Origin: a virus | Virus record (IMG/VR): IMGVR_UViG_3300045988_143600 | DNA length: 37,650 bases | Strand: one strand, 5' to 3' | Shown here: positions 1 through 37,650 of the stretch, piece after piece | How positions within the stretch are numbered: position 1 is the first letter of the stretch | How the letters are laid out: each line of letters opens with the position of its first letter | Made by a program: the position numbers and the translations under genes | The notes under the pieces: generated by a model | Seen by the model: the letters and a program-made list of their open reading frames with translations, nothing else | Told to the model about the DNA's origin: nothing | The model's database searches: none

Positions 1-55
1 TATATATTGGGGGTGTTACAGATGAAGCATTTCAGCGAGTTTCTGCAATTATATT
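1..55. repeat. 55-bp terminal overlap, identical to 37596..37650 (circular-assembly signature)
   Basis: TATATATTGGGGGTGTTACAGATGAAGCATTTCAGCGAGTTTCTGCAATTATATT occurs at both ends of the window. The Mor-like ORF reads across the junction region without disruption. Confidence 0.9.
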
Positions 56-363
56 TCATCAAAGGTAATCTGACCCTCGATATGAGCGTTTTGCTTTTCC
101 TGCCTTATCTCAGCCGTTATGCTGCGGATCGTGCGCTCAGACAGATTATATTTATTGACAAGAAACTTGAAGTTATATCCGTTAAAATCCCTGCGTATCT
201 TTTCGTCACGTGCCGATCGGATAACAGAATCAGCTTTTGCAATGTAAATTGACAAACCACCGTAACGCTGCACAAGCTTTTCGTATGCCTGTGAGCCGAT
301 GCAGTCGTAAATATCCCGCTGCTCTGGAGTAAGGGCTTCTTCGTATATATCAAGTTCCGGCAT
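49..363 (-). CDS. mor: Mor-family transcriptional activator (Mu middle operon regulator-like)
   Basis: Shows the C-terminal HTH pattern typical of Mor/C: ...GGLSIYIAKADSVIRSARDEKIRRDFNGYNFKFLVNKYNLSERTIRSI.... ATG at 363 is preceded by AAGGTGAG; the upstream ATG at 408 is an alternative start. Confidence 0.7.
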   Translation of the reverse strand: MPELDIYEEALTPEQRDIYDCIGSQAYEKLVQRYGGLSIYIAKADSVIRSARDEKIRRDFNGYNFKFLVNKYNLSERTIRSITAEIRQEKQNAHIEGQITFDEI

Positions 364-877
364 ATTTCTCACCTTGCCTTTTCGCCCGCCGCTCTGCCGA
401 ATTAACATAACGCTTGAGCTGTTCGATAAGCTTAGAACACTGTTCCTGATCTATCCACCGAAACGGCTGCTTTTTTGATGCCGTAACGCCCAGTACTTTG
501 CCTATCACGCCAATTAGCCTGTCTCCAACGTCAGCTGACTCTGGATTAGTGTCAAGTTCCTTGAGCCTGTAGCAGTATCTCCAGCACAGCCGCTGCTGTT
601 CAGGCGTAGCCATACCGTTGCAGCCGATCTCTTCAGCTTCTTTCTTTTTGTTTCTAGATTTGGTATTATGCAGCAGATGGTTTGGATCGGCAAGCTTCAT
701 GCGATTGATAAGTTCCGCCTGAACAGCCTTGAATTCGCTATCGTCAAGCTGTTTTACCGAATCTTTACCGGTAATGCTAAAGATCAATTCGTGCAGCATA
801 TCATCTTTATCTTTGCCGACAATACCAAGACCTGCTCCCAGACCGTAAATTCTTTTAATCTGCTCCTTTGTTGCCAT
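350..877 (-). CDS. GemA / Mu gp16-like regulatory protein (DUF1018-like)
   Basis: The N-terminus KEQIKRIYGLGAGLGI...LHELIFSITGKDSVKQLDDSEFKAVQAEL matches the GemA family pattern. It lies directly upstream of mor, as in Mu-like phages. AGGAGGA RBS precedes the ATG at 877. Confidence 0.55.
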   Translation of the reverse strand: MATKEQIKRIYGLGAGLGIVGKDKDDMLHELIFSITGKDSVKQLDDSEFKAVQAELINRMKLADPNHLLHNTKSRNKKKEAEEIGCNGMATPEQQRLCWRYCYRLKELDTNPESADVGDRLIGVIGKVLGVTASKKQPFRWIDQEQCSKLIEQLKRYVNSAERRAKRQGEKYAGT

Positions 878-895
878 ATCCAAATCCTCCTGTCC

Positions 896-1546
896 TTATT
901 TTTTAGCCGTGAATTTCGTTTTCGGCGTTCTTTCAACTACAACCGCGCTGTCAATCATATCCACAGCACGCTCCACAATCTCATCGGTAAGCTGTTCGTT
1001 ATTAATCATAAGCAGATGTTTAAGATTCTGCCAAGCGACGGCTTCGGATACCAGATAAGCGTTCTCCTGCGCCGCCTTTTCATCCAGACCGCCAAGCTGC
1101 ATAAGATTTTTTACGTCGGTCTCATATTTCGCACCCTTAAGCTTTTTCTCCAGAACTTTGCGGCTCTTATCGTCAAGCCCAAGCCCATCCAGTATCTTAG
1201 CAACGCTGCCGTCCTTTATGTACTCCTTGTTGTAAACGGCGGAAAGCAAGCGTTTTGCAGATTCTGACAAGGTGTAGGTTACGTCCTCTTTTACAACGTC
1301 GCCGTACGCTTTACCAAAGATCTCCTTAAGCATTGTTGGGTACACAAGCTTAACGTTGTCGGCGTTGGTGACTGTGATTGCATTGCCAGCATTGTCGCTG
1401 TAGACAGCAGATTTAAACTTTGTATCCTGCAGGTCGGCTTCCGAAGCCTTAAGGATATCAGCCTCGATGCCGTCTGCCTCTGATTTAAGCTCCGAAATTT
1501 CCGCCTTGATCTCAGCATAACGTTTTACCTTTTCAGACAGATCCAT
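896..1546 (-). CDS. Hypothetical early protein with N-terminal coiled coil
   Basis: 216-aa ORF with a GGAGG RBS, in the semi-essential early region between the MuB-like gene and the GemA-like gene. The function is not recognisable. Confidence 0.6.
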   Translation of the reverse strand: MDLSEKVKRYAEIKAEISELKSEADGIEADILKASEADLQDTKFKSAVYSDNAGNAITVTNADNVKLVYPTMLKEIFGKAYGDVVKEDVTYTLSESAKRLLSAVYNKEYIKDGSVAKILDGLGLDDKSRKVLEKKLKGAKYETDVKNLMQLGGLDEKAAQENAYLVSEAVAWQNLKHLLMINNEQLTDEIVERAVDMIDSAVVVERTPKTKFTAKK

Positions 1547-1793
1547 AAGCCGTCTTTACCTCCTCTATGATTTCTTCGGCGCAGTTTCTGCAGGTATCAC
1601 GTCCCTTGATAGAGCGCACATTATCAACACTGCCACAATAGCAACAGGTAGGTCTGTGCTTGCGAATCATGATACCGTCCGCTGTCTTCTCGATGTCAAC
1701 AGCCATGCCTCCCGCAAAGCCCGCTGCAAGTCTGATGTCCTTCGGGATCGTCAATCCAGCTTTGCTTGTAAGCTTTTTATGTTTTGTTTCCAT
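1533..1793 (-). CDS. AbrB/SpoVT/MazE-type DNA-binding domain protein with C-terminal Cys4 ribbon
   Basis: LTIPKDIRLAAGFAGGMAVDIEKTADGIMIRK is a swapped-hairpin AbrB-like motif, followed by CCYCGS...CRNC. A strong AAGGAGG RBS precedes the ATG at 1793. Confidence 0.6.
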   Translation of the reverse strand: METKHKKLTSKAGLTIPKDIRLAAGFAGGMAVDIEKTADGIMIRKHRPTCCYCGSVDNVRSIKGRDTCRNCAEEIIEEVKTAYGSV

Positions 1794-1899
1794 AGCGTTT
1801 TTACCTCCTTGTTTTTCTGCACTCTGCATTTATCAGGGCTTGTGACCTGCGCCGATCGGCGGCTGCATTACAGGAGGGGCACAGCCCCTCTGATACTTA

Positions 1900-2064
1900 T
1901 TATTTCTTGTCTACAATTGAGCATTCATTGCATTCTCCGTTACTGTTGCAAATATTATCACAATAGCCGCATTTATCGCAGTACGGACAGTCATCACAAC
2001 TCATTTTCATAAAAAAGGCACATTCTGCGCTGCCTTTCATAAAACATTCAAAATTATTATGCAT
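1900..2064 (-). CDS. Cys-rich small protein (54 aa), below the ORF-track cut-off
   Basis: Hand translation gives MHNNFECFMKGSAECAFFMKMSCDDCPYCDKCGYCDNICNSNGECNECSIVDKK. The start overlaps the stop of the upstream ORF (ATGCATAA). It resembles the ORF at 9778..9948. Confidence 0.45.
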   Translation of the reverse strand: MHNNFECFMKGSAECAFFMKMSCDDCPYCDKCGYCDNICNSNGECNECSIVDKK

Positions 2065-2275
2065 ATTTAGTCGCCTTTACTTTCCTCGGCTCCTCGATGC
2101 GTACCATGTCTATCCAGCGTATCTTATCAGTATATCTATGTACAAGGCAAAGCTGCTTGTCCGTCGCCTTCGAAACCATCCAGTCCGCAGGATCAAGCTT
2201 GTAATACGCTATTATTCGTTTCTGAGCTTTGGTGGGATTTTTTCCGTGCTTCATTCTTTTTGTCCTCCGTTTCAC
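2057..2275 (-). CDS. Small basic hypothetical protein
   Basis: 72-aa ORF immediately downstream of the MuB-like gene, with a Lys/Arg-rich N-terminus. Confidence 0.5.
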   Translation of the reverse strand: MKRRTKRMKHGKNPTKAQKRIIAYYKLDPADWMVSKATDKQLCLVHRYTDKIRWIDMVRIEEPRKVKATKYA

Positions 2276-2278
2276 TTT

Positions 2279-3202
2279 TTATACCGCCATATCCATATAT
2301 TTAGCGATTGCAGACAATCCCTTGGCGGTCACATTGCCGTTATCGAGGGCGTTGGAGTATAGATTGACCGCTCCTCTGATAGCCTGTGGACTTTGAGCGA
2401 TACACAGTAAAAATTCAACAGCAGCAGTGTCCTCTCTGATATCCGGAAAGAGCATTTCGATGTCGCTCTTCTTTATCTGCTTAACGCTGTAAAACCGGGT
2501 ATTCTTCGTCCTGTTGCGTATCTGTGCAAACTCCGCTTTCTGCTTTCCGCCAAGTCTGCTTACCGTGGTTTCGTTGCCGACAAAGCATATTCCAAGGGTC
2601 TGTCCCTTTTCGTCAAAGCAGTCGCAAAGGCTTCGGAGAGTATCAATGGCATTTCTGGTGAGATGCTGGGCTTCGTCCACGATTATCACCATGCCGTCCG
2701 AAAGCTTTGACGAGATTTCCAGCCAGAGTCTGCTCACAGAGCCGGAGGATACGTTCAGCTTAGAACCGATAAGCTCCAGCACGGATTTTGATGACTTGAT
2801 GCACGGATTTACCGTTATGTATATACAGTTTGTGCCGTGCTCACGGTAATACTGCCTGCAAGCCTGTGTTTTGCCTATACCTGCGTCACCGCAGGCTATG
2901 GCAAGACCGCCCTGAAGCTGACAGTTGCGTATGATCTTGTACACGTTAGACGATATTGACGTTTCCTTATAGTCTGTGCCGACATAGATTTCAGCTGCAG
3001 CCTGCTTGGTTACAAAGTATTCAATTACTTTTTTCATCTGCTTATCTACATCGCCGTTGTAGGTACCTGACTTAATTGCAGAGTATGAGCTATCGGATAT
3101 ACCAATCTTTTTGCAGACTGCAGCCGCAGATAGATTTTCCGAGTACTGCAGCTGTTTTATCTGTTCCAATGCCCACTCCTGTTTAGCTGTTAGCTTTTTC
3201 AT
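2279..3202 (-). CDS. MuB-like AAA+ ATPase (transposition target-capture protein)
   Basis: N-terminal HTH-like region, Walker A GDAGIGKT and Walker B IIVDEAQHL. It sits immediately downstream of the DDE transposase. Confidence 0.8.
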   Translation of the reverse strand: MKKLTAKQEWALEQIKQLQYSENLSAAAVCKKIGISDSSYSAIKSGTYNGDVDKQMKKVIEYFVTKQAAAEIYVGTDYKETSISSNVYKIIRNCQLQGGLAIACGDAGIGKTQACRQYYREHGTNCIYITVNPCIKSSKSVLELIGSKLNVSSGSVSRLWLEISSKLSDGMVIIVDEAQHLTRNAIDTLRSLCDCFDEKGQTLGICFVGNETTVSRLGGKQKAEFAQIRNRTKNTRFYSVKQIKKSDIEMLFPDIREDTAAVEFLLCIAQSPQAIRGAVNLYSNALDNGNVTAKGLSAIAKYMDMAV

Positions 3203-3205
3203 TTA

Positions 3206-5224
3206 TTAATCACTCCTCCATTTATTCTTCCGCCTCTCGGCGTTTTCGTTCATTTTATCTATATTGACCACAATATCGTCTCCGGAAGCCTTTGATATAC
3301 TTTCCGGTTCATTATCAGCTCTTATCATAATCACATTGGACGGCATAACGATCTTAAAGCTCTGCTTACCATGTGCTGCCTTGAGAGCGGCAGCCTCCAT
3401 AAGGTCGATCTTATGCTCTGAGTTTAAGCCATCTGTGATATTCTGGGCCTCGGCTTTAATAAACCGTTGTACTCTGCGCTGTAAAGCCATTGCATCGGAA
3501 ATCTCTTCCTTGCTTTCGGTGATGTAATCTATAAGCAGCTTGTCTGCACATTCCCAAGTCCAAAGGTAACGGTCCGATTTATCGTAAACCCTTACGCTTC
3601 TAAGATCGGCGGGATCGTATCTTACATAGACCTCCTCGCCCAGGTGACGGTAAGTGTTTTCATAGTCCATAAACCAGACCTTTTCGCCGGATATTTCAAC
3701 AAATACGCCGTTGCGCTTGATCTTTTGTACCCTTGTTGATCTCATAAGCATAAGATTAAGTTCGGCTTCCGGAGCTTTGCGTATTCCTACAGACTTTATA
3801 TCCATATTCCATACGTCGATACGACTCATTCCTTTGTACTTTGTCTCAGCTCCGCCATATTCCTGCATATTAAAATCACCGTCAATATACATATCAATAT
3901 ATTCTCTAATCTCAAAGTCGCAGGGAATCTTGCCTTCTTTAATTCTACGCTTAAGGCTCTCAGGTCGCTGCATAATAGTGCCGCCGCAGTAACCTTCAAA
4001 CATTCTTGCAAACTGCATTGTGACCGTGCTAAATGTACGCTCAATAGGCTTTGCTTTAGCGTTACGGACGATTGCGTTATGCATCGTGATTCCAAGCCTT
4101 TGGAGTATTGTCGGTGGTTCGATCTCAGGGTTATCGGTTTTCCTGCTTCGATGACCTTTTCCGCCAACGTCATGGGTCATAAACTCTCGACCGTTATCAA
4201 AATATACGGCTTTCGGAATGCCAAATCGCATAATTCCATGCCTTAATGCGATGATTGTTGACTGGGAGTTCGGACTGTCGCATATATTCCAGCCGACCAG
4301 CACTCCGCTTTTGGCATCCAAAAAGGCTGTAAGGTACAGCCTGTGGATCGTGCCGTTATTTTCATCGTAGGACTGTATATCGAACGTGTGGTTATCTGCG
4401 ATCCAGACGTCGTTAGCGTGGAGACCGTCGTACATACGGCTGATATATGGCAGGCATTTATCTTTCATAGCCTTATCGCCGTCGCGCATATATGTAAGCA
4501 CGGCTTGTGGTATTTCCGACTTTATATGCCGCCTGAAAGTATTGTCTGACGGGAAGTTTGATACCATTGACGGATACCACTCTTTTGCACATTCAAGCGT
4601 TAGGTCGTAACAACGCGAAACGGTAGGTTTGTTTTCGGAAAGATAGAAATAGCAAAACTGCTCCCACAGCTCCGGTGGGATACTGCTCTTACCCTTATTG
4701 GCTCCGCCTCGATTTTCACAAAGCCCCTGCAGATTATTATTTCTGTAGGCTGCATACTTGCGGTATAGTATATCCACCGACACTTTGATATCATTATGCT
4801 CGAGCTGACACTTGCCGACGTAAAGCTTATCCACTTCGGTTTTCTTTCCGGGGTATTGATCCCGGTAACGCTGCCAGTCTCTGAGGATATCTACCCAGAG
4901 TGCGATTTCATCACGCTCATCTTCGGAAAACTCTTCGATTGACGTTTTCACAGGCTTTGACGTTTTCACAGGCTTTTTGGGCTGTTTTAATGCATTTTTA
5001 ACAGGCTGTGCAACAAGTTCTAAGCCCGCTTCCGCTCTTTTCTGAGCATAGTATTTTGCCTGCAGGCCTTCGGGGAGTGATGATATTGGGATCATATATT
5101 TAGGACGGTTCCTGTCGTTGATTTCGATATTGCATGACAATTTTCCGTCCTTGCACAGTTTCTTTATATATCGTTCACTGCAGCCTTTAAGATCAGCAGT
5201 TTTGGCAACCGTCAAATATTCCAC
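3206..5224 (-). CDS. MuA-like DDE transposase (rve/integrase core with N-terminal DNA-binding domains)
   Basis: 672 aa. N-terminal HTH (LTVAKTADLKGCSERYIKKLCKDGKL). Catalytic-core motifs VWIADNHTFD and VYFDNGREF. Has the size and MuB-adjacent position typical of Mu A. Confidence 0.85.
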   Translation of the reverse strand: MEYLTVAKTADLKGCSERYIKKLCKDGKLSCNIEINDRNRPKYMIPISSLPEGLQAKYYAQKRAEAGLELVAQPVKNALKQPKKPVKTSKPVKTSIEEFSEDERDEIALWVDILRDWQRYRDQYPGKKTEVDKLYVGKCQLEHNDIKVSVDILYRKYAAYRNNNLQGLCENRGGANKGKSSIPPELWEQFCYFYLSENKPTVSRCYDLTLECAKEWYPSMVSNFPSDNTFRRHIKSEIPQAVLTYMRDGDKAMKDKCLPYISRMYDGLHANDVWIADNHTFDIQSYDENNGTIHRLYLTAFLDAKSGVLVGWNICDSPNSQSTIIALRHGIMRFGIPKAVYFDNGREFMTHDVGGKGHRSRKTDNPEIEPPTILQRLGITMHNAIVRNAKAKPIERTFSTVTMQFARMFEGYCGGTIMQRPESLKRRIKEGKIPCDFEIREYIDMYIDGDFNMQEYGGAETKYKGMSRIDVWNMDIKSVGIRKAPEAELNLMLMRSTRVQKIKRNGVFVEISGEKVWFMDYENTYRHLGEEVYVRYDPADLRSVRVYDKSDRYLWTWECADKLLIDYITESKEEISDAMALQRRVQRFIKAEAQNITDGLNSEHKIDLMEAAALKAAHGKQSFKIVMPSNVIMIRADNEPESISKASGDDIVVNIDKMNENAERRKNKWRSD

Positions 5225-5272
5225 ATCATCACCTCCCGAAGTTACTTGACAAAACTAATGTTTTCTGATATA

Positions 5273-5476
5273 CTAAGTATCAGAGCCAGAACGGTTGTTT
5301 ACGAGGTCGGACAGAAAATCTTCTGTTTCGGTCAATACTGCAAGAATGGTCGCAACATTCCTGCGGAGCTGTTCAGGCTCTATTTTTATGTCCTCAAGGC
5401 AGCTTGCCTGAGCCAGAAGCCGGGCTTGTCCCACCGCATGAGACAGTACTTGTGTTTTAAATTCCTTGTATTTCAT
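5273..5476 (-). CDS. Hypothetical early protein (67 aa)
   Basis: ORF with an AAAGGAAG RBS, directly upstream of the transposase gene. Confidence 0.5.
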   Translation of the reverse strand: MKYKEFKTQVLSHAVGQARLLAQASCLEDIKIEPEQLRRNVATILAVLTETEDFLSDLVNNRSGSDT

Positions 5477-5495
5477 TGGTTACACTTCCTTTCTC

Positions 5496-5536
5496 GGTCT
5501 GCCATCATCAGTACCGGGAGACCGTCCCCGGCAGAC
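5496..5536. repeat. 41-bp direct repeat, copy 1
   Basis: GGTCTGCCATCATCAGTACCGGGAGACCGTCCCCGGCAGAC is identical to 6152..6192. Confidence 0.95.
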
Positions 5537-6151
5537 CGAACCGCCTGTTGCGGCTCGGTTTCGGCTAGAAAAATCGGAATGTATAAGTCTACTCCTTCCG
5601 AAAGAGTACCCTGCGCACTTATACTGCGTTGCACAACCTTGTCGACTAGGTTGATTGAGTTGGCTTTCACATCAGGACTTGCACCTGATAGGCTTACGCT
5701 TGCGAACCTAGCACTATGCGTGAACATTTAGCCGCCCCGATTATTACCGAAACGGCAAGGTAGATAGGATAAAAAGTTATCCTAAGTGGGTCTGATACGC
5801 TCAGACGGGCGGTATCTTTATGTTGTCTTTAGACTGTGTTATAAAAATACAAAAGACGTTCCAGCTGGTGCAAACATTAAGCTCATGCGCTCTCAGCTTG
5901 CATTTACGAGTTCGCACCTTAAGGAAAGTCGGAACCCTTATAACAAAACCTGTACCTCGGCTAATTCAACCCGACGACACGTAGCCAGAACACGTGGTTT
6001 TTAAGTCATACGCTACCGATATTTTATGTCCTCGGTCTACAGACTGTATGACAGGCTTGGTTCAAGATCTAAGTCGTTACCTCTGAGCTTGCAAGCTGCA
6101 GGTGATTCACTATATCCCCTATGGCGGGCAAGCACGGCACCTGCATATTTT

Positions 6152-6192
6152 GGTCTGCCATCATCAGTACCGGGAGACCGTCCCCGGCAGAC
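6152..6192. repeat. 41-bp direct repeat, copy 2
   Basis: Identical to 5496..5536. It abuts the stop codon of the Ner-like gene. Confidence 0.95.
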
Positions 6193-6199
6193 AGCCGAG

Positions 6200-6427
6200 T
6201 TACTGTCGGCTGTTCCGGCTGTTTCGTGATCTGCCGCACAAATCGTCAAGACTGCATTGCAGCACATTGGCTATCCTGATCGTAGTCTTAAGAGAGGGCG
6301 TCAAAACGCCCTGCTCTATCTTGCACACGGTCACATTGCTGATCCCCGCATACTTAGCAAGCTCTCTCTGATTAAGATCACGCTGCTCTCTAATCTGCTT
6401 TATGCTTTTCCCAATATCTGCGCTCAT
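6200..6427 (-). CDS. Ner/Cro-like XRE-family HTH regulator
   Basis: IKQIREQRDLNQRELAKYAGISNVTVCKIEQG is an HTH_3 motif. AAAGGAGGGA RBS precedes the ATG at 6427. It lies in the early operon, divergent from the repressor. Confidence 0.75.
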   Translation of the reverse strand: MSADIGKSIKQIREQRDLNQRELAKYAGISNVTVCKIEQGVLTPSLKTTIRIANVLQCSLDDLCGRSRNSRNSRQ

Positions 6428-6623
6428 AAAGGCGTTCCCTCCTTTTAGCAAAGTATATATCTCTGATAAGAGAGAGGATAAGGTGCATACAGATCAATCC
6501 GGATAGTGTAAGCAACGGTATGATCCAGAACTCGGAATGTCCGCTAAGACTTGTTATGGCACACCATAGCATGATAATGGCAAACATGGTAAGCACCTTT
6601 CCCTCGTCCGTAAGTTTTTTCAT
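6390..6623 (-). CDS. Small membrane protein (2 predicted TM segments)
   Basis: Hydrophobic stretches MFAIIMLWCAITSL and IIPLLTLSGLICMHLILSL. GGAGG-like RBS. The 3' end overlaps the Ner-like start. Confidence 0.5.
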   Translation of the reverse strand: MKKLTDEGKVLTMFAIIMLWCAITSLSGHSEFWIIPLLTLSGLICMHLILSLIRDIYFAKRRERLYERRYWEKHKAD

Positions 6624-6635
6624 AATAAACCCTCC

Positions 6636-7088
6636 TTACTTATACATCATAACGGTGATAACGTCTTTAGCGGCAGCAAGCGGACTGTCTCCTGTGATGC
6701 CTATATCATACACATGACCGTTCTTCATGGTTACAAGCACCCACTCTTCTCCGTTGTCTTCGCAGTAAGTTATATCATCAACATCATCATTGGCGGCATG
6801 GAGCAGGAAGTAGAGCTCTTTTTCTACGAATAAAGCTTTATTCATTATATATCCTCTTATTGCCGGAGTTTGTTCCGCCCTTGTTTGTTGCTCGCCGTAT
6901 TTTTCAGCTATGCAATCAAGATCATCATCTATTGCTGCCTTAGCATCCTCGATTGTATTATAAGCCTTTGGCGAGAAAGCCCCGTAAGGTGATATGCAAA
7001 CATAGCCTATCCTATCGTTACCTGATATCGTATAGCCTCTGTACTCATACATATTCACATCGGTTTCCTTAATCTTATACTTATTCAT
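6636..7088 (-). CDS. Hypothetical protein, first gene of the early operon
   Basis: 150-aa acidic ORF with an AAGGAGGAA RBS, immediately downstream of the predicted early promoter. Confidence 0.55.
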   Translation of the reverse strand: MNKYKIKETDVNMYEYRGYTISGNDRIGYVCISPYGAFSPKAYNTIEDAKAAIDDDLDCIAEKYGEQQTRAEQTPAIRGYIMNKALFVEKELYFLLHAANDDVDDITYCEDNGEEWVLVTMKNGHVYDIGITGDSPLAAAKDVITVMMYK

Positions 7089-7113
7089 TAAAATTCCTCC
7101 TTTTTCGATTGAC

Positions 7114-7175
7114 GTTTAACGCTTTTTGTGTTAAACTTAATTTATCATGGGGTAACTATGCCCTAGAGGTTACCC
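7114..7175. promoter_or_regulatory. Operator-like inverted repeats in the repressor/early switch region
   Basis: GTTTAAC(N9)GTTAAAC at 7114-7136 and GGGTAAC(N12)GTTACCC at 7150-7175, between the early promoter and the first early gene. TTCTAA(T/C)T half-sites are repeated at 7199-7245. Confidence 0.5.
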
Positions 7176-7183
7176 TATAGTAA

Positions 7184-7212
7184 ATTATAACTAGATTTTT
7201 TCTAATTGTCAA
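7184..7212 (-). promoter_or_regulatory. Early promoter (consensus sigma-A type), minus strand
   Basis: The minus strand reads TTGACA-(17 nt)-TATAAT exactly, with the -35 at 7207-7212 and the -10 at 7184-7189. It faces the early operon. Confidence 0.65.
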
Positions 7213-7280
7213 GTGAAATTCTAACTCGAAATTAGAAAAATGCTAATTTCGTGATAAGTAACAAAGGAGATGATTGAATT

Positions 7281-7982
7281 TTGGATATTTTGGATAGAAT
7301 AACTATGCTTTTAGGCAATCGAGAGCAAAAAGAATTGACTAATTACCTGAAATTAAATAATGTTGCTTTTTCAGAATGGAAGTCTGGGAAAAGCAAATCA
7401 TATAGAAAATATCTAATTGAAATTGCTGAATTTTTTGATGTTTCAATAGATTACCTTGTTTACGGCAAAGAAAAAAGCTCACCAGCGGAACAGTTGACCG
7501 ATGATGAGCAAGAGTTACTTACATATTATAAGGAATTAGATTTAATGAAAAAGGGTCAAGTCCTCGAACGTGCCAAGGTCCTTTTTGAGCAGTCAAAAAT
7601 ACCATTAAAAGAGCTTGAAAACAGTGTTTTCATAGAGTACTATTCGTTGCCTGTCAGTGCCGGAACTGGCGTTGATCTGGATGGCTGCGAAAAAGGTATG
7701 TTGGAGGTTAAGAAAACGCAGCTCACTCTTGAGGCTAATTTTGCTCTAAGAGTGTCTGGCAACAGCATGGAGCCTGTATTCCACGACGGAGACGTAGTTC
7801 TGATAGCCTCGCAGCCATCTGTTGAGATCGGCGAGATAGGCATTTTTATACTTAACGGGGAAGGATTTATAAAGAAGTTCGGCGGAGATCGCTTGATTTC
7901 CCTTAACCCGGATTATGATGATATTCCGCTGCATGATTATGATAGTATCTATTGCCGGGGAAAGGTTATTGGAACTGTATGA
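7281..7982 (+). CDS. CI/LexA-type repressor (N-terminal HTH, C-terminal S24 peptidase)
   Basis: HTH region at the N-terminus. The C-terminus LRVSGNSMEPVFHDGDVVLIA...GEGFIKKF carries the Ser/Lys dyad context of S24 autopeptidases. Transcribed divergently from the early operon. The TTG start at 7281 is uncertain; ATG at 7305 is an alternative. Confidence 0.8.
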   Translation: MDILDRITMLLGNREQKELTNYLKLNNVAFSEWKSGKSKSYRKYLIEIAEFFDVSIDYLVYGKEKSSPAEQLTDDEQELLTYYKELDLMKKGQVLERAKVLFEQSKIPLKELENSVFIEYYSLPVSAGTGVDLDGCEKGMLEVKKTQLTLEANFALRVSGNSMEPVFHDGDVVLIASQPSVEIGEIGIFILNGEGFIKKFGGDRLISLNPDYDDIPLHDYDSIYCRGKVIGTV

Positions 7983-8065
7983 TATAAAAATATGAAACTA
8001 AGCAACTTGTGCTTGATCTTCCGACTGTAGTGATTGTTCGAGCCGCACAGTGGGACATTGATAAG

Positions 8066-8089
8066 TTAATGGGAACTAGTTCCCATTAA
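8066..8089. repeat. Perfect 24-bp palindrome downstream of the repressor gene
   Basis: TTAATGGGAACTAGTTCCCATTAA. Followed by TAGTTCC repeats and a tandem ATTTTTCAAT(N3)ATTTTTCAAT at about 8128-8153. Confidence 0.7.
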
Positions 8090-8267
8090 TCGAATTTTTA
8101 GTTCCTATATTCCCGTATAAAATATGGAAATTTTTCAATGAGATTTTTCAATTGAACATTCAAACTATTTTATAAACGTTATAGCTTTAAAATGCGTAAA
8201 TACGCTGTTTTGTGACAATTTTAAAATTTGAAAACAGTTCTAAAACGTTCTAAAAAGGTAAAATTTA

Positions 8268-8316
8268 AAGGTCTTAAAATGCTTTTAAAATTGCATTTTA
8301 AGACCTTATTTTTTTG
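8268..8316 (+). terminator. Rho-independent terminator-like hairpin inside the phage left arm
   Basis: 15-bp perfect stem AAGGTCTTAAAATGC / GCATTTTAAGACCTT with a 10-nt loop, followed by ATTTTTTT. Confidence 0.6.
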
Positions 8317-8420
8317 ACATTCAATTTTCTTATCCGCAAAGCACGTCAACTTTTTGCATATTCAAACCGCCGCATTTGCGCCACTTTCGTGGGTTTTCTA
8401 TGCTAATTCCGAGTTATTCC

Positions 8421-8459
8421 GCATTTTTGCGTTTTTCGGATTTTGCGTGGCGAGCAACA
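8421..8459. repeat. Mu-like left terminal inverted repeat with sub-terminal TTTTGCG motifs
   Basis: The reverse complement reads TGTTGCTCGCCACGCAAAATCCGAAAAACGCAAAAATGC, which matches the right end at 23 of the first 29 positions. It ends in CA on the plus strand. Confidence 0.75.
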
Positions 8460-8667
8460 TCCTCGTGCCTTTAAATTTGTGATAATAAACATAAGATAAA
8501 CAGATACTTACCCGGTGGCTTCTTTAGTGCCAAAACTCTAAGAAAGTTTCATAGAGTGCTACCTATTATGCACACGTTCACGGCTACTACCTACCATTCG
8601 AGACTTTTCCGTTTCAGGCTGTCGTCATTCACCGATTTAATCGTAGTTATCTTTATGTTCGAGGACT

Positions 8668-8747
8668 TAGTACAATAATGTACTACCGACATATATAATA
8701 TACCCCATTTTTGTACTATTGTCAATAGAACAATTATGTACTATGAT
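8668..8747 (+). promoter_or_regulatory. Promoter/operator region of the XRE repressor gene
   Basis: Palindrome TAGTACAATAATGTACTA at 8668-8685. Near-palindrome TTGTACTATTG-T-CAATAGAACAA at 8711-8733, overlapping a TTGTCA -35 (8719-8724). After a 17-nt spacer comes TATGAT (8742-8747). A further TGTACTA lies at 8737-8743. Confidence 0.55.
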
Positions 8748-8777
8748 ATAATTTGTATAAATAAACAAATAAGTGAG

Positions 8778-9083
8778 GTGATTTTTATTAATTATTATCA
8801 AAGACTTAGAGATTTAAGAGAGGATATGGAACTAAATCAAAGCATGATAGCGAAAATTCTTGACACTTCTCAAAAGCAATATAGTAGGTGGGAAACAGGT
8901 GAATATCCTATCCCATTTGAAAAAGTTATACAGTTAGCAAAATTTTATAAAGTGAGTATTGATTATATAGCAGGACTGACGAATGACAAAAGGGGAATAG
9001 GCTACAAAGCAGACAGTAACAGCAAATACAACATAACACAGCAGAATAATAATAGCGCTGTTGTAAAAATTAAGGAGAAATAA
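8778..9083 (+). CDS. XRE-family HTH repressor of the inovirus-like element
   Basis: NYYQRLRDLREDMELNQSMIAKILDTSQKQYSRWETGEYPIPFEKVIQLAKFYKVSIDYI is a canonical HTH_3 domain. The start is uncertain. The ATG at 8736 lies upstream of the predicted -10. GTG at 8778 or ATT at 8787, after a GTGAGGTGA RBS, is more plausible. Confidence 0.7.
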   Translation: MIFINYYQRLRDLREDMELNQSMIAKILDTSQKQYSRWETGEYPIPFEKVIQLAKFYKVSIDYIAGLTNDKRGIGYKADSNSKYNITQQNNNSAVVKIKEK

Positions 9084-9317
9084 ATGTTTGGTTTAGACAA
9101 GACTTTAGCATATATACTTATAGGACGAATTATCATAGATGCGTTAATCTTTTTGCTTATTATTTATCTAATCTGCAAATTTCTTGACCTTTGCAAAACT
9201 GTTAATGATCTTTCAAAGAGGAACAAGGAGCAAACGGAACTATTGAAACAGCAGAATGAAACGCTTGTGAAACTAGGGCAAATCATCATAAAGATAAACC
9301 AAGACAAAGACGGATAA
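9084..9317 (+). CDS. Small membrane protein with C-terminal coiled coil
   Basis: TM segment LAYILIGRIIIDALIFLLIIYLI. Translationally coupled to the XRE gene (TAAATG). Confidence 0.55.
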   Translation: MFGLDKTLAYILIGRIIIDALIFLLIIYLICKFLDLCKTVNDLSKRNKEQTELLKQQNETLVKLGQIIIKINQDKDG

Positions 9318-9329
9318 CAAATCACAATC

Positions 9330-9698
9330 CACACTTCAAGCCGTCGCCTAAACGGCGAGGATACAAAGTGCTGACCACTACGGATTAAAGTTGAGAAGCG
9401 GTGCTTGTTTGTAGCTCCGATATGACACAATCAGAACAAAGGGAACGCACAGCCTTGCGACAGTGTGCAGACCTGCACCCCAGAGGTGGGCGCGTGGCGA
9501 TGTCACACAAAGTTTTTCACTGCGTTCAAAACTTTGGCGACCGCCACTCAGGCAGGGGGCAGGCAAGGCGCACAGCACAGCTTTGTGCGCCCTGCACCCT
9601 CAACATTTAATGCTTCGGACATAAAAAACGCCCTGCGCACTTCGTGCGTGGGCTTGGGGTGGTAGAGGTCGTCGGTTCAAATCCGGTCACTCCGACCA
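9330..9698 (+). ncRNA. GC-rich structured non-coding island (candidate ncRNA or host-derived att arm)
   Basis: Nested perfect helices at 9494-9499/9542-9547, 9508-9516/9528-9536 and 9567-9574/9584-9591. A UUCG-type capped stem at 9632-9652 has G-U pairs valid only on the plus strand. CTGCACCC is repeated at 9473-9480 and 9592-9599. No convincing ORF is present. Confidence 0.3.
9655..9698 (+). other. tRNA-like 3' fragment / minihelix (T-arm, acceptor 3' strand, discriminator, CCA)
   Basis: GTCGG-TTCAAAT-CCGGT (T-arm) followed by CACTCCG-A-CCA. TGGGGTG at 9655-9661 can pair with the acceptor 3' strand. No D arm or anticodon arm is present, so this is not an intact tRNA. Confidence 0.45.
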
Positions 9699-9707
9699 AT
9701 ATGTAAA

Positions 9708-9742
9708 AACGGCTTTCCGCTATTGTGGAGAGCCGTTTTTTT
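9708..9742 (+). terminator. Rho-independent terminator directly after the tRNA-like CCA end
   Basis: 11-bp stem AACGGCTTTCC / GGAGAGCCGTT (one G-U pair) with an 8-nt loop, followed by a T-run. Confidence 0.75.
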
Positions 9743-9777
9743 AGTTGAATAGTGCTAAAGATTTTCACAAGTAAATA

Positions 9778-9948
9778 TTAATCATCATAACAAGGTACAG
9801 AGCAATTCTCACAAGCAGGAGAATCTGTAAGATAAAATATACATTCCTCACAGTGGGCATAACAACAACAGTTATCATAATCGCATACCTTATCGGCACA
9901 TTCGCCATGGTCAGTATTTTCTTTACACCAAAAATTAAACTCTTTCAT
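9778..9948 (-). CDS. Cys-rich small protein (56 aa)
   Basis: MKEFNFWCKENTDHGECADKVCDYDNCCCYAHCEECIFYLTDSPACENCSVPCYDD. AAAGGAG RBS precedes the ATG at 9948. It resembles the ORF at 1900..2064. Confidence 0.5.
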   Translation of the reverse strand: MKEFNFWCKENTDHGECADKVCDYDNCCCYAHCEECIFYLTDSPACENCSVPCYDD

Positions 9949-10000
9949 TTTAAAAGCTCCTTTATTATTCAAATTTGAGATTATTCACAGCTTTGCACAT
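9943..10000. repeat. 58-bp direct repeat, copy A (partner at 10202..10259, 2 mismatches)
   Basis: TTTCATTTTAAAAGCTCCTTTATTATTCAAATTTGAGATTATTCACAGCTTTGCACAT. It duplicates the last codons of the integrase gene plus the RBS and start of the next ORF. Confidence 0.9.
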
Positions 10001-10207
10001 TCAGAAATCATTTTGAGAAAAACGCTCCTTGAGTTTTTTACGATTGACGATATACAACTCAGACAGGCTACACATTGAATTCATCAGAAGTCGACGTAAT
10101 TCATCCATATCAGCAGTAACGCACATACGATTTATAGAACCTTCGAGCAAATCAGCGAGATTCATAGTTTCTTTATGTTTTTGCTCCGTATAAAATTTAC
10201 TTTTCAT
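10001..10207 (-). CDS. Hypothetical small protein (68 aa)
   Basis: This ORF lies between the two 58-bp repeats. It has the same RBS and MK start context as 9778..9948. Confidence 0.45.
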   Translation of the reverse strand: MKSKFYTEQKHKETMNLADLLEGSINRMCVTADMDELRRLLMNSMCSLSELYIVNRKKLKERFSQNDF

Positions 10208-10259
10208 TTTAAAAACTCCTTTATTATTCAAATTTGAGATTATTCACAGCCTTGCACAT
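10202..10259. repeat. 58-bp direct repeat, copy B
   Basis: Partner of 9943..10000. Covers the integrase 3' end (…CKAVNNLKFE stop). Confidence 0.9.
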
Positions 10260-11114
10260 CTGATTAAAATTGCTATGTACATAACGCTGGGTAGTTGTTA
10301 TATCAACGTGTCCGAGCAATGCTCTAAGGGTTTCAATATCTGCACCGCACTGAATAAGATACGTAGCATAGCTATGTCTAAGCTTGTGCGGGGTGAGATA
10401 CTGTAAATCAGGATACTTTGTTTTTTGTTGCTCATAGAACGTTCTATAGAGCCTGTTATAACGTCTAAGAGATATTACTGTATGCGTTATAGGTGAAACG
10501 AACAGAAAGCCGTCTGAAACGTCCTGAGAGCGTATCTGATGAAGAATAGCTATTGCATTACTATGCAAGGGGATAAGCCTATCACGGCGAGATTTTGTGG
10601 TCTGTACAATCCTATCACCGCATGAAGTATGTACGAGTGTCTGACAAACTTTAAGATATCTGTTATCAAGGTCAATGTTATCCCAACTAAGAGCGAGAAG
10701 TTCACCACGGCGGAGACCTGTCTACAAGTCAAGCTGAAACATTCTGCAAACTCTACTATCATCATCAAAGAGATGTACGAGATTATCGGGGCTAAAATAT
10801 TCAGCTTCTTTTTTTATACGTTTTGGAGGTTTAATATAGTCGCAAGGGTTTTTGTCACAATAACCATTAACTATAGCTTCACGGAATACACGTTTAAGTA
10901 AGAAATATGAACGTCTTTGGCGGTCATTACTGTAAGATAGGGTGGATTTAAGACAATTCTGAATATCAATAGGCTTTACGCTCAGAAGCTCCATATCGGC
11001 TATATAACCGAAGTGTTTTTGATTTATATAGTAATAGTCCTTATAGCAATCATAGGCTATCACATCAACGCAGTATGCGTTATAGAACATCTCAAACCAT
11101 TCTTTAAAAATCAT
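10224..11114 (-). pseudogene. int: Tyrosine recombinase/integrase interrupted by a single in-frame TAG (10719..10721)
   Basis: The two track ORFs, 10722..11114 and 10224..10568, are in the same frame. Reading through gives ...MFQLDL*TGLRRGELLALSWDNIDL...HKLRHSYATYLIQCGADIETLRALLGHVDITTTQRYVH, which contains the R...HxxR...Y catalytic signature. Confidence 0.75.
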
Positions 11115-12112
11115 AGGACATCATCATTTCCATTCTCTTTAAGATATTGAAGTATATCATTGCAGTTCTTTTCGACTTGACTTGAAAAGGTGAAACTACT
11201 TTCATACTGATAACAGACATTAGCACGAGGGGGAGAAACTATCGGCAAATCGTCTTTAAAGTCTGAATTGCAAAAGATCTCTTTAGTTTTGCGGACAATG
11301 TTCTTGCTACTCCAGAAGAATTTGCCGAATATCTTCTTTACGTCCTTTGTTATGTACTTAGTGACATAGAAAGCTAAATTAGACATTTGTCCGTAAGTCT
11401 GAATAGCGGTTGAGAAACCATAACGCCAATCAGACACGTTATACACAACAGGCAAATCAGATATATCACAGCCGAGTTTATCACATATATGCAGGCGCTT
11501 TATAGTATCTATTTTAAGGGGCTTGTCATGACCCTTAACAAGACGTGTACCACTATCAACGAACTTAAAGTCACAATCGTTTATAAGGGCGTGGCAATGT
11601 ATACCGCCTTTTTTGTGATACTCAGGAACTAAGATATATTTAAGCCCTTTTCTACTAACTGCATTTTCAAGCCATTTTTTCAAAGGCTTTATGACTTCTT
11701 TAGGGTTTGTGCGGTCAAGGTTATCGCCATTAAAGGTAATAGTAAGGAAGTATTTCCAATCATTTTGATAAACTATATCAAAGATACTTTGCTTTGCTCT
11801 TTGAACACTATCGGAACGAACTTCACCGCTTTGTGACTGCTTATCTTTAAACTTACGAGTATCAAGCATATCAAGCATTATGTTTCCGTTTTCGTCCTCA
11901 TACTCAAAATAACATATGTAATTTTCACGAGCCGTTTTAAGTTGCTCTTGTCTTGAACGTTCGTCAATACTATGCTCATGCTTGCAGTGATACTCAAATG
12001 CAGGGTCTTTAAATATGTGTCGATCAGAACGTGTTATAGTGTAACTGCCGTCACGATATTCCTTTATCTTTGTATTGCACTTGACCTCTTTAGAAGACAT
12101 TTTTAGGGACAT
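11111..12112 (-). CDS. HUH rolling-circle replication initiator (Rep)
   Basis: Motif 1 is FLTITF, motif 2 (HUH) is GGIHCHALI and motif 3 is YVTKYITK. GGGAG RBS. Confidence 0.75.
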   Translation of the reverse strand: MSLKMSSKEVKCNTKIKEYRDGSYTITRSDRHIFKDPAFEYHCKHEHSIDERSRQEQLKTARENYICYFEYEDENGNIMLDMLDTRKFKDKQSQSGEVRSDSVQRAKQSIFDIVYQNDWKYFLTITFNGDNLDRTNPKEVIKPLKKWLENAVSRKGLKYILVPEYHKKGGIHCHALINDCDFKFVDSGTRLVKGHDKPLKIDTIKRLHICDKLGCDISDLPVVYNVSDWRYGFSTAIQTYGQMSNLAFYVTKYITKDVKKIFGKFFWSSKNIVRKTKEIFCNSDFKDDLPIVSPPRANVCYQYESSFTFSSQVEKNCNDILQYLKENGNDDVL

Positions 12113-12148
12113 TTATATCAACTCCCATTTATTAGGTGAGTGCTTTTT

Positions 12149-12223
12149 GTGGCTAATATCAAGTAATAGCCACACGCACCGCAGGGCGGCGCAAGCGCTC
12201 GCCCCTGCGGTCGCTCGTGGCTA
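12149..12223. promoter_or_regulatory. GC-rich hairpin cluster, candidate rolling-circle origin or packaging hairpin
   Basis: Alternative stems TGTGGCTA (12149-12156) / TAGCCACA (12167-12174) and TAGCCAC (12167-12173) / GTGGCTA (12217-12223). The second pair encloses CCGCAGGG (12179-12186) / CCCTGCGG (12203-12210). This is the only GC-rich stretch in an AT-rich element, and it lies between the Zot-like stop and the Rep start. Confidence 0.5.
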
Positions 12224-13015
12224 TACGCCACGCCTTTTTCGCAGGTTTCTGCTTGTCTTTCTATCGTGCATGATGTCACTTGTGACATCTACTCCACGAT
12301 TGGCAAGTATTTCCGTGTCGCTGATGTACTCCTTATCAAGCATATTATCTACAAGCTGAGAAGTATCATATAGCTGTCGACTCTGATTAGTCTGCAAATA
12401 CAAACGGCTGTAAAGCTTTTTCGGCATATATGACTTATTCTCCGTATACGCTTCATACTCGTCTATATCATAGGTTTTAACCTTAATAAGACGTGTATAA
12501 GGGTGATGGAATGTAGCACGGCACGTTGACACTGTAGCCGTTATATCTCGTATCTGTTTATCAAGTAGATTAAATCGTTGCACTGTAGCAAGTATCATCA
12601 TTTTGCGCTTTCTACATTGACAAAGGTGCTGAAAAAGCGGTTTAGAGACGGCTCTTTTACCACCTGAGAAATCTCGTGAATTGAAGATAGTGCCTATCTC
12701 ATCAATTACGACTATACAATTCTTAGGAGCGTGCAGGATATCTTGTGCGGAATTAAGCTTATAAATATTCGTCCACTCAGGGAAGTTTTGAAGATTGATA
12801 TTTGTAAGTATAGACAACTGAGGATAACGCACGCAATAGTTATATGCTATCTGAGCAAGGGTTGAGGTTTTACCTGTTCCGAATTTACCGGTATAAAGAT
12901 GTATGCCCCAACCTTGAAAGATAGCGGAATTATTGAAGTATGCACCAAAAAGGTGGTCATATACCTCATAGGTGATAAAGGGCGGTATTTGTTTTATGTA
13001 GTCAAATATAATCAT
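12221..13015 (-). CDS. pI/Zot-like P-loop morphogenesis ATPase
   Basis: Walker A is GKFGTGKTS and Walker B is CIVVIDEIG. Size and position after the small TM genes are as in inoviruses. No clear C-terminal TM segment was seen, so the assignment is by family resemblance and context. Confidence 0.6.
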   Translation of the reverse strand: MIIFDYIKQIPPFITYEVYDHLFGAYFNNSAIFQGWGIHLYTGKFGTGKTSTLAQIAYNYCVRYPQLSILTNINLQNFPEWTNIYKLNSAQDILHAPKNCIVVIDEIGTIFNSRDFSGGKRAVSKPLFQHLCQCRKRKMMILATVQRFNLLDKQIRDITATVSTCRATFHHPYTRLIKVKTYDIDEYEAYTENKSYMPKKLYSRLYLQTNQSRQLYDTSQLVDNMLDKEYISDTEILANRGVDVTSDIMHDRKTSRNLRKRRGV

Positions 13016-13025
13016 AACAAATCAC

Positions 13026-13235
13026 CTACACAGCACTTGCACAACGTGTCATGCGTATCATCACATTATAAAAGAACTTGCAGAAGATACAAAGCATAAC
13101 CACAGCGAATATAAATGCCATGCCGAGGAGCAAAGCGTCATATCTATTCATGACTTCTTGCGAGAGATCACAGCCCATTGACTTCAAAAGCTGAAAAAAT
13201 GGGTTATTTTCATCAAACACTATGTGTACTTTCAT
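13026..13235 (-). CDS. Small membrane protein
   Basis: 69 aa, with the TM segment ALLLGMAFIFAVVMLCIFCKFF. Confidence 0.45.
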   Translation of the reverse strand: MKVHIVFDENNPFFQLLKSMGCDLSQEVMNRYDALLLGMAFIFAVVMLCIFCKFFYNVMIRMTRCASAV

Positions 13236-13449
13236 TATCGTTCACCTCACAATCATCAGTTTCAACCGCAGGAACGGCTTTTATTTCAACATCTTCACCG
13301 AACATAAGAAACTCTATAAGCTGTTTTCTGTTTCCGCTGAACTCATGTTCAGCTTTAAAGTTTCTAAGGTCAGTGAAGAAACCTATAACACCGCTTATAG
13401 TACAAACCATAAAGCAGACAACGAGTATAAACAAAACCAAGTTAAGCAT
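13213..13449 (-). CDS. Small membrane protein (78 aa from ATG 13449)
   Basis: A strong AGGAGG RBS precedes MLNLVLFILVVCFMVCTISGVIGFF. Confidence 0.5.
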   Translation of the reverse strand: MLNLVLFILVVCFMVCTISGVIGFFTDLRNFKAEHEFSGNRKQLIEFLMFGEDVEIKAVPAVETDDCEVNDNESTHSV

Positions 13450-13453
13450 TTTT

Positions 13454-13528
13454 CTACCTCCTAACGAGCCATACAAGAGAAAGGACCATAAGAGCAACGA
13501 GGACAAATAAAACAATATTTACTAACAT
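13454..13528 (-). CDS. Tiny hydrophobic peptide (24 aa), pVII/pIX-like by size only
   Basis: Hand translation gives MLVNIVLFVLVALMVLSLVWLVRR. It is tightly packed between neighbouring ORFs and is too short for confident calling. Confidence 0.3.
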   Translation of the reverse strand: MLVNIVLFVLVALMVLSLVWLVRR

Positions 13529-13535
13529 AATAAAC

Positions 13536-13700
13536 CTACTTTCTAAGCATAAAATATAATAAAGTCAAGCTGATTGATAAAAGCATACCGCCTATAATAG
13601 CCGAACCGAGAGTAAAACTGTATTTGCCAAATGGAAACGTATAAGACATACAGTTCATCAGGAATTTAAAAACTAATTCAATACCATGTATTATATCCAT
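13536..13700 (-). CDS. Small membrane protein (54 aa), pVI-like position
   Basis: Hand translation gives MDIIHGIELVFKFLMNCMSYTFPFGKYSFTLGSAIIGGMLLSISLTLLYFMLRK. The GAGGTGA RBS overlaps the stop of the pIII-like gene. Confidence 0.45.
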   Translation of the reverse strand: MDIIHGIELVFKFLMNCMSYTFPFGKYSFTLGSAIIGGMLLSISLTLLYFMLRK

Positions 13701-13708
13701 AATTCACC

Positions 13709-15463
13709 TCACGTAGGTAAAACAAGCTTGATAAGCGCAATAGCTAAGAACAGCACAAACCATGCAGAGAACACAGCATAAAACCATGACGGCAAACAAG
13801 AAAGAGCGGCGGTGAGAAAATCCCAATATGTACCCGTTGTACTGAATATAGATTTTATATCCGTGAAATCAACAGAGCCGAAATTTGCATTAATTTTTTT
13901 CTTATCAAGATATTTGTTATAATCATCAGGTTGCATATATGAACCATCATTTATAACACCATCTGAACCCTTAGCAAGGTCAACGTCAGTGACCTTTGAC
14001 GGCGGTATATTACACAAGTCTTTAAGCTTTGTAGTCGAGGGATTATAAGTATTTCCGTCCTTGTCTTTATATACTTTAGGTACATAATCAGGAAACTTCT
14101 CATAAGAGAAAGGGTCTGAAATAACAGAATAAACACGATAAGCCTTGAATGTTTCAGGCTTGCCTGTTTCTTCATCAACGGACTTTACAAAATCATCAAT
14201 CTTCTCACACGTCTTAAGGTTTGTAAAATCTTCTTGATAGGCATACGAGCCGAGCCACGTTGAAGAATTTGTATCTTCTGTTTTTTCACCATTCTGAGGA
14301 GTAACATGACCGTTATTCTTTACAAATACACCGATAACATTAACATAAAGCTTGCTATCATCAGTAAGACCATGTGTTTTATAATCAATAGAAGTGAGAT
14401 CAAAAGATACAGTAATCTTGCCGTCACGAGGAATAGTATAAATAGGCGTTCGACCTTGATATAATGTTAAATACGGCTCAAAAGTATCAACAGTATCATT
14501 ACTATTCAAATCGTCAGAAGAAGAGCCGTCAGACTTAATTTTTTCATCATCTTGACCCTTGTAGTAATTGCCGTCATGGTTCATTGCATAAAGCACAACA
14601 TCTTCATCAAAGAAACGTTGTAGATCATCACCAGCGTTAAGAAGATTTTTTGAAAGACAACATAAAACGGCATAAGTGCCAGAGCCGTAAGCTTTTCCTA
14701 AGTCTTTTTCATTGAACGTTTTTAAAAACTCAGGTGAAAGCTTTATATCAAGGTTTATATTATTATTTTCAGCTGCTACAAGTCCATTTTCATCAGCATT
14801 AGCACCACCCTTTGACGGATAGTAAATTTTATTTTGCATATTCAATGAAAGTTCAGGTGTATATGTAACAGTAAACGGAGCAGGAACAACGGTGGGGTCT
14901 GTAGGGGTTACATCTTTATCAGGGTTAGACCAATCATAAACCTTAGCATTATGATAATAAACATAGGTATCAGCACCATTATCAGAATCGACACCAACGT
15001 GCATAGCAACACCGCAACTAACACTGGATATATCACCTATATTGGCAGAAAATTCAAAAAGACTAGATTGAGCTTTAAATACAAGTTGATTTTTATCATT
15101 ATAGCGATAAACATACCGATATGTTTTGTTGTCATCAGAATGACGATGATAATTTGAAATATAAAATTGTGATTGATTCAAAGTATCTATATCACCGCCG
15201 CTCAAATTAAGGTAAAATTTTTGAACAGTGTCAGGAACAAGATATATAAGAGAGTACTCTTTGCGGTTAGGCGAATAAAAGGCTATATATGAATCGGGTG
15301 TAAAACCCAAGTCAGAATTTATTTTTTTCAACGCCATATCAATAAAAAGTTTCATACCACCAGAACCATCAGACTGCTTTAAAGCGAATGCAGGAACAGC
15401 ACAACATATCATCACAACAAGTGCAGAGATCATACACAACACTTGCTTAATCTTTTTTCTCAA
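13709..15463 (-). CDS. pIII-like minor coat/adsorption protein (signal peptide plus C-terminal membrane anchor)
   Basis: The N-terminus MRKKIKQVLCMISALVVMICCAVPAFA is signal-like. The C-terminus WFYAVFSAWFVLFLAIALIKLVLPT is a membrane anchor. It is the largest ORF and follows the coat gene, as gene III does in Ff-type phages. TTG start. Confidence 0.55.
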   Translation of the reverse strand: MRKKIKQVLCMISALVVMICCAVPAFALKQSDGSGGMKLFIDMALKKINSDLGFTPDSYIAFYSPNRKEYSLIYLVPDTVQKFYLNLSGGDIDTLNQSQFYISNYHRHSDDNKTYRYVYRYNDKNQLVFKAQSSLFEFSANIGDISSVSCGVAMHVGVDSDNGADTYVYYHNAKVYDWSNPDKDVTPTDPTVVPAPFTVTYTPELSLNMQNKIYYPSKGGANADENGLVAAENNNINLDIKLSPEFLKTFNEKDLGKAYGSGTYAVLCCLSKNLLNAGDDLQRFFDEDVVLYAMNHDGNYYKGQDDEKIKSDGSSSDDLNSNDTVDTFEPYLTLYQGRTPIYTIPRDGKITVSFDLTSIDYKTHGLTDDSKLYVNVIGVFVKNNGHVTPQNGEKTEDTNSSTWLGSYAYQEDFTNLKTCEKIDDFVKSVDEETGKPETFKAYRVYSVISDPFSYEKFPDYVPKVYKDKDGNTYNPSTTKLKDLCNIPPSKVTDVDLAKGSDGVINDGSYMQPDDYNKYLDKKKINANFGSVDFTDIKSIFSTTGTYWDFLTAALSCLPSWFYAVFSAWFVLFLAIALIKLVLPT

Positions 15464-15480
15464 TTTATCAACTTCCTTTC

Positions 15481-15517
15481 AAAAAAATTAAGCGGAGCAA
15501 TTTGAATTACTCCGCTT
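15481..15517 (-). terminator. Rho-independent terminator between the coat gene and the pIII-like gene
   Basis: The minus strand reads AAGCGGAG-(12 nt)-CTCCGCTT followed by AATTTTTTT. The placement is analogous to the terminator after gene VIII in Ff phages. Confidence 0.65.
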
Positions 15518-15533
15518 ATGTAAATGGTTTTGC

Positions 15534-15689
15534 TTATACAGCGTGTCTGAACTTTGCGAAAAGTCCTGCACCAGAGCCGAGAAGAGACAGACCTACAAGA
15601 ATTGCAATAGGTACGTTGCTTGTCATAGCGTCCCAACAAGAACCAAAAACAGTAACGGCATTACTAAGCATTGTTGTTACAGCTTCCAT
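15534..15689 (-). CDS. pVIII-like major coat protein (51 aa), below the ORF-track cut-off
   Basis: Hand translation gives MEAVTTMLSNAVTVFGSCWDAMTSNVPIAILVGLSLLGSGAGLFAKFRHAV. It has an acidic N-terminal part, a single TM helix and a basic C-terminus (K, R, H). AAAGGAG RBS. Confidence 0.6.
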   Translation of the reverse strand: MEAVTTMLSNAVTVFGSCWDAMTSNVPIAILVGLSLLGSGAGLFAKFRHAV

Positions 15690-15743
15690 TATTAGCAAAA
15701 CTCCTTTCTTATTAAATTTTTATAACAGCGGTTTCACCGCTAA

Positions 15744-16061
15744 TTATTTTGTGTTGCGGTGAAGTGTTCCGTCTGCATTGATTACGGTGATATCAACAAG
15801 CTGAGAACGTCCGTTAAAAATCTGATAGTTCAGCATTACATCACAGCCGAGAAGCTTATTGAAATCCTCAGAATTTCCGTTAAGTCTGATTGCATTTTCG
15901 GTCGGTATTTTCAGTGTATCGACCATTTTTCCATGACAGTCGGGGTTATCAACTTCCTGCAGAAGCTGAAAGACGACCTTTTCAGGGCTGTTTATCTGCT
16001 TGCCCTCTATAACTCCGTTAAATGCTTTCTTTTTTGTCCAGCCTACGATAGTTGTTTTCAT
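15744..16061 (-). CDS. First gene of the structural operon; possible gene V-like ssDNA-binding protein (by position and size only)
   Basis: 105 aa from the ATG at 16061 (MKTTIVGWTKKKAFNG...). It lies upstream of the coat gene, as gene V does. No motif-level support is available. Confidence 0.35.
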   Translation of the reverse strand: MKTTIVGWTKKKAFNGVIEGKQINSPEKVVFQLLQEVDNPDCHGKMVDTLKIPTENAIRLNGNSEDFNKLLGCDVMLNYQIFNGRSQLVDITVINADGTLHRNTK

Positions 16062-16097
16062 GTTTTTTTCCTTTCTGAGGTTTTTCGGCTTTTCCTC

Positions 16098-16150
16098 TGA
16101 TGTTTGACAAGCAAAATCCAAAAAACTGACAAGCAAAACGCAAAAAAGTG
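16098..16150. repeat. Mu-like right terminal inverted repeat with tandem TGACAAGCAAAA sites
   Basis: TGATGTTTGACAAGCAAAATCCAAAAAAC starts with TG. TGACAAGCAAAA occurs at 16105-16116 and 16127-16138. ACGCAAAAA (16139-16147) is mirrored by TTTTTGCGT near the left end. Confidence 0.75.
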
Positions 16151-16191
16151 ATGAAATGTTTCAACAAAACGAAACACTCATCACTTTTTTT
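16142..16191. terminator. Bidirectional terminator-like hairpin just inside the phage right end
   Basis: 13-bp perfect outer stem AAAAAAGTGATGA / TCATCACTTTTTT with inner stem GTTTC/GAAAC. Flanked by A- and T-runs. Confidence 0.7.
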
Positions 16192-16221
16192 GAATTATCG
16201 AGAATTTTTGAAACGTATTTT

Positions 16222-16413
16222 TTACAGCTCTAAAATGTCATTTAAATCGCATTTTAAAAATCTGCAAATCAGCTCAAGATGTGAAAATTTGAAACCGACA
16301 GCGATGTTATTGCAAAGCTGTGAGATTGTGGACGGTCTGATGCCTGTCGCCTGCGCAAGTTCAGCCTGAGTAATGCCCCTGGAATTAAGCAAAGCCCTTA
16401 ATTTTACTCTCAT
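16222..16413 (-). CDS. Small XRE/Cro-type HTH protein (last gene at the phage right end)
   Basis: LRALLNSRGITQAELAQATGIRPSTISQLCNN is an HTH motif. GGAGG RBS. Confidence 0.65.
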   Translation of the reverse strand: MRVKLRALLNSRGITQAELAQATGIRPSTISQLCNNIAVGFKFSHLELICRFLKCDLNDILEL

Positions 16414-16440
16414 GATTACCTCCGGTATGTTTTTTACAAC

Positions 16441-16465
16441 ATAAATAACGAAATCCGTTATTTAT
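16441..16465. promoter_or_regulatory. Perfect 10-bp inverted repeat upstream of the small HTH gene (operator-like)
   Basis: ATAAATAACG-AAATC-CGTTATTTAT, located between the Dam stop and the HTH start. Confidence 0.45.
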
Positions 16466-16480
16466 TCTCTAAAAAAAATA

Positions 16481-17218
16481 CTAGAAATTTGTGATTATTA
16501 CCTCTTTGAAATCACCTGATGAAAGACTGTTATTGCGGGTGACCGCCTGAATATTGTAGTCTTTATACAGGTCTCTCACATACTTGTCATCGTTGTACGA
16601 CAGTACAAATCTGCCCTTGATCTGGTGAAGAACTCTGCAGAGCCGCTCATGGTCATCCTCGGTAAATTTAACAGTGTAATGCCGCTCTGTCTTGTGGTAT
16701 GGAGGGTCGCAGTAGAATAAAGCTTTCTCACGGTCGTATACCTTGATAAGATCCTCAAAATCTTTGTTTTCGATCACTACTCCATCCAGTCTTGCCTCGA
16801 TATCTGCGAAATTATCTGTGTTAAGCCGCTTTTTGTTGCAGCCGAACGTTCTCAGACTTGCTCCGAAGCCTGTCTTGACAAGCACATAGAACATAGCAGC
16901 CCGCTGAATGTCTGTAAATCCGGTTACAGATATGCGCTCACGGCAGTCAAGGAACATTTCCCGGCTGTTTAAATAGTATTTTATCTCCTTTTTAAGCTCA
17001 TCAGAATGATATTTTAAGCATCTGAAAAAGTTGACCAAATCACTGTTGGCGTCATTATAGATCTCTAGATCAGCGTGTTTGCCTTTTGCAAAAAGTATAG
17101 ACCCGCCTCCGCCGAATACATCGATAAATCTGTTGTAGCTTTCAGTAGGCGGGAAAGACTTGATGATCTTACTTTTAAGCTGGCTCTTTCCACCAATCCA
17201 TGGTATTGGACTTTTCAT
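16481..17218 (-). CDS. dam: Dam-type N6-adenine DNA methyltransferase (D12 class)
   Basis: N-terminal PIPWIGGKSQL, FGGGGS (AdoMet binding) and the catalytic DPPY (FYCDPPYHKT). Confidence 0.85.
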   Translation of the reverse strand: MKSPIPWIGGKSQLKSKIIKSFPPTESYNRFIDVFGGGGSILFAKGKHADLEIYNDANSDLVNFFRCLKYHSDELKKEIKYYLNSREMFLDCRERISVTGFTDIQRAAMFYVLVKTGFGASLRTFGCNKKRLNTDNFADIEARLDGVVIENKDFEDLIKVYDREKALFYCDPPYHKTERHYTVKFTEDDHERLCRVLHQIKGRFVLSYNDDKYVRDLYKDYNIQAVTRNNSLSSGDFKEVIITNF

Positions 17219-17279
17219 AAATATGACCTCCTTTTAATATAGTATACAGCTCCGAGCGGATTGCCCGGAGCTGTTACTT

Positions 17280-17507
17280 TTAAATCTTTTTAAGCCAATC
17301 AGCAACAACATAATAATGCTTGCGACCAAGCTTGATTTTTCTCCAGTAGTGACTGTGATGAAATTCATAAAAATCATCAGCGACTTTTACCGGAGTATTA
17401 TCTTCGAGAACGCCAACGATCGTTCCGGCGGTGAAGTTGCAATCGCTCCTGTAATTAAGCCTAGTGACTGTCACCATTTGGCTGTATGATGTTTCTTTTG
17501 TATCCAT
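17280..17507 (-). CDS. Stand-alone SH3b-like domain protein
   Basis: 75 aa. VTRLNYRSDCNFTAGTIVGVLEDNTPVKV...WRKIKLGRKHYYVVADWL fits a bacterial SH3 pattern. It lies downstream of the endolysin. Confidence 0.45.
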   Translation of the reverse strand: MDTKETSYSQMVTVTRLNYRSDCNFTAGTIVGVLEDNTPVKVADDFYEFHHSHYWRKIKLGRKHYYVVADWLKKI

Positions 17508-17518
17508 AAGCTACTCCT

Positions 17519-18394
17519 TTACTTTATCGTTGCAGACAGCTTTTTAATAAATTTAGTCCCCGCAATACCGTTCTGAGTATAGCCCCACTTTTTCAACAGA
17601 GCATTGACCGCCTTTAGGGTACCGTCTCCGAACGTGCCGTTGTTGTCAAGTTTGTACCCTGCCAGCATAAGGAGCTGTTTCAGTGCAAGAACTCCATCGG
17701 ATTTATCACCTTTCTTAAAGCCCGAACTGTCAAGTACCTTAGACGTGCTTGTGTTAGTAGCCTTAAACCCGTTAAGCCCCTTAGCCTTTATCACAGATGG
17801 GTAATCCACATAGCAGTAATCCATGTCTACCGGCACGGAAACACCGCTGACCTTGCCCGTTGAACTGTACTGCCACATACCGTATGTGCCGCCGTAGTTG
17901 CACTTGCTGTTGTATTCTGCAATCCACAGTGCATAGCGTCTTGCGACATCATTTGTTATGTAAGTCTGGAGCGGACTGCGGCTGATATACAGACCTGCGA
18001 AGTAGCCTGCTTCCTCCAGCGCAGTGCAAAAAGTTTTTACCATGTCGGAGCATACCGTTTTACCGCGTGCAAAAGCTTTCTGCCACTCCAGATCAAAGTA
18101 AATCGGGTATTCAAAAGTTTTGCCCTTGATGTAATCGAGACAAAGAACTGCGTCCTGTTTCGCACCGGATACCGTTGTCTGCCATGTATAGTAATATGCA
18201 CCGACGTCAAGCCCAGCTGCCTTTGCATTTTTGTAATGCGTTTCAAAAAGCGGGTCTTTTACTACACAGTTCTTCGTGTGATCCCAGTTATTGCATCTGA
18301 TAATAACAAAACTGTAGCCCGCCGCTTTGACCTTTGCGAAATCTACGTTTGTCTGATACATAGAAACATCAATGCCTTTAATTGTCGCTGCCAT
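17519..18394 (-). CDS. Endolysin: GH25 muramidase with C-terminal peptidoglycan-binding domain
   Basis: The N-terminal KGIDVSMYQTNVDFAKVKAAGYSFVIIR is characteristic of GH25. The C-terminal GDKSDGVLALKQLLMLAGYKLDNNGTFGDGTLKAVNALLKKWG is PG_binding_1-like. Confidence 0.85.
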   Translation of the reverse strand: MAATIKGIDVSMYQTNVDFAKVKAAGYSFVIIRCNNWDHTKNCVVKDPLFETHYKNAKAAGLDVGAYYYTWQTTVSGAKQDAVLCLDYIKGKTFEYPIYFDLEWQKAFARGKTVCSDMVKTFCTALEEAGYFAGLYISRSPLQTYITNDVARRYALWIAEYNSKCNYGGTYGMWQYSSTGKVSGVSVPVDMDYCYVDYPSVIKAKGLNGFKATNTSTSKVLDSSGFKKGDKSDGVLALKQLLMLAGYKLDNNGTFGDGTLKAVNALLKKWGYTQNGIAGTKFIKKLSATIK

Positions 18395-18590
18395 GATAAT
18401 TATCCTCCTTGTTATTTTTATAGTTTTTCTGATACTGCGTGCCGAAATAGAACGATATCACCACAGTAAACACCGTGATGAACTGCTCTGCTGAAATCGT
18501 GCGGCGCAGTGCCAGCACGCAAAACACCGCTGTCAACAATATCGTCACGATAGACTTGACGTCTATAAGCTTTGCAAATTTCTGTTTCAT
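18378..18590 (-). CDS. Holin (two TM segments)
   Basis: 70 aa, with TM segments IVTILLTAVFCVLAL and FITVFTVVISFYFG and a charged C-terminus. It lies immediately upstream of the endolysin and overlaps it. Confidence 0.7.
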   Translation of the reverse strand: MKQKFAKLIDVKSIVTILLTAVFCVLALRRTISAEQFITVFTVVISFYFGTQYQKNYKNNKEDNYHGSDN

Positions 18591-18597
18591 ATCTTGC

Positions 18598-19284
18598 TCA
18601 CTCCTTTATCTCAAAAGCAAATCTGCTTAACAGATATTTCTTGCCGTTAAGCAGCACTGTCTGCGTGGGCACTGCATAATCAGGATAGTAGTCGCTGTCA
18701 TTCTGCCCCGATGTGTGTGAAAGAATGTGATAAAGGTTTGTAAAGCCTTTGTTCAAAGTCGACGATGTCACAGGTGTGAAAGAGGTCAGCCACTTGCGCC
18801 GACACACAGGTCTGACAGGCACAGACTTTATCGTCATTCCGTCAGTAAATACAGAACATAACCGTATGTTGTTGTCTGCACAGCTTGTTGCCAAGCCGTA
18901 CCCCTTTTCCTGCGTTTCATAGTCTGTTACCTCGCCGATAACGATGTTAATGCCTGGGCGGTCATTCTGATTGCCGTCAATGCCTATGGCTGCCAAGCCG
19001 TCCTGTTTGTATATGACCCAACGCCTTTTTGGAGAGATGTTGCTATAAGTTCCAACACATGGACAAGTCAAATCTTCCGTTCGCAGGTCAATCCAGCCGT
19101 TTGTTCCCGTGTCGCTGAATTGACCACGCAGAAACACCTCATCAGTGACCCACAGATTGAATACAACATCATTCGTGCTGAGTGTTGCACCCTCGCCCTC
19201 ATAGACTATCTTTTTAAAGTCCCACACCTCGATAAGCTTTGTTATCAGCCCTCTCAGTCCGTCTGTGCCCTCATATATTTTCAT
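18598..19284 (-). CDS. Tail-tip / putative receptor-binding protein
   Basis: 228-aa ORF, the last of the tail module before the lysis cassette. The function is inferred from position only. Confidence 0.4.
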   Translation of the reverse strand: MKIYEGTDGLRGLITKLIEVWDFKKIVYEGEGATLSTNDVVFNLWVTDEVFLRGQFSDTGTNGWIDLRTEDLTCPCVGTYSNISPKRRWVIYKQDGLAAIGIDGNQNDRPGINIVIGEVTDYETQEKGYGLATSCADNNIRLCSVFTDGMTIKSVPVRPVCRRKWLTSFTPVTSSTLNKGFTNLYHILSHTSGQNDSDYYPDYAVPTQTVLLNGKKYLLSRFAFEIKE

Positions 19285-19480
19285 CTTCGACCGCCTCCGC
19301 TATGCCTGTTATACCTATATTTCCGTACGCTTCTCCCACTGACACTCCCACAAGGCTCTGTCCGCTCGCCATATCGGGTATAGTGTCGATAATATCCATA
19401 TTGCCGTTGAAGTCCTCGATGCTGAACCTGTCCGACCTGTCGGGCTTTTTAAGTCCGAGATTTTCCGTGAAACTAGCCAA
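19271..19480 (-). CDS. Small tail fibre-associated protein
   Basis: The N-terminal FTENLGLKKPDRSDRFSIEDFNGNMDIID pattern is common at tail-fibre N-termini. Confidence 0.45.
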   Translation of the reverse strand: MASFTENLGLKKPDRSDRFSIEDFNGNMDIIDTIPDMASGQSLVGVSVGEAYGNIGITGIAEAVEDENI

Positions 19481-20054
19481 CTATACTTCCCCCTTCCGCA
19501 TTTTTGCCGACTATGAGATAGTACACCTTGAAAGCGTATGTGCCGCCCTGGTCTGAGGTGTGCTCAAGGTATGCCTCCCAGTCGATGTCCCTGCTGTTGC
19601 TTGCGACTTTGTATTGAAAACTCTGCGACTTGAAGTGCTTTTTGCCCCAGTCGCACACCATAAACACCGCAGGGTTAGTGACCCCCGAGGGTATCATGCC
19701 TGTGCGTGTATTGTAAGTCCATTGTGAGCCGTTGTCGGCGTTGACCTTCATATTCACCGTGAAAGACCCCCACCGCATATACAGTGGGTAGAGCCTGTTC
19801 ACAAGACTTACTATCTGCGCCGCTGTCTTTGCACGAAACACCGCTGTACCGCCGTCTAAAAGCTCGTCCGTCTGTTCGCCCGAGTACCGCAGCTCATACT
19901 CCTCCTCGCCGACTATTTCTTCAAGTGCCGCCACTCTCGCCGTAAGCTGCTGGATAAGCTCCTCGGTGGTGGGCGTTGTCTGACCTGTGTCTGCTGTATC
20001 GGCAGTTTTCTCCGCCTGCGTATCAGCTACAGTTGTTATCTCGTTCTCGTCCAT
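19473..20054 (-). CDS. Tail fibre / tip protein with coiled-coil segment
   Basis: Low-complexity T/A/D-rich N-terminus, then EELIQQLTARVAALEEIV. Located in the tail module. Confidence 0.45.
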   Translation of the reverse strand: MDENEITTVADTQAEKTADTADTGQTTPTTEELIQQLTARVAALEEIVGEEEYELRYSGEQTDELLDGGTAVFRAKTAAQIVSLVNRLYPLYMRWGSFTVNMKVNADNGSQWTYNTRTGMIPSGVTNPAVFMVCDWGKKHFKSQSFQYKVASNSRDIDWEAYLEHTSDQGGTYAFKVYYLIVGKNAEGGSIVG

Positions 20055-20065
20055 AATCTCGCCTC

Positions 20066-21226
20066 CTAAAGCTGTTCTTCCACAGACAGACCCACCGCAG
20101 AAATATCGGCTGAAAGTCCGCCGTCAAAATTGAATCCTATGTTAGTTATTGGTATATCGTAGCTTTCGCCGCTTTCGCTGACGTATGTTATCACGTCCCC
20201 GACGTCAAATCGTGGGTCGCCAAGGCGGTGAAAAAGCTCCGTTGTATACCACGAAAAGCCGCCTATCCTATGCCACAATGACCGCAGCAGCGACATTGTC
20301 ATATATGGATTTTCAAACTCCAGCACACGCCCTGCCGAGCCTGTGGTATTGCCCAGCCGCAGAGTTTCGCTGTCGCTGACCTTACAGACAATGCCTGCCA
20401 AAACATTCGGACGTTCTCCCAGTGTTGGCAGGTCGATAGTGTTGTTGTCCAGTATCTTCACGCTCGAGCCGTACCATTTGCGGACGTATCTGCCGTATCG
20501 GTCAACAAAACTGAACTCGCCTTGTGCCGAAGCTATGTAACTGAGCATCTGCCGCATTGTGGTGTCTTTGGGTATAGAGCTTATTTTGAAGTCGAAGTTT
20601 GCAGTTTTCAGCCTTATGTGACCCTTGCCGTAAAGCCTTGCACCGCCCTTTACACGGAGCTTTGCAGGGATGGTGTAGTCGTTGCCGTTTTGCAGTCCAA
20701 GCTGCTTGCATATGTCGTCCTCGACAGCCTTTGACCACGCAGGTAGCTTGACCTTTGGCACATAGGTCTTGTCGGAGAAGTAAAGCCTATCCGCAAAAGT
20801 GACCTCAGTATTTCCGCCCGACTTTTTCGATTTCACGCAGGTGAACCGCCCCAGAGGTATTCTCTCTCCGTCAAGCACCTCTCCAAGCTTGCTTATCTGC
20901 TCCACTGTCAGCTTTGAAAGTTCTGCGTAGGTGTAGGCTTCTAGGGTGGAGTAGGTGGTCACGCCTGTGAGGTCTGCAAGGTACAGGGACAGGTCATACT
21001 CTTTGCCGAGGAAACGTGTTTCAGCATCGTTTATCTGTAATGCCCAAGACTGTGAGCACACTGCACCAAGCTCTATGTCGTCACTGAGGCTCGTTGACTG
21101 CACGTCACTGGTAGCGGACATTATGTTGTCCCCCATTATTACGCTCTCGTCGTTTTCAAGCCACATACGCCATGTGCGGCAGTAGCTTTCGATGCGTGAG
21201 GAGACGGTTGTACTTGTTGTATACAT
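20066..21226 (-). CDS. Tail-associated protein (Tal position)
   Basis: 386-aa ORF, the second gene after the tape measure. Assigned by synteny only. Confidence 0.5.
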   Translation of the reverse strand: MYTTSTTVSSRIESYCRTWRMWLENDESVIMGDNIMSATSDVQSTSLSDDIELGAVCSQSWALQINDAETRFLGKEYDLSLYLADLTGVTTYSTLEAYTYAELSKLTVEQISKLGEVLDGERIPLGRFTCVKSKKSGGNTEVTFADRLYFSDKTYVPKVKLPAWSKAVEDDICKQLGLQNGNDYTIPAKLRVKGGARLYGKGHIRLKTANFDFKISSIPKDTTMRQMLSYIASAQGEFSFVDRYGRYVRKWYGSSVKILDNNTIDLPTLGERPNVLAGIVCKVSDSETLRLGNTTGSAGRVLEFENPYMTMSLLRSLWHRIGGFSWYTTELFHRLGDPRFDVGDVITYVSESGESYDIPITNIGFNFDGGLSADISAVGLSVEEQL

Positions 21227-21237
21227 ATATCCGCCTC

Positions 21238-21606
21238 CTACTGCATGATAAGGTCAACAGCAACGCCTTTGCAAAACTGCCGCTTTTCGTCCCAGCCGAA
21301 TATTTCATAGCTTGGATCTCCTGCATAGACCCTTATTTTGATTTCATTAAAAGTCTCGTCCAAAAGTGTGGCGTTAAAAAATGGGCTATCAACATTTGAG
21401 ATATACTTATTTATCTGTGCAGTCTGCTCGCCTGTGAGATGATACCATTTAATAGTGACCGTTTTCTTTATAGCCCTGATGTCTCCGACCATAAGACAAT
21501 TAGCGGTGCGCCCTGCATTGCCCGACCAGATTTTATTGTTACAAAAAGTAATTTCAGCAGGAGTGGCTACCGTTTCTTCTTCAAATTTCAATCCATTTGA
21601 TTTCAT
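21238..21606 (-). CDS. Small tail component (distal tail protein position)
   Basis: 122-aa ORF immediately after the tape measure gene. It is shorter than a canonical Dit. Confidence 0.45.
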   Translation of the reverse strand: MKSNGLKFEEETVATPAEITFCNNKIWSGNAGRTANCLMVGDIRAIKKTVTIKWYHLTGEQTAQINKYISNVDSPFFNATLLDETFNEIKIRVYAGDPSYEIFGWDEKRQFCKGVAVDLIMQ

Positions 21607-21616
21607 AGTATCCCTC

Positions 21617-24580
21617 CTATACTTTTATCGGCGATTTGCCGTTGCGCTTGATAAAATCATTTATATCGTCAATAACGATCTGTGACAGCACTCTGCCCTT
21701 TACTTCGATTGGTATCGTTACGCTTATTTTCTGATTGCCTACAGCTCCGCCGTAAACAGCAAGCGCCTCAAACAAAGCCTGCTTGATCGTATCCAGCGGA
21801 GCTTCGATGTTTGTGCCGCGTTTCTGGTCGCCGAGAACCGCAAGAAACTCGGAGTTCGGCGGAATTACCGCGCCGGTGGCGAGCATTGGAATCTGAGGAA
21901 CTGGTATAGGGTCATAGTCCCAAAACTCATCAAATGGTGTAAAGCCTGCTATTTCAATATCACGAATATCATTAAGTATGCCATTAAGAAAATCCAGTGG
22001 AGTAGAAATAACTTTATTTATTCCGCCAATTATGCCGTTTACAACCGTTGTGAATACTCCTGTTATACCCTCTTTGATACCGTCAAAAATTTTGCCACCA
22101 GTCGAAAATACGTCCTTAACTGCTTGCCAAGCCTTTGAAAATATATCTTTAAACCAATCAGCTACCTTAATAAACGGTGATTTTATTGCAGTCCACAAAT
22201 CCCTGAAAAATTGTGCTGTAGCCGAAAACGCCGATTTTATATTTGTCCACGCAGTTGTAAATATATCTCCAAACCAACTTCCTACTGCAGAAAAAATGTC
22301 TTTGATTCCTGTCCACAGATTTGAGAACCAACCTATAACGGCATTCCAGACAGACAAAATACCGTCCCAAGCTGCTTGGAAAATTCCCGTAAACCATTCT
22401 GCCACGACGGCAAATACATCTTTTATGCCTTGCCATATTCCGGCGAAAAAGTCTTTAATTGATGTCCAGACCTCTGTTACCCAGTCTACAAATTGCTGTA
22501 TGGTCATTTTAAAGCTGTCCCACAAATCAATAAAAAACTGTTTTACTGTTTCCCAATTTTTGTACAGCAATACGCCGATAGCGATAAGCGCACCGATTCC
22601 TAGACATACAAGTGTGATTGGACTCGTCAAAAAATTAACTGCTACACCAAGTGCAGTAATTAACGGTGTCAATACACTTGTTCCTGCCGCCAATGCGGCA
22701 AATGCACTTACTACGCCTTGAATTATTCCGGATATTGCAAATGCCGATCCCAAAGTCCCAACTACAACAGCAAAATTTTCGACAGCAGTCTGATGATTCT
22801 TTATCCAGTCACTAACCCCATTTAAGGCTGATGTAATACCTTTCAACGCGCCTACTATAATACCTCCGGTCCATGTTGCAATAGGCTTCAAAAATTTATC
22901 CCACAGCCATTTACCCATAGGTTTTAACGCTGAAATTGCTGAATCAAGAACTTTTATAGCTGCCGCCAGCAAATTAAGAAATGTTGGTATCAAAGTACTT
23001 ATAGTCCATGATGCCATAGGGAGCAAAATATTATCCCAGAACCATTCGATACCGTCAAATATGTCGGCAGTTAAAGGCTTTAATGCGGATGTTACATTTT
23101 CAAATGATGTAATGAGAGGTGAGAAGTCAATGTTCTGCGCCCATTCAACAGTGTCTGCCGTTATGTTTTCAATTGTGTCGAGTATATCATTAAAAATATC
23201 AAGAATGTCCTGAATAATTTTTGTACCACTGCTATCAGACCAAGCGGAGGAAAAATTGCGTGACACATATCCGATTGTATTATTAATGTTTGTCCATATA
23301 CCGAGTAAATGTTCAGAAATTTGTTCGCCCGTTCCGTTACTCCAAACATCGGTGAATGATCCGCCTATGCTTTTGATAACACTCCATACACCCTCGAAAG
23401 CAAATCTCATACTATCTGTTACCTTGACTCCATTTTTATCCCAAGCTTGTTTAAATGGCGTAAAAATAGTATTAAAAGATGATTTTACCCAATAAAAAAA
23501 ATCTTTAAGCTTTTTATCGGCATCAGATGTATCAACATCTACAGTAGTGGAGATCGTATTGCCGCTTAGAGTACCGACCACTGGCGATGCATTTGTATCA
23601 GATGAGGAACTGTTGTCCGCCAGCTTATTTATCTGATCAAAGCTTGCAAGTGCATTTTCTTGAGCCTCGACAGTAGCTTCAGCCGATGTTGCCATATCGG
23701 AATAATTTTCCACCGCCTGCGAAGAACTTTCAGCAACTCCATCTGTTGTATTCATCAGTTTAATTCCAAACACCTCAGAAAGTGCTTTAACTGCTGAATT
23801 AGCAACAGCTGTCAAACTTTGCAATTCCGCTGTTATGTTTTTTACAACTGTTACAGCACCAGAAAGAACAGGCTGTCCTATTACAGCAAGCAACTGTTTC
23901 CAAGACTCTTTCAGATTACCGATGACATTTTCCCAGCCGTCTGCTTCTCGCGCGGCTTGTCCCTCCGCTCCAGAAAGAGCATTTGCATCCTTGACCATTT
24001 GCAATAGTGTAAGTTGCTTCTGAGCTTCGGATAATTCCATAAATGATTTTCCATAGAGTTTATTAGCCGCTGTGTTTCGCGTAGTTTCTGTACAACTCAA
24101 ACCCAAAGCAGCATCGTTTTCAAAGTTGCCTTTCAAGAACGATTTTAGGCTTTCTGCAGTATCTTCAAGGCTTCGATCGTAATATGCCGCACTGTCTGCT
24201 GTTACCTGCAACGCTTCTTCCATCATTTTTAGAGCACTAACTGAATCCATACCCGTAGTTTTAGCAAAAGCATAAATAGATGTGCCTACATTTTGAAGTC
24301 TTGTCTGAAGAATGCTACTGTTATCAGCTACACTTTTCATAGCATTATCTGCAGCAGATTTTAAAGTTCCAAAAGTCTGTTGCATTTGAGAATTTGCAGC
24401 ATTTATATCTGCAGCAGCTTCAAGAGCTTCTTTTCCACTGAACACAGTACCAAGTGCTGCACCCATTTTTAAAACTATATTTCGGAGATTATTAAGCTGG
24501 TTACCTAAACTGTTTATACCTTTGGAAAATCCTTTTGTATCTATTTTTGTATCGAAATTAAGTCTGCCGTCAATTGCCAA
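21617..24580 (-). CDS. Tape measure protein
   Basis: 987 aa. N-terminal helical region, central glycine/hydrophobic TM-like block (…GALIAIGVLLY…) and repeated W/F-x-D/N-I-F motifs. It is the largest gene in the tail module. Confidence 0.9.
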   Translation of the reverse strand: MAIDGRLNFDTKIDTKGFSKGINSLGNQLNNLRNIVLKMGAALGTVFSGKEALEAAADINAANSQMQQTFGTLKSAADNAMKSVADNSSILQTRLQNVGTSIYAFAKTTGMDSVSALKMMEEALQVTADSAAYYDRSLEDTAESLKSFLKGNFENDAALGLSCTETTRNTAANKLYGKSFMELSEAQKQLTLLQMVKDANALSGAEGQAAREADGWENVIGNLKESWKQLLAVIGQPVLSGAVTVVKNITAELQSLTAVANSAVKALSEVFGIKLMNTTDGVAESSSQAVENYSDMATSAEATVEAQENALASFDQINKLADNSSSSDTNASPVVGTLSGNTISTTVDVDTSDADKKLKDFFYWVKSSFNTIFTPFKQAWDKNGVKVTDSMRFAFEGVWSVIKSIGGSFTDVWSNGTGEQISEHLLGIWTNINNTIGYVSRNFSSAWSDSSGTKIIQDILDIFNDILDTIENITADTVEWAQNIDFSPLITSFENVTSALKPLTADIFDGIEWFWDNILLPMASWTISTLIPTFLNLLAAAIKVLDSAISALKPMGKWLWDKFLKPIATWTGGIIVGALKGITSALNGVSDWIKNHQTAVENFAVVVGTLGSAFAISGIIQGVVSAFAALAAGTSVLTPLITALGVAVNFLTSPITLVCLGIGALIAIGVLLYKNWETVKQFFIDLWDSFKMTIQQFVDWVTEVWTSIKDFFAGIWQGIKDVFAVVAEWFTGIFQAAWDGILSVWNAVIGWFSNLWTGIKDIFSAVGSWFGDIFTTAWTNIKSAFSATAQFFRDLWTAIKSPFIKVADWFKDIFSKAWQAVKDVFSTGGKIFDGIKEGITGVFTTVVNGIIGGINKVISTPLDFLNGILNDIRDIEIAGFTPFDEFWDYDPIPVPQIPMLATGAVIPPNSEFLAVLGDQKRGTNIEAPLDTIKQALFEALAVYGGAVGNQKISVTIPIEVKGRVLSQIVIDDINDFIKRNGKSPIKV

Positions 24581-24598
24581 TTATATCAGCCTCCTTTC

Positions 24599-24627
24599 TT
24601 GACAAAATCCTCCATACGCTGTATAAT
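24599..24627 (+). promoter_or_regulatory. Consensus sigma-A promoter driving the plus-strand moron
   Basis: TTGACA (24599-24604), a 17-nt spacer, then TATAAT (24622-24627). It overlaps the RBS region of the divergent tape measure gene. Confidence 0.7.
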
Positions 24628-24656
24628 GAAAAAAATACATAATGGGAGGAAATGTT

Positions 24657-25334
24657 ATGTTTTGCTTTAAATGCGGCGCAGAAATATCCGATGAATCAGA
24701 TTTCTGCATGATATGTGGAACTGAAATTCTGCATCACAATAAAACCGAAATTGAAGAAGTCAACTCGATTTCAACTATACCTATGAATGCCACAATAAAA
24801 TCGGCTTTTGTGTCAACTATAATAGTTTCGGAAACGGAGATCTCATACAAAAGTGGGCTCAAAAGCGAAACTATAAAAGTATCCGACATATCAGATATTA
24901 GATATACAGCCGGAACTCCTTCCGAGAACGGTCGCTTGTTTATAACAGCAAACGGAAAATCATATAACGTAATGTTTTTCTTTAACAATAATAAAAAAAT
25001 TGCTGAGTTATGTGGTTACTTCTCCGCACTTAGCAATAATACTTTTATACCGATGGAAGTAACCACATCAACTTCATCACAAACAGGCGAAACACAACAT
25101 GAAGAAAAAACGTTATCAAAACGTCAGCGTATAAAGGAAAACAAGAAAAACGGTATTGCTTGCTGTCCTAAATGTGGAAGTACTTCGCTTACGGCAAACA
25201 AAAAAGGCTTTGGAGTCGGAAAAGCAGTCATAGGAACTGCTGTTGCCGGTCCAATAGGTCTTGTTGCCGGAAACAAAGGAGCAAAAAAAGTTCGTATAAC
25301 TTGCCTTAACTGCGGTAATCAGTGGTGGGCGTAA
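24657..25334 (+). CDS. Double zinc-ribbon protein with a glycine-zipper segment (moron)
   Basis: The GGAGG RBS lies inside the track ORF, so the start is taken as ATG 24657 (MFCFKCGAEISDESDFCMICGTEI). The C-terminus reads CCPKCGS...GVGKAVIGTAVAGPIGLVAGNKG...CLNCGNQWW. It is the only plus-strand gene in the late region. Confidence 0.65.
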   Translation: MFCFKCGAEISDESDFCMICGTEILHHNKTEIEEVNSISTIPMNATIKSAFVSTIIVSETEISYKSGLKSETIKVSDISDIRYTAGTPSENGRLFITANGKSYNVMFFFNNNKKIAELCGYFSALSNNTFIPMEVTTSTSSQTGETQHEEKTLSKRQRIKENKKNGIACCPKCGSTSLTANKKGFGVGKAVIGTAVAGPIGLVAGNKGAKKVRITCLNCGNQWWA

Positions 25335-25335
25335 T

Positions 25336-25368
25336 AAAAAAGTCAGTCCAAACGGGCTGACTTTTTTT
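25336..25368. terminator. Bidirectional rho-independent terminator
   Basis: AAAAAGTCAGTCC-AAAC-GGGCTGACTTTTTTT. It serves both the moron (plus strand) and the Gp15-like gene (minus strand). Confidence 0.8.
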
Positions 25369-25924
25369 ATAACAGATTATTTATAAAATCAAGTTCATCC
25401 TGTTCCTCTGCTGTAAGCTTCACCTTAATATCAATAAGTTCTTTGTTGTTCCGGTAAAAGTCCTGTTCTCCTTTACTAAGTTTTTTATTGTGTGCAAGCT
25501 TATAGCGTATATTTATAACATTACTGTATAAACCCTCACCAATCTCATTAAAAAGGCCTAAAACCGTCCACCAATGCATATAATCAATTTCACGAATTTC
25601 CTTTCCTGCTACCTTATTGAGAGCTGGAAAAATAATCCCTTCATCCTGATCCCAGTTTATCAACGGTTTAGGTTGACGTTTAGATTTTGGCATATCTCCG
25701 CCGTCAAGAAACCATTTGGCTTGTTCTGCCGCTTCGTAAAGATCCGAGTTAGGTATCTGATCGTGATGCTTGTACAACAGTTGTATACATCCATATGTTT
25801 TGGCTTTGTCATTAAGCGTATCGTCATTGCACATAGAAAAAATCAGCAAAGCTACGCGATAATCACTATATATTGAATATATTTTACCGTTGACTGTCAA
25901 AGCTTTAGGCAATGCACCTATCAT
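25367..25924 (-). CDS. Gp15-family tail protein (A118-type phage Gp15-like)
   Basis: ALTVNGKIYSIYSDYRVALLIF...LLYKH pattern. It lies between the tail chaperone and the tape measure. Confidence 0.55.
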   Translation of the reverse strand: MIGALPKALTVNGKIYSIYSDYRVALLIFSMCNDDTLNDKAKTYGCIQLLYKHHDQIPNSDLYEAAEQAKWFLDGGDMPKSKRQPKPLINWDQDEGIIFPALNKVAGKEIREIDYMHWWTVLGLFNEIGEGLYSNVINIRYKLAHNKKLSKGEQDFYRNNKELIDIKVKLTAEEQDELDFINNLL

Positions 25925-26415
25925 TTTGTTTCACCAACAATGGTATTGCGCTGTGCCGCATAGGAATTAAGTTTCTCCTGTGATTTCTTTCTTTCCTCCA
26001 CAGAACATTCATTTATGTACGCGAAGATGCACTGCATAAAATTCATAAATACTGGTTGACCTCCGGCAGGCGAAAGACATGAATCAGTTCCGAATACTAT
26101 TAATGAAATATCATAACCAAAGATCTCATTTATAAGATCCTTCACCGCCATATCAAGTTTGTCCACACTATCAGCGGCAAGTTTCAGCTTTTCAAAGTCC
26201 GGATTATTCTCATCAAGATTCTGCAGATCATTGATAGAGTTCATATCGATATCTCCGTATCTACTGCGTATATTCTCATATTTCTCATCAAAGCCTGAAA
26301 TTCGGTTAATAAACTGAGTATCTGTTGGATTAATACGGATTATTTTATCCGGATTCCCATTTAATTCGATATTTTTGTATCCGTCGTCAAAACTAAGCTT
26401 AATTGTTTCTGACAT
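25921..26415 (-). CDS. Tail assembly chaperone
   Basis: Acidic, roughly 165-aa ORF directly after the major tail gene. AAGGAG RBS precedes the ATG at 26415. Confidence 0.55.
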   Translation of the reverse strand: MSETIKLSFDDGYKNIELNGNPDKIIRINPTDTQFINRISGFDEKYENIRSRYGDIDMNSINDLQNLDENNPDFEKLKLAADSVDKLDMAVKDLINEIFGYDISLIVFGTDSCLSPAGGQPVFMNFMQCIFAYINECSVEERKKSQEKLNSYAAQRNTIVGETK

Positions 26416-26430
26416 AAAAAACACTCCTTA

Positions 26431-26455
26431 GAAAAGAGGGGCTTAGTCGCCCCTC
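26431..26455 (-). terminator. Hairpin terminator/attenuator after the major tail protein gene
   Basis: The minus strand reads GAGGGGC-GACTAA-GCCCCTC followed by TTTTC. Confidence 0.6.
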
Positions 26456-26458
26456 AAA

Positions 26459-26962
26459 TTATCCTTCAGCCAGCGGCGTAAATGTCACCACTTTATTTGC
26501 GATTGTTACAGTACCCTTAATACGATTGCCGCAGGGTTGGATATTAAACGGTATGTTGACACCGCCCTGCGGTCCGCCATATGACTGCGGCTTAACGATG
26601 CAATCTTCCATCCATGCATCGTAAGGACCTTCGGTCTTATCGATAAGCACCTCAAGATATTTGCTCTTGCAGTCGTCGCCAACAAGACGATCCAACGCAA
26701 TAGATTTGATCTTTTCGTAAATCGCATCTTCTGTATTTGCGTAGTAGGTTTCAACAGACAAACTAGGTTCGTAACCGTTGTCATTTACATCTGTTTCATC
26801 AAGGATATTCTTAACAGTCGCGGTATCCGGTCCCAAATCCATAGACATATCCTCAATGTTTTTGCCGATCAGGAACCATGACGGAGTTTCTCCGCCAAAA
26901 GTGGAATCCAACAAATGCATAAGATGACTTCTTTTAAGCTTTTTTATTCCTGTAGCTGCCAT
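26459..26962 (-). CDS. Major tail protein (siphovirus type)
   Basis: 167 aa. It follows the head-tail joining genes and precedes the chaperones. AGGAGGAA RBS. Confidence 0.7.
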   Translation of the reverse strand: MAATGIKKLKRSHLMHLLDSTFGGETPSWFLIGKNIEDMSMDLGPDTATVKNILDETDVNDNGYEPSLSVETYYANTEDAIYEKIKSIALDRLVGDDCKSKYLEVLIDKTEGPYDAWMEDCIVKPQSYGGPQGGVNIPFNIQPCGNRIKGTVTIANKVVTFTPLAEG

Positions 26963-27394
26963 TTATATTTCCTCCTCAAATGTAAAATGTATCTGTATCT
27001 GATACAATCCTCTGTCTCCGTCCTCATCCAGAGCAAGCAGTATGCCATTATCAGCGGATATACTGATAGGTTCAAAATTTCCTGCAAGTTCTGGATAATT
27101 CCGGCTACTGTTCTGTTTTTCAATCCAGAAGATAAAATCCTCCGTAAAAGCTGATGCATTGAGCCTTGACAGATCATCGGCTGTGTACTCTCTGCTCTGG
27201 AGCAAAGCATTGTACTGCCATGTCTGATTTCCGCACACGTCCTCACTGAGTTTTACAAGACCTGATGTCTGTATACTGTAATTAACAGGTTCAGACTCAG
27301 TCTGGTCTATGTGCAGATCAATATCTCCAAGATTGGGATACTGTAACACATATTCTTTCATAGCCTCCAAAAGGCTTTTATTTTGCTCCGGCAA
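26963..27394 (-). CDS. Tail terminator / minor capsid-family protein
   Basis: 143-aa ORF in the head-tail joining cluster. Assigned by synteny. Confidence 0.45.
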   Translation of the reverse strand: MPEQNKSLLEAMKEYVLQYPNLGDIDLHIDQTESEPVNYSIQTSGLVKLSEDVCGNQTWQYNALLQSREYTADDLSRLNASAFTEDFIFWIEKQNSSRNYPELAGNFEPISISADNGILLALDEDGDRGLYQIQIHFTFEEEI

Positions 27395-27749
27395 TTCGTT
27401 TCACTCCTTTGATTATTCCGGACAGATGATCGGGTTTCATACGCTCGAACCATAGTCTGCCTCGCTTGCCCCCAAGGTTAAGCCCCTGCTTGCCCATACC
27501 TTTGTTATCGTAATAATTTTTGCGGGCGTATGGTGTGTTGTAATGCACCATGCCTGATCCAACTACCGTTGATGTAATACCTGACTGTTTAAGCTTACCG
27601 GTAAGCATTGGCACATAACTATCACAGCAACGTAATACTTCGCTGTCGATATACTTCTGTACTCGGCCGCCTTTTTGCAGACCACGCCTCGCAAACAGTT
27701 CATTTTCGGGAGCGACCGTGAGAGTTACTTTAATACTGTTATTACTCAT
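27378..27749 (-). CDS. HK97 gp10-like / minor capsid family head-tail joining protein
   Basis: Carries VHYNTPYARKNYYDN and KRGRLWFERMK motifs, which are typical of this family. Confidence 0.5.
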   Translation of the reverse strand: MSNNSIKVTLTVAPENELFARRGLQKGGRVQKYIDSEVLRCCDSYVPMLTGKLKQSGITSTVVGSGMVHYNTPYARKNYYDNKGMGKQGLNLGGKRGRLWFERMKPDHLSGIIKGVKRIAGAK

Positions 27750-28072
27750 TTAGCCGTCACCTCCGTGTGCCACATTATGGGACTGCCGTAATCCTTGCGC
27801 TCTACAGTACTGATTTTGAGCGGGCTTACAGCCTTAAGCAACTCTGCCACAGAGGCTGTCACGTCAAAATCAATATCGCCCTTTGCAATATAGTCGGACT
27901 TATCGACTACAGCCAACAACGGCAGATGTATCAACGCCCGGTCAACATCGGTCTTGCCCGTCTTTGCAATGTTTTCGGCTTCGGTGTCCTGCCACCAGCA
28001 CGGATAATGCTGTGTAATAAATGCACCGTCGGGCTGTTTGTGCCAGACGGTGCATTTTGTATTATATCTCAT
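27746..28072 (-). CDS. Head closure / head-tail adaptor protein
   Basis: 108-aa ORF, translationally coupled within the connector cluster. Confidence 0.45.
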   Translation of the reverse strand: MRYNTKCTVWHKQPDGAFITQHYPCWWQDTEAENIAKTGKTDVDRALIHLPLLAVVDKSDYIAKGDIDFDVTASVAELLKAVSPLKISTVERKDYGSPIMWHTEVTAK

Positions 28073-28393
28073 TTATATCCACCCCACAGACCTGAGATTA
28101 AGGTATCTGGAGGCGGTCTTGATCAGCTCATCGGCGACAGCAGTCTGAGTGGTCGAATAACTTATCGAATAATCTCCGACCTTTTCGGAGGCTATCTGTT
28201 TATCCGGCTGTGCGGAGTACATGATCTCTGCACAAGCACAGCAGGCTTTGGCAAGGCTGATCTCGTCGGTCTCGGCAAAGCTCAGACTGTCGAGATATTC
28301 CGATGCACGCTCCGCAAAATAAGGATAATCCGTTTCGGAAATCTTATTGCCATGAAAATCAGCAGTGTAAAACGTGTAATCAGCATAAGCCAT
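28073..28393 (-). CDS. Head-tail connector (gp6-like) protein
   Basis: 106-aa ORF with the N-terminus MAYADYTFYTADFHGNKISETDYPYFAERASEYLDSLS, in the usual position after the capsid genes. Confidence 0.5.
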   Translation of the reverse strand: MAYADYTFYTADFHGNKISETDYPYFAERASEYLDSLSFAETDEISLAKACCACAEIMYSAQPDKQIASEKVGDYSISYSTTQTAVADELIKTASRYLNLRSVGWI

Positions 28394-28396
28394 AGC

Positions 28397-28633
28397 CTAC
28401 ACCTCCGTTTCGCTTGTCGTATCCTCTACCGCAACTGCATCGACGATTTCCTGAATGATTGCGTCCTTCTTGCTTGCCGACCCGAGGTCAATGCCAAGTT
28501 CGGCGGCATAAGCTTTTAGTTCAGGGACTGTCATGCTCTTATAATCAATGACATTTTCATTTTCGCAATAGTCGGCAGGCGGTTCTATTGTTATTGGCTT
28601 CTCGTTAAAAGTCAATCCTACTGTCTTTGCCAT
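28397..28633 (-). CDS. Small protein with Rho-N/SAP (HeH)-like motif
   Basis: MTVPELKAYAAELGIDLGSASKKDAIIQEI is a helix-extension-helix motif. It lies downstream of the capsid gene. Confidence 0.5.
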   Translation of the reverse strand: MAKTVGLTFNEKPITIEPPADYCENENVIDYKSMTVPELKAYAAELGIDLGSASKKDAIIQEIVDAVAVEDTTSETEV

Positions 28634-28644
28634 AACGACACCTC

Positions 28645-29532
28645 CTATGCCTTGTGGTGCAGATAAATACCTGCCGCCTTGTTTTCGTACACATCAGCCA
28701 GACCATAAGCACGGAAGAAGAACAGCCAGCTGTCATCCGTCTGATTTTCCTCCGGCGTAACGACCTTGTTTACCGTGTGCTTAGGATACTGGATAACCGC
28801 CGACTTCTGGATTATCATAAAGTTTATATCCTTTGCGGTTGTCGCCTTAGCAAAACCGCCTGCCGTTTCATCGACGCCCTCTGATTTTGTCGTGCCGTCC
28901 TTAAGATCGATCGCAGTGTAAAATCTGCTCTGAGGCACTTTTACGATCTTAGCAAAGCCGTCAAGTACAGCCTTTGACTTTGTGGTGTCCACATTGATAG
29001 CAAGGTTATACAGAGTAGGAGTGATGTACAGAATACGGTTTTCCGGCGATACTTCGTCTTCGTCCATTTTGTTCTGTGCAGTGATCAGAGCGGTAAGGAC
29101 ATCATTACCCGATGAAAGTGTTGCTCCTGCAGAAACCTTAGATATGCCTGTTGTACCTGCATAGGTCGCGAACCTGAATGCGTCCTGTTCGGGAGCAACC
29201 TTGACGCGGATAAACTCTGAGGACAGTCTGCCGAAAGCAAGTCCTGCAGTCTCCTCATTGTCCATATTGTCAACGCTGAATTTACGACCTCTGTCGTAAT
29301 TAAAGGTAACAGTCTCGTTTGTAAGAGTAACGTCGCCCTTTACATAGCCACTGTTTCTGGAGTAGTCCGCCAGACCGTCCATAGAGATCTTAGGGATTAT
29401 GATCTCATTTGCGTTTGCGCCCGCTTTAACAAGAGTAGGATCGCTGTCGAGATCGGCGGTCAAAGATGCCTGCTTGTAAACCTCGTCAAGCAGTGCGATG
29501 TAGGTTTTAAATTTTGTAATTGCGTTTGCCAT
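28645..29532 (-). CDS. Major capsid protein
   Basis: 295 aa, directly after the scaffold gene, with a strong RBS. Composition and size are typical of Firmicutes siphophage capsid proteins. Confidence 0.75.
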   Translation of the reverse strand: MANAITKFKTYIALLDEVYKQASLTADLDSDPTLVKAGANANEIIIPKISMDGLADYSRNSGYVKGDVTLTNETVTFNYDRGRKFSVDNMDNEETAGLAFGRLSSEFIRVKVAPEQDAFRFATYAGTTGISKVSAGATLSSGNDVLTALITAQNKMDEDEVSPENRILYITPTLYNLAINVDTTKSKAVLDGFAKIVKVPQSRFYTAIDLKDGTTKSEGVDETAGGFAKATTAKDINFMIIQKSAVIQYPKHTVNKVVTPEENQTDDSWLFFFRAYGLADVYENKAAGIYLHHKA

Positions 29533-29552
29533 AATATTTTACCTCCGTAAAA

Positions 29553-30089
29553 TTACTTAGTCGCAGGCAGACCCATTACGGCTCTTGCCTGTGCGTCTGA
29601 TGTTGTTTCTGTTGCCGAACCGTGGTCAAGACCGGTGTCTATCCTTGCGGTAGGCTCATCACCATCCGCAAAGAGAAATGCTTTGTCGGCCTTAAGCTTG
29701 TCAAGCTGTTCGGTAAGACCTGTGATCTTGCCGTCATCGTCAAGCTTGAGGAGCGACGAGTCAAGCTGAGACTTGACAATGTCCACATCTCTTGCTTTTG
29801 CTCCGGCAAGGGACAGTTCCAGAGCCTTGTCAAGCTTAAGTGCGGCAATATCTGCATTGTACTTGCTTTCCCAGTCGGACGCCGCTTTCTTAAGTCCTTC
29901 AATGTCCTCGCCGTCAAATGCTTTGACCTTATCAGTAAGCTCTGAGATCGTGCCTTTTGCCGTTTCCAGTTCTGCGTTAAGGTCTGTGTACTTCTGCTGT
30001 TCTGCGGTCAGCTCCGCTGTGTGCTGTTCAAGCACCTTGTTTGCCTGCTCCTCGGTAATACCGAGAGCTGTTAAATCTTTCAGTTCCAT
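29553..30089 (-). CDS. Scaffolding protein
   Basis: 178 aa, highly charged and coiled-coil (ELTAEQQKYTDLNAELETAKGTISELTDKVKA...). It lies upstream of the capsid gene. Confidence 0.75.
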   Translation of the reverse strand: MELKDLTALGITEEQANKVLEQHTAELTAEQQKYTDLNAELETAKGTISELTDKVKAFDGEDIEGLKKAASDWESKYNADIAALKLDKALELSLAGAKARDVDIVKSQLDSSLLKLDDDGKITGLTEQLDKLKADKAFLFADGDEPTARIDTGLDHGSATETTSDAQARAVMGLPATK

Positions 30090-30219
30090 AGGGATTTTTC
30101 CTCCTTAATTTTGAGTATAAAATTTATCTCCTCGCAAGCGGCTCGGATTTTTGCTCCGCAAAAACGAGGATAAATAAAACGCCCTTGAAAGAGCGTTTTA
30201 CTATCGTTAAAATGCAGTT

Positions 30220-30360
30220 TTAATCATCTGATAAATCTACAAGGCATTTAATAACCAAACAAATACCTTTTATTATTGTGAAGACCCATGCGGCTACATA
30301 ACAGCCAACGGGGATTTGCCCTGTATCGAGGGCGTAAAGCAATATAAGGGTTGAAAGCAT
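30220..30360 (-). CDS. Small hydrophobic protein (46 aa), below the ORF-track cut-off
   Basis: Hand translation gives MLSTLILLYALDTGQIPVGCYVAAWVFTIIKGICLVIKCLVDLSDD. AAAGGAG RBS. It is followed by hairpins at 30120-30200. Confidence 0.4.
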   Translation of the reverse strand: MLSTLILLYALDTGQIPVGCYVAAWVFTIIKGICLVIKCLVDLSDD

Positions 30361-30410
30361 AAATTATCAGCTCCTTTTTGCAAAATTAAAAGCCCCCAGT
30401 AGCTGGGAGC

Positions 30411-30671
30411 TTATTCATTATGAATTTGAAAATAAACCTTATCATAAATATCCAATGCTTTATATCCGAAATCTGTCATATTATTCTGATTTTCGTCCAT
30501 GCCATAAACAACTGATATGTTGCTAATTATGCATTGAAACATAGAAACATCTTTATTATTTATTTCTATCTGACTTGTTTCGGGGAAGAGCTTGTATGGG
30601 TATTCCAAATCTTCAAAATCGCCATATTTGACAAGCATTTCATATTCATCTTTTTTGAAATTGAATATCAT
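30411..30671 (-). CDS. Small acidic protein, candidate immunity partner of the MuF C-terminal domain
   Basis: 86 aa from the ATG at 30671. The GAGGTG RBS overlaps the MuF stop codon, which implies translational coupling. No recognisable motif. Confidence 0.5.
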   Translation of the reverse strand: MIFNFKKDEYEMLVKYGDFEDLEYPYKLFPETSQIEINNKDVSMFQCIISNISVVYGMDENQNNMTDFGYKALDIYDKVYFQIHNE

Positions 30672-30682
30672 AATAATACACC

Positions 30683-32353
30683 TCACTTTGGATTACATTG
30701 AATAAGCACGCCCGTTTCAGGATTTATGGATACTGCACATTTATCTGTAACAAATAGCTGAGATATTTTAGGTTTACCATCTTCATCATATAAAATGTTA
30801 CCGTTTTTATCCCTGCTAATTTTGGGTTTCATTGCTTTACCATTGGTCAAAGCATCCTGAATATCTTGAAGTTCAACGCCAAGACGTTTCTTACCCGTAT
30901 CAGGATCTTTGATTACACCAATAACACGTTCAATGAAATGATCCGATTGCCCAGTTATTTCAATACCGTTAGTTGTAGTTAAACCAACAAGACTGTTGTT
31001 AATCTCATTGTGCAACTTCTTATAATGATCGTAACCTACAAGCGGAGAAAATTTTCCCTTTTTTACAGAAGTAATATATGCATTCATCAATTTGCACTCA
31101 GGAGAGTTATTATACTTCATATTTTCAAAAATGTCAAGGCTTTTCGGCGGATTTTCTATGCCGTAGCTTTTCATTTGCTTAACAAAGTAACGATTATTCC
31201 CATATACCGCTTTCTGCGAAACACTCTTGTTAAATCCAACAACCCGAACTCTGTCCTTTTCGGAATAAAGATCGTTCGTATCGCAAAACTCAGACAGCCG
31301 TTTTTCCTTAGTTTTCAGTATAGCCGAGTGGCGTTCAAACTGATTTTGCAGTCTCCGTTTAAGCACCTCGTCTTCCGTCTCAGAGATAGCACCGTCATAT
31401 GCAGCTAAACGTCTTTTTGTAGCTCGTATAGACCGCTCCATAGCACGCTGTTTCTGCGATAATTCATACTGTCTGTTGTTTTCGGTCACGTCAACAGGGA
31501 GATTAGCACGTTCGGAAATTCCCTCGAAAAACGGATAAAAATCATGTCGGCAGTTCCAGCCTTTCAAGCCGTCACCCGTTCCGTAGCCTGTGGCGGTGCT
31601 GAGTTTAGGGTATTTTTTAGATTTGCCCGAAATGCTGTAAACCTTGCCTTGCCATAAAGCGTGTGAGGGACGCGCGCCCATGTGTGCGGTGACCTCAACC
31701 AGATCGCAGTCCATTTCTGCGGCAAGATCAAGCTGCATCTGACCTGCGGTCTGACTTATGCCCGTCATTACCGCACGCCGCACTGCAACGTCTGCCCAGT
31801 CGGTCTTACCCGATGGATAAGTTACAGTCGCAATACCTTGTTTAGCAAGCTCGACAACTGCGTCGTAAATAGCATCCTGATATGTAAAAGCACCGCTTTG
31901 TACCTTTAACCATGCCTTGTCCATAAGATGAGTAACAGTTGCCTGCGAGGACTCTACCATGGACTTACACAGATTTTTTGTCATACCATTTGCATTTTTA
32001 ACGCCTGCCTTAAGCGTGTTGGATAATGCCACCGACCTCAGAGCGGCGGAGCAGTCCTTGCCGTAAGTTCTGTATATCTTGGCGTCGTTGTTGATTGCCT
32101 CCTTACAGGCATCGGTGTACAGCTTTGATATCTGCCGCTTTGATTTGCCTGTAAATTCTGCAAGCATAGCAGTGATCTCTTTTGTAGACATCTTCAACTG
32201 GCTTGCTTTGTACAACTGCCATTCTGCCGAGGGAGTAAGATAGTCCGCTTTAACAAGCTTTTTGGCAATAGACTTGATTATATCAGTCTGTACCTCGCTT
32301 ACAAGATCAATCAAGTCATCTGGCAGTTTTTGTAACGTCTGAGGGGTAAGCAT
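30683..32353 (-). CDS. MuF / SPP1 gp7-type head morphogenesis protein with a roughly 170-aa C-terminal extension (toxin-like)
   Basis: The core carries GWNCRHDFYPF, typical of the minor capsid protein 2/MuF family. The extension ends ...GQSDHFIERVIGV...CAVSINPETGVLIQCNPK, resembling small RelE/BECR-fold nuclease domains. Confidence 0.75.
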   Translation of the reverse strand: MLTPQTLQKLPDDLIDLVSEVQTDIIKSIAKKLVKADYLTPSAEWQLYKASQLKMSTKEITAMLAEFTGKSKRQISKLYTDACKEAINNDAKIYRTYGKDCSAALRSVALSNTLKAGVKNANGMTKNLCKSMVESSQATVTHLMDKAWLKVQSGAFTYQDAIYDAVVELAKQGIATVTYPSGKTDWADVAVRRAVMTGISQTAGQMQLDLAAEMDCDLVEVTAHMGARPSHALWQGKVYSISGKSKKYPKLSTATGYGTGDGLKGWNCRHDFYPFFEGISERANLPVDVTENNRQYELSQKQRAMERSIRATKRRLAAYDGAISETEDEVLKRRLQNQFERHSAILKTKEKRLSEFCDTNDLYSEKDRVRVVGFNKSVSQKAVYGNNRYFVKQMKSYGIENPPKSLDIFENMKYNNSPECKLMNAYITSVKKGKFSPLVGYDHYKKLHNEINNSLVGLTTTNGIEITGQSDHFIERVIGVIKDPDTGKKRLGVELQDIQDALTNGKAMKPKISRDKNGNILYDEDGKPKISQLFVTDKCAVSINPETGVLIQCNPK

Positions 32354-33813
32354 TACTCCTCACCGTCCTCAAAGCCCATAAGCTCATCGTCGGTAGGTTC
32401 ACCGTCTGCAAGACGTGCCTTTGCCTCCTCTTCCGATTCGCCGTACCATTTAACACGGTATTCCCACTTCTGCATTAAACCTGCTGTGACATCATCTTTG
32501 TCACGTTGTCGCTCGGCATTTTCGTCTACCAGTGGACTTTGGTCAAAGACTATGGATATATGTGCGTCCTCCTTGACCTGTGCGTCGATAAAGCTGTGGC
32601 CTATCCAGAGGAGCGTTTTAACAAGACCATGCAAAAAGCTCTCAACTTTTATAAAATGCTTGTGTGCGTTTTGGATCAAGTCCTGCTTGTCGCCTGTGTA
32701 CTGGGTAGCAGTTACTATAGAGCCTGCATTAAACTGATAATGCTTAGTACCAAATCCCACCTTAAAGCTGAGATAATCAAGCTGTGCCTGTATACCCGCC
32801 GTATTGTCTGCAACTCTCAGATCGGGATTATGCTCCTGCACCATACTCTTACCCGTGCCATCGTCCATAGTCTCGCCGATATAATAAAACAGTTGTTGAT
32901 TTACCTCATCGGGAGCAACCTTTTTATCTCCAGACATATCTTCAAGCATATTTTTGTTTAAAAACACTTTTTTCTGTCCCAACCAAAAATCAGAGTTAAG
33001 ATTATTATATGCAAGATCAACTCCCTTCAAGTTGTCAATCGCTCCGGCAAAAACCGCACAGCCCATCCCATTATTGCCGTTAATGGGATTAACGATAGCA
33101 GGTTTGCATATGGTAAACCAAGACTTGTCTGATCCTGTATGCATTATTCTTGCAACACCGTCCGGCAGAGGTTCTTCGCTCAACAGCGATTTATCTTTTA
33201 TTCCAAAGATGTGATTTTCTATGACATATTCGCCTTTTTCCAGACGGTGTATCTCAAGATACAGCTTGTTGCTGCCTTTTGTACAGATATCGGAGCAAAA
33301 CGCTGCTTCGGTGATAATGCCGTTGTCCGATGATAGGACTATTATCCTATCCGCCTCAAGGTAATTTAGATCTATCCATGCGTCCGGTGACGGCAGAAGT
33401 CTGCCGTCTGAGCTTACCACAGCATTTTTAAGACGTATCACAACGGCACAAGTGCCGGAATACATCATTTTTTCCATGAGGTCGTTAGCCTGATCCCAGA
33501 AGTTGTTGCTGCCGAACACTCCGCCGTTGTCGGTATCGCCAACGATGAACTTTTCCGAGTATTCATCATCTACTTTTACAAACGTTTTGTCGTTTATTAA
33601 TATGCTTGCCCAGTCCTCGCACACCTTTTTGGCCATTTTCATGGTATACATATCACGACTCTTGCGTTTTTCTCCGTTTTCAAAAGTTATCCTATGAAAT
33701 GGTTCATGAAAACCCTTCCACCAGTCTTTCCATACGGATATATTATTATAATAGTTGGTCGAAATGTTATAGCCGAAGTTATTATTCAGCCAGTTTATTA
33801 TCTCACTGTTCAA
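32353..33813 (-). CDS. Portal protein (SPP1 gp6-type)
   Basis: 486 aa, between TerL and MuF, with overlapping start and stop codons on both sides. Confidence 0.8.
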   Translation of the reverse strand: MNSEIINWLNNNFGYNISTNYYNNISVWKDWWKGFHEPFHRITFENGEKRKSRDMYTMKMAKKVCEDWASILINDKTFVKVDDEYSEKFIVGDTDNGGVFGSNNFWDQANDLMEKMMYSGTCAVVIRLKNAVVSSDGRLLPSPDAWIDLNYLEADRIIVLSSDNGIITEAAFCSDICTKGSNKLYLEIHRLEKGEYVIENHIFGIKDKSLLSEEPLPDGVARIMHTGSDKSWFTICKPAIVNPINGNNGMGCAVFAGAIDNLKGVDLAYNNLNSDFWLGQKKVFLNKNMLEDMSGDKKVAPDEVNQQLFYYIGETMDDGTGKSMVQEHNPDLRVADNTAGIQAQLDYLSFKVGFGTKHYQFNAGSIVTATQYTGDKQDLIQNAHKHFIKVESFLHGLVKTLLWIGHSFIDAQVKEDAHISIVFDQSPLVDENAERQRDKDDVTAGLMQKWEYRVKWYGESEEEAKARLADGEPTDDELMGFEDGEE

Positions 33814-35186
33814 ATGTTTTCACCTCCTGCCAGCGTTAGCGGCTTGATAAATTTGCTAAAGCTGTACTCCAGAGCGTCAGCGGTATCTATATCGCAAGTA
33901 CCGTCGTCAAGACGCTCGTCTCTGTCCGGAATTTTAGGATCCCATATCTGCTCCGACAAGCTTCCGATAACATTTTTGCAAATGTCAAGCACCCAAAATC
34001 TGCCCTGAGCCATCAAAGACGTAAGCATAGATATTCTGTCGTTTCGTGGAGCTTTGTAGCAGTCCACGATCTTGACCATCAGTCTTGCTCTGGCACAGGC
34101 TACTCTCAGACCGTTTATTACCGCTTGGTTTTCGTTGTCCGCCCATGCAAATTTAATTAAAAGCGGATTAAAACGCATATATAACGTCTTTACAAACTTT
34201 ATAAAAGCAGTGTAAATAGTATCGGGACCGACCTCGCCCTTGCCGCCGTCTATTTTGTGATCTGCAATAACGACAAGCTTTTTAAAGCCCTCAATAAAAG
34301 CCGTAGCCACGAATGTGGTCTTTGACTTGTTGCCGCCGAAGTCGATACCTATCTGTATTGATGTGATCTTGCTTTTGTCAAGCTGTGATTCGGGTATTAT
34401 ATACTTTTCGGGGTCGTTGGCAAAGCTCTGGAAGATAAGACCCTCTGCCGCTATCCTTAACCCCAGTATATCTCGCTTGTACCAGATAGATGTCGGATCG
34501 TACTGAGATTTTACCTCAGCCTTACGCTGATCTGAGATATTTATGTTATCGTCAATAGTAAAATGTGCGTAGTTGTATCCACCGAGGAATTTGCAATCGG
34601 CGGCGTCCTGCTGGTACTTGTCAATGTACTCGGTGTATATCCAGCTTTTTGGATTGTCCGGGTTAAGATCCCACCATATCTTACGCTTATCTGCGGCGAT
34701 AGATCTGTTAAAAGCCTCCTGCACAAATGATTTGTGATGCAGATTGATCTCAGTACCTATCCACATACCATAAGAGTTGCCTCGTATGGACTTATAACTG
34801 CTGGCAAGCATAGCGCCGGAAAAGATGACGATCCTTGTTTTAAATCCTGTATCCTTGCCCTTTATGATAAGAGCCTCATTGCCCTTGTACTTACCCCAGC
34901 GGCATTGACCTCGAAAGAAATGCTCAATACCAAAGCCGTTACAGTCGCCAAGAATGATTTTCGCATTGCCGAGTGTTGACGCCGATGCAAGATGTATCTT
35001 GTCTTTAGTAGTCTTAAGCTCGTGACAAAAAGCAAGAACGTTGTCCACTGTCTTTCCGGCTCTTACCGCTCCCTCGGCAACGTTTATCATGCAGTCCTGT
35101 GACTTTCGGATATATGCCTTATGCTTATCGCCAAAATTGTAGGGTATGGTCTTTTTGCGTTTCTCAGGCTTAGTTGTCCTTGCCAT
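33810..35186 (-). CDS. terL: Terminase large subunit (PBSX/Terminase_3-like)
   Basis: Walker A-like GAVRAGKT near the N-terminus. GAGGAGGA RBS precedes the ATG at 35186. It lies upstream of the portal gene. Confidence 0.85.
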   Translation of the reverse strand: MARTTKPEKRKKTIPYNFGDKHKAYIRKSQDCMINVAEGAVRAGKTVDNVLAFCHELKTTKDKIHLASASTLGNAKIILGDCNGFGIEHFFRGQCRWGKYKGNEALIIKGKDTGFKTRIVIFSGAMLASSYKSIRGNSYGMWIGTEINLHHKSFVQEAFNRSIAADKRKIWWDLNPDNPKSWIYTEYIDKYQQDAADCKFLGGYNYAHFTIDDNINISDQRKAEVKSQYDPTSIWYKRDILGLRIAAEGLIFQSFANDPEKYIIPESQLDKSKITSIQIGIDFGGNKSKTTFVATAFIEGFKKLVVIADHKIDGGKGEVGPDTIYTAFIKFVKTLYMRFNPLLIKFAWADNENQAVINGLRVACARARLMVKIVDCYKAPRNDRISMLTSLMAQGRFWVLDICKNVIGSLSEQIWDPKIPDRDERLDDGTCDIDTADALEYSFSKFIKPLTLAGGENI

Positions 35187-35637
35187 AGATATCCTCCTCA
35201 ATTTCCGACGTGTCCTCCAGCTCAGGATCAGCCTTGGGATTCGGTGACCAGTTTTCTTTGTCTTTATTCTGCAAATAGCTCAGAGCGGCGGACGGATTGG
35301 GAGCGACTTTTTTTACCCTGCGCCTGATCGTTTTGCGCCCTCTGGCGTCAACTCTAACTTCTTCCTCTGCATATTCGCCGCCCAGGGCCGCCGCAAGCAA
35401 AGCTCTCTCCACTTCGGAGTTTACAAGTTCAGGATTGTCGTCCAAAAAATCCTGAAGTTCCTTGTGCCGCTTTTTATAATCTGTGGCAAGCTTTTTCCGT
35501 TCTGCCTTGTCGGAGGTATTAATAAAAGCCTCCGACAGCTCGCCGAGGCTTTGTATATCCGTCTGTATTTTTACATCATTAATGTTGCTTACAGCTGCCG
35601 ACAGCGTGTCGATAGCCTGTTTTCTCTTTACATTCAC
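35170..35637 (-). CDS. terS: Terminase small subunit-like protein
   Basis: The C-terminal half ALLAAALGGEYAEEEV...RRRVKKVAPNPSAALSYLQNKDKENW matches the conserved TerS pattern of Firmicutes phages. It overlaps the terL start. Confidence 0.55.
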   Translation of the reverse strand: MNVKRKQAIDTLSAAVSNINDVKIQTDIQSLGELSEAFINTSDKAERKKLATDYKKRHKELQDFLDDNPELVNSEVERALLAAALGGEYAEEEVRVDARGRKTIRRRVKKVAPNPSAALSYLQNKDKENWSPNPKADPELEDTSEIEEDIYGKDN

Positions 35638-35878
35638 ATTAACACCTCCGTTCGCTCAAACTCAAACTACACGCCCGTTTTAAGGGCTTTCTCTTTCAAG
35701 TGTGAAATTATCCTAAGAATTATTTCAAAACGTGCTATAACGCCGTTAAACGCCGCTAAAATGAAATCAAATAGCAATGCTTCGCCATTCGGATATTTTT
35801 GTTTCAAAATTCCGTTGATGTCCGGCGCTATGTAATCTGAGCTTAAGCGCAGGGGACGAATCAACCTTACGCTTATGA

Positions 35879-36361
35879 TCAGATCTTTTCCAGTTCTGCA
35901 GCAACGTCAAAGTAATGACGCCTGCCGTTTATCTCACAGTACAGCGTACAGCGTTTACGCCGCCTGCTGTATTTAACAATGCAGTGTTCTCTGCCTTTGA
36001 GCAGTCCCTCTGTGATAGTCACCTTTCCGCTGTTTATGTAACCACGGCTGACGGTAAGATTTTCGACATCAAGTATCCACCGAAGTCTGACTTCCTCGCT
36101 CATCGGCAGCGGAGTGGGCGGTCTGCCCAAAAATCTCAATACGCCGACAGTATTTTTCACGGTGTAGTAAAGCTCGTCTGTGATGCCTTCACTGTTAACA
36201 AAAACATATGTGGGAAATATCATCCGGCGTACCATGCGCCACACGCCGCCTTTACGTTCCAACAGGTCGTGAGCAGGCGCATAGGCGTTAATATTTTTAT
36301 CTCTGAGAGTGGCAACAACGTCATGCTCTCTGCCGCTCTGAACATAAATAACGTAGATCAT
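35879..36361 (-). CDS. NusG/RfaH/LoaP-like transcription elongation (antitermination) factor
   Basis: NGN-domain pattern YVIYVQSGREHDVVATL...MIFPTYVFV...VGVLRFLGRPPTPLPMSEEV, followed by the KOW-like GKVTITEGLLKGREHCIV. Confidence 0.7.
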   Translation of the reverse strand: MIYVIYVQSGREHDVVATLRDKNINAYAPAHDLLERKGGVWRMVRRMIFPTYVFVNSEGITDELYYTVKNTVGVLRFLGRPPTPLPMSEEVRLRWILDVENLTVSRGYINSGKVTITEGLLKGREHCIVKYSRRRKRCTLYCEINGRRHYFDVAAELEKI

Positions 36362-36906
36362 ATATCGCTCCTTTTCTCCTCAAGGAACTTAGCCACATCC
36401 TTGTAAAGATCGGGACGTTCCCTTGCCATTGCCTCGAACACCATTGACTTGACCTGTTCAAAGCCCGCGTTAAGGATATCCTCGTTTTTCAGATCCATAT
36501 TCTTTTTATACGCCGCAGCCTTTACAAGGCTGGTAGCCTGTTTGAGCAAGGCTTCCGGGTCTATGTTCTTCCATTTTTCTTCGGGAGTGTTCTGTATAGA
36601 TTCCAACACGTTATGCGACAGCAGCCTGATTATTCCCTCGCTGGTATCGAGAGCCGGATACTTGTTTATCTCCTCCATTATGACCCTGAAATTCTCCTGA
36701 GCCATTCTGAGGGTCTCAACAGATTCATTCAGATTTGCGGCGTATCTGCAAACCGAGGATATTGATATGGGCTGATCGGTCTGATCCTTTATATAGTCTG
36801 CGATCTCCGCATATGTAAAATCGGCTTTCATCATATCTTCGACCGTTGCTTTAAGTTCCGGCGACAGCTTGTCTATTTTAGAGTGCTTTCTGCGCTTTCT
36901 TGCCAT
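36358..36906 (-). CDS. Mu gp27-like protein (DUF3486-like; proposed small terminase/DNA-recognition subunit in Mu)
   Basis: The N-terminus ARKRRKHSKIDKLSPELKATVEDMMKADFTYAEIADYIKD matches the gp27 family opening. The ATG at 36906 follows GGGGGTG. Confidence 0.55.
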   Translation of the reverse strand: MARKRRKHSKIDKLSPELKATVEDMMKADFTYAEIADYIKDQTDQPISISSVCRYAANLNESVETLRMAQENFRVIMEEINKYPALDTSEGIIRLLSHNVLESIQNTPEEKWKNIDPEALLKQATSLVKAAAYKKNMDLKNEDILNAGFEQVKSMVFEAMARERPDLYKDVAKFLEEKRSDI

Positions 36907-36918
36907 TATCCGCACCCC

Positions 36919-37245
36919 CTACAGCTTTATGCAGGGGTCGTTGATACCTCCGGCAAGCAGGCTGATCCCCTTTGCCGTAAGCTTTGCCTCGAGATCGTCA
37001 AAATCGCTGTCTGCCAGCGTAGACGGCTCTTTGGACAACACCGTCCTCAGATGTATGTATCCGGCTTCATAAAGATAGTTCACGCTGTCGGTAATTTCGC
37101 CCTTTGTTATATCGGGAAGAGCATACTCAACGCTCTTAAGCTTATGATACTGATATCTGAGCATATTTATAGTGCGCATAACAGAGCCGTTATTTTCTTT
37201 AAAATTGCCTGCTCTGATAAGCTGCATCTGCTTTTCCATATCCAT
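36919..37245 (-). CDS. Hypothetical protein
   Basis: 108-aa ORF coupled to its neighbours. No recognisable motif. Confidence 0.5.
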   Translation of the reverse strand: MDMEKQMQLIRAGNFKENNGSVMRTINMLRYQYHKLKSVEYALPDITKGEITDSVNYLYEAGYIHLRTVLSKEPSTLADSDFDDLEAKLTAKGISLLAGGINDPCIKL

Positions 37246-37246
37246 G

Positions 37247-37543
37247 CTATTTTTCTCCCTTCATTTCCATCAAGATATCCATGATCTTGTCCAGCTTCTG
37301 TTCAGTCTTAAGCTGTTCTCTGTAAAAATCCTCTTTGGTAAGATAGTTCTGCTTGACGTCGGTAATATCGGTCTTGCACTTGTCAAACTCGTCTTTAGAG
37401 ACGTAATTTTCTCTGACCTTATCCAGACCGCTTTTGCATTTATCGATGTCGTCCATAGTCCGCTTTAAAAAGTAGGTTATAATACCTATACCGCCTGTAA
37501 GAACGAGCTGAAATACTATCGTAAATATCTGCTGACTTGTCAT
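37247..37543 (-). CDS. Membrane-anchored coiled-coil protein
   Basis: N-terminal TM segment IFTIVFQLVLTGGIGIITYFL, followed by a charged coiled coil. It is the first gene after mor. Confidence 0.55.
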   Translation of the reverse strand: MTSQQIFTIVFQLVLTGGIGIITYFLKRTMDDIDKCKSGLDKVRENYVSKDEFDKCKTDITDVKQNYLTKEDFYREQLKTEQKLDKIMDILMEMKGEK

Positions 37544-37546
37544 AAA

Positions 37547-37612
37547 AACACCCCCAATATATTTAGTACCGTTATCCGTTATAATAACTGTACCATATAT
37601 ATTGGGGGTGTT
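37547..37612 (-). promoter_or_regulatory. 16-bp perfect inverted repeat spanning the mor-to-late intergenic region; the 3' arm contains the SD of the next gene
   Basis: AACACCCCCAATATAT (37547-37562) pairs with ATATATTGGGGGTGTT (37597-37612). The loop contains a tandem CCGTTAT CCGTTAT and two GTACC motifs. Confidence 0.5.
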
Positions 37613-37650
37613 ACAGATGAAGCATTTCAGCGAGTTTCTGCAATTATATT
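37596..37650. repeat. 55-bp terminal overlap, identical to 1..55
   Basis: Exact repeat of the window start. Confidence 0.9.

Follow-up and report, generated by a model that had tools for sequence, protein, structure and literature searches.

A 656-bp ORF-less cassette lodged in a type II hammerhead ribozyme of a Mu-like phage and its likely excision as RNA

Multiple hammerhead ribozymes (HHRs) flank variable genes in prophages, and tandem arrangements of them cleave in vitro (Perreault 2011, PMC3088659; PMC6155905). Spliced or circular products have been proposed for such clusters but were not detected (PMC3088659), and the role of the hundreds of bacterial and phage HHRs has been open since 2011. 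Here we describe a 656-bp ORF-less cassette lodged in an HHR, with a complete type II HHR at each border, that is likely excised as RNA. It lies in the early operon of a Mu-like phage represented by a viral DNA of 37,650 nucleotides (IMG/VR record IMGVR_UViG_3300045988_143600, henceforth the window). As in the published clusters, a prophage operon contains several HHRs of the same sense, type II among them, and what they flank is variable (compare the relatives L013, L047, and L120 below). The published cases, however, flank small protein genes, whereas the unit in the window is ORF-less and has a conserved RNA fold, and here a near-identical phage without the unit reveals a discrete indel at the ribozyme with a 41-nt duplication. 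Thus, prophage HHR clusters have been known since 2011, but a structured payload that lacks an ORF and is cleanly polymorphic for presence or absence is new.

Three other kinds of element invite comparison. Retrozymes and viroid-like HHR circular RNAs of eukaryotes (de la Pena and colleagues; PMC7761336, PMC5680766, PMC7229834) likewise consist of a non-coding unit of a few hundred nucleotides between same-sense HHRs (within ~150-1000 nt), and their monomer runs from cleavage site to cleavage site with the ribozyme bringing the ends together, as we predict here; by contrast, the HHRs in the window are type II rather than type I or III, and the unit occurs as one copy at one site of a DNA phage, with dispersed or tandem copies not found. 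Self-splicing introns share with the cassette the predicted departure of an insertion from its transcript by RNA catalysis and the existence of ORF-containing (L047 and L120) and ORF-less (window) versions, but the cassette has no intron fold. Unlike an intron it does not need exon ligation either, because its site lies between separate cistrons, and it differs from homing introns in that the NUMOD4 protein of its relatives lacks the HNH catalytic histidines, as judged by eye. ROOL (RF03087) and GOLLD (RF01998) are also large non-coding RNAs tied to Firmicutes phages, yet neither matches the cassette in sequence or structure and we identified no common motifs.

A previous inspection of the letters and open reading frames (the sequence-only reading) had pointed to two identical 41-bp repeats, each a stem-loop, on either side of a coding gap in the early operon. 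Both repeats are indeed perfect and start 656 bp apart, far beyond what chance would yield for a 41-nt identity inside 3 kb, and the gap separates the HTH_3 gene from the 67-aa ORF (Table 1). A candidate early promoter, recognized by its consensus match, would drive the operon and transcribe through the cassette. ARAGORN found no tRNA or tmRNA gene in the window.

Table 1. Positions of the features of the cassette and its surroundings in the window (HHR, hammerhead ribozyme; RBS, ribosome-binding site).
Feature	Position	Strand	Remarks
CI/S24 repressor gene	7281-7982	+	divergent from the early promoter candidate
Early promoter candidate, TTGACA-17-TATAAT	7184..7212	-	sigma-70 consensus 12/12, consensus match alone
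Cro/Ner-like HTH_3 gene	6200..6451	-	PF01381, E = 6.4e-15; upstream of the cassette
HHR-A, upstream type II HHR	6149..6220 (6220..6149 in transcript order)	-	RF02276, 57.0 bits, E = 2.4e-9, model 1-66
Core substitution A13->G in HHR-A	6215	-	CGGAAC instead of CGAAAC
Repeat copy 1	6152..6192	-	G16.2-U16.1-C17, stem I hairpin, CUGAUGA core strand, stem II 3' strand, ACC; belongs to HHR-A
Predicted excised RNA, 656 nt	5534..6189	-	cuts between 6190 and 6189 and between 5534 and 5533, from the HHR alignment and the established hammerhead mechanism
Window-lineage 5' part of the payload	6004..6148	-	position of the NUMOD4 ORF in L047 and L120
Second block common to L047	5915..6003	-	81% identity; hairpin CACGU...ACGUG and conserved palindrome CCUUAAGG
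Window-lineage expansion between the shared blocks	5734..5914	-	hairpins GUCUGA/UCAGAC and GGAUAA/UUAUCC, enclosed by CCGCC/GGCGG
Conserved structured domain	5572..5733	-	~88% identical to L047 1712-1878
Four-way junction	5724..5666	-	third arm with T-loop-like 7-nt hairpin loop; within the conserved domain
Hairpin CAACCU/AGGUUG, palindromic loop GUCGAC	5653..5634	-	within the conserved domain
Long hairpin GUAUAAGU.../...ACUUAUAC	5624..5581	-	within the conserved domain
HHR-B, downstream type II HHR	5493..5566	-	RF02276, 57.7 bits, E = 1.5e-9
Repeat copy 2	5496..5536	-	elements as in copy 1; belongs to HHR-B
RBS of the 67-aa ORF, AAAGGAAG	5492..5485	-	directly after HHR-B
67-aa ORF	5273..5476	-	conserved in relatives; upstream of MuA
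MuA-type transposase	5224..3206	-	after the 67-aa ORF
MuB-type ATPase	3202..2279	-	same strand as HTH_3 gene, 67-aa ORF, and MuA

Scanning the whole window against Rfam at gathering thresholds gave three matches, two of them to the type II hammerhead family RF02276 on the minus strand. These ribozymes, HHR-A and HHR-B, both align over the full model (positions 1-66 of 66), with scores to be set against a gathering cut-off of 37 bits. This alignment identifies each 41-bp repeat as the 3' half of a type II HHR in operon sense (minus strand), an identity that the earlier reader did not recognize, and the stem-loop in each repeat is stem I. The 41-mer reads GUC|UGCCGGGGACGGUCUCCCGGUA-CUGAUGA-UGGCAGACC on the RNA strand, the bar marking the cleavage site. 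In HHR-A it is preceded by a 5' half (stem II 5' strand, G12-A14 core, and stem III hairpin) that overlaps the last codons of the HTH gene, whose UAA stop (6202-6200) lies inside loop III. In HHR-B the 5' half is borne by the cassette, while the 3' half is resident and leads into the RBS of the 67-aa ORF. The non-repeated 5' halves (stem II 5' strand, GAAA, and stem III hairpin) differ between the two ribozymes. A helix that the sequence-only reading had assigned to the interior, CCGAGCCGC/GCGGTTCGG, forms stem III of the downstream ribozyme and is not part of the payload.

Both copies resemble RF02276 in matching the full model and in allowing a pseudoknot between loop I and the 3' tail (CGG(U) with ACC(G)), an interaction described for type II hammerheads (PMC3088659). 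HHR-B has a fully canonical core (CUGAUGA / GAAA / GUC) and agrees with the conserved positions (C3 U4 G5 A6 N7 G8 A9 / G12 A13 A14 / A15.1-U16.1 / H17) everywhere. The departures from the family are an extra U after A9, present in both ribozymes, and a G at position 13 of HHR-A in the window, where most sister copies have A. Loops close stems I and III, while stem II is open, and comparison with the relative L047 supports the stems: stem III of HHR-B shows three double compensatory changes, and all changes in stem I preserve pairing. Further compensatory variants of stems I and III occur among relatives, so that both stems covary.

The sequence-only reading had noted that removal of the unit would leave the HTH stop, one repeat, and the next RBS contiguous. 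This is exactly what L013 shows: its flanks are 98.6-100% identical to the window, but it has one repeat and a single HHR, composed of the A-type 5' half and the 41-mer, followed by the RBS, and no 656-bp unit. A 22-mer derived from the repeat is found in 13 IMG/VR contigs, six of which align by BLAST over the whole unit with ~99% identity, as does GenBank MT835795; in five of the IMG/VR contigs the two repeats are exact and spaced by 656 bp. Single HHRs also occur in IMGVR_UViG_2905450092_000004 (L004/L052), 7000000232_000237 (L011/L045), 3300007501_000198 (L014/L046), 3300029577_000145 (L002), 3300029132_000083 (L050), and Ruminococcus sp. Marseille-P6503 (L082). In distant single-HHR relatives the flanks are 82-88% identical and stem III shows compensatory differences. 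Farther away, the Mu-like phage L012 still contains an identical 40-nt half. Related Mu-like phages of gut Clostridia thus commonly have one HHR, placed between the Cro/Ner-like gene and the ORF that follows, and the 656 bp are therefore an addition, although L013 itself could have originated by deletion between the repeats rather than predate an insertion. Judged from these alignments, the cassette sits in the ribozyme, with the 41-nt ribozyme 3' half duplicated. The idea of a non-coding module acquired within the early operon is thereby upheld.

All copies of the cassette occupy this one site (24 true metagenome copies, 8 viral, and 10 chromosomal). The earlier suggestion of an ORF-less mobile RNA or intron-like element comes nearer than ROOL/GOLLD, since a unit with a self-cleaving ribozyme at either border should leave the transcript. 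However, nothing pointed to ligation of exons, to movement at the RNA level, or to insertion elsewhere, the 24 metagenome copies all lying in the same place.

Based on this organization, we propose the following course of processing. The 5' half of a ribozyme (stem II strand, GAAA, and stem III) would arrive with the cassette itself, and the same 41-nt 3' half on both sides of the cassette would complete a type II HHR at each border. Upon read-through from the early promoter, both HHRs would cut after GUC, setting free a single RNA of 656 nt that begins with a 5'-OH and ends in a 2',3'-cyclic phosphate. The upstream fragment would be the HTH mRNA, ending in the stem III hairpin with a cyclic phosphate, and the downstream fragment would start with a 5'-OH and the stem I hairpin, followed by the RBS, the 67-aa ORF, MuA, and MuB. 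Since these predicted mRNA ends match those of cassette-less phages, the insertion would be transparent to the processing of the operon and cost it nothing. Gain, loss, and exchange of cassettes most likely occur by DNA recombination between the conserved ribozyme halves.

Folded to its minimum free energy (MFE), the 656-nt RNA forms hammerhead stems I, II, and III anew, with the two ends next to each other and stem II closing the payload. Ends juxtaposed in a hammerhead active site are the geometry that allows ligation in viroid-like RNAs. Because its ends fold back into a complete hammerhead, the released RNA is a candidate for circularization, and the junction of the circle would read ...GGCGGUUCGGUC/UGCCGGGG...GGCAGACC-AAAAUAUGCAGG. 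The permuted or tandem junction (HHR-B 5' half - repeat - AAAA) was absent from all loci and from IMG/VR.

Position 13 belongs to the otherwise strictly conserved core, and changes in the hammerhead core are generally disabling. The G variant of HHR-A is carried by the window, IMGVR_UViG_3300007210_000329 (L006/L038), L072, L074, L076, and L132. Across the 26 loci covering this position, A is found in 20 and G in five, and the nucleotide is deleted in L077; the chromosomal copies are canonical in 9/10 cases and have G in 1/10. Judging from the core sequence, release of a free 656-nt RNA is probably impaired in the window. Moreover, since about one-fifth of the copies have A13G at this core position of HHR-A, such release cannot be essential.

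Other cassettes at the same site provide a comparison. In L047, whose transposase is 87% identical to that of the window, three HHRs upstream of MuA delimit two cassettes. The first (1212 nt) contains a 221-aa ORF (NUMOD4 / weak HNH_3 / sigma-70-r2-like) and then 450 nt of non-coding sequence; the second contains small genes. In L120, two HHRs flank a NUMOD4 ORF (66% identical to that of L047), a 45-aa ORF, and 180 nt; stem III of its HHR1 is identical to that of HHR-A, and stem III of HHR2 resembles that of HHR-B. Cassettes are thus mosaics of shared and unshared pieces. A degenerate stem I pattern retrieved 39 loci from GTDB genomes, mostly Ruminococcus, Oscillospiraceae, and Lachnospiraceae, and 12/39 have tandem arrays of 2-4 HHRs, mostly around small ORFs. 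These relatives point to Ruminococcus-like Clostridia as the host. Most other tandem cassettes that we examined have an ORF beginning 10-30 nt past the upstream ribozyme, whereas the cassette of the window has none there. Homing by the NUMOD4/HNH protein was considered and rejected, because HNH_3 scores below the cut-off (E = 0.008) and the catalytic histidines are replaced, as judged by eye.

The payload of the window has no credible ORF, and we conclude that it is RNA and not a gene. Interior ORFs match neither Pfam nor PHROG, none of the six reading frames stays open around the circularized sequence, and tblastn detected no remnant of the NUMOD4 ORF in the cassette. Four 1-nt indels separate the window from L047 in ~150 nt of shared region, and a small-protein frame conserved among relatives, which would have counted against an RNA, did not emerge from the interior. 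When we compared positions 5200-6500 with all 4227 Rfam families by cmscan (Infernal), the two hammerheads (RF02276) were the only matches at E <= 10. In particular, the same region has no match at this threshold to ROOL, GOLLD, HEARO, or group I/II introns, so that the resemblance to the ROOL/GOLLD class once proposed for this segment did not hold up. Positions 600-2600 of L047 gave the same picture at E <= 10, with no family beyond hammerheads (no ROOL, GOLLD, intron, or HEARO).

Approximately 250 nt of the interior are common to the window and the second lineage, L047, where they lie behind the NUMOD4-domain gene in an HHR-bounded cassette. The shared blocks are 81-88% identical, compared to 72-79% for the flanking coding DNA. 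Where the window has the expansion between the two blocks, L047 has only the short hairpin GUGGAAAACCAC, and a 15-nt piece of the expansion, CUGAGCGUAUCAGAC, recurs in the L120 cassette. For the 145 nt at the 5' end of the payload we found no homologue. In total, ~330 nt of the payload are specific to the window lineage, apart from the 15-nt piece common to L120.

Comparison of the two lineages supports a conserved fold in the shared domain. We drew a structure of the conserved domain (5733..5572) together with HHR-B by hand, with both lineages in view and on a two-lineage alignment only, and in it 100% of the cells pair and none is broken. Seven pairs show double changes, four of them outside the HHR, and six show one-sided changes that all still give G-U, G-C, or A-U. 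A paired 1-nt indel adds one C-G pair in the conserved domain, where all other differences from L047 likewise lie in loops or preserve pairing. By contrast, slid controls pair at 33-40%. The sequence-only reading had named a lack of covariation as grounds for abandoning a structured RNA; the four compensatory changes outside the HHR and the absence of broken pairs in the two lineages support it for the shared part. G-U pairs favor the operon strand, and most of the local helices listed earlier are present in the MFE fold. Folds from RNAalifold vary with the boundaries chosen. MFE z-scores against shuffles are -2.9 and -2.6 for the sense and antisense strands of the 656 nt and -2.2 for the interior by itself; because this excess stability is modest and similar on both strands, folding energy alone proves neither structure nor strand.

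A covariance model of the conserved domain (R1) scores 205 bits in the window and 175 bits in L047 and found no match in 60 other HHR-bearing or NUMOD4-bearing loci. Two further conserved-block patterns retrieved the same two lineages only from IMG/VR, and a 22-mer pattern from the interior had 0 matches in GTDB genomes and, in metagenomes, found only near-identical copies in the same context. Several leads were discarded. The SNPs 6037 G>A and 5855 C>U are linked and might be a compensatory pair in a 4-bp helix (AGAC/GUCU), but this signal is too weak to use; the 18-mer CAGGTGCAAGTCCTGATG led to 21 extra viral contigs, all with the coding motif GASPDG of YqaJ-type exonucleases; and the 18-mer GGTTCGCAAGCGTAAGCC led to two, both chance coding matches. 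The best complementarity of the RNA to the phage itself, as for an antisense target, is 13-14 nt and at chance level.

These comparisons bear on a reading that we consider unlikely but deserving of serious attention, in which the cassette is a NUMOD4-type HHR cassette that has lost its ORF and specifies a functionless RNA that persists because ribozyme excision renders it harmless, and its 3' block is conserved merely through recent exchange between lineages. Indeed, L047 and L120 have an ORF in the place taken by 145 nt of unique sequence in the window, the cassettes are mosaic, the A13G variant reaches an appreciable frequency, and several scans of three collections turned up the family in no more than two lineages. 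Set against this are the missing trace of any ORF, the stronger conservation of the shared blocks than of the neighboring genes, and the extremely wide distribution of the filled allele; the compensatory changes in the shared domain, together with indels that leave pairing intact, speak for selection acting on the fold. We favor an ORF-less cassette excised as RNA over a decaying one.

On a more speculative plane, the cassette might be a prokaryotic counterpart of retrozymes and viroid-like elements: an HHR-delimited, possibly circular RNA whose conserved four-way-junction/T-loop domain and palindromic loops would confer a role at the RNA level (as multimer or decoy), with ribozyme halves serving as mobile ends between Mu-like phages of abundant human gut Clostridia. 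We hold this broad proposal to be distinctly improbable, and more improbable still its specific form, in which the 656-nt RNA is ligated by the HHR or RtcB into a circle that spreads via cleaved HHR sites and reverse transcription. The latter draws on the arrangement of two same-sense HHRs around a 656-nt non-coding unit, which has the architecture and size of plant retrozymes (PMC7761336; PMC5680766), on unit boundaries that can be placed exactly at the cleavage sites, on the juxtaposed ends in the MFE fold, and on the circles proposed for prophage HHR clusters (PMC3088659). But all copies seen share one insertion site, A13G affects HHR-A, and Pfam scans of 16 window ORFs, the ten largest unassigned ones included, detected no reverse transcriptase. 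Perreault et al. detected neither circular nor spliced products in their cases (PMC3088659), and DNA recombination between 41-bp identical segments is the simpler explanation.

The notion that the cassette specifies a big, elaborately structured ROOL/GOLLD-like phage RNA, which would have a cellular role of its own and be delivered by ribozyme processing, appears very unlikely. Its length of 450-580 nt in two lineages, the phage context, and the conserved multi-helix domain would fit, and the self-complementary loop GUCGAC and the palindrome CCUUAAGG could mediate RNA-RNA contacts; yet neither lineage has an Rfam match to these classes at E <= 10, the two lineages have less than half of the RNA in common, and the distribution is tiny. 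Least probable of all is a cis-regulatory domain upstream of HHR-B that modulates its folding or cleavage and so the expression of the 67-aa ORF, MuA, and MuB: the 5' strand of stem II in the downstream HHR always directly adjoins the conserved domain, and UUCGGAAGGAG / UUCCGA and their surroundings could pair in two ways that exclude each other, but the same HHR is present without the domain in L120 and in phages that lack the cassette, and no ligand-binding family was matched. Because L120 has an HHR-B-like ribozyme while lacking the conserved domain, the ribozyme does not need that domain.

The excised-cassette interpretation suggests that phage hammerheads act as punctuation, allowing accessory cassettes to be added without changing the processed mRNAs, and that the payload of an HHR cassette can be RNA instead of protein. 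Were the excised RNA to prove circular, it would link bacterial DNA-encoded hammerheads to the retrozyme and viroid world. For the role of phage HHRs, the locus offers a natural genetic handle: a widespread gut prophage with an almost isogenic cassette-less allele, a natural A13G core mutant, and relatives with other contents.

The prevalence of the filled allele can be gauged from a spurious 84-aa ORF that runs from the payload through HHR-B into the flank and is therefore bound to this context by construction. It is listed in 8013 blocks of an assembly collection, each corresponding to the filled allele, while a 72-aa interior ORF is not on record. Contigs with the filled allele measure 0.3-3.1 Mb, and the host genes beside the prophage end differ among them, as expected for a transposable phage.

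Pairs of type II hammerhead ribozymes bound cassettes at loci other than the ORF-less 656-nt one of the window (coordinates in the table below). One such recurrent cassette, present both in another Mu-like phage and in a MAG of Ruminococcus flavefaciens, carries a 48-aa forward ORF together with a 44-68-aa ORF on the opposite strand that, judged by eye, looks like KTSC. At a further locus, L119, the interval between two hammerheads contains no convincing ORF and may represent a second ORF-less cassette. The protein encoded by the cassettes that two relatives (L047 and L120) carry at the same site as the window combines a NUMOD4 motif with a degenerate HNH_3 region, from which the catalytic histidines are absent, and with a C-terminal half resembling sigma-70 region 2. 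In other phages, remoter homologues of this protein (40-43% identity) are encoded beside a gene for a tyrosine integrase or recombinase.

Features of the window and of related loci
Feature	Location	Strand	Details
Recurrent cassette between two type II hammerheads	L012 1164-1713; L118 469-1001		
Inter-hammerhead interval	L119 4537-4805		269 nt
Cassette-borne NUMOD4 protein	L047 767-1432; L120 4001-4648		215-221 aa
Tandem duplication, 9 nt	window 6203-6220	minus	AAACAGCCG x2; 3' end of HTH gene
Tandem duplication, 18 bp	window 4939-4974		exact; N-terminal region of MuA gene; encodes repeated KPVKTS
Promoter-like element	window 5246-5274	plus	TTGACA-17-TATACT with TG extension; 11/12 match
Weak terminator-like hairpin	window 5365-5381		downstream of promoter-like element
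Rolling-circle Rep, ORF2/G2P type	within window 11111-13015	minus	PF23343, E = 2.8e-15
Zot-like ATPase	within window 11111-13015	minus	PF05707, E = 2.8e-8
RAGATH-28 RNA (RF03052)	window 35779-35870	minus	46.9 bits (cut-off 45.3)

Two genes of the early operon contain tandem duplications. The duplication in the HTH gene lengthens its ORF (RNS-RNS) into the 5' half of HHR-A, the hammerhead at the HTH side of the window's cassette, and one of its two units bears the A13G core substitution of this ribozyme; a metagenome copy (L077) lacks one unit. The other duplication lies in the MuA gene. A promoter-like element is located inside the 48-nt gap separating the 67-aa ORF from MuA and is directed antisense, into the 67-aa ORF and HHR-B, the second hammerhead of the cassette. 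Its hexamers are identical in L047, and production of an antisense RNA from it is possible.

Outside the early operon, the Rep and Zot-like ATPase genes constitute an inovirus-like module that has the Mu-like late genes (about 16.4-37.5 kb) on one side and the early region, also Mu-like (below about 8 kb), on the other. Late and early genes share one strand and the late ones come first, so the window is either permuted or contains more than one element. The RAGATH-28 RNA lies immediately upstream of the packaging genes, and the match is also retained in five related phages (L003, L007, L009, L011, and L014).

Follow-up and report, generated by a model that had tools for sequence, protein, structure and literature searches.

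Each end of bacteriophage Mu carries three sites, differently spaced, and a stable synaptic complex can form with L1, R1, and R2 alone (PMC3145075). Mu-like phages of gut Ruminococcaceae, including Faecalibacterium phage Mushu, have been described with 5-bp direct repeats and were proposed as the 'Saltoviridae' (PMC5883640). Among the matches listed for the transposase studied here, the closest characterised phage was Bacillus phage BalMu-1 (NC_030945), whose transposase was 35% identical over 96% of the length. We analysed a stretch of viral DNA of 37,650 nucleotides (the window), whose bases 1-55 were identical to bases 37596-37650. Given this 55-bp terminal overlap, we read the window as an assembly that had been circularised, its true length being 37,595 bp. 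The Mu-like phage part, ~29,957 bp on the minus strand, wrapped round the window origin, and the non-phage part, 7,638 bp at 8460-16097, was inovirus-like. Very probably, the segment 8330-8459 is the attL end of a ~30-kb Mu-like transposable phage of siphovirus type from gut Ruminococcus/Oscillospiraceae, with a transposase acting on inward-pointing 22-bp sites. Relatives of the phage were found in Ruminococcus and Oscillospiraceae genomes. The exact repressor protein was indexed in ~8,500 blocks of a public assembly collection, isolate genomes of up to 3.1 Mb included, and a record from human faeces (MT835795.1) was 99.3% identical; this phage is very common in the human gut.

A CA terminus had been placed at 8459 in the initial annotation, and this position was fixed by many independent insertions with unrelated flanks. 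Read inward, the phage began with TGTTGC... from 8459 and with TGATGT... from 16098, and the TGTT at the left tip was invariant in nine lineages. In 12 related loci, found via the transposase, homology to the window stopped at 8459, apart from 1-2 bases that matched by chance. The left end was 100% identical in five IMG/VR contigs with unrelated flanks, and ten more copies, from metagenomes and isolate genomes, were identical up to ...GAGCAACA and then ran into unrelated flanks. The right end, starting with TGATG at window position 16098, was identical in 18 contigs with at least 10 unrelated flanks. Taken over the same and related phages, homology was lost at these two termini in more than 25 independent insertions with more than 25 different flanks. 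Neither IMG/VR nor the JGI metagenome set contained the exact left junction, in which the phage tip meets the inovirus flank; it was recovered by protein look-up instead. Five empty sites (L045, L093, L094, L099, and L103) ran uninterrupted from ...16097 into 8460... with 97-100% identity, and in each of them the two matching stretches overlapped by exactly 5 nt, leaving a single TCCTC. Since the empty targets held one TCCTC and the window held TCCTC on both sides of the phage, the pentamer is a 5-bp target duplication. Matching pentamers were also found for three other insertions, namely TCTGC for an insertion whose two ends share a contig, TTTGC for one whose ends came from two contigs of the same sample, and CTAAT for one with its ends in two different samples. 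Together, exact ends, scattered flanks, and the duplication are the complete hallmark of transposition into a target cut with a stagger of 5 bp. The coordinates of all features are collected in the table.

Table. Features of the two phage ends, the neighbouring phage genes, and the target DNA. Positions are those of the window; offsets are counted inward from the phage tip; identity is that of the window to five distant lineages in alignment A1 (nine left-end lineages).
Feature	Position	Strand	Offset	Identity	Details
MuB-like AAA+ ATPase	2279-3202	-			immediately downstream of the transposase gene; Pfam AAA_22 7.6e-15
MuA-like DDE transposase, 672 aa	3206-5224	-			Pfam HTH_Tnp_Mu_2, rve, DDE_2, Mu-transpos_C
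Repressor, CI-type helix-turn-helix plus S24 peptidase domain	7281-7982	+			Pfam Peptidase_S24 2.6e-18, Phage_CI_repr 2.3e-6
Terminator-like hairpin directly 3' of the repressor gene	8065-8090	+			terminator scan; perfect 12+12 palindrome
Conserved intrinsic terminator	8268-8319	+	141-192		15-bp stem, 10-nt loop (hairpin 8268-8307), then TTTTTTTGACA; inside the left end
TGTCAAAAAA	8310-8319		141-150	1.00	
Innermost motif of the initial annotation, CCGCAAAGCACG	8334-8345	.	115-126	0.17	lowest left-end segment
Spacer	8346-8363		97-114	0.44	
Stretch containing the middle motif	8364-8385		75-96	0.56	
Middle motif of the initial annotation, CCGCATTTGCGCC	8370-8382	.			GCGCAAA half alone conserved; no full-site match, gapped or ungapped
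Candidate accessory site GCATAGAAAACCCACGAAAGTG	8382-8403	-	57-78		absent from the initial list of motifs
Stretch overlapping the candidate site at 57-78	8386-8412		48-74	0.57	
Degenerate second core copy GCAAAAATGCGGAATAAC	8413-8430	-	30-47	0.57	abuts L1; candidate accessory site, possibly part of a packaging signal
L1, putative transposase-binding 22-bp site CGCCACGCAAAATCCGAAAAAC	8431-8452	-	8-29	0.74	29.2 bits
Left tip	8453-8459		1-7	0.77	
Left terminus	8458-8459	-			5'-TG on the phage's own strand, ...CA on the + strand; interior below 8459
Target-site duplication copy TCCTC, left side	8460-8464	.			same pentamer at 16093-16097
Target DNA, 7.6-kb integrative inovirus-like element	8460-16097	.			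Pfam, PHROGs, tblastn, ORF list, integrated copies
Target-site duplication copy TCCTC, right side	16093-16097	.			pairs with 8460-8464
Right terminus	16098-16099	+			5'-TG; phage interior above 16098
R1, putative 22-bp site TGACAAGCAAAATCCAAAAAAC	16105-16126	+	8-29		29.4 bits; tandem with R2
R2, putative 22-bp site TGACAAGCAAAACGCAAAAAAG	16127-16148	+	30-51		29.0 bits; contiguous with R1
Hairpin directly after R2	16142-16190	.			13-bp perfect arms; A-run before, T-run after; overlaps the inner edge of R2

An array of CGCAAA/TTTGCG motifs had been proposed for the left end, and it was borne out by the counts. The hexamer was not enriched over the window as a whole (31 matches versus 29.2 expected), and within 8330-8459 it occurred four times versus 0.10 expected (Poisson 4e-6), ranking top among all 6-mers of this segment in an unbiased ranking. 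Locally, the enrichment also held against a shuffled background, with none of 300 window shuffles reaching four copies in any 135-bp stretch. When both ends were pooled, the top 6-mers were CGCAAA and GCAAAA. The coordinates of the three motif blocks at the left end were confirmed, the outermost being CCGCATTTTTGCGTTTTTCGGATTTTGCGTGG at 8419-8450. A weight matrix was then built from relatives only, with right ends obtained via the Dam gene and left ends from loci whose transposases were 66-89% identical. Applied to the whole window, this matrix gave exactly three matches at ~29 bits, which were L1, R1, and R2; the next best match in the window scored 16.8 bits, and the shuffle maxima were 9-18. 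All three sites pointed inward, L1 and R1 starting at base 8 from the tip and R2 at base 30, and the inward reads of the two phage tips matched at 23 of 29 positions without a gap. The tandem of R1 and R2 was also present in three relatives (L070, L072, and L078), and an R3 site was not found at the right end. The recurring unit is thus the 22-bp site, with the consensus TGACAAGCAAAAyCCrAAAAAC, and not the hexamer; the hexamers noticed earlier correspond to GCAAAA within this site and within its degenerate copies. The mirror-image motifs reported for the right end fell within the tandem, GCAAAATCC within R1 and ACGCAAAAA within R2. The internal spacing differed between the two ends, as had been noted, with R1 and R2 contiguous and L1 followed by an out-of-register degenerate copy.

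We further examined the rest of the left end for accessory sites. No second full 22-bp site emerged at the left end of the window when nine left ends were scanned with the matrix, whether gaps were allowed or not. Each phage's own L1 was also locally aligned to its own interior, and two recurrent positions emerged, at offsets 33-47 and 62-77, where the window itself had no more than degenerate copies. At offset 33-47, a significant L1 copy was present in three relatives (L016, L019, and L020; p <= 0.01), and the window's own copy was degraded and not significant (p about 0.2). At offset 62-77, the L1 copy given by the orthologous sequence CAAAACCCTCAAAAAC reached significance in L024 (p 0.01) and was marginal in L026 (p 0.09). 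No L2- or L3-type copy was individually significant in the window's own sequence. Within the degenerate copy abutting L1, columns G30, A33, A35, C39, and G40 were invariant in the alignment, and an AAAACCC...AAAA block was conserved at 8382-8403. Since L1-like copies recurred at these positions in relatives, 8413-8430 and 8382-8403 appear to be the best candidates for accessory sites comparable to L2 and L3.

The degenerate GCAAA stretch at ~8380-8430 might instead be a packaging (pac) recognition site and not a set of transposase sites. The pac site of Mu lies within attL, just inside L1, and in the present phage the stretch was moderately conserved (0.57 versus distant relatives) and both small and large terminase genes were present. 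In L016, L019, and L020, however, the orthologous sequence clearly reproduced the L1 core, an argument for the transposase, so that packaging in place of transposase binding is a conceivable, if rather unlikely, role; moreover, the two roles are not mutually exclusive. Another reading, implied by the initial annotation, takes all three of its blocks as transposase sites, equivalent to L1 (8419-8450), L2 (8370-8382), and L3 (8334-8345) of Mu. The clustering of four CGCAAA copies in 130 bp agrees with this reading, the GCGCAAA core of the middle block was kept in most relatives, and the accessory sites of Mu themselves match their consensus weakly. Against this, the inner blocks matched neither the 22-bp matrix, gapped or ungapped, nor the phage's own L1, the innermost block was the least conserved, and 8413-8430 and 8382-8403 were better candidates; we therefore consider it unlikely that all three blocks are sites. 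The outermost block stood, as L1 plus the abutting degenerate copy. The other two appeared to be without support as sites, the middle one being conserved by half and the innermost not conserved, and the latter is probably not a functional site. The conservation in related phages that had been expected of these motifs was accordingly seen for L1, and at an intermediate level for the middle stretch, but not for the innermost motif. Transposase sites at L1 and, as candidates, at 8413-8430 and 8382-8403 remain the preferred reading of the left end.

The left end had further been described as a repressor gene followed by about 0.5 kb of repeats and then the terminus. The repressor gene did adjoin the left end and read towards it, with its stop at 7982, 477 bp from the tip. 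The intervening stretch, by contrast, consisted mostly of two intrinsic terminators and an AT-rich spacer rather than repeats. The arms of the hairpin in the terminator 8268-8319 were perfectly complementary (-20.6 kcal/mol, z -7.1). In five other lineages a hairpin was equally placed, with different stem sequences and the same U-run, and such retention of structure while the stem sequence diverged fits an intrinsic terminator. Consensus folding of the nine hairpin regions with RNAalifold returned no pairs, because the stems were not alignable by sequence, whereas each sequence folded alone gave hairpins. Separately, TGTCAAAAAA (+ strand TTTTTTGACA) was invariant in 9/9 lineages, beyond what the U-run of a terminator requires; it contains TTGACA and might also serve as a -35 box or protein site. 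At the right end, the hairpin directly after R2 looks like a bidirectional terminator, and relatives carried hairpins with lineage-specific stems at the same place. Together, these structures suggest that both phage ends are insulated from transcription across the junction. The right end also carried genes for a Dam methylase and a small HTH protein; the latter, the last gene before the right end (16222-16413), encodes a 63-aa Cro/C1-type HTH protein that was conserved in relatives.

The genes for the transposase and the adjacent ATPase were encoded near the left end. The transposase carried an I-gamma DNA-binding subdomain, a DDE core, and a Mu C-terminal domain, and its sequence matched the solved structures of MuA (4FCY, 9e-16) and TnsB (1e-16). 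In its N-terminus, no I-beta domain was found by Pfam at a permissive threshold, and only a weak HTH_17 match was returned. Past the window origin followed small and large terminase, portal, MuF-like minor head, major head, tape measure, tail protein, and endolysin. By analogy with Mu, the 672-aa transposase would bind L1 and the R1-R2 pair (16105-16148) as monomers, weaker sites would assist binding, and the ends would then be paired (synapsed). The transposase would nick at the terminal CA-3' and join the ends to a target cut with a 5-bp stagger, to which they would be delivered by the MuB-like ATPase; such staggered joining would leave the TCCTC duplication. The conserved terminator would separate the end from the repressor region.

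A transposase that matches TnsB as well as MuA could also belong to a Tn7-like transposon or an insertion sequence rather than a phage. Tn7-type elements have TG...CA ends, 22-bp sites, and 5-bp duplications, and the present element resembles them in its TnsB-related transposase, in multiple 22-bp sites that are asymmetric between the ends, and in the length of its duplication. Such elements are, however, recognised by TnsABC(+D/E), a fixed attachment site, and the lack of virion genes. The 30-kb element analysed here had no attachment-site targeting module and its insertion sites were scattered without a fixed attachment site; it is a complete phage, with a virion and lysis module that includes terminase, portal, major head, tape measure, tail, and endolysin, and with a CI-type repressor. 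A Tn7-like transposon or insertion sequence is therefore highly improbable, and the element is treated below as a Mu-like phage.

The parallel with attL of Mu drawn in the initial annotation held for the termini, the duplication, the MuA- and MuB-like genes, and the repressor, and in part for the sites, with one full site detectable on the left and any further ones there seen as degenerate copies. Like Mu, the present phage had TG...CA termini, a 5-bp target duplication, near-random insertion, A-rich sites of 22 bp beginning a few bases in from the tip, contiguous R1 and R2 with a left end spaced differently, a repressor gene that adjoins the left end and reads towards it, and an A-B gene pair. 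The strong sites found here (L1, R1, and R2) correspond to the trio of the Mu core synaptic complex (PMC3145075). Unlike Mu, its transposase was ~23% identical to MuA over residues 167-672 and had an N-terminus without detectable similarity to I-alpha/I-beta, its repressor was of the CI/S24 type, clear L2, L3, and R3 sites were not found, and the site sequence differed. Moreover, the genome was ~30 kb with a siphovirus-like look, and the host is Gram-positive.

In BalMu-1, the matrix derived from the Ruminococcus phages found L1, R1, and R2 at the same offsets (8-29 and 30-51). The right tip of BalMu-1 (TGTAGCTCGGCTCGCAAAATGAGAAAAAA) matched the left tip of the present phage at 23 of 29 positions; it reads TGTAGCTCGGCTCGCAAAATGAGAAAAAATGACTTGCAAAATGAGAAAAAT. 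BalMu-1 differed in having a clear internal L1 copy at offset 121-133, which the present phage lacked, in its genome of 39.9 kb, and in its Bacillus host. The shared offsets indicated that distant Firmicutes phages, from Bacillus to Ruminococcus, have kept the L1/R1/R2 layout and part of the site sequence despite 35% transposase identity. By description, the phage also resembles Mushu and the 'Saltoviridae', as transposable phages of gut Ruminococcaceae with 5-bp insertion repeats (PMC5883640); Mushu was absent among the 25 transposase matches listed (173 further matching records). These results provided base-exact ends, the duplication, and the L1/R1/R2 architecture for a transposable phage that is among the most widespread in human-gut Ruminococcus. 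They are of use for exact prophage boundaries in virome and genome annotation, and the cis elements could serve a mini-element, possibly a transposon tool in genetically hard gut Firmicutes. The understanding of Mu-type transposition is unchanged by them. The Mu-type attL is genuine, and one clear left site and two right sites are ordinary for such phages; the more unusual feature is a 30-kb phage inside a 7.6-kb integrative inovirus-like element, on a contig assembled as a circle.

That the ends arose as artefacts of assembly or recombination in the circular contig, to which its 55-bp terminal overlap might point, is a negligible prospect, as both termini recurred in dozens of independent contigs and isolate genomes with differing flanks and empty sites exist. 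The target DNA of this genuine insertion returned the Pfam families Zot and REP_ORF2-G2P and the PHROGs annotations 'protein I of M13' and rolling-circle initiator, and its Zot/pI-type ATPase matched protein I (gene I) of f1/M13 by tblastn. It also encoded a 54-aa coat-like hydrophobic ORF (15534-15698), a pIII-like 584-aa protein with a signal peptide and a C-terminal anchor, and an HTH regulator. By Zot/pI, the rolling-circle Rep, the coat-like protein, and a size in the range of ~5-10 kb, the target is classed as inovirus-like. Its tyrosine integrase was broken into fragments of 130 aa and 114 aa (10224-10568 and 10722-11114); an intact 296-aa integrase was present in relatives such as L095, and the same truncation was found in near-identical integrated copies (L099-L106). 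The phage had inserted 36 bp upstream of the first gene of a long inovirus operon (start 16061), within a divergent promoter region. A near-consensus promoter, TTGACA-17-TATATT (11/12 matches), lay at 8725-8697 on the minus strand; the insertion would separate the operon from this predicted promoter, which would now fire into the left end of the phage.

Integrated copies L099 and L103 (99.8-99.98% identical) mapped to window positions 9653-16097 and 8460-9747. The 95 bp shared by the two stretches, 9653-9747, indicated an att core, with the window as a circular attP permutation. This core was a direct repeat flanking the integrated copies and translates like a tRNA fragment; an ARAGORN scan called no tRNA genes, the att core included. 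The same phage-inovirus junction, identical to that of the window, was found in another assembly, in the contig L105 (ena:ERZ27242619:k141_121271, 38,085 bp; locus 5975-6054), and 16 further similar places were reported. Because L105 parted from the window sequence at the att core, it probably carries the nested element in integrated form. It therefore appears that the nested element recurs across assemblies as one lineage.

We found no published report of a Mu-like phage inside an inovirus. The 37.6-kb circle might be a real episome, that is, an inovirus-like replicative form in the attP configuration that carries a complete Mu-like phage; we hold this to be doubtful. If it were so, a small rolling-circle replicon would maintain or spread a tailed transposable phage or, alternatively, multicopy filamentous-phage DNA would be a preferred landing pad for the phage. 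As the same junction recurs in at least 17 assemblies, in at least one of which the chimera is probably integrated at the inovirus att site, the nested element would then be one heritable unit that switches between integrated and circular forms. The window circle is compatible with an episome, a tandem array, and an assembly product. On one chromosomal contig (L096; 1-2165 and 3911-10582), two different inovirus-like elements, both with their own Rep and integrase, lay next to each other. This pair indicated that tandem arrays of such elements occur, which bears on the origin of the circular assembly.

Follow-up and report, generated by a model that had tools for sequence, protein, structure and literature searches.

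What has a Mu-like phage entered at this locus, and in what form does the resulting pair exist? The initial annotation of the window (the whole 37,650-nucleotide stretch of viral DNA analysed here) read positions 8460-16097 as a filamentous-phage-like unit that had served as the insertion target, lying in a replicative form or in a tandem prophage. We examined the boundaries of this unit, its genes, its att site and its counterparts in other assemblies.

A Mu-like phage inside an inovirus-like element

A single Mu-like transposable phage flanks positions 8460-16097 on both sides with its exact ends, and TCCTC forms the 5-bp target duplication at both edges.

16098-37650, minus strand: Mu-like phage, right end through late genes; carries on at 1-8459, and the last 55 bp repeat 1-55
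1-8459, minus strand: Mu-like phage, early region and left end (MuA-like, 672 aa; MuB-like, 307 aa)
7281-7982, plus strand: S24 repressor of the Mu-like phage
8460-8464: target-site duplication, copy 1 (TCCTC), adjoining the Mu-like left end
16093-16097: target-site duplication, copy 2 (TCCTC), adjoining the Mu-like right end

We call the ends exact because the left flanks of ten other insertions diverge right after ...GCGAGCAACA (window 8459) and the right flanks of ten diverge right before TGATGTTTGAC (window 16098). Subtracting the phage (29,957 bp, with TG...CA ends) and one TCCTC leaves 7,633 bp, reproducing the size first calculated. The rebuilt empty site is identical at 120 of 120 positions to uninterrupted copies, which do exist in other assemblies (L006, L007, L008, and L011). 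The element is also more AT-rich than the phage, as had been noted, with a GC content of 37.4% against 43.6%, and every feature that the initial annotation listed is found where it was placed. Sequence comparison thus far supports a complete inovirus-like unit as the insertion target.

The inserted phage resembles Mu in its 5'-TG...CA-3' ends, imperfect terminal inverted repeats, and 5-bp target duplication. Like Mu, it is found at many unrelated chromosomal sites; AP031427.1 carries an independent insertion with its own 5-bp duplication, TTTGC. The phage also shares with Mu and Mu-like prophages the genes for MuA-like and MuB-like proteins, the Mor, GemA, and Gp27 domains, and a left-end S24 repressor. 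Unlike Mu, with 37 kb, it measures about 30 kb, has a Clostridia bacterium as host, carries two type II hammerhead ribozymes in its early region, and has here another prophage as its target.

The insertion point is in a 306-bp divergent control region, 32-36 bp ahead of the first structural gene. A single transposition into this region duplicated TCCTC and has been inherited since; identical Mu junctions are present in at least three of the other assemblies that we checked (L001, L009, and L010).

Morphogenesis and structural genes

12221-13015, minus strand: Zot/pI-like morphogenesis ATPase, 264 aa (Walker A GTGKTS, Walker B VVIDE)
13026-13235, minus strand: 69-aa single-TM protein
13213-13449, minus strand: 78-aa single-TM protein
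13536-13700, minus strand: 54-aa single-TM protein
13709-15463, minus strand: 584-aa protein with signal peptide and C-terminal anchor
15489-15518, minus strand: intrinsic terminator after the coat-like gene (13-pair hairpin and T-run; consensus match)
15534-15689, minus strand: 51-aa coat-like protein (acidic N-terminus, one TM segment, basic C-terminus)
15744-16061, minus strand: 105-aa protein, first gene of the structural operon, in the gV position
9084-9317, plus strand: 77-aa single-TM protein (found unchanged in 1,025 blocks of the collection)
9778-9948, minus strand: 56-aa Cys-rich protein
10001-10207, minus strand: 68-aa protein, in a segment variable among relatives

The proposed P-loop ATPase of pI/Zot type is borne out by a Pfam Zot match of 33.9 bits (cut-off 20.3) and by PHROG 1675, 'protein I of M13' (1.7e-10), with PHROG 197 also matched. 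It has no TM segment, the maximum Kyte-Doolittle hydropathy being 1.13 in a 19-residue window. At least four tiny TM proteins had been claimed, and we count five with a single segment (51, 54, 69, 78, and 77 aa). The 584-aa protein shows both the N- and C-terminal hydrophobic segments described for it and gave no match in family searches; it is hypervariable among relatives in its N-terminal-proximal part, coded at about 14915-15383, and may be regarded as a positional analogue of pIII. A pVIII-like identity for the 51-aa protein is consistent with its TM topology and with the terminator that follows its gene, but the family search returned no match. The 105-aa protein is listed in 6,115 blocks of the collection; nothing in Pfam, PHROG, or PDB matched it, and its AlphaFold2 (AF2) model has a pLDDT of 40.9. 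Together the ATPase, the small TM proteins, the coat-like protein, and the anchored 584-aa protein would presumably assemble and extrude a filament.

Replication, regulation, and structured non-coding DNA

11111-12112, minus strand: HUH rolling-circle Rep of the G2P/ORF2 type, 333 aa
12113-12220, minus strand: three conserved GC-rich hairpins directly upstream of rep
9330-9652: GC-rich structured block (fold z-score -4.4)
8736-9083, plus strand: XRE-family HTH regulator, 115 aa as called, start possibly later

Rep scores 56.9 bits against PF23343 REP_ORF2-G2P (cut-off 27.8) and matches PHROG 3419, and the three motifs on which the HUH assignment had been based (FLTITF, HCHALI, and YVTKYITK) can all be read in its translation. 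The hairpin cluster reported upstream of rep is present and kept in 19 variants, with one compensatory change from G-C to A-T; the third hairpin, GTGTGGCTA/TTACTTGATAT/TAGCCACA, is invariant. These hairpins are a candidate plus-strand origin, presumably for rolling-circle replication. The block at 9330-9652 exists in 38 distinct variants of 87-97% identity with a few double-sided pair changes, and searches of it with Rfam and ARAGORN found no match. It is a candidate minus-strand origin or packaging signal. The predicted XRE repressor agrees with matches to HTH_3 (1.4e-12) and to repressors of PHROG 8, 4, and 3.

Integration at tRNA-Pro(GGG)

9653-9709, plus strand: attP core, consisting of the 3' half of tRNA-Pro(GGG) (9653-9698, anticodon loop to CCA) and 11 nt
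9710-9747, plus strand: terminator hairpin downstream of the tRNA part
10224-11114, minus strand: tyrosine integrase pseudogene in a single 296-codon frame

In L007 and L011, attL equals attR over 57 nt, and the host tRNA-Pro(GGG) is located at attL. Colinearity with relatives breaks at 9653 and 9747. The hairpin at 9710-9747 is homologous and not identical between the sites, with 5A/7T in attL and attP versus 6A/6T in attR. The element thus uses a tyrosine recombinase to integrate, and its target is the 3' half of the tRNA-Pro(GGG) gene.

The integrase that the initial annotation listed does have a Phage_integrase match, but its frame is broken by a single in-frame TAG at 10722-10724 where relatives read TGG (W131*). 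TAG is the genuine stop of three other element genes. The integrase is a nonsense pseudogene, and excision would therefore need help in trans. An ATPase 99% identical to that of the element occurs in Hominimerdicola aceti and in a Ruminococcus MAG, from which we assign the element, as an integrative prophage, to human-gut Oscillospiraceae (Clostridia), either H. aceti or a related Ruminococcus.

A control region divided by Mu

8465-8735: divergent control region, forming the 306-bp intergenic region together with 16062-16092 and divided by Mu

The best promoter-like sites, which are consensus matches only, lie at 8725-8697 on the minus strand (11/12) and at 8719-8747 on the plus strand (10/12). 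The 30 kb of Mu lie between the best promoter candidate and the structural/rep operon. The operon would be cut off from that candidate, with a putative hairpin and U-run at the Mu right end. Given W131* in the integrase and the parting of the operon from its promoter candidate, the filamentous element of this lineage is probably disabled. Newly recognised here are the integrative lifestyle in gut Oscillospiraceae, the tRNA-Pro(GGG) attP, the TGG to TAG change in the integrase, and the position of Mu between the likely promoter and the structural operon.

What the circular assembly represents

The window carries a 55-bp terminal direct repeat, giving a circle of 37,595 bp, and its cut point is inside Mu, away from the att core. 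Nesting within the element had been offered as the explanation for the circular assembly, and the circle does close through this unit, at the element's own att junction. Both the window and L009 traverse this junction, running from 9652 through the core to 9748, an observation that runs counter to a chromosomal prophage. Such attP-type closure is seen only in these two.

Elsewhere the pair is chromosomal. At its end, L001 matches the attL flank over 154 bp without a difference, and L010 does so with the attR flank, also over 154 bp; both composites end in chromosomal att flanks bounded by IS copies. Chromosomal flanks, which the initial annotation took as evidence against a self-closing unit, are thus found in at least these two assemblies and are absent from the present contig. 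Twenty-one contigs were read for the 77-aa protein, and 14 of them are, judged by shared gene neighbourhood, apparent composites of Mu and the element. Thirteen of the 14 group with L010, 12 of these by neighbourhood only, and L009 continues through attP. Since the pair is chromosomal at a tRNA gene in other samples, it looks like a fairly ordinary nested prophage. The unit is inovirus-like, as first proposed, but its location in a replicative form fits less well with an integrative prophage whose composite is chromosomal elsewhere.

We consider it fairly likely that the pair is Mu in one complete integrative inovirus-like element, primarily a chromosomal prophage, with no maintained 37.6-kb replicative form. 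The closed circle would in that case stem from a minor form, excised or tandem, or from the 57-bp att repeat having collapsed at k=55. The exact att repeat just exceeds the 55-bp assembly overlap, and the closure may therefore be excision, a tandem array, or repeat collapse. A conservative assembler normally needs reads over the attP-type junction, so a real circular or tandem form is quite possible in the sample.

Alternatively, the assembler could have rolled into a circle an array of at least two copies, arranged head to tail at tRNA-Pro and with Mu in one or all of them. The attP-type junction would be the boundary between copies. A related element is indeed present twice in tandem, with an unbroken attP-type junction (L016/L017), which keeps such an array standing as an alternative, and inovirus-like arrays are common at the tRNA-Pro locus (L006, L015, and L021). 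However, the lineage with the TAG integrase has no tandem copy in L007, L008, or L011, and mixed empty and Mu-occupied copies should branch at TCCTC and not give a clean 37.6-kb cycle. We think an array unlikely.

It seems quite improbable that the Mu-like phage sits in a free replicative form, a 37.6-kb circle maintained and replicated by the element's Rep. The circular contig and the attP-type junction would agree with it, as would a more distant relative, L101, which is a circular 8.2-kb contig with a 127-bp terminal repeat, and the many contigs of the element family in the 5-10 kb class. Besides the chromosomal flanks, the dependence of excision on help in trans, and the separation of the rep operon from its best promoter candidate, against it stand the 53 IMG/VR loci from close relatives, none with a terminal repeat, and searches of plasmid and phage collections, which gave no match.

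Relation to plasmids and known filamentous phages

That the 7.6-kb unit is instead an integrative rolling-circle plasmid or mobilisable element with a Zot-like ATPase is very unlikely: the coat-like, pIII-like, and 105-aa proteins lack family or structure matches and the TM segment of Ff pI is missing from the ATPase, but the ATPase and Rep score above the curated cut-offs of inovirus morphogenesis and replication families, the 584-aa anchored protein shows the hypervariability typical of adsorption proteins, and the five single-TM proteins, the gene order, and the terminator after the coat-like gene fit the inovirus recognition features used in the Tubulavirales survey of Roux et al. 2019 (PMC6813254). 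With the integrative inoviruses of that survey the element shares a genome within 5-15 kb, short genes of which almost all lie on the same strand, a pI/Zot-like ATPase marker, single-TM structural proteins of 30-90 aa, a rolling-circle Rep, a prophage state with a canonical att in a tRNA beside a tyrosine recombinase, and the absence of a secretin gene (PMC6813254). Unlike them, it has no nucleotide match in the phage collection, an ATPase devoid of a TM segment, structural proteins that are orphans by family search, and, in this copy, a nonsense integrase and a Mu-split control region.

Ff phages (M13, fd, and f1) likewise encode a Rep of the G2P family and an ATPase of the pI family (PHROG 1675). 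In these phages, too, a terminator separates the small coat gene from the gene of a large anchored adsorption protein, and hairpin-rich non-coding DNA adjoins rep. In contrast to the element, they are non-integrating, without an integrase or XRE module, their pI has a TM segment and acts together with the pIV secretin, and their host is Gram-negative. Clostridium phage CAK1 and Propionibacterium phage B5 are cultured integrative inoviruses of Gram-positive bacteria. CTXphi of Vibrio cholerae, a filamentous phage that encodes a Zot ATPase, is integrated as a prophage and forms tandem arrays, and it needs tandem copies to make virion DNA without excision. The element is similar in being integrated with a Zot ATPase and in having tandem relatives, but the tandem copy is seen in those relatives and not in the window's lineage. 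Whereas CTXphi integrates by host XerCD at dif, the element has its own tyrosine integrase and a tRNA gene as target.

A Mu-like phage with exact ends interrupts the element

The sequence TCCTC occurs at 8460-8464 and again at 16093-16097, and a single Mu-like transposable phage makes up all of the DNA outside 8460-16097. Both ends were compared with other insertions. At the left end, 10 other copies, fetched via the repressor, match exactly as far as ...GCGAGCAACA (window 8459) and lose all similarity at the following base. At the right end, 10 copies fetched via the end-most gene are unrelated until the base preceding TGATGTTTGAC (window 16098). Altogether, the point of divergence falls exactly at a phage end in 20 other insertions. 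Both flanks were recovered in the complete genome AP031427.1, where they have in common a 5-bp target duplication, TTTGC. The termini are 5'-TG...CA-3' with imperfect inverted repeats. Such termini, a 5-bp duplication and many unrelated insertion sites identify a Mu-like phage. The gene content agrees, with a MuA-type DDE transposase, a MuB-like AAA ATPase and Mu-type regulators including an S24 repressor. Genes of matching loci that are identical or near-identical to those of the window carry the Pfam domains HTH_Tnp_Mu_2, rve, DDE_2, Mu-transpos_C and AAA_22, and further Mor, GemA, Phage_Mu_Gp27 and Peptidase_S24.

The terminal 55 bases are identical at both ends of the window, which is therefore a circular assembly of 37,595 bp, made up of the phage (29,957 bp), its target (7,633 bp) and the second TCCTC. 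We rebuilt the empty site as 60 bp from each side with one TCCTC, and all 120 of its 120 bp match four uninterrupted copies of the element (L006, L007, L008 and L011). An exact scan of IMG/VR returned the empty site once; the left junction between phage and element had no copy in IMG/VR or in JGI metagenome contigs. The ends of the 20 other insertions and the intact empty site thus confirm the nested arrangement read in the initial annotation, with its TCCTC bounds and the phage lying outside 8460-16097. Because Mu-like phages insert at nearly any site, landing in a resident prophage is to be expected occasionally.

The target has an inovirus-like gene content

The element is a small genome of 7,633 bp with short, mostly uncharacterised genes. 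Twelve of its 14 genes share one strand, and eight are without a family match.

Genes and features of the inovirus-like element
16061-15744, minus strand: 105-aa protein, first in transcription order
15689-15534, minus strand: 51-aa protein with acidic N-terminus, one transmembrane (TM) segment and basic C-terminus
15518-15489, minus strand: 13-pair hairpin and T-run after the 51-aa gene
After the 51-aa gene, minus strand: 584-aa protein with hydrophobic segments at its N-terminal and C-terminal ends
After the 584-aa gene, minus strand: single-TM proteins of 54, 78 and 69 aa, in that order
After the 69-aa gene, minus strand: P-loop ATPase, 264 aa, matching Zot and PHROG 1675
Between the ATPase gene and rep, minus strand: GC-rich hairpins, about 100 bp
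After the hairpins, minus strand: HUH Rep, 333 aa, PF23343
After rep, minus strand: tyrosine integrase, then two small ORFs
Plus strand: XRE regulator and 77-aa TM protein

Roux et al. 2019 recognise inoviruses by a pI-like ATPase, single-TM proteins of 30-90 aa and short, mostly orphan genes (PMC6813254). The pI/Zot-like morphogenesis ATPase is the sole conserved marker gene, and in canonical prophages of the group an att site is likewise found in a tRNA gene or adjoining the integrase (PMC6813254). The gene content of the element matches these features (PMC6813254). Its ATPase carries the morphogenesis marker, scoring 33.9 bits against PF05707 Zot (cut-off 20.3) and reaching 1.7e-10 against PHROG 1675, 'protein I of M13', and 5.4e-10 against the Zot-like PHROG 197. 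The Rep is a rolling-circle HUH protein of the phage G2P type; it scores 56.9 bits against PF23343 REP_ORF2-G2P (cut-off 27.8), and its HUH and Y motifs are legible in the sequence. The 51-, 54-, 69-, 78- and 77-aa proteins have one hydrophobic segment each (Kyte-Doolittle, 19-residue window, 2.0-3.0), as short single-TM structural proteins of inoviruses do. These profile matches to inovirus pI and G2P Rep families, together with the small single-TM proteins, support the initial annotation of the target as an inovirus-like unit.

The hairpins 5' of rep are almost unchanged across 19 sequence variants, and in one stem a double change from G-C to A-T preserves the pairing. These hairpins are good candidates for the origin of rolling-circle replication.

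The element differs from Ff phages in several respects. In Ff phages, pI has a C-terminal membrane-spanning segment after the N-terminal ATPase, whereas the 264-aa ATPase of the element reaches a maximum Kyte-Doolittle hydropathy of 1.13 (19-residue window) and has no predicted TM segment. The element also lacks a secretin gene. A further difference is that its coat-like, adsorption-like and 105-aa proteins gave no family or solved-structure match in Pfam, PHROG and PDB searches. Pfam at E<=1 gave only noise for the small proteins and the 584-aa protein, and NCBIfam gave no match for the element. The 105-aa protein had no match in a PDB sequence search and its single-sequence AlphaFold model is unusable (pLDDT 40.9), so a gV-like role for it is positional only. 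At the nucleotide level the element matched nothing among GenBank phages or PLSDB plasmids. Part of the 584-aa protein, at about 14915-15383, is unalignable among relatives that are otherwise 93-97% identical and whose versions are 556-584 aa long. Such variability is expected of a receptor-binding domain.

The element is an integrative prophage at tRNA-Pro(GGG)

Large chromosomal contigs carry the element in the order 9653 to 16097 followed by 8465 to 9747, colinear with the window. ARAGORN places tRNA-Pro(GGG) exactly at its left boundary, and the att core begins at position 32 of that tRNA. From this break in colinearity and the tRNA position, window 9653-9698 is the 3' half of tRNA-Pro(GGG). 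The exact repeat shared by the two prophage ends spans 57 bp (9653-9709), made up of the tRNA 3' half and 11 nt, with attL equal to attR in the uninterrupted copies L007 and L011. The terminator hairpin after the tRNA part has small indels (5A/7T in attL and attP versus 6A/6T in attR). The junctions are as follows.

Window att junction (attP type): 9652, core, 9748
attR: 9652 joined to host flank TCAAAATATTC...
attL: tRNA-Pro 5' half joined to 9748 onward

The att core thus belongs to the 3' part of a tRNA gene, with one copy at each end of the prophage. The element is an integrative prophage with a nameable att site and host, and integrative inoviruses at tRNA genes are an already described class (PMC6813254).

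We rejected the possibility that 9330-9705 holds a complete tRNA, tmRNA or other known RNA gene, as ARAGORN and Rfam were blank at gathering thresholds and at E<=1. The attP copy of the tRNA 3' half at 9653-9698 explains why the end of this region looks tRNA-like and is called by neither program in the window. Just upstream of the att core, 9330-9652 is rich in GC and strongly structured (fold z-score -4.4). This block is 87-97% conserved over 38 distinct variants, with a few double-sided pair changes, and has no Rfam match. At L008 7560-7650, a copy of the lineage with the TAG-containing integrase is joined to a different 3' tRNA end (...GGTTCAAATCCGG joined to CTCCCGCAACCA). The sequence of this junction indicates that the copy would have integrated into another tRNA gene, with crossover within the T-arm region.

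Composite prophage or circular replicon

Contigs from other samples (L001, L009 and L010) have identical phage junctions. The L001 contig ends in 154 bp of chromosomal attL flank, comprising the tRNA-Pro 5' half and upstream DNA, and these 154 bp are identical to L007, L011 and L018. At the end of the L010 contig lie 154 bp of chromosomal attR flank that match L007 and L011 without a difference. The distance from attR to the contig end is 154 bp in L010 and L011 alike, and L001 stops equally far past attL. An IS transposase gene follows the attR flank in L007 and L011, and L007 has another transposase gene upstream of attL.

Transposase genes close to the prophage, on both sides, in the host lineage (rve family; DDE_Tnp_1/DUF772)
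L007 1786-2718
L007 10778-12352

Flanking IS copies probably explain why contigs end at about 38 kb and why assemblies break here. Among 21 contigs read for the 77-aa protein, 14 are apparent composites, 13 grouping with L010 and one (L009) running through an attP-type junction; the remaining seven, all >50 kb, have the element without the phage. Since L009 continues through the attP-type junction, the window is a second example of closure. The window and L009 close in this way, and L001 and L010 are the same composite with chromosomal att flanks. Look-ups via the tape-measure-sized protein of the phage and the 56-aa protein of the element, aimed at further junction types, yielded the longest chromosomal contigs only.

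Closure requires the path 9652, core, 9748, and we considered three possible sources of it. The 57-bp repeat may have been collapsed in a k=55 graph. The exact att repeat is longer than the 55-bp contig overlap and hence than k, and both host flanks reach IS copies within about 15-150 bp. It is also possible that an excised circle was sequenced, which requires integrase in trans or homologous recombination, or that the path is a tandem junction. The contig is cut within the phage, so the assembler did traverse the att junction, which favours either of these two. Tandem head-to-tail copies through an attP-type junction were seen in a related variant (L016/L017) and not in the window lineage. 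Terminal repeats are present in 0 of 53 IMG/VR loci of close relatives; only a distant one, L101 (59% ATPase identity), has one. Taken together, the outside evidence leans towards a chromosomal composite rather than a real 37.6-kb circle. The proposal that the phage sits inside a replicative form agrees with the attP-type closure in the window, but the L001 and L010 composites, from other samples, end in chromosomal att flanks, the kind of arrangement that the initial annotation had named as speaking against it. That the circle is a real, maintained molecule, a tailed Mu-like phage carried on a filamentous-phage replicon as a genuine hybrid, is improbable. If it were, the composite would replicate by rolling circle and shuttle between the tRNA-Pro site and an episome. 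Perhaps it would also leave the cell in the form of a very long filament, which would offer a transposable phage another way to spread, one without lysis. Such an unusual hybrid replicon would be much more interesting. The composite recurs in human gut samples from several cohorts.

We rate the composite as a new case of known kinds, a Mu-like insertion and an integrative tRNA inovirus. It is a clean, fully delimited example of a prophage within a prophage, with exact ends, target duplication, empty site, att site and host. There is also a practical warning. A tailed phage may appear as a 'circular' viral contig when a second mobile element provides the closure, which is possible where an att repeat is near the assembly k-mer length, and circularity alone is insufficient to define a phage genome or its size.

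Integrase and control region of the window copy

The initial annotation listed an integrase. A tyrosine integrase frame of 296 codons is present, but in the window copy it is not intact, having a single in-frame TAG at 10722-10724. The codon is TGG in 14 relatives, which encode 296 aa, and TAG is the genuine stop of three other element genes. TAG reassignment or suppression was rejected on these grounds, and the change is therefore a nonsense mutation, W131*.

The phage splits the divergent control region of 306 bp at a point 32-36 bp before the ATG of the 105-aa gene. The best promoter-like sites, 8725-8697 (minus strand) and 8719-8747 (plus strand), are across the insertion from that gene. 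The right end of the phage has a long hairpin and U-run at 16196-16135 on the minus strand, seen in alignment. From this layout we infer that the structural and replication operon would be separated from its promoter in the window copy.

Host, spread and further observations

Hominimerdicola aceti and a Ruminococcus MAG, both members of the Oscillospiraceae (Clostridia), encode a 99% identical ATPase. The host lineage of the nested prophage is an abundant, little-studied one among gut Clostridia. The tRNA-Pro-targeting filamentous family is very widespread in Oscillospiraceae, with single proteins in thousands of assembly blocks; for the 105-aa protein, the assembly collection lists 6,115 of them. 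One related variant has two tandem copies (L016/L017). Frequently the element stands in an array with a second inovirus-like element of a different kind.

Second inovirus-like element, adjoining a tRNA-Met/tRNA-Pro pair and the first element
L006 1-1817
L015 940-8779 and 18422-20318
L021 16628-20318

Its position beside tRNA-Met/tRNA-Pro makes this tRNA locus a landing pad for arrays of filamentous prophages. It encodes a 265-aa Zot ATPase, a 334- or 399-aa Rep and a 330- or 302-aa integrase. The more distant relative L101 (IMGVR_UViG_3300021540_000003) is a circular contig of 8,331 bp with a 127-bp terminal repeat. Beyond the 59% identical ATPase, it has a homologue of the 584-aa protein with 26% identity in the C-terminus, and a tblastn search with the Rep and the integrase of the window gave no homologue.

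Public assemblies contain the Mu-like phage extremely often. Its 987-aa protein occurs with identical sequence in 3,681 blocks, in 2,002 of which the longest contig is 20-50 kb. It matches the human faecal 'Bacteriophage sp.' record MT835795.1 at 99.7%. Three RNA motifs lie within it.

5493-5566, minus strand: type II hammerhead ribozyme, 57.7 bits (gathering score 37)
6149-6220, minus strand: type II hammerhead ribozyme, 57.0 bits (gathering score 37)
35779-35870, minus strand: RAGATH-28 RNA motif, 46.9 bits (gathering score 45.3)

The two ribozymes are in the early region, on the same strand as the early operon, with about 580 nt between them. They bracket small ORFs missing in some relatives; the 84-aa and 75-aa genes are absent from L023, L024, L029 and L030.

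Follow-up and report, generated by a model that had tools for sequence, protein, structure and literature searches.

A GC-rich stretch full of potential hairpins, in an otherwise AT-rich viral genome, ends in what looks like the T arm, acceptor strand, and CCA terminus of a tRNA, not far from an integrase gene. The first-pass annotation of this locus offered three explanations: an attP that includes the 3' end of a tRNA or tmRNA gene of the host, a captured host fragment, or a genuine tRNA- or tmRNA-like non-coding RNA. The question is which of these holds, and whether it holds for the tRNA-like end and for the hairpins upstream of it alike.

The window (the whole stretch of DNA that was analysed, 37,650 nucleotides) corresponds to a 37,595-bp circle that consists of a 7.6-kb integrative inovirus-like element, referred to below as E, and a 30-kb Mu-like phage that has transposed into it (Table 1). 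The ends of E in the window are formed by TCCTC, the 5-bp target duplication left by the insertion of the Mu-like phage, and sequence comparison with five relatives (L036, L020, L047, L060, and L078) places position 16097 directly next to 8460. Island, att core, and integrase side follow each other in the window as they do in an excised circle or at the junction of tandem prophages; assembly through the 95-nt att repeat could have produced the circular contig, which would then not be a real episome. A Mu-like phage inside an inovirus-like element is an unusual phage-in-phage composite that is worth attention by itself.

The gene set of E comprises an XRE regulator, small ORFs, a 584-aa protein, a Zot/pI ATPase, a rolling-circle Rep, and a tyrosine integrase. 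The combination of a pI/Zot ATPase with a rolling-circle initiator is found here in a genome of 7.6 kb, within the 5-10 kb of inoviruses, and the deposited genomes closest to the Rep belong to Inoviridae (bajarodino and Dulem viruses, with an identity of at most 34%). Judged from its genes, E is an inovirus-like element (Inoviridae-like, Tubulavirales). Its host is Hominimerdicola aceti, as identified by a scan of species genomes in which the island core was found inside an E prophage; one lysogen of this species is the strain of NZ_JAOQJZ010000005.

Table 1. Features of element E, its attachment site, and the GC-rich island, with positions in the window.
Feature	Positions	Strand	Basis or remark
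Element E (7.6 kb), circularly permuted form	8460-16097	none	attP internal
XRE-type regulator	8736-9083	+	upstream of the island
77-aa membrane-like ORF	9084-9317	+	same operon as the XRE regulator (8736-9317); operon reads into the island
GC-rich structured non-coding island of E	9330-9652	none	GC content, folding, conservation
Hairpin Ha (TCGCC/GGCGA)	9344-9358	none	just past the stop codon of the upstream ORF
Small hairpins P1 (GTGCA/TGCAC) and P2 (CCCA/TGGG)	9465-9490	none	alignment
P3, long hairpin: base GTGGCG, AT bulge, GTC...GAC, closed by CGCCAC, variable tip	9494-9547
Linker TCAG, P4 (9552-9595), and tail ACCCTC	9548-9601	none	P4 is GCAGGG...CCCTGC around a variable hairpin
Small hairpin, A-run, and hairpin He (GCCC-T-GCGCAC-TTC-GTGCGT-GGGC)	9610-9653	-	direct sequence reading
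attP core: exact 3' part of tRNA-Pro(GGG), anticodon loop to CCA, plus one base	9653-9699	+	identity to L003
Rest of the 94-95-nt att repeat, including the tRNA terminator hairpin and T-run (9704-9741)	9700-9747	+
Tyrosine integrase of E with nonsense codon W131* (TAG at 10722-10724)	10224-11114	-	Pfam Phage_integrase, PHROG integrase
Rolling-circle replication initiator (REP_ORF2-G2P)	11111-12112	-	Pfam and PHROG matches
Probable plus-strand origin, hairpin GTGGCTATTACTTGATATTAGCCAC with CTTGATA in the loop	12149-12173	-	between zot and rep
Zot/pI-like morphogenesis ATPase	12221-13015	-	Pfam and PHROG matches

The tRNA-like end and the attachment site of E

The string GTCGG-TTCAAAT-CCGGT-CACTCCG-A-CCA, read in the first-pass annotation as T arm, acceptor strand, discriminator A, and CCA, is indeed present at 9671-9698; a terminator made of a hairpin and a T-run does follow the CCA, and the integrase lies about 500 bp off, as had been stated (its ORF ends 479 bp from 9745). 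The 28-mer was found in 64 IMG/VR stretches, in about half of them within a complete tRNA-Pro(GGG) gene beside a divergent tRNA-Met. The host tRNA whose 3' segment an attP would have to share was found with an exact match: the 47 nt at 9653-9699 are the 3' 46 nt of tRNA-Pro(GGG) and one further base, identical to L003:156-202, which lies within the tRNA gene L003:126-202. In this tRNA, the TGGGGTG at 9655-9661, previously proposed to form a minihelix with the acceptor strand, is the anticodon loop with its GGG anticodon and the first 3'-strand base of the anticodon stem. The remark that no D arm or anticodon arm exists is right about the missing 5' half only: the anticodon stem retains its 3' strand (GGTAG), and the variable loop is there as well.

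In four lysogens (L020, L047, L087, and L113), attL and attR have a common repeat of 94-95 nt, with 93-99% identity, which corresponds to 9653-9747 of the window. In these lysogens, attL consists of the host promoter, the complete tRNA, and the integrase end of E, and attR of the island followed by the tRNA fragment. Since the complete tRNA is located at the integrase end, its 3' half comes from E, and the displaced 3' half of the host gene stays at the island end. The T-arm variant GCCTG/CAGGT changes sides between attL and attR from lysogen to lysogen, which means that the exchange occurs 5' of the T arm. As the tRNA 3' half and the terminator form the repeat that flanks E in lysogens, the copy in the window represents attP or the junction of a tandem prophage. 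On these comparisons, 9653-9747 is the attachment site of E, in a textbook arrangement.

Integration would proceed by recombination between attP and the tRNA gene, catalysed by the integrase in the usual manner of tyrosine recombinases at sites of this kind. The integrase of L036 is intact (296 aa), and the change of TGG to TAG is the sole disruptive difference in the window copy. The following features of tRNA-gene attachment sites of tyrosine-integrase prophages and islands are found in E: the identity to the 3' part of the tRNA, carried from the anticodon loop so that the gene is restored, the flanking direct repeats with a complete tRNA at one end, and the adjacent tyrosine integrase. No essential difference from such sites was noted; the repeat is fairly long (94-95 nt) because the tRNA terminator is included, and the window copy of the integrase carries the nonsense codon. 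Among tRNA-gene sites, Williams reportedly distinguished (in 2002) an anticodon-loop sublocation class, with P4 and HP1 as examples. Inovirus prophages with att repeats in tRNAs have been described (Roux et al. 2019, PMC6813254).

Two further candidates were tried and rejected in this region. A group I intron in a split tRNA does not fit, as the identity begins in the anticodon loop, there is no upstream 5' half, and no intron match was found. The sequence GTCACTCCGA, which at alignment columns 94-103 repeats the tRNA 3' end in most relatives and could be taken for an older degenerate att copy, was judged a chance match because the window, L132, and L084 do not keep it.

The GC-rich island and its conserved core

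The attP reading of the first-pass annotation holds for 9653-9747, with a tRNA and not a tmRNA as the target, but it leaves the 320-nt upstream island unexplained. In L134, the core of the island is present with another, unrelated integrase and without the tRNA fragment, and in L150 it is located 450 nt away from att.

The GC content was correctly noted to rise sharply here: it amounts to 54.8% at 9330-9652 versus 32.6% at 8460-9329 and 36.1% at 9748-11114. Compared with shuffled sequences, the island folds with z = -4.2 on the plus strand and z = -5.5 on the minus strand, and 0 of 100 shuffles folded as well. No other stretch of E without coding sequence on either strand is as long. The statement that it contains no plausible ORF needs qualification, as ORFs of 53-69 aa do exist; none of them is conserved across the five types of island that we distinguished among relatives. 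The insertions at hairpin tips between relatives are 13-22 nt long and are not multiples of three.

The helices, already noted in the first pass, proved real. In an alignment of 16 sequences covering the five types, 93.7% of the cells pair, and 21 of the 39 pairs have changed on both sides; none of 500 shuffles reached these pairing and covariation values, and registers slid by 1-3 columns pair only in 34-46% of the cells. In P3, both-sided changes were found in 12 of 19 pairs and 96% of the cells are paired; this hairpin measures 54, 67, 71, 68, and 76 nt in the five types, each of which has the AT bulge. P4 follows the pattern GCAGGGGG - 28-32 nt - CCCTGCACCC, common to the window-type, L084, L134, L136, and L150. 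Its base helix never varies and thus gives no covariation evidence; MAFFT misaligned P4 of type B, with the base helix invariant anyway. Among the smaller hairpins, Ha is invariant in 21 window-type sequences and also occurs in L132 and L084, P1 shows a compensatory change from U-A to C-G in L084, and P2 is kept in type A sequences. The island is a module of E separate from att, a series of hairpins with a core of P3, TCAG, P4, and ACCCTC; both the structure and the junction sequences of this core are conserved in the five types.

At the downstream end, the stem of He had been described as a UUCG-type stem whose G-U pairs work on the plus strand only. The actual sequence is GCGCAC-UUC-GUGCGU at 9635-9649, with a loop of 3 nt, and the position of its G-U pair, read on the plus strand in 47 unique relatives, is G-U in 17, A-U in 23, and U-U in 7. 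On the minus strand, He with the following TTTTTT resembles an intrinsic terminator, and L084 keeps a hairpin and a run with a different sequence. A consensus terminator scan called nothing, He included; it likewise missed the obvious hairpin at 9704-9741 and was therefore not used as evidence. A long-range plus-strand helix suggested by RNAalifold (9400-9413 with 9558-9566 and 9594-9598) was rejected, as L084 does not keep it.

Conservation of the island is 86-100% across 79 loci and falls to 72% in L083/L084; the core is kept in L134, L136, and L150. The orientation relative to rep and the nick site is the same in all five types. The XRE regulator module is far more variable among relatives (70-95%) than the remainder of E. 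Some relatives (L135, L148, and L149) have no island, although the first two have related integrases and the same tRNA target; other hairpins are found in its place, namely long inverted repeats in L149 and a 12-bp hairpin in L148. In the more distant L137 and L199, purine-rich GAGCAG repeats occupy the position of the island.

A pattern scan of 185,579 species genomes gave one true match, inside the E prophage, and one chance match; the scan of metagenomes gave 44 true matches, all of the window-type and all in E context, and 2 chance matches; and a relaxed scan of viral sequences found chance hairpins only beyond the known set. BLASTN with the window-type and L150-type islands gave no match in phage or plasmid (PLSDB) collections. 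Searches against Rfam 15 gave no match to the island at the gathering score or at E values up to 10 for the window (9250-9800) and up to 1 for L084, L134, L136, and L150.

Readings of the island and the question of strand

If the island belonged to the attachment site, it could be the P arm of attP, with binding sites for the N-terminal domain of the integrase, for an excisionase, or for host bending proteins. It is indeed located 0-320 nt from the crossover region and opposite the integrase, the usual place of arm-type sites; the motifs GCAGG and CCTGCAC(C) are repeated in it, and the GAGCAG repeats of L137 and L199 stand in the same place. We nevertheless consider a P arm improbable, given that L134, with its unrelated integrase and no tRNA fragment, retains the core with GGCAGGGGG and CCCTGCACCCTC in it, that the core stands 450 nt from att in L150, that L135 and L148 lack the island despite their related integrases and shared tRNA target, and that selection acts on base pairing (compensatory changes, variable tips) and not on sequence alone. 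The composition, sharply unlike the rest of E, and the absence of the island from some relatives would also suit foreign DNA captured from a genome of higher GC content, or else a miniature mobile element, without function in E. This is very improbable: neither terminal repeats nor a target duplication were seen, phage and plasmid collections are without a match, 44 of 44 true metagenomic matches lie in E context, and compensatory changes maintain the structure across types whose Rep proteins are only 52-75% identical. The captured host fragment of the first-pass annotation is not supported either, with the core pattern occurring in a single species genome and there inside the same prophage. 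A genuine tRNA- or tmRNA-like RNA, whether aminoacylated, cut by RNase P/RNase Z, or used as a primer, would account for the perfect T arm, the 7-nt acceptor strand, the discriminator A, and the CCA, and a weak tmRNA match does cover 9656-9698 (6.1 bits, E = 2.9, against a gathering score of 47). It is effectively refuted, as the 47 nt copy a real tRNA-Pro gene exactly and att homology explains them fully. ARAGORN, run in tmRNA mode and with permuted forms included, found 0 genes in the window, and no tRNA, tmRNA, or other Rfam family was detected; the supposed 5' acceptor strand is the anticodon loop, no CGGRGTG motif was noticed on reading the island, and the core occurs without the tRNA fragment in L134. 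Position 72 is G, so the 1-72 pair needs C or U at position 1, and the resulting C1-G72 end is unlike the G1-C72 of tmRNA. The T arm, acceptor strand, and CCA are thus ordinary, one more prophage att site copying the 3' half of a tRNA, and the idea of a tRNA-like RNA can be dropped.

More weight has to be given to a structured plus-strand non-coding RNA at the 3' end of the XRE-regulator operon, a reading that we consider possible, if on the whole unlikely. The 3' end of such an RNA would be formed by the tRNA terminator (9704-9741) or by processing at a point upstream, and its role could be to stabilise the mRNA of the regulator or to serve lysogeny or immunity as a small RNA; in the filamentous phage Cf, immunity has been linked to non-coding RNAs. 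An RNA is suggested by a high GC content within an AT-rich element, by helices that are conserved with tips that vary, and by junction motifs that are unpaired and conserved, as well as by the lack of a plus-strand terminator between the upstream ORF and the island and the presence of one after it in the window-type and L134. In each of the five divergent types, the interior of P4 has its higher stability on the plus strand, with as many as 4 G-U pairs (L150 has 4 on the plus strand and none on the minus strand), the plus-strand G-U pair in He occurs in 17 of 47 sequences, and in type A the terminator-like He with its T-run on the minus strand would shield the island from antisense transcription. 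For P3, in turn, the more stable strand is the minus strand in 4 of the 5 types. One-sided changes in the 47 unique window-type sequences leave a minus-strand G-T in 9 helix columns and a plus-strand one in 2, which favours the minus strand with a one-sided binomial p of about 0.03, although a C-to-T bias of a single-stranded genome could yield the same without selection. Strand calls by thermodynamics (with RNA and DNA parameters) and by G-U counting were weak, mixed, and not consistent. Further points against an RNA are that no Rfam family was found for any of the five types on either strand, that the regulator module to be served is hypervariable and less conserved than the island, and that several relatives with the same regulator layout are without it.

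The reading we prefer, with somewhat less than even confidence, is that the island acts in cis, as a cassette of hairpins on the single strand that is packaged. Its effect would be exerted through DNA, on the strand that is both displaced and packaged (the minus strand of the window, which carries the CTTGATA motif upstream of rep), and it would serve complementary-strand priming, packaging, or both. The island is non-coding, extensively hairpinned, and conserved in structure, as expected of a single-strand origin or packaging signal. Also in favour of a role at the DNA level are its lack of coding sequence on both strands, its constant orientation to rep and the nick site, the other hairpins that L148 and L149 have in its place, the GC-rich hairpins beside the nick site of E, the intergenic inverted repeat of a distant deposited inovirus (bajarodino virus 76), the 9-to-2 count of helix columns, and the stability of P3 on the minus strand; the interior of P4 and the G-U pair of He point to the plus strand. 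As L135, L148, and L149 are without the island, the family as a whole does not depend on it as an origin or packaging signal. High GC content in an AT-rich genome is also a classic signature of structured RNA, an observation that counts against a role at the DNA level.

Candidate signals of an inovirus-like gut element

The assignment of the packaged strand comes from the probable plus-strand origin. The origin hairpin is on the same strand as rep, so the packaged strand is expected to be the minus strand of the window. The 25-mer is identical in 6 of 8 relatives, with L135 and L147 deviating by one or two loop bases, and the Rep proteins of these origin-bearing relatives are 50-75% identical. 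From motif comparison, the loop ACTTGATATTA matches the phiX174 origin core and presumably contains the nick site. This CTTGATA likeness to phiX174- and pC194-type nick sites concerns the origin upstream of rep and not the island, and the Rep of E belongs to Pfam REP_ORF2-G2P, whereas phiX174 gpA and the Rep_1 of pC194 belong to other families. GC-rich hairpins also adjoin the nick site of E.

The cassette would be the counterpart of two known kinds of region. The intergenic region of the Ff phages (M13, f1, and fd) contains the packaging-signal hairpin, the minus-strand origin hairpins, and the plus-strand origin. The island shares with it a length of a few hundred non-coding bases, several imperfect hairpins, a small rolling-circle filamentous-phage genome, a location after the end of a transcription unit, and a fixed orientation to the replication initiator gene. 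Unlike the Ff region, to which it has no sequence similarity, the island does not include the nick site, which in E lies elsewhere (12149-12173), and it is missing in some close relatives; no RNA-polymerase promoter mimic (-35/-10) was seen on reading P3 and P4 on both strands. The second kind is represented by the single-strand origins of Gram-positive rolling-circle plasmids (ssoA, ssoU, ssoT, and ssoW), which have been reviewed together with single-strand initiation sites of the phiX174 type (PMC5714925). Like these, the island would be a structured, orientation-dependent non-coding cassette on the displaced strand, modular, exchangeable between replicons, and dispensable in some relatives. 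In contrast to them, it has no similarity to PLSDB sequences and no CS-6 motif of ssoA (TAGCGT/TAGCGA) on either strand, with TAGCG not occurring at all. The lack of CS-6 and of a promoter mimic excludes membership in ssoA and does not exclude other origin types.

What is left over, after the attachment site is accounted for, is a conserved, structured, and unannotated element of about 110-140 nt without an Rfam counterpart, carried by a widespread inovirus-like prophage of the human gut in Hominimerdicola and relatives. To our knowledge, the cis-acting signals of Gram-positive filamentous phages (complementary-strand origin and packaging signal) are essentially uncharacterised, and the P3/P4 core and the near-invariant CTTGATA hairpin upstream of rep are concrete candidates for such signals. 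We also suggest, as a proposal that is rather doubtful at present, that the P3/P4 core forms an undescribed class of structured nucleic acid specific to integrative inoviruses of gut Ruminococcaceae. With the same reservation, the class would be defined by the bulged long hairpin, the TCAG linker, the spaced pair GCAGGGGG and CCCTGCACCC of P4 (28-32 nt apart), and the ACCCUC tail. It could be either a non-coding RNA of the lysogeny module or a single-strand origin or packaging signal of Gram-positive filamentous phages.

Among deposited genomes, bajarodino virus 76 (PQ006119) and the Dulem viruses, uncultivated gut Inoviridae, resemble E in their related Rep (at most 34% identity), Zot, repressor, and circle of 5-9 kb. 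In bajarodino virus 76, the intergenic region is likewise rich in GC and in hairpins; it is one giant inverted repeat of roughly 300 nt, without similarity to the P3/P4 core, and the record annotates neither an integrase nor a tRNA att. A Rep-based search of viral contigs added window-type elements, one L137-type element (L199), and a group with 41-42% Rep identity, whose GC-rich stretches repeat GCAGGGGG about every 60 nt.

The tRNA-like end and its source gene

The stretch at 9330-9652 (the island) is GC-rich and structured, as the first-pass annotation had it: its GC content is 54.8% versus 32.6% and 36.1% in the flanks, and it folds better than all 100 dinucleotide shuffles on both strands (z = -4.2 and -5.5). 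The reported T-arm, acceptor strand and CCA were found to its right (GTCGG-TTCAAAT-CCGGT-CACTCCG-A-CCA), and the reported terminator, a long hairpin with a T-run, directly follows the CCA. ARAGORN detected no tRNA or tmRNA in the entire window, and Rfam gave no match on the island with E-values up to 10 allowed; the sole tRNA-clan match in Rfam was tmRNA, at 6 bits, over 9656-9698.

The 28-mer GTCGGTTCAAATCCGGTCACTCCGACCA is present in 64 IMG/VR stretches. About half of them carry a complete 77-nt tRNA-Pro(GGG) (ARAGORN) ending in the 28-mer, usually adjoined by a divergent tRNA-Met; the rest carry the tRNA fragment only. Positions 9653-9699 match the full gene (L003:126-202, CGGGGTG-TGGCGCAGATTGGTAGCGCG-CTACC-TTGGGGT-GGTAG-AGGTC-GTCGG-TTCAAAT-CCGGT-CACTCCG-A-CCA) without mismatch, starting at the last base of the 5' strand of the anticodon stem. 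TGGGGTG, once thought able to close a minihelix with the acceptor strand, is therefore the anticodon loop, and the sequence has no minihelix design.

In four lysogens, the left junction (attL) runs from the host promoter through the full tRNA and terminator to the integrase side of the integrated element, and the right junction (attR) from the island through the tRNA fragment and terminator to host DNA. The repeat common to both is 94-95 nt long and corresponds to 9653-9747. A T-arm variant (GCCTG/CAGGT vs GTCGG/CCGGT) lies at attL or at attR depending on the lysogen, which places the exchange point, as judged from these junctions, 5' of the T arm.

Among the origins proposed for this end, a tRNA-like RNA and a captured host fragment found no support; an attP arm did, from the identity to the 3' part of tRNA-Pro(GGG) and the att repeats in lysogens. 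On sequence grounds this tRNA-like segment is an ordinary attachment site in a textbook tRNA-integration scheme, a known kind of feature; tRNA att repeats are listed as a canonical inovirus prophage feature by Roux et al. (PMC6813254). The attP reading did not carry over to the island, whose core is kept with an unrelated integrase and without the tRNA fragment in one relative (L134, with a rolling-circle initiator, Rep, 75% identical).

A 10-nt tandem duplication, TGCGTGGGCT, lies directly left of the att core in L041, L002, L033, L032, L036, L051 and L047 (alignment A1, columns 330-339). The tRNA-Pro 3' fragment occurs two or three times per contig in L064/L003 (IMGVR_UViG_3300045988_167846) and L037, which indicates tandem arrays of different elements at one tRNA gene. 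A second inovirus-like lineage (Rep 41-42% identical) was found on several multi-fragment contigs.

An inovirus-like element interrupted by a Mu-like phage

Comparison with the fetched loci delimited an integrative element, E, of 7.6-8.7 kb. Its order in lysogens is tRNA, 9700-10001, 10192-14909, 15383-16097, 8470-9310, island, tRNA fragment. In the window it is circularly permuted, with island, att core and integrase side contiguous, an arrangement that reads as the attP configuration or a tandem-prophage junction. E was found in the genome of one species, Hominimerdicola aceti, and among deposited genomes those with the closest Rep, no more than 34% identical, are Inoviridae. Compared with the intact 296-aa gene of L036, the integrase of this copy has one codon turned into a stop, W131* (TGG to TAG, 10722-10724). 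Integration and excision may be lost in this copy, or a sequencing error may account for the stop.

Window positions 1-55 recur unchanged at 37596-37650, which makes the window circular, at 37,595 bp. The circle could be a genuine episome, or assembly could have produced it by running through the 95-nt att repeat. Between 16097 and 8460, E is interrupted by a 30.0-kb Mu-like phage (16098-37595 plus 1-8459) with TG...CA ends and a flanking 5-bp target duplication, TCCTC, at junctions 8460-8464 and 16093-16097. The uninterrupted target is found in L078 and L060. From these boundaries, the LexA-like repressor belongs to the phage and the XRE gene to E. We read the window as a phage-in-phage composite, a Mu-like transposable phage within an inovirus-like element.

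Features of the window
Feature	Coordinates	Strand	Location or remark
Island	9330-9652		E
T-arm/acceptor/CCA	9671-9698		E, att core
Hairpin and T-run	9704-9741		E
XRE regulator	8736-9083	plus	E
77-aa ORF		plus	E
130-aa ORF, 584-aa ORF, Zot/pI ATPase, REP_ORF2-G2P rolling-circle initiator, tyrosine integrase		minus	E
Small ORFs	9778-9972; 10001-10231		E, adjoining integrase
58-nt direct repeat	9943-10000; 10202-10259		E
Hairpin GTGGCTATTACTTGATATTAGCCAC	12173 to 12149	minus	E, between zot and rep
DDE transposase	3206-5224	minus	Mu-like phage
Structural genes		minus	Mu-like phage
LexA-like repressor	7281-7982		Mu-like phage
Type II hammerhead ribozymes	5493-5566; 6149-6220	minus	Mu-like phage
RAGATH-28 RNA	35779-35870	minus	Mu-like phage

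The two hammerheads scored 57.7 and 57.0 bits and sit at a spacing of 656 nt in a 52-nt direct repeat; RAGATH-28 scored 46.9 bits. Within E, the 58-nt repeat (97% identical) is the duplicated 5' end and upstream region of the two small ORFs, which both begin MNNKG.FKMK; relatives have either cassette. The XRE and small-ORF module is 70-95% identical between relatives, far more variable than other parts of E. In many relatives (L079:3258-3545, L084:676-969, L132:852-1154 and others) an extra 95-100-aa ORF, missing in the window, separates the island from the 77/84-aa ORF.

Conservation of the island

Island copies at 86-100% identity were found at 79 loci, always in the context of E, and more divergent ones were reached by way of elements with a related upstream ORF or Rep. 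The island of L083/L084 is 72% identical and followed by the same tRNA fragment and a different host terminator. L136 (Rep 55%) and L150 (Rep 52%) have a second sequence type of the core. L136 ends in a tRNA-Pro(CGG) fragment, and in L150 a distance of 450 nt separates the core from a tRNA-Pro(GGG) fragment. The island is absent from L135, L148 and L149, with other hairpins at its place in the last two. Two more distant relatives, L137 (4520-4700, minus strand) and L199, carry there a purine-rich stretch of repeated GAGCAG(G) units, directly before a tRNA-Pro(CGG) fragment.

The core begins with a long hairpin, P3, of 54-76 nt overall, with a 6-bp base, a conserved AT bulge and a variable tip. 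A short linker follows (TCAG; for the second type, TCGAAGA), then GCAGGGGG, 28-32 variable nt forming their own hairpin and CCCTGCACCC, and finally a TC or AC tail. When 16 sequences were aligned, changes on both sides were seen in 21 of the 39 predicted pairs (12 of 19 in P3) and 93.7% of cells paired, values reached by none of 500 shuffles; in slid registers pairing fell to 34-46%. Tip insertions are not multiples of three, so no reading frame is conserved, and no island type had an Rfam match. Because pairing is conserved, a reading frame and an Rfam match are lacking and L134 keeps the core, we regard the island as a conserved structured element independent of the att site, real and undescribed, in this gut inovirus-like family; its function is a proposal.

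A proposed packaged-strand role and its alternatives

The stem of hairpin GTGGCTATTACTTGATATTAGCCAC is the same in eight relatives (Rep 50-75% identical); six have the whole hairpin identical and two differ by one or two loop bases. In every relative another hairpin, GC-rich and variable in sequence, precedes it (~12175-12215 in the window). The loop of GTGGCTATTACTTGATATTAGCCAC contains CTTGATA, a motif of the phiX174/pC194 type, and this hairpin is probably the nick site, or plus-strand origin, of E. Given its strand, the minus strand is likely the displaced, packaged one.

We tentatively propose that the island works on this packaged single strand, in complementary-strand priming and/or packaging, and would resemble the intergenic region of Ff phages (M13/f1/fd) and plasmid single-strand origins (PMC5714925). 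It is the largest stretch of E non-coding on both strands, its orientation is fixed relative to rep, and it is present or absent like a cassette, other hairpins substituting for it in relatives. GC-rich hairpins are also used by E at its nick site, and such a region lies in the intergenic space of a distant deposited inovirus: in bajarodino virus 76 (L151, PQ006119), the 436-nt intergenic region 2930-3365 is mostly one giant GC-rich imperfect inverted repeat. Against this role, the island is dispensable in some relatives, contains neither an ssoA motif nor a promoter mimic, and gives mixed strand signals. Its main competitor, which we rate only somewhat less likely, is that the XRE operon ends in a structured RNA at its 3' side; plus-strand terminators occur after the island and none before it. 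That the island is the arm-site region of attP is unlikely, since L134 keeps the core despite its unrelated integrase.

As to strand, one-sided changes in strand-symmetric hairpins of 47 unique window-type islands left G-T on the minus strand in nine columns, against two for the plus strand, a bias that could also reflect C-to-T mutation of a single-stranded genome. The minus strand is likewise favoured by P3, whose stability is higher there in four of five types. The plus strand is favoured by the interior of P4, the second core hairpin, which is the more stable there in each of the five divergent types; in L150 this interior has four G-U pairs on the plus strand and none on the minus. It is favoured, too, by a hairpin near the right end of the island (9635-9649), in which 17 of the 47 sequences form a G-U pair on the plus strand.

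Follow-up and report, generated by a model that had tools for sequence, protein, structure and literature searches.

The 37,650-nt window analysed here (the whole stretch of DNA of IMG/VR record IMGVR_UViG_3300045988_143600) consists of two unrelated phages, a Mu-type tailed phage nested within an inovirus by transposition. Position 16098 is almost certainly the right (attR) terminus of this 29,957-bp tailed phage, which was transposed into the control region of the inovirus. The window thereby provides an unusual natural example of a phage-inside-a-phage arrangement, the mechanism itself being textbook Mu-type DDE transposition.

The first 55 bases of the window are repeated exactly at its end, yielding a circle of 37,595 bp, and the length of 29,957 bp holds because of this circularity, with the tailed phage running from 16098 through 37595/1 to 8459. 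The segments, ends and junctions of the two phages are as follows.

1..8459, minus strand: left-hand 8.5 kb of the Mu-like phage (Pfam)
8431..8459, minus strand: left terminal inverted repeat including site L1 (8431-8452), TG at 8459; five IMG/VR contigs with differing flanks
8460..8464, unstranded: target-site duplication copy TCCTC outside the left end; single copy in the empty site
8460..16097, minus strand: target DNA, a 7.6-kb integrative inovirus (Pfam, PHROGs; 54 related IMG/VR contigs; Ruminococcus MAG prophages)
16093..16097, unstranded: target-site duplication copy TCCTC outside the right end; single copy in the empty site
16098..16126, plus strand: right terminal inverted repeat, opening 5'-TG, 23/29 versus the left end; flanks diverge here in 31 other contig groups
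16105..16126, plus strand: R1, putative transposase-binding site of 22 nt; homologous site at the BalMu-1 right end
16127..16148, plus strand: R2, second tandem 22-nt unit, 19/22 identical to R1
16098..37595, minus strand: right-hand 21.5 kb of the Mu-like phage (Pfam, PHROGs)
37596..37650, unstranded: 55-bp assembly overlap, identical to 1-55 (circular contig)

Read inward on the plus strand from 16098, the right terminus is TGATGTTTGACAAGCAAAATCCAAAAAAC, and the left terminus, read inward on the minus strand from 8459, is TGTTGCTCGCCACGCAAAATCCGAAAAAC. The two terminal repeats both open with TG and are identical at 23 of 29 positions; the TG...CA inverted termini of the original prediction are exact in coordinates and strings. 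An exhaustive scan of the circle returned this as the sole TG...CA pair with at least 23/29 inverted identity, and its 5-bp flanks match too. Among first-order Markov random sequences (n = 20), three gave an inverted pair at that level and none had the flank match as well. The 20-nt end motif ACRAGCAAAAYSCRAAAAAM, allowing up to three mismatches, occurs three times in the window against 0.15 expected, always at a terminus and pointing inward. The terminal pattern is far beyond chance.

At the right end, TGACAAGCAAAA occurs at 16105-16116 and again at 16127-16138, the positions at which a repeat recurring 22 bp inward had been reported, and these two copies are the starts of the tandem 22-nt units R1 and R2. 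Phage Mu has its R1 and R2 sites side by side at attR and a single site, L1, at the tip of attL. By their sequence, the R1 and R2 units at the right end and the single L1 at the left end are likely transposase-binding sites. Overlapping the inner edge of R2 is a perfect 13-nt inverted repeat, AAAAAAGTGATGA at 16142-16154 and TCATCACTTTTTT at 16178-16190, with a degenerate third site-like stretch, CAAAACGAAA (16165-16174), between its arms; together these may form an R3-type site or a regulatory hairpin.

The TCCTC pentamers lie in direct orientation immediately outside the two ends and had been read as a 5-bp target-site duplication, a reading supported by loci that lack the phage. The empty site ...GGCTTTTCCTCGTGCCTTT... 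was found in public contigs with a single TCCTC, and the predicted empty junction GGTTTTTCGGCTTTTCCTCGTGCCTTTAAATTTGTG is present in IMG/VR contig L001, where the blocks aligned to the left and right flanks of the window share precisely the 5 bp TCCTC. One TCCTC and no phage are also seen in the near-isogenic inovirus copies L207/L209, with flanks 100% and 99.97% identical to those of the window, and in L200 and L203, which are 99.8-99.98% identical. In all ten of the longest public assemblies carrying the first inovirus gene, the intergenic region is uninterrupted.

The same ends also recur on other flanks. The right-end 29-mer is present in 18 IMG/VR and 27 metagenome contigs (with no match in a scan of species-representative genome contigs), and the right end is joined to 32 distinct flanks including the window's own, each diverging exactly at the TG, revealing that the phage has inserted at many unrelated sites. 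For the left-end 29-mer, five IMG/VR contigs each show a different flank, giving six distinct left flanks when the window's is included. Three further 5-bp duplications were recovered: TCTGC, for which both ends lie on one 102.8-kb contig; TTTGC, from two contigs of one sample; and CTAAT, from contigs of different samples. The two ends on the 102.8-kb contig are exactly 29,957 bp apart, so that this second copy of the phage has the length originally proposed for the element. Homologous copies stop at both ends, with no colinearity beyond 16098 or 8459, and the occurrence of the phage at 31 other sites without the 7.6-kb segment upholds the proposal that 8460-16097 lies outside it.

In 26 of the 32 duplicated 5-mers, position 2 is a pyrimidine (P = 0.004), and in 26 of them position 4 is a purine (P = 2e-5); the result is a symmetric N-Y-N-R-N pattern with an A/T-rich centre. 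Mu itself has the target consensus N-Y-(G/C)-R-N, which the pattern of the 32 sites resembles.

The gene content of the element is that of a Mu-type tailed phage, with the following main genes.

2279-3202, minus strand: MuB-like ATPase, 307 aa (generic Pfam AAA_22 and AAA_30 only)
3206-5224, minus strand: MuA-like transposase, 672 aa (Pfam HTH_Tnp_Mu_2, rve, DDE_2, Mu-transpos_C)
7281-7982, plus strand: CI/S24 repressor (Pfam Peptidase_S24), divergent, adjoining the 8459 end
16222-16413, minus strand: small HTH protein, adjoining the 16098 end
16481-17218, minus strand: Dam-type methylase, adjoining the 16098 end
21617-24580, minus strand: tape measure, 987 aa (Pfam/PHROGs)
28645-29532, minus strand: major head protein (Pfam/PHROGs)
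30683-32353, minus strand: minor capsid protein (Pfam/PHROGs)
32353-33813, minus strand: portal (Pfam/PHROGs)
33810-35201, minus strand: terminase large subunit (Pfam/PHROGs)
35170-35637 and 36358-36915, minus strand: two terminase-small-subunit family matches (Pfam/PHROGs)

The label of right end given earlier to 16098 stands, because the repressor, MuA and MuB genes sit at the opposite (8459) end. Transposase matches in the PDB comprise the MuA transpososome 4FCY (E = 9e-16), MuA 1BCM and TnsB, and in the TnsB alignment the candidate D, D and E residues align within ADNH, FLDAKS and IERTF. Since the protein scores equally well against TnsB and against MuA, it is the Mu-specific Pfam domains, together with the phage context, that assign it to the MuA family. 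A Tn7-like (TnsB) transposon was considered and rejected, given the terminase, portal, head and tape-measure genes and the Mu-specific transposase domains. The MuB-like candidate fits MuB in position and size and matches generic models only; its equivalent in Bacillus phage BalMu-1 is annotated as a DNA transposition protein.

Two kinds of RNA element were also observed within the tailed phage. The early region contains two full-length type II hammerhead ribozymes, at 5493-5566 and 6149-6220, both on the minus strand (57.7 and 57.0 bits, gathering score 37), with the regulatory genes on one side and the transposase gene on the other. They are on the strand of the early operon, whose transcript they may process. 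A RAGATH-28 RNA motif at 35779-35870 (minus strand), which narrowly passes the gathering score (46.9 versus 45.3 bits), lies between a 160-aa antiterminator-like gene (35879-36361) and the terminase-small-subunit match at 35170-35637.

With Escherichia coli phage Mu, the element shares termini of the form 5'-TG...CA-3', the duplication of 5 bp at the target, targets that are near-random but favour Y at position 2 and R at position 4, the clustering of repressor, transposase and ATPase at the left end, and a DNA-modification gene at the right end. It differs in its host, here a Gram-positive gut anaerobe, in its genome size (30 kb versus 37 kb), in a transposase only distantly related to that of Mu (PDB 4FCY, E = 9e-16), in the A/T-rich centre of its target 5-mers and in carrying a Dam-type methylase instead of mom at the right end. 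Among annotated proteins, the transposase is closest to that of BalMu-1 (NC_030945; 35% identity over 96%), a phage with the same left-end gene order. The BalMu-1 right end, TGTAGCTCGGCTCGCAAAATGAGAAAAAATGACTTGCAAAATGAGAAAAATC, consists of TG followed by two GCAAAA...AAAAA sites spaced 22 bp apart and matches the left end of the present phage at 23 of 29 positions, so that comparison with the ends of related Firmicutes Mu-like phages, an earlier suggestion, reveals the same architecture. BalMu-1 nevertheless belongs to another host genus, has a 39.9-kb genome and shows no detectable nucleotide similarity to the present phage outside the ends. The same phage is found on the human-faecal contig MT835795, which matches it at 99.7% of nucleotides over 11.5 kb and encodes a transposase 99.3% identical to its own, but that record is partial and unannotated, and neither the ends nor the insertion context are described there. 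The tailed phage is an uncharacterised Mu-type transposable phage of human-gut Ruminococcus, unannotated copies of which are already public.

The DNA outside the tailed phage, 8460-16097, carries the following inovirus features.

8736-9083, plus strand: XRE regulator
9084-9317, plus strand: membrane protein, 77 aa
9653..9747, plus strand: attP core, comprising the 3' 46 nt of tRNA-Pro(GGG) (9653-9698) and a terminator, with phage DNA on both sides
10224-11114, minus strand: tyrosine integrase, carrying an in-frame TAG
10722..10724, minus strand: in-frame TAG truncating the integrase just before its catalytic TGLRRGE motif
11111-12112, minus strand: RCR Rep, G2P-type (REP_ORF2-G2P PF23343; PHROGs "rolling circle DNA replication initiation")
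12221-13015, minus strand: Zot/pI morphogenesis ATPase (Zot PF05707; PHROGs "protein I of M13")
13709-15463, minus strand: secreted protein, 584 aa
15534-15698, minus strand: coat-like ORF, 54 aa
15744-16061, minus strand: first operon gene, 105 aa, with its ATG at 16061

A Zot/pI protein and a rolling-circle Rep are thus combined in a 7.6-kb genome, within the 5-10 kb range of inoviruses and devoid of capsid and terminase genes, which places this segment among the inoviruses. It also has several small ORFs of membrane type. The 54-aa and 105-aa ORFs would fit a small hydrophobic major coat protein and an ssDNA-binding protein in position and size, with no family match, and Pfam and PHROGs searches with six small inovirus ORFs and the 584-aa protein returned no matches. 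The Rep is 91-99% identical in 53 IMG/VR contigs, with one additional distant match at 39%, and the product of the first inovirus gene is listed in 6,115 blocks of a public assembly index; among GenBank phages, the best match to the inovirus has only 70% identity over 289 nt. The tRNA/tmRNA search of the window returned no gene, the att core containing a tRNA fragment only.

This 95-bp core is the mark of the prophage boundary in related loci, and it is 98.9% identical to an empty attB in L079, beside a xylulokinase gene, in uncultured human-gut Ruminococcus MAGs. Related prophages with both ends visible run, in window coordinates, from 9766 up to 16097, continue directly at 8465 and end at 9747, with the TCCTC site uninterrupted. 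The segment 8460-16097 is an integrative inovirus of uncultured human-gut Ruminococcus, with Rep, Zot/pI and a tRNA-Pro attP, and constitutes a new identification. Like other integrative inoviruses of Gram-positive hosts, it combines Zot/pI, RCR Rep, a tyrosine integrase and an attP in a tRNA gene, and its relatives are gut Ruminococcus prophages; it differs from them in the 30-kb tailed phage within its control region and in its truncated integrase.

At 10722-10724, the integrase gene reads TAG where 53 related loci have TGG. Even so, 753 blocks of the public assembly index list the shortened 130-aa product, and carriers of it have also been found integrated, which suggests a widespread sublineage locked in place. 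We considered and dropped the idea that a dead integrase would oblige the inovirus to be episomal, as copies with the truncated integrase are found integrated. An episomal lifestyle for the lineage, based on its occurrence on short contigs only, was likewise dropped: in long related contigs, IS elements flank the prophage locus. These IS elements, with rve and/or DDE_Tnp_1 transposases, are seen beside the prophage at the tRNA-Pro locus in L200, L201 and L203, and probably explain why short-read contigs break there. In some Ruminococcus genomes (L199, L202 and L204), a second, different inovirus-like prophage with a 334-aa Rep and a 330-aa integrase lies beside the first (about 13000-20200).

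Further features of the inovirus DNA were observed around the att core. A GC-rich non-coding patch at 9335-9660, in otherwise AT-rich inovirus DNA, has strong ssDNA folding (z = -4.06) and fits a candidate origin or packaging region; an Rfam search of 9250-10000 gave no credible match. Between the attP core and the integrase, a direct repeat of ~70 bp (about 93% identity) occupies 9931-10000 and 10192-10259, its copies lying in and immediately before the 5' ends of a pair of small paralogous ORFs, each starting MNNKG.FKMK.

The insertion point lies 36 bp upstream of the first gene of the inovirus operon (ATG at 16061, minus strand). In the isogenic copy that lacks the phage, the best promoter-like site of this operon, TTGACA-17-TATATT (11/12), lies on the upstream side of the insertion point, and Mu, placed between this likely promoter and the first gene, would cut the operon off from it. 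On this reading of the sequence, the insertion would silence or re-wire the inovirus operon, which would now lie co-oriented downstream of the Mu late genes. A second independent insertion, on L019/L070 (IMGVR_UViG_3300045988_173332), lies inside the 77-aa membrane-protein gene of a related inovirus, at the equivalent of ~9197, and the Mu-like phage has the same orientation relative to the inovirus as in the window. A preference of the Mu-like phage for inovirus targets was considered and rejected, as only two of the 32 sites, the window among them, are of this kind, which is not significant.

The same composite of inovirus and tailed phage is found in about 20 or more other assemblies, and independent assemblies from ENA and Logan contain the 16097/16098 junction as well, 99.67-99.99% identical, so that it is not a one-off chimera; for the source sample of the window itself, support for the junction is indirect. 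These copies were retrieved through protein look-ups; the window-specific inovirus/Mu junction had no match in the JGI metagenome set. The composite is present in L206 (37,912 bp; three samples, with seven similar places listed), in L208 (38,085 bp; 18 similar places listed) and in L210 and L211, whose contigs stop short of the att core.

The preferred explanation of the 16098 junction, which we consider almost certain and with which no observation conflicts, is that the MuA-family DDE transposase and the MuB-like ATPase joined both 3'-CA ends of the phage to target cuts staggered by 5 bp, the repair of which duplicated TCCTC. The DNA that was entered is not chromosomal but the control region between genes of the 7.6-kb integrative inovirus, and the route was probably a conservative, infection-type insertion. 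That the ends are instead a coincidence or a chimeric join, and that the contig is one 37.6-kb phage or phage-plasmid, is exceedingly unlikely. Such a reading draws on the single-contig nature of the original observation and nothing more. Against it, the phage is found at 31 other sites that lack the 7.6-kb segment, in one case with the same length of 29,957 bp, and the segment is found on its own in all Mu-free copies inspected, which comprise most of its 54 relatives in IMG/VR and the longest of the public assemblies read; the chance expectation is also far below 1. Mu-type phages do replicate by replicative transposition, and Mu replicative transposition can release circles with one phage copy and adjacent DNA. 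The circle could therefore be a by-product of this process, either an intramolecular deletion circle or a resolved cointegrate, and not a simple insertion, but we regard this as very unlikely. A deletion circle would have unrelated flanks at its ends, not a duplication that restores a known empty site, nor would it hold exactly one complete inovirus closed at attP, and in many samples the insertion is the same and stably inherited. Our literature searches on Mu-like phages with inoviruses and on BalMu-1 found nothing relevant, and a saltovirus paper (PMC5977238) does not give the Mu target consensus.

Whether the 37.6-kb circle is itself a molecule is a separate question from the insertion. 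Its closure follows from the att core, which carries phage DNA on both sides as the attP junction of the inovirus, and we lean towards the circle being a physical molecule. The alternative, to which we give somewhat below an even chance, is that the insertion is real and the circle is not a molecule, the composite being integrated at tRNA-Pro and the assembler having looped through the 95-bp att repeat. In its favour, the two recurrences checked, L206 and L208, carry the composite at 99.99% identity and continue beyond it into the 5' part of the host tRNA-Pro, which shows that it is integrated there. The 95-bp att core also exceeds the apparent k of 55, and the attP junction was seen in no other contig examined, a gapped attP-specific pattern having no match in IMG/VR. 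The premature TAG of the integrase also agrees with an integrated copy, yet it decides nothing on the circle because the truncated variant is widespread and also found integrated. Against it, the 55-bp overlap lies within Mu, ~8.4 kb from its left end and outside the att core, as would be expected of de Bruijn assemblers for an isolated, unbranched cycle at k = 55; a loop on a branching att node should start and end at that node. That the circle is moreover a self-replicating hybrid, an inovirus replicative form with a whole Mu-like prophage maintained by the rolling-circle Rep, seems improbable to us; such a hybrid might even leave the cell as single-stranded DNA packed into an over-long filament.

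Transposable phages of the human-gut Ruminococcus group are, to our knowledge, poorly described, and prophage callers often mis-bound them. For one such uncharacterised Mu-type phage, the ends, size, target duplication and target bias are now fixed to the exact base. Beyond the exact ends and the target bias, the analysis adds the naming of apparent "host" DNA as an inovirus and the recognition of a recurrent natural composite. What appears as a "complete circular viral genome" can be two phages nested by transposition, which matters for virome catalogues, completeness scores and host assignment. If the hybrid molecule did exist, a tailed transposable phage would gain a plasmid-like or filament-borne second route of spread, and induction of Mu could drive inovirus genes, the Mu late genes and the inovirus operon being co-oriented. 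The isogenic empty and occupied copies of the inovirus constitute a natural before-and-after pair in which to study how a tailed phage and a filamentous phage interfere within the same host.

Follow-up and report, generated by a model that had tools for sequence, protein, structure and literature searches.

The window analyzed here is a stretch of 37,650 nt whose first 55 nt are repeated at its end, leaving a unique length of 37,595 nt. The repeat is assembly overlap, the signature of an assembler-closed circle. Two elements make up the window (Table 1). One is a Mu-like phage of ~30 kb (29,957 bp after subtraction of the 55-nt overlap), and the other is an integrative inovirus that occupies positions 8460-16097 and measures 7,633 bp when 16097 is joined to 8465. 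What such contigs present as a "circular 37.6-kb viral genome" is in reality a pair of phages. They reside in an Oscillospiraceae bacterium of the human gut (Hominimerdicola aceti/'Ruminococcus sp.'). The methyltransferase of the Mu-like phage was present in 25,178 index blocks and the product of the first inovirus ORF in 6,115 index blocks. Among GenBank phages, the Mu-like part was matched by one unannotated faecal contig alone, and the inovirus had no close match. The right end of the Mu-like phage was not found in GTDB species representatives. No complete tRNA was found in the window by ARAGORN, the tRNA-like stretch being an attP fragment only.

Table 1. Positions of the features of the Mu-like phage, the inovirus and the insertion site in the window.
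Feature	Position	Strand	Remarks
Mu-like transposable prophage, left-end part	1..8459	-	left end at 8459
MuB-like AAA ATPase	2279-3202	-	AAA_22 7.6e-15; MuB position directly downstream of transposase gene
MuA-type transposase, 672 aa	3206-5224	-	HTH_Tnp_Mu_2 4.5e-11, Mu-transpos_C 1.3e-10, rve/DDE_2 5.3e-07
S24/CI-type repressor gene	7281-7982	+	at phage left end
Terminator hairpin + U7, phage left end	8269..8315	+	downstream of repressor gene
Target-site duplication copy 1, TCCTC	8460..8464	.	
Operon leader body, 'type A' cassette	8465..8690	-	now on promoter side, running into phage left end
Operator-like palindrome TAGTACAATAATGTACTA	8668..8685	.	just downstream of operon promoter -10
Predicted operon promoter, TTGACA-17-TATATT (11/12)	8697..8725 (8725->8697)	-	
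Predicted XRE-gene promoter, TTGTCA-17-TATGAT	8719..8747	+	-35 overlaps -35 of operon promoter
Operator-like site TAGAACAATTATGTACTA	8726..8743	.	over spacer and -10 of XRE promoter
XRE-family (HTH_3) regulator gene	8736..9083	+	true start probably later in ORF
77-aa membrane ORF	9084..9317	+	co-oriented with XRE gene
att region	9653..9747	-	3' part of tRNA-Pro(GGG); attP configuration in window
Tyrosine integrase gene	10224..11114	-	in-frame TAG at codon 131 (10722-10724)
Rolling-circle replication initiator (Rep)	11111..12112	-	REP_ORF2-G2P 2.8e-15; PHROG 3419 1.1e-13
Zot/pI-type assembly ATPase	12221..13015	-	Pfam Zot 2.8e-08 (past cut-off)
584-aa pIII-position protein	13709..15463	-	N-terminal signal-like and C-terminal TM segment; no family match
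54-aa coat-like TM protein	15534..15698	-	terminator-like hairpin after gene
First ORF of operon, 105 aa	15744..16061	-	ATG 16061-16059
Operon leader stub, 36 nt	16062..16097	-	carries GAAAGGA ribosome-binding site; nearly invariant in all relatives
Target-site duplication copy 2, TCCTC	16093..16097	.	
Mu-like transposable prophage, right-end part	16098..37650	-	right end at 16098; continues via contig ends into 1-8459
Two 22-nt direct repeats (TGACAAGCAAAA...), candidate transposase-binding sites	16105..16148	+	right end
Bidirectional intrinsic-terminator hairpin, phage right end	16142..16190	.	part of phage in other loci examined
63-aa HTH protein gene	16222-16413	-	second of last two phage genes, outward-facing
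D12 adenine methyltransferase gene	16481-17218	-	among last two phage genes, outward-facing

The first-pass annotation had called the larger element a Mu-like insertion. Its MuA-type domains, MuB-like AAA ATPase, left-end S24/CI repressor, target-site duplication (TSD) and many flanks bore this out, identifying it as a Mu-type transposable phage. All MuA-type domain matches (HTH_Tnp_Mu_2, Mu-transpos_C, and DDE_2) were past the Pfam cut-offs. The MuB-like label of 2279-3202(-) rests on a generic AAA_22 match and gene position, and no MuB-specific model matched. Terminase, portal-type, scaffold, and tail genes are also encoded. The last two genes of the phage, for the HTH protein and the methyltransferase (16222-17218), are on the same strand as the inovirus operon and end 124 nt from the phage end.

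The right end of the phage starts at 16098 with TGATGTTTGACAAGC..., and the left end closes with ...GGCGAGCAACA at 8459. The termini are of the TG...CA form (TGATG.../...AACA), and there is an imperfect inverted repeat between the two ends. More than 30 other insertions of the same phage define these ends. The right terminus was fixed to the base by nine chromosomal loci that match up to ...GTCAAACATCA and diverge beyond it, and the same stop was seen in 18 IMG/VR contigs. The left terminus was fixed likewise by 10 loci that match up to ...GAGCAACA. The right end was seen with at least 16 distinct flanks and the left end with 10, indicating that the phage has inserted at many unrelated sites in different genomes. 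For a second insertion, in a DUF2461 gene (locus L025 compared with L020), removing the phage and one AAAAG restored a 235-codon ORF. As AAAAG is also duplicated there, a 5-bp duplication is the rule for this phage. The features of the Mu-like class observed here were a MuA-type DDE transposase, a 5-bp TSD, TG...CA termini and many sites. Replicative transposition in lytic growth and packaging of host DNA at the ends of the virion DNA are further traits of this class.

Strong terminator hairpins lie at both phage ends, ~50-190 nt from the termini (z -5 to -6), and transcription of the phage appears to be sealed off from the flanking DNA at every site of insertion. The hairpin at 16142-16190 has ~20 bp followed by U6, with A/T runs at both sides. 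Its folding energy was -23.6 kcal/mol on the minus strand (z -5.3) and -20.5 kcal/mol on the plus strand (z -5.0). The strong bidirectional terminator that had been proposed just inside the phage end is therefore real by folding energy and z on both strands. Other RNA elements were matched in the phage as well. Two type II hammerhead ribozymes, 5493-5566(-) and 6149-6220(-), scored 57.7 and 57.0 bits against a gathering score of 37. One strand carries both, ~650 nt apart, in the early region upstream of the transposase gene. A RAGATH-28 RNA was matched at 35779-35870(-), near the late genes, with 46.9 bits.

The element that received the insertion is of the inovirus type, as had been suggested: it carries a Zot/pI ATPase, a G2P-type Rep, a tyrosine integrase, an XRE regulator, and small TM proteins. 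The gene order is first ORF, coat, pIII-like, Zot, Rep, and integrase, in the company of the small TM proteins and the XRE regulator. The product of 12221-13015(-) also matched PHROG 1675 ('protein I of M13', 1.7e-10) and the Zot-like PHROG 197. As the coat and pIII-like proteins had no family matches, they were assigned by architecture only. The 7,633-bp genome is within the ~5-15 kb of inoviruses, and its 54-aa TM ORFs and the large pIII-like protein precede the ATPase in the order expected of them. Zot, Rep, and this architecture make the element a predicted inovirus. The first ORF had been labeled 'gene V-like'. That label is by position only, and no credible match was found in Pfam, PHROGs, NCBIfam, or PDB. 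Its AlphaFold model had a pLDDT of 40 and was built from a shallow alignment of only 13 near-identical homologues. A comparison with M13 gVp by hhalign was negative (probability, 0.2).

Two non-coding stretches of the inovirus were also observed. A 13-bp terminator-like hairpin with a T-run, 15489-15518(-), directly follows the 54-aa coat-like gene. Ff phages have a strong terminator at the same position, after gene VIII. The stretch 9340-9650(-), beside the att core, is GC-rich (55-60%) in an element that otherwise has 36% GC. Folding gave several long hairpins for the operon-sense strand (z -3.95) but none such for its complement (z -1.4), and Rfam had no match. The stretch may be a packaging signal of the inovirus or its minus-strand origin.

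The att region of the window contains a 47-nt core (9653-9699) that is identical to attL/attR of chromosomal copies. The order in the window is that of attP, with the inovirus right arm, the 3' part of tRNA-Pro, and the inovirus left arm. A complete tRNA-Pro was present at attR in L003, L005, L009, L052, L054, and L060, and the first-ORF product was also found in chromosomal prophages beside an FGGY-kinase gene and tRNA-Pro(GGG). The chromosomal flanks are an FGGY-kinase side and a tRNA-Pro/tRNA-Met side. The integrase gene has the length of the intact 296-codon gene of relatives, and the remaining inovirus genes also match the lengths of their counterparts. W131 of the relatives' intact integrase (296 aa) is a TAG codon in the window, just before the catalytic-Arg motif. 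The window copy thus lacks the intact integrase of a tRNA-targeting element. The TAG allele is not private to the window, as it occurred in 753 index blocks, ordinary chromosomal prophages included. At L061/L064, a 100%-identical inovirus has different left-hand DNA (Zn-ribbon genes) and a shorter att match. Either elements with the TAG allele still move, through a helper integrase or TAG suppression, or the L061/L064 locus has been rearranged. The tRNA-Pro locus is a prophage pile-up: tandem copies of the same inovirus were seen (L006/L007), a second, unrelated inovirus with its own Rep, Zot, and integrase adjoins (L005, L053, L056, and L058), and IS elements (DDE_Tnp_1 and rve) flank or truncate the inovirus (L054, L055, and L057).

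We compared the insertion site with empty-site alleles. In the window, the ATG at 16061 is preceded by a 36-nt stub, 16062-16097, that ends with TCCTC, and the phage begins at 16098, in agreement with the coordinates given at first reading. The chance of a 5-nt match is 1/1024. The uninterrupted inovirus copies in L054, L057, and L061/L064 were 99.8-100% identical to the window and had a single TCCTC at the insertion point; BLAST pieces against them overlapped by exactly 5 nt. More distant relatives with 96-97% identity (L001, L003, L010, and L011) also aligned unbroken across the restored join. Since the restored 7,633-bp sequence aligns unbroken to empty-site copies, the insertion, its direction, and the duplication are established. 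The phage boundaries and the empty-site alleles also confirmed that ~30 kb of phage DNA parts the operon from its control region.

The target, 16075-16096, just outside the phage right end, resembles the phage left-end repeat 8425-8446. On the operon strand, the target reads GGAAAAGCCGAAAAACC and the left-end repeat CGCAAAATCCGAAAAACGC, with CCGAAAAAC in common. The target also pairs 82% with 16110-16126. In DNA this rich in A, such likeness could have arisen by chance. In L051 (IMGVR_UViG_3300045988_173332, 7277-7573), a member of this inovirus family has received another, independent insertion of the Mu-like phage. There the phage interrupts the 77-aa ORF that follows the XRE gene, at the equivalent of window position 9197, and its right end points toward the XRE side. 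We considered whether the inovirus is a preferred target and rejected this: one of the 16 independent flanks (L051) is suggestive, not significant given viral-contig ascertainment.

To locate the control region, a scan for sigma-70-type consensus promoters was applied to the window and to eight relatives. The operon promoter had been placed in 8460-8735, divergent from the XRE gene and its TGTACTA operators, and the scan found an 11/12 site there. The site, 8725->8697, is the only strong promoter-like site that faces the operon, and it is ~230 nt upstream of the insertion. In the restored sequence, it is 268 nt upstream of the ATG, and the insertion is 36 nt upstream of the ATG. The two 18-nt TGTACTA-type palindromes were found nowhere else in the window, with 0.01 such matches expected by chance. 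The phage now separates the promoter, the operators, the XRE gene, and ~226 nt of leader from the ribosome-binding site and every gene of the operon.

The eight relatives had a common arrangement. One 11-12/12 promoter was always beside the regulator gene, with at least four different operator/-10 sequences among them, and no promoter-like site was found between the regulator-side promoter and the ATG in any of the eight. Their promoters are 250-270 nt upstream of the ATG, or ~450 nt when two leader cassettes are present. Their regulators are XRE proteins of 115/114, 103, and 85 aa and a 68-aa HicB-like protein. The sequence common to all regulator variants resumes ~50 nt before the ATG, and the phage inserted inside that stretch. 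The leader consists of two unrelated, interchangeable cassettes, type A, as in the window, and type B, with GAGCAAAGCGAA repeats and a GC-rich hairpin. L006 and L009 have cassette A followed by B, and the cassettes combine freely with different regulators (L002-L011, about 9700-9950). The leader had no credible Rfam match as a structured RNA at E<=1 over 8460-10000, and the type A leader RNA folded no better than shuffles (z -0.57).

The DNA that now precedes the operon was scanned with the same criteria. No promoter-like site was found on the operon strand in the 640 nt upstream of the ATG, so the proposal that the operon has no independent promoter there, in 16062-16097 or in the phage right end, stands at the sequence level. 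No TA dinucleotide occurs in the 85 nt that part the terminator from the ATG, and a TAnnnT -10 box is therefore impossible there. A hybrid promoter based on the outward TTGTCA in the phage end was also considered and rejected, as no -10-like hexamer is present at 16-18 nt and there is no TA. The scan found no promoter for the phage's own last two genes either, which indicates that its sensitivity is limited. Inside the operon there are weak (9/12) promoter-like sites, which could keep downstream genes, such as Rep, expressed.

These results suggested the following course of events. A Mu-type prophage entered the inovirus operon leader by DDE transposition, producing the 5-bp TSD TCCTC. The operon genes now sit behind a strong terminator and an 85-nt stretch unable to hold a -10 box. 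This copy of the inovirus operon would have lost its normal repressor-controlled transcription through a polar, promoter-severing insertion, and the XRE gene would keep its own promoter. We estimate at about 80% the probability that a Mu-like phage lies inside the inovirus operon leader, has severed the promoter, and has deprived this operon copy of its repressor-controlled transcription. Silencing of the operon is the likely outcome, judging from the predicted promoters and terminator.

The same junction was searched for elsewhere by protein look-ups in ENA and Logan assemblies. An identical junction was found in at least five other assemblies (L060, L062, L063, L065, and L066), with 99.9-100% identity over 5-11 kb. 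They came from three samples of one ENA data set, one further ENA assembly, and one Logan assembly. Carriers of the composite include the HILD21 samples SAMEA7519159, SAMEA7519160, and SAMEA7519192. The exact Mu::inovirus junction was not found in IMG/VR or JGI metagenome contigs. Among the 24 longest contigs with the exact pIII-like variant, 23 had phage genes beside the operon and one had an intact site, where places were grouped by shared neighbouring genes. Beyond the att core, L060 has an entire tRNA-Pro gene and host DNA that matches the attR flank of L054/L057 at every position, indicating that the composite in L060 is a chromosomal nested prophage at tRNA-Pro. Because a near-identical junction recurs and is once chromosomal, the insertion must be recent and passed down within a single lineage, as opposed to random lytic transposition.

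Several other explanations were weighed against a silencing insertion. The insertion might rewire the operon instead of silencing it, if phage transcription at the right end partly passed 16142-16190; the operon would then be on in the lytic phase of the Mu-like phage and no longer under XRE control. The last two phage genes (16222-17218) are oriented like the operon, which makes read-through of the terminator the main route to this outcome. These genes are probably the tail of a late operon, a single terminator separates them from the inovirus operon, and the ribosome-binding site of the stub is intact. The hairpin, however, is long (~20 bp, -23.6 kcal/mol, z -5.3, then U6), and it is kept as part of the phage in the other insertions examined, which fits an insulator that normally stops read-out. 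We consider rewiring unlikely. It is still less probable, in fact very improbable, that the composite works as a unit and not as a dead inovirus with a passenger, although recurrence of the junction in several data sets is compatible with it. If it did, there would be three versions. In a first version, transcription from the XRE-controlled promoter would enter the left end of the phage, antisense to its repressor gene but in the direction of the early transposition operon, so that inovirus derepression would be coupled to Mu-like induction. In a read-out version, late Mu-like transcription would reach the inovirus assembly genes. In a filament version, the 37.6-kb replicon would be extruded as a very long filament, which would offer non-lytic transmission to a transposable tailed phage.

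The physical form of the composite was considered in the same way. That the junction is an assembly chimera of the Mu-like phage and an unrelated inovirus contig is effectively refuted, even though both elements are very common in gut metagenomes and hence often co-occur. Both junctions are exactly at the termini set by more than 30 other insertions, the matching 5-bp duplication is of a sequence that is single-copy in the empty site, and assemblies built from other data sets with other assemblers contain this junction too (ENA assemblies of two or more further sources and one from Logan). The window circle may reflect a genuine episome, tandem copies, or closure by the assembler. As an episome, the Mu-like phage would have entered the replicative form or an excised inovirus, and the 37.6-kb composite would persist like a plasmid; this is conceivable but doubtful. 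It would account for the window closing on itself by a 55-nt overlap and for an att in the attP configuration, with phage arms flanking the tRNA-Pro core. Yet an identical composite is integrated at tRNA-Pro in another sample. Moreover, the exact repeat common to attL and attR is ~57 nt long, no shorter than k=55, which allows a de Bruijn assembler to produce a false circle, and the tandem prophage copies in relatives (L006/L007) also create attP-like joints. In addition, Rep would be severed from its promoter and a TAG nonsense codon interrupts the integrase gene, so maintenance and excision would need help in trans. The local conclusion that the leader is severed is unaffected by the nature of the circle.

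With the promoter-severing insertion as the preferred reading, the composite would show, in a clear-cut natural case, how one temperate phage disables or takes over the control of another. Comparing relatives has also given a map of the promoter, the operators, and the swappable regulator regions of the inovirus. For virome studies, it is a caution that a circular composite contig can be two phages and that an att repeat may be what closes its circle. The empty site is present in Hominimerdicola aceti Sanger_31 (locus L023), a relative of the host that is in culture; together with the exact empty-site allele, this makes the polar effect directly testable.

The closest known parallel is the polar insertion of phage Mu. 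Mu insertions in lac and other operons abolish the expression of downstream genes, and Mu insertion mutations in E. coli were reportedly described by Taylor in 1963. The mechanism proposed here is the ordinary, classical one, a new example that implies no new kind of system. The shared features are near-random DDE transposition, a 5-bp duplication, and a ~30-kb insert between promoter and genes, and the phage here has, like Mu, a MuA-type transposase, a putative MuB-like ATPase, and a repressor gene at its left end. Unlike Mu of E. coli, it has a Gram-positive Oscillospiraceae host. The relation to Mu is distant and was recognized by domains, and the structural genes differ (Phage_min_cap2 and Phage_scaffold). 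Another difference from the classical case is that the target is the regulatory leader of another prophage, not a host operon, with polarity here being predicted.

As in other nested or interrupted prophages, one mobile element interrupts another, and the same inovirus has also been hit by IS elements (L054 and L055) and by the L051 insertion. Unlike the usual nested prophages, the inserted element is a whole transposable phage, four times as large as the element it entered, and is located exactly between promoter and genes. A literature search found no described case of a Mu-like phage inside an inovirus.

The inovirus itself can be compared with CTXphi, in which the rstR repressor gene is divergent from the rstA promoter and rstR/ig-2 variants are immunity-specific. 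Similar to the case of CTXphi, a small repressor gene is divergent from the main-operon promoter, and the operators overlap both promoters. The repressor-plus-operator region is in both a swappable mosaic beside a conserved structural/replication module, and both have a Zot/pI ATPase, tandem prophage arrays, and chromosomal integration. A difference is that the operon here opens with a 105-aa ORF and coat genes and has Rep after Zot. Whereas CTXphi uses XerCD/dif, this inovirus has its own tyrosine integrase and a tRNA-Pro attP. Its leader is also different, with a length of ~260 nt, and homology to CTXphi was compared at the level of the Zot family only.

Follow-up and report, generated by a model that had tools for sequence, protein, structure and literature searches.

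An Opposite-Strand Moron beside the Tape Measure Gene of a Gut Prophage: a Candidate Superinfection-Exclusion Gene with a Predicted Zinc-Binding, Probably Membrane-Tethered Product

Why a single gene is read against a whole late operon, between a gene in the tail chaperone position and the tape measure gene, is the question raised by the window analyzed here, which is the entire 37,650-nucleotide stretch of viral DNA recorded as IMG/VR IMGVR_UViG_3300045988_143600. This gene, hereafter called the moron, is the sole plus-strand gene within 21 kb of minus-strand late genes, as an earlier note on this DNA had claimed, and in independent gene calls on eight contigs with the identical locus, all of the remaining genes are on the minus strand. 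The prophage turns up very often in assemblies from the human gut, and the assembly collection lists the exact moron protein in 3013 index blocks. Most likely, the moron is a prophage-expressed guard against other phages, the product of which is probably membrane tethered and is predicted to bind zinc. The features of the locus are collected in Table 1. The flanking genes that the earlier note called tail chaperone genes fit that name only by position, and they match Phage_Gp15/phrog_706 and phrog_11299, both of which are families of unknown function.

Table 1. Coordinates of the moron, its predicted signals and protein parts, and the genes around it (positions in the window)
Feature	Position	Strand	Description
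Tape measure protein gene	21617..24580	-	Divergent from the moron; phrog_1535, E = 6e-158
Predicted sigma-70/sigma-A-type promoter	24599..24627	+	TTGACA at 24599-24604, 17-nt spacer, TATAAT at 24622-24627
Shine-Dalgarno GGGAGG	24644..24649	+	7 nt 5' of the ATG; read from the sequence
Moron coding sequence	24657..25334	+	225 aa plus stop codon; protein begins MFCFKCG
N-terminal zinc ribbon	24657..24728	+	CxxC...CxxC, residues 1-24; Zn_Ribbon_1, E = 1.3e-7, above the curated cutoff
Central PH-like domain	24774..25031	+	Residues ~40-125; seven strands plus a C-terminal helix (predicted)
Low-complexity linker	25032..25118	+	Residues ~126-154
C-terminal module	25119..25331	+	Basic helix, CCPKCG knuckle, glycine-zipper insert, CLNCG knuckle; ~60 aa
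Glycine-zipper hydrophobic insert	25206..25280	+	Residues 184-208, GFGVGKAVIGTAVAGPIGLVAGNKG, with KK on each flank
Predicted bidirectional intrinsic terminator	25336..25368	.	Located where the moron and the Gp15 gene converge, between their stop codons
Phage_Gp15-family gene	25367..25924	-	Convergent with the moron; phrog_706, PF06854; at the second tail-assembly chaperone position
Phage NusG-like protein gene	35879..36361	-	Head of the late operon; Pfam NusG, E = 2.4e-15

The start of the moron was placed at 24657 because a second in-frame ATG upstream, at 24642, overlaps the Shine-Dalgarno sequence and because the homologs begin at MFC; the same GGAGG-to-ATG layout is also present in L026 and phiC2. 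The predicted promoter is a 12/12 match to the consensus, and the exact TTGACA-17-TATAAT pattern occurs three times in the window, compared with 0.03 occurrences expected from shuffles. Both hexamers are exact in all six relatives checked, which represent five diverged lineages (L026, L027, L029, L034, and L036) with proteins 36 to 76% identical to the window moron, and the spacer varies among them. The exact promoter described in the earlier note is upheld by these matches, with one correction: the -35 hexamer was said to overlap the tape measure ribosome-binding site, but the two are adjacent, the hexamer being 4 nt away from the Shine-Dalgarno sequence of the tape measure gene (CCTCC, 24590-24594). 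At the other end of the gene, the terminator sits within the 32-nt gap that separates the two convergent stops, and its stem pairs 25342-25349 with 25354-25361; an A-run precedes the stem on its 5' side, and a T-run follows it on its 3' side. The fold is strong on both strands, with -19.0 kcal/mol (z = -6.7) on the plus strand and -14.7 kcal/mol (z = -5.1) on the minus strand, and the hairpins of the five lineages named above carry base changes that preserve the stem pairing; a bidirectional terminator closing the gene had been described in the earlier note. A consensus terminator scan did not pick up this terminator, probably because its A/T arms lengthen the stem, and it was recovered by folding. 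In addition, terminator hairpins precede and follow the same-strand homolog of phiC2, and one follows the homolog of Maintenon. These comparative data indicate that the moron is a real, independent transcription unit with a predicted promoter of its own.

The distribution of the gene among related phages separates it from the tail genes around it. Eleven diverged relatives, with identities down to ~41%, have the gene in the same slot and on the opposite strand. The contigs with this arrangement are L026-L029, L034, L036, L039, L044, and L115-L118. Five relatives with the same tail module lack it and have Gp15 directly before the tape measure gene (L023, L024, L025, and the isolated phages Eggerthella phage PMBT5 and Ruminococcus phage RG-TP1). 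Since these five relatives run Gp15 straight into the tape measure gene, the moron is not a structural gene. A tail chaperone or structural gene should follow the orientation of the late operon and be conserved in all relatives, and the moron does neither; a structural or tail-assembly role was therefore ruled out on the basis of its strand, its own insulating signals, and its absence from relatives. The earlier note had allowed for conservation as a structural factor in all relatives, and the five genomes without the gene speak against it. Presence in some related phages and absence from others is characteristic of morons, as are a promoter and a terminator belonging to the gene itself, both of which are predicted here. 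The definition derived from HK97 and HK022 also includes a foreign base composition, but the GC content of the window moron (0.379) and its GC3 (0.31) are near those of its neighbors (0.362, 0.361, and 0.404 for GC and 0.33 to 0.35 for GC3). The identities of L026 to the window are 76% for the moron, 73% for Gp15, and 61% for the tape measure protein, and those of L027 are 43%, 51%, and 48%, respectively. This divergence in step with the neighbors, together with the unremarkable GC content, indicates that the moron is an old resident of the slot and not a recent arrival, and recent horizontal acquisition was ruled out. The gene can thus be called inserted, as it was in the earlier note, in the sense of an extra gene that some relatives lack, but not in the sense of a newcomer. 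The moron reading itself stands, with an insulated unit, conserved signals, absence from five relatives, and homologs that lie in lysogeny modules or are flanked by terminators. In a scan of representative genomes, no close copy of the moron protein was found, the best match being 43% identical.

The moron protein has 624 homologous clusters. It is a full-length match to phrog_2546 (E = 1.8e-37), and phrog_3845, phrog_9859, phrog_24502, phrog_6837, and phrog_2242 match the C-terminal module only; all six PHROG families are annotated as "unknown function" or "zinc-finger domain protein." In Javan202 and SMO_1P, the homolog is positioned between the repressor and the integrase and on the same strand as both, and CP51 has its homolog between the endolysin and the integrase. 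Among 139 immediate neighbors at 78 genome loci, the Pfam counts were 15 for HTH_3, 9 for tyrosine integrase, 7 for Phage_Gp15, 6 for Peptidase_M78, 5 for the CI repressor, 4 for Peptidase_S24, and 3 for serine recombinase. The tape measure gene is no more than two ORFs away at 11 or more loci, and this adjacency recurs in the window clade, phiC2-like myoviruses, and Maintenon, on either side and in either orientation. A search of PADLOC-DB v2 with the moron protein returned 0 defense-protein families at E values up to 1, and NCBIfam gave nothing meaningful, so that known defense systems were set aside; literature searches for the architecture of the protein found no description of it. The superinfection-exclusion or abortive-infection role suggested earlier fits these genomic contexts and, by analogy, the precedent of HK97 gp15.

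The division of the protein into an N-terminal ribbon, a middle domain, and a C-terminal split ribbon, which had been read from the translation, is borne out by Pfam matches, conservation, and AlphaFold2 modeling. For the middle domain, an exhaustive HMMER search found only 10 matching clusters among 1.84 billion representatives, and fold comparison was therefore used. AlphaFold2 modeled this domain with pLDDT values of 84 to 91 as a seven-stranded beta sandwich (strands, E45-107) capped by a C-terminal helix (H109-120), which is the layout of a bPH domain. The Foldseek PDB matches ranked 1 to 19 were all PH domains (probability, ~1.0; E, ~0.01), including Rtt106, Pob3/FACT, and the bacterial PH structure 3b77, and the Pfam bPH_4 family gave a partial match of 15.7 bits, below its 22.9-bit cutoff. 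AlphaFold2 and Foldseek together predict a PH-like fold for the middle domain. The region that follows is modeled with pLDDT values below 50 at residues 126 to 151, and a helix is modeled at residues 155 to 164. A basic stretch, KRQRIKENKKNG, adjoins the linker and starts the C-terminal module; in the alignment of homologs, R158 is nearly invariant and N162 is invariant.

The C-terminal module is present in hundreds of clusters, in Clostridia and beyond, and has no Pfam family, solved structure, or assigned function. No Pfam family matched it above threshold, and sequence-profile and Foldseek searches found no PDB relative, with only generic zinc ribbons being returned and none of them significant. 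Among complete-module proteins with unrelated middle domains, the module is 61 to 98% identical and has 17 invariant columns. The 37-residue stretch between the knuckles CCPKCG and CLNCG holds a hydrophobic insert of 24 to 25 residues, which contains an invariant lysine and has a Kyte-Doolittle value of 1.56 over 19 aa, the maximum of the protein and borderline for membrane insertion. The insert is predicted to be a helical hairpin with pLDDT values below 50, and residues 169 to 225 include eight K+R and 0 D+E. A P-loop reading of GFGVGKA was rejected on inspection, as the spacing misfits GxxxxGK[ST] and the size of the module is much too small for one. P0124 shares the N-terminal ribbon and the PH-like domain, but a classical transmembrane helix replaces the C-terminal module. 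Transmembrane segments upstream of the module number 0 in 123 of 131 module-bearing proteins and two in 6 of 131; 0 or 2 such segments in 129 of the 131 proteins is consistent with both ends being on one side of the membrane. The identities of the N-terminal, middle, and C-terminal parts to those of the window protein are 100, 100, and 63% in P0016 and 69, 88, and 61% in P0020, and in P0034 they are 68% and 79% for the two ends, with no BLAST match for the middle part. At the sequence level, this uncoupled divergence of the three parts reads as an arms-race signature. The extreme conservation of the module exceeds the needs of a simple lipid anchor and hints at a more specific role, such as oligomerization or the binding of a host partner.

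These observations are best, if tentatively, explained by a promoter-driven prophage moron that encodes a membrane-tethered protein on the cytoplasmic face, most likely blocking superinfecting phages. The moron is a self-contained prophage transcription unit that fills a cargo slot, with the Gp15-type gene of the chaperone position on one side and the tape measure gene on the other. In this unit, a consensus promoter for the housekeeping sigma factor would lead into an ~20-nt leader, a strong ribosome-binding site, the 225-aa ORF, and the intrinsic terminator. As the moron is antisense to the late operon, it should be on in lysogeny and be overrun once late transcription starts. Without antitermination, the minus-strand terminator would also impede expression of the tape measure gene of the phage itself, and the phage NusG-like protein probably renders late transcription resistant to terminators and carries it past that of the moron. 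Having two zinc ribbons and no signal peptide, the protein should fold in the cytoplasm. Zinc binding requires the two knuckles to come together, and 24 residues are too few for two bilayer crossings. The loop between the knuckles most likely dips into the inner leaflet and would thereby hold the protein at the cytoplasmic face, much as the eukaryotic LITAF domain is held. The predicted tether is supported by the insert being the most hydrophobic segment of the protein, by the basic module without acidic residues, by the lysines that flank the insert, by the 0 or 2 upstream transmembrane segments in most relatives, and by the transmembrane swap in P0124. The tethered protein would most likely stop superinfecting phages at or just after genome injection, where it might engage the incoming tape measure protein or DNA end, and the fast-evolving PH-like domain would set the specificity of exclusion. 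The lack of a PADLOC match, the borderline hydropathy, invariant lysine, and low pLDDT of the insert, the unsupported homology to LITAF, the extreme conservation of the module, and the nonforeign composition of the gene weigh against this explanation.

Alternatively, the protein could be an abortive-infection effector in which the PH-like domain or the N-terminal ribbon senses infection and the glycine zipper oligomerizes, so that a membrane lesion or pore depolarizes and kills the cell. The invariant Gly, Lys, and Asn spacing of the highly conserved module resembles an oligomerizing or packing interface more than a passive anchor, small and hydrophobic residues alternate in both arms of the insert, and the module is fused to many putative sensors, including PH-like, ribosomal L7/L12 C-terminal-like, and SHOCT-containing ones; the prophage context of the homologs would also suit an effector of this kind. 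However, a constitutive pore former without a visible partner or antitoxin would endanger the lysogen, the insert lacks the length of a hairpin that spans the bilayer and is modeled at low confidence, and no PADLOC abortive-infection model was matched, which makes such an effector unlikely. The borderline hydropathy of the insert would also suit a soluble nucleic acid-binding regulator of phage or host expression, with zinc ribbons that bind DNA or RNA and a glycine-rich binding loop, as would the very basic character of the module and the stretch just upstream and the subthreshold matches of the knuckles to TFIIS, TFIIB, and NrdR-type ribbons in 36 to 38 of 40 module sequences. This regulator is improbable, since a true transmembrane helix stands in place of the module in P0124, six homologs have a two-helix transmembrane hairpin upstream of the module, and no other part of the protein is as hydrophobic as the insert, whose Gly/Ala/Ile/Val composition is atypical of nucleic acid-binding loops.

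The anatomy of the moron and its prophage-module contexts are also compatible with lysogenic conversion unrelated to defense, in which a membrane-tethered adaptor would alter host physiology, such as envelope stress, signaling, or sporulation, to the advantage of the lysogen. Binding of ligands or proteins is a generic property of PH-like domains, and the wide occurrence of the exact protein in gut assemblies is compatible with a benefit to the host, but the recurrent adjacency to the tape measure gene in unrelated phages is left unexplained, and the rapid, uncoupled turnover of the middle domain suits conflict better than housekeeping; conversion of this type is rather unlikely. The same recurrent adjacency, in the window clade, phiC2-like myoviruses, and Maintenon, and the divergence of the moron in step with the tail module could instead reflect an accessory factor in the lytic cycle of this phage, for example one that handles the tape measure protein at the membrane, aids injection, or sets the time of lysis. 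Such an accessory is very improbable given the opposite strand and a housekeeping promoter antisense to late transcription, the insulation by terminators even where homologs are co-oriented with late genes, the absence from five relatives that share the tail module, PMBT5 and RG-TP1 included, and the location of some homologs in lysogeny modules.

The exclusion moron remains the preferred reading, and it can be widened to the C-terminal module. The CxxC/glycine-zipper/CxxC architecture may be an undescribed, phage-spread membrane-targeting or membrane-active module of a large gut Firmicutes family of cytoplasmic-face exclusion or abortive-infection proteins with swappable sensors, which we regard as possible but doubtful. 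In such a family, the tape-measure-adjacent, PH-like version would target tape measure proteins or DNA as they enter, working from the inner side of the membrane, and, if this is true, would be a Gram-positive, mechanistically distinct counterpart of HK97 gp15. An exclusion or abortive-infection module would provide a new and easily spotted marker of prophage-encoded immunity in gut Firmicutes, and such a marker would be relevant to phage therapy host range and gut virome ecology. In addition, the conserved module serves as a recombination junction between tail modules, a point that bears on the origin of phage mosaicism.

Among known systems, the Gram-positive exclusion genes ltp (TP-J34) and sie2009, which belong to lysogeny modules of streptococcal and lactococcal phages, are positioned between the repressor and the integrase, as are the moron homologs of Javan202 and SMO_1P. 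Both proteins block DNA injection, Ltp via the tape measure protein, and their site of action is within the membrane or at its outer face, Ltp being an extracellular lipoprotein and Sie2009 a small transmembrane protein. The window protein is homologous to neither. It lacks a signal peptide, and its predicted cytoplasmic orientation, unlike that of these two proteins, counts against the exclusion reading. A system that does act at the cytoplasmic face is SNIPE, a membrane nuclease that intercepts siphovirus genomes at injection and associates with tape measure proteins, which shows that a defense bound to the membrane can work through these proteins while DNA is being injected (PMC13190303). 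The window protein is not homologous to SNIPE and lacks a nuclease domain, and the likeness is conceptual only.

For the predicted tether, the comparison is with LITAF, a zinc ribbon whose two halves are cytosolic and in which a hydrophobic membrane anchor, lying in plane, is embedded (PMC5142333). In both LITAF (PF10601) and the window module, two CxxC knuckles bracket a hydrophobic stretch of ~22 to 26 residues, the putative anchor in the window protein. PF10601 is the top Pfam match of the isolated module and spans both knuckles, with 17.5 bits against a cutoff of 23.8 bits, and it is matched by just 9 of 40 module sequences; hhalign of the module against 15 genuine LITAF domains gave a probability of 7.4%. 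The LITAF insert is rich in Cys, Leu, and Phe, whereas the window insert is rich in Gly and Ala and has the invariant Lys, and the LITAF signature residues (W, IPFC, and D..D.H) are missing from the window module. Homology was rejected on the subthreshold Pfam score and the hhalign probability, and LITAF is retained as an analogy in layout only.

The closest precedent, by analogy, is the gene 15 moron of HK97, which is flanked by the tail chaperone and tape measure genes and encodes an inner-membrane superinfection-exclusion protein that blocks genome entry with a specificity that maps to the phage tail (PMC3594210). HK97 gp15 is a small, YebO-like, single-helix protein, whereas the window protein has 225 aa, three domains, and two zinc ribbons, and no YebO-type family was among its Pfam matches at E values up to 1. 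The window moron also differs in its opposite strand, its nonforeign GC content, and its host, a Gram-positive gut Clostridia-type bacterium. The two morons share the slot between the tail chaperone position and the tape measure gene, a promoter and a terminator of their own (predicted for the window moron), and absence from related phages. If the exclusion reading is true, the idea that HK97 gp15 represents, a defense moron beside the tape measure gene, would be extended to Gram-positive phages.

The ORF of the claimed 225-aa moron product was confirmed on the plus strand. Since the in-frame ATG at 24642 runs into the Shine-Dalgarno sequence and all of the homologues begin with MFC..CG, the start was placed at 24657. 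The exact TTGACA-17-TATAAT promoter reported in the earlier note is present with its 17-nt spacer, and the window has three copies of this 29-nt pattern, compared with 0.03 expected from shuffles; the copy inside a head-module ORF might act as an internal promoter, late or constitutive. The -35 hexamer, said to overlap the tape measure ribosome-binding site, instead stands 4 nt off the tape measure Shine-Dalgarno sequence. The proposed bidirectional terminator was recovered as a hairpin with an A-run and a T-run that lies in the 32-nt gap between the convergent stop codons of the moron and the Phage_Gp15-family (Gp15) gene, with folding energies of -19.0 kcal/mol (z = -6.7) on the plus strand and -14.7 kcal/mol (z = -5.1) on the minus strand. 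All of the other genes from the endolysin to the terminase lie on the minus strand in gene calls on eight independent contigs with the identical locus, which bears out the description of the moron as the sole plus-strand gene. Two genes are present upstream at the place of the supposed tail chaperones, but that label rests on position, and they belong to phrog_11299 and phrog_706/Phage_Gp15, both annotated as families of unknown function. A major head protein gene stands beyond these flanking genes on the upstream side. At the start of the late region are the terminase, a Mu Gp27-like protein, and a NusG-like protein, and at its end a GH25 endolysin and a Dam-type methyltransferase.

Positions of the moron, its signals, and other features in the window
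Feature	Position	Strand	Remarks
Moron ORF	24657-25334	+	225 aa
Moron promoter, TTGACA	24599-24604	+	exact -35 hexamer
Moron promoter, TATAAT	24622-24627	+	exact -10 hexamer
Moron Shine-Dalgarno	24644-24649	+	GGGAGG, from the sequence
Second exact consensus promoter	7184-7212	-	between CI-like repressor and Mu-type transposase
Third exact consensus promoter	31109-31137	-	inside 556-aa head-module ORF 30683-32353 (Phage_min_cap2)
Tape measure gene	21617-24580	-	flanks moron; phrog_1535, E = 6e-158
Phage_Gp15-family gene	25367-25924	-	flanks moron, convergent
NusG-like protein	35879-36361	-	head of late operon; E = 2.4e-15
Mu Gp27-like protein	36358-36915	-	head of late operon, beside NusG-like gene
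Mu-type prophage left end	2279-5224; 7281-7982; 7184-7212	-; +; -	
Rep and Zot-like genes	11111-13015	-	adjoining
Recombination junction	25130-25200		within moron, compared with L115

The assembly collection lists the exact moron protein in 3013 index blocks, on contigs of up to hundreds of kilobases among the 22 read, with some of >1 Mb also listed in the collection index; among isolated-phage entries, the near-identical records are only unannotated human-faecal contigs. Host DNA bordering the prophage end varies from contig to contig, which, together with the Mu Gp27-like gene, suggests that the phage integrates by transposition or at many sites. Left of locus coordinate ~1560 (window ~16200), every contig among L003-L010 (L-numbers denote loci) has a different host flank, with genes such as those for PemK toxin, EAL, MobL, flavodoxin, and ALAD. 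The window also holds the left end of a Mu-type transposable prophage, with genes for a transposase (HTH_Tnp_Mu_2, rve, and Mu-transpos_C), an AAA MuB-like protein, and a divergent CI/S24 repressor. The Rep (REP_ORF2-G2P) and Zot-like ATPase genes stand side by side, suggesting an inovirus-like element between the two tailed-phage regions.

The moron gene is present in 20 of 20 loci with near-identical DNA, and a homologue on the opposite strand is kept in the slot between the Gp15 and tape measure genes in L026, L027 (with its near-duplicate L028), L029, L034, L036, L039, L044, and L115 to L118. Both promoter hexamers are exact in L026, L027, L029, L034, and L036, where the spacer and flanks differ, and these loci also keep the terminator, with base changes that preserve stem pairing. 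Identities of the moron, Gp15, and tape measure sequences to those of the window are 76%, 73%, and 61% in L026; 43%, 51%, and 48% in L027; and 41%, 54%, and 48% in L029. Since the moron has diverged in parallel with its neighbours and resembles them in GC content (0.379), it is an old, vertically maintained resident of the slot within this clade. The Gp15-type and tape measure genes adjoin in that order, with no moron between, in the same head-tail module of L023 and L024 (Gp15 49% identical), L025, Eggerthella phage PMBT5 (major capsid protein 69% identical), and Ruminococcus phage RG-TP1, and the moron is thus dispensable for virion formation. Of the opposing scenario in the earlier note, a structural factor conserved at this position, the conserved position holds in part, but the structural part fails.

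The slot is a cargo hot spot. L117 carries three extra late-strand genes there (2003-3307), one of the Rha family (Phage_pRha), and L118 carries an extra 186-aa gene (2959-3519). In L027 (5810-5926, minus strand) and L029, a 38-aa CxxC...CxxC ORF, MEVFKCEKCGKTLFEGDFKGCIKKICPKCKHKNIIKRK, is read from the late strand and separates the moron promoter from the tape measure gene; it resembles Mu Com, although its Pfam matches are only to generic zinc ribbons. Over the stretch from the tape measure gene to moron residue ~160, L115 is 100% identical in DNA to the window; beyond it, across the C-terminal module, the terminator, and the Gp15 and major-tail genes, identity falls to ~60%. The conserved module seems to act as a site of crossover between tail modules.

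The whole moron protein falls into phrog_2546, of unknown function, and its sole above-threshold Pfam match is Zn_Ribbon_1 at the N-terminus. The structure prediction proposed earlier was run: AlphaFold2 gave seven strands and a C-terminal helix for residues 40-125 (pLDDT 84 to 91), and Foldseek ranks 1 to 19 in the PDB were all PH domains, including Rtt106, Pob3/FACT, and the bacterial PH protein 3b77. The middle domain is thus predicted to be PH-like, an assignment limited to the fold level because the E-values are only ~0.01. It is rare: HMMER, run exhaustively against 1.84 billion representatives, matched 10 clusters, some of which pair it with SWIM or SHOCT. The C-terminal module (K..RIKENK.NGIACCPKCGSTSLSANKKGFGIGKAV.GA...GPIGLVAGN.GAKKV.VTCLNCGHQWK) always occupies the C-terminus and is 61 to 98% identical among complete-module homologues, including those with unrelated middles, which are PH-like, ribosomal L7/L12 C-terminal-like, SHOCT, or others. 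It has no Pfam family above threshold, nothing in the PDB beyond generic zinc ribbons by profile or fold, and no match in PADLOC or NCBIfam, in line with the earlier statement that the architecture is not a recognised named system. Among homologous proteins (P-numbers), identities of the N-terminal, middle, and C-terminal parts to the window protein are 100%, 100%, and 63% in P0016; 69%, 88%, and 61% in P0020; and 68%, no BLAST match, and 79% in P0034. This uncoupled divergence fits a conflict interface with module shuffling. An L7/L12 C-terminal-like domain (PF00542) replaces the PH-like domain in many module-bearing proteins, such as P0036, P0041, P0052, P0064, P0067, and that of phage SMO_1P (L030, 3094-3585), and an L12-like domain tethered to the membrane might interact with translational GTPases.

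The 24-residue insert between the CCPKCG and CLNCG knuckles is the hydrophobicity peak of the protein (Kyte-Doolittle 1.56 over 19 aa) and has KK on either side, and residues 169-225 contain 8 basic and 0 acidic residues; its hydropathy is nonetheless borderline, an invariant Lys lies inside it, and AlphaFold2 confidence there is <50. Because the knuckles must meet for zinc and 24 residues are too short for two bilayer crossings, the simplest reading of the sequence is that the insert enters the membrane from the cytoplasmic side, in-plane or as a re-entrant loop. As indirect support, upstream of the module 123 of 131 proteins have no transmembrane segment and 6 have two, and in P0124 the PH-like domain is joined to a classical C-terminal transmembrane helix in place of the module. 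On balance, the moron protein is likely to be membrane associated through the module. In-plane or re-entrant insertion from the cytoplasmic face has been established by experiment for the LITAF domain (PMC5142333), which is an analogue rather than a family assignment: homology is not supported, at 17.5 bits against a 23.8-bit cut-off, with matches in 9 of 40 members and an hhalign probability of 7.4%.

A survey of species-representative genomes yielded 78 loci, mostly from Oscillospiraceae, Lachnospiraceae, Ruminococcaceae, and Clostridioides, with a few outside Firmicutes. Enriched immediate neighbours encode Cro/CI helix-turn-helix proteins (15), tyrosine (9) and serine (3) integrases, ImmA/M78 (6), CI (5), S24 (4), and Phage_Gp15 (7), and in at least 11 loci a recognisable tape measure gene is no more than two ORFs away, to either side and in either orientation. 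The lysogeny module and the tape measure flanks therefore stand out as the two hot spots. The homologues of the C. difficile myoviruses phiC2, phiMMP01, and phiMMP03 and of Maintenon lie immediately upstream of the tape measure gene on the same strand, that of phiC2 with a TATAAT box and a terminator hairpin on each side and that of Maintenon with a hairpin 3' of it. Those of Javan202 and SMO_1P share the strand of the repressor and integrase, that of CP51 lies between endolysin and integrase, and that of TPDSL_ph2 follows the endolysin on the opposite strand. About 10 to 12 of the genes immediately next to module-bearing ones also encode zinc-ribbon/DZR proteins, which suggests tandem paralogues.

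A prophage-expressed unit is the best-supported reading of the moron, and its independent expression from the prophage is very probable. Because it is antisense to the late operon, its expression and late transcription would be mutually exclusive. The bidirectional terminator would insulate it, and late transcription probably crosses this terminator via the phage NusG-like factor, a paralogue that could give processive antitermination past the Gp15/tape measure terminator. The product would most likely be tethered at the cytoplasmic face of the membrane and hinder superinfecting phages at or after genome entry. Phage exclusion of this kind is a plausible, still tentative assignment; its abortive-infection variant is improbable. 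Rival readings are a non-defence conversion factor, a soluble regulator that binds nucleic acid, and a helper in the lytic cycle of the phage itself.

Membrane-bound defence that works via tape measure proteins during injection is known from SNIPE (PMC13190303). The closest precedent for an exclusion role is the HK97 gene 15 moron, which shares the slot of the window moron; its product is an exclusion protein of the inner membrane, with a specificity that maps to the phage tail (PMC3594210). The genetic arrangement is not categorically new, since it matches a textbook moron and the slot is the one for which the term was coined. What is new is the protein architecture, which is unrelated to that of HK97 gp15/YebO; the undescribed zinc-ribbon/glycine-zipper module, which is very highly conserved and widespread in gut prophages; and the recurrent linkage of this module with tape measure genes.
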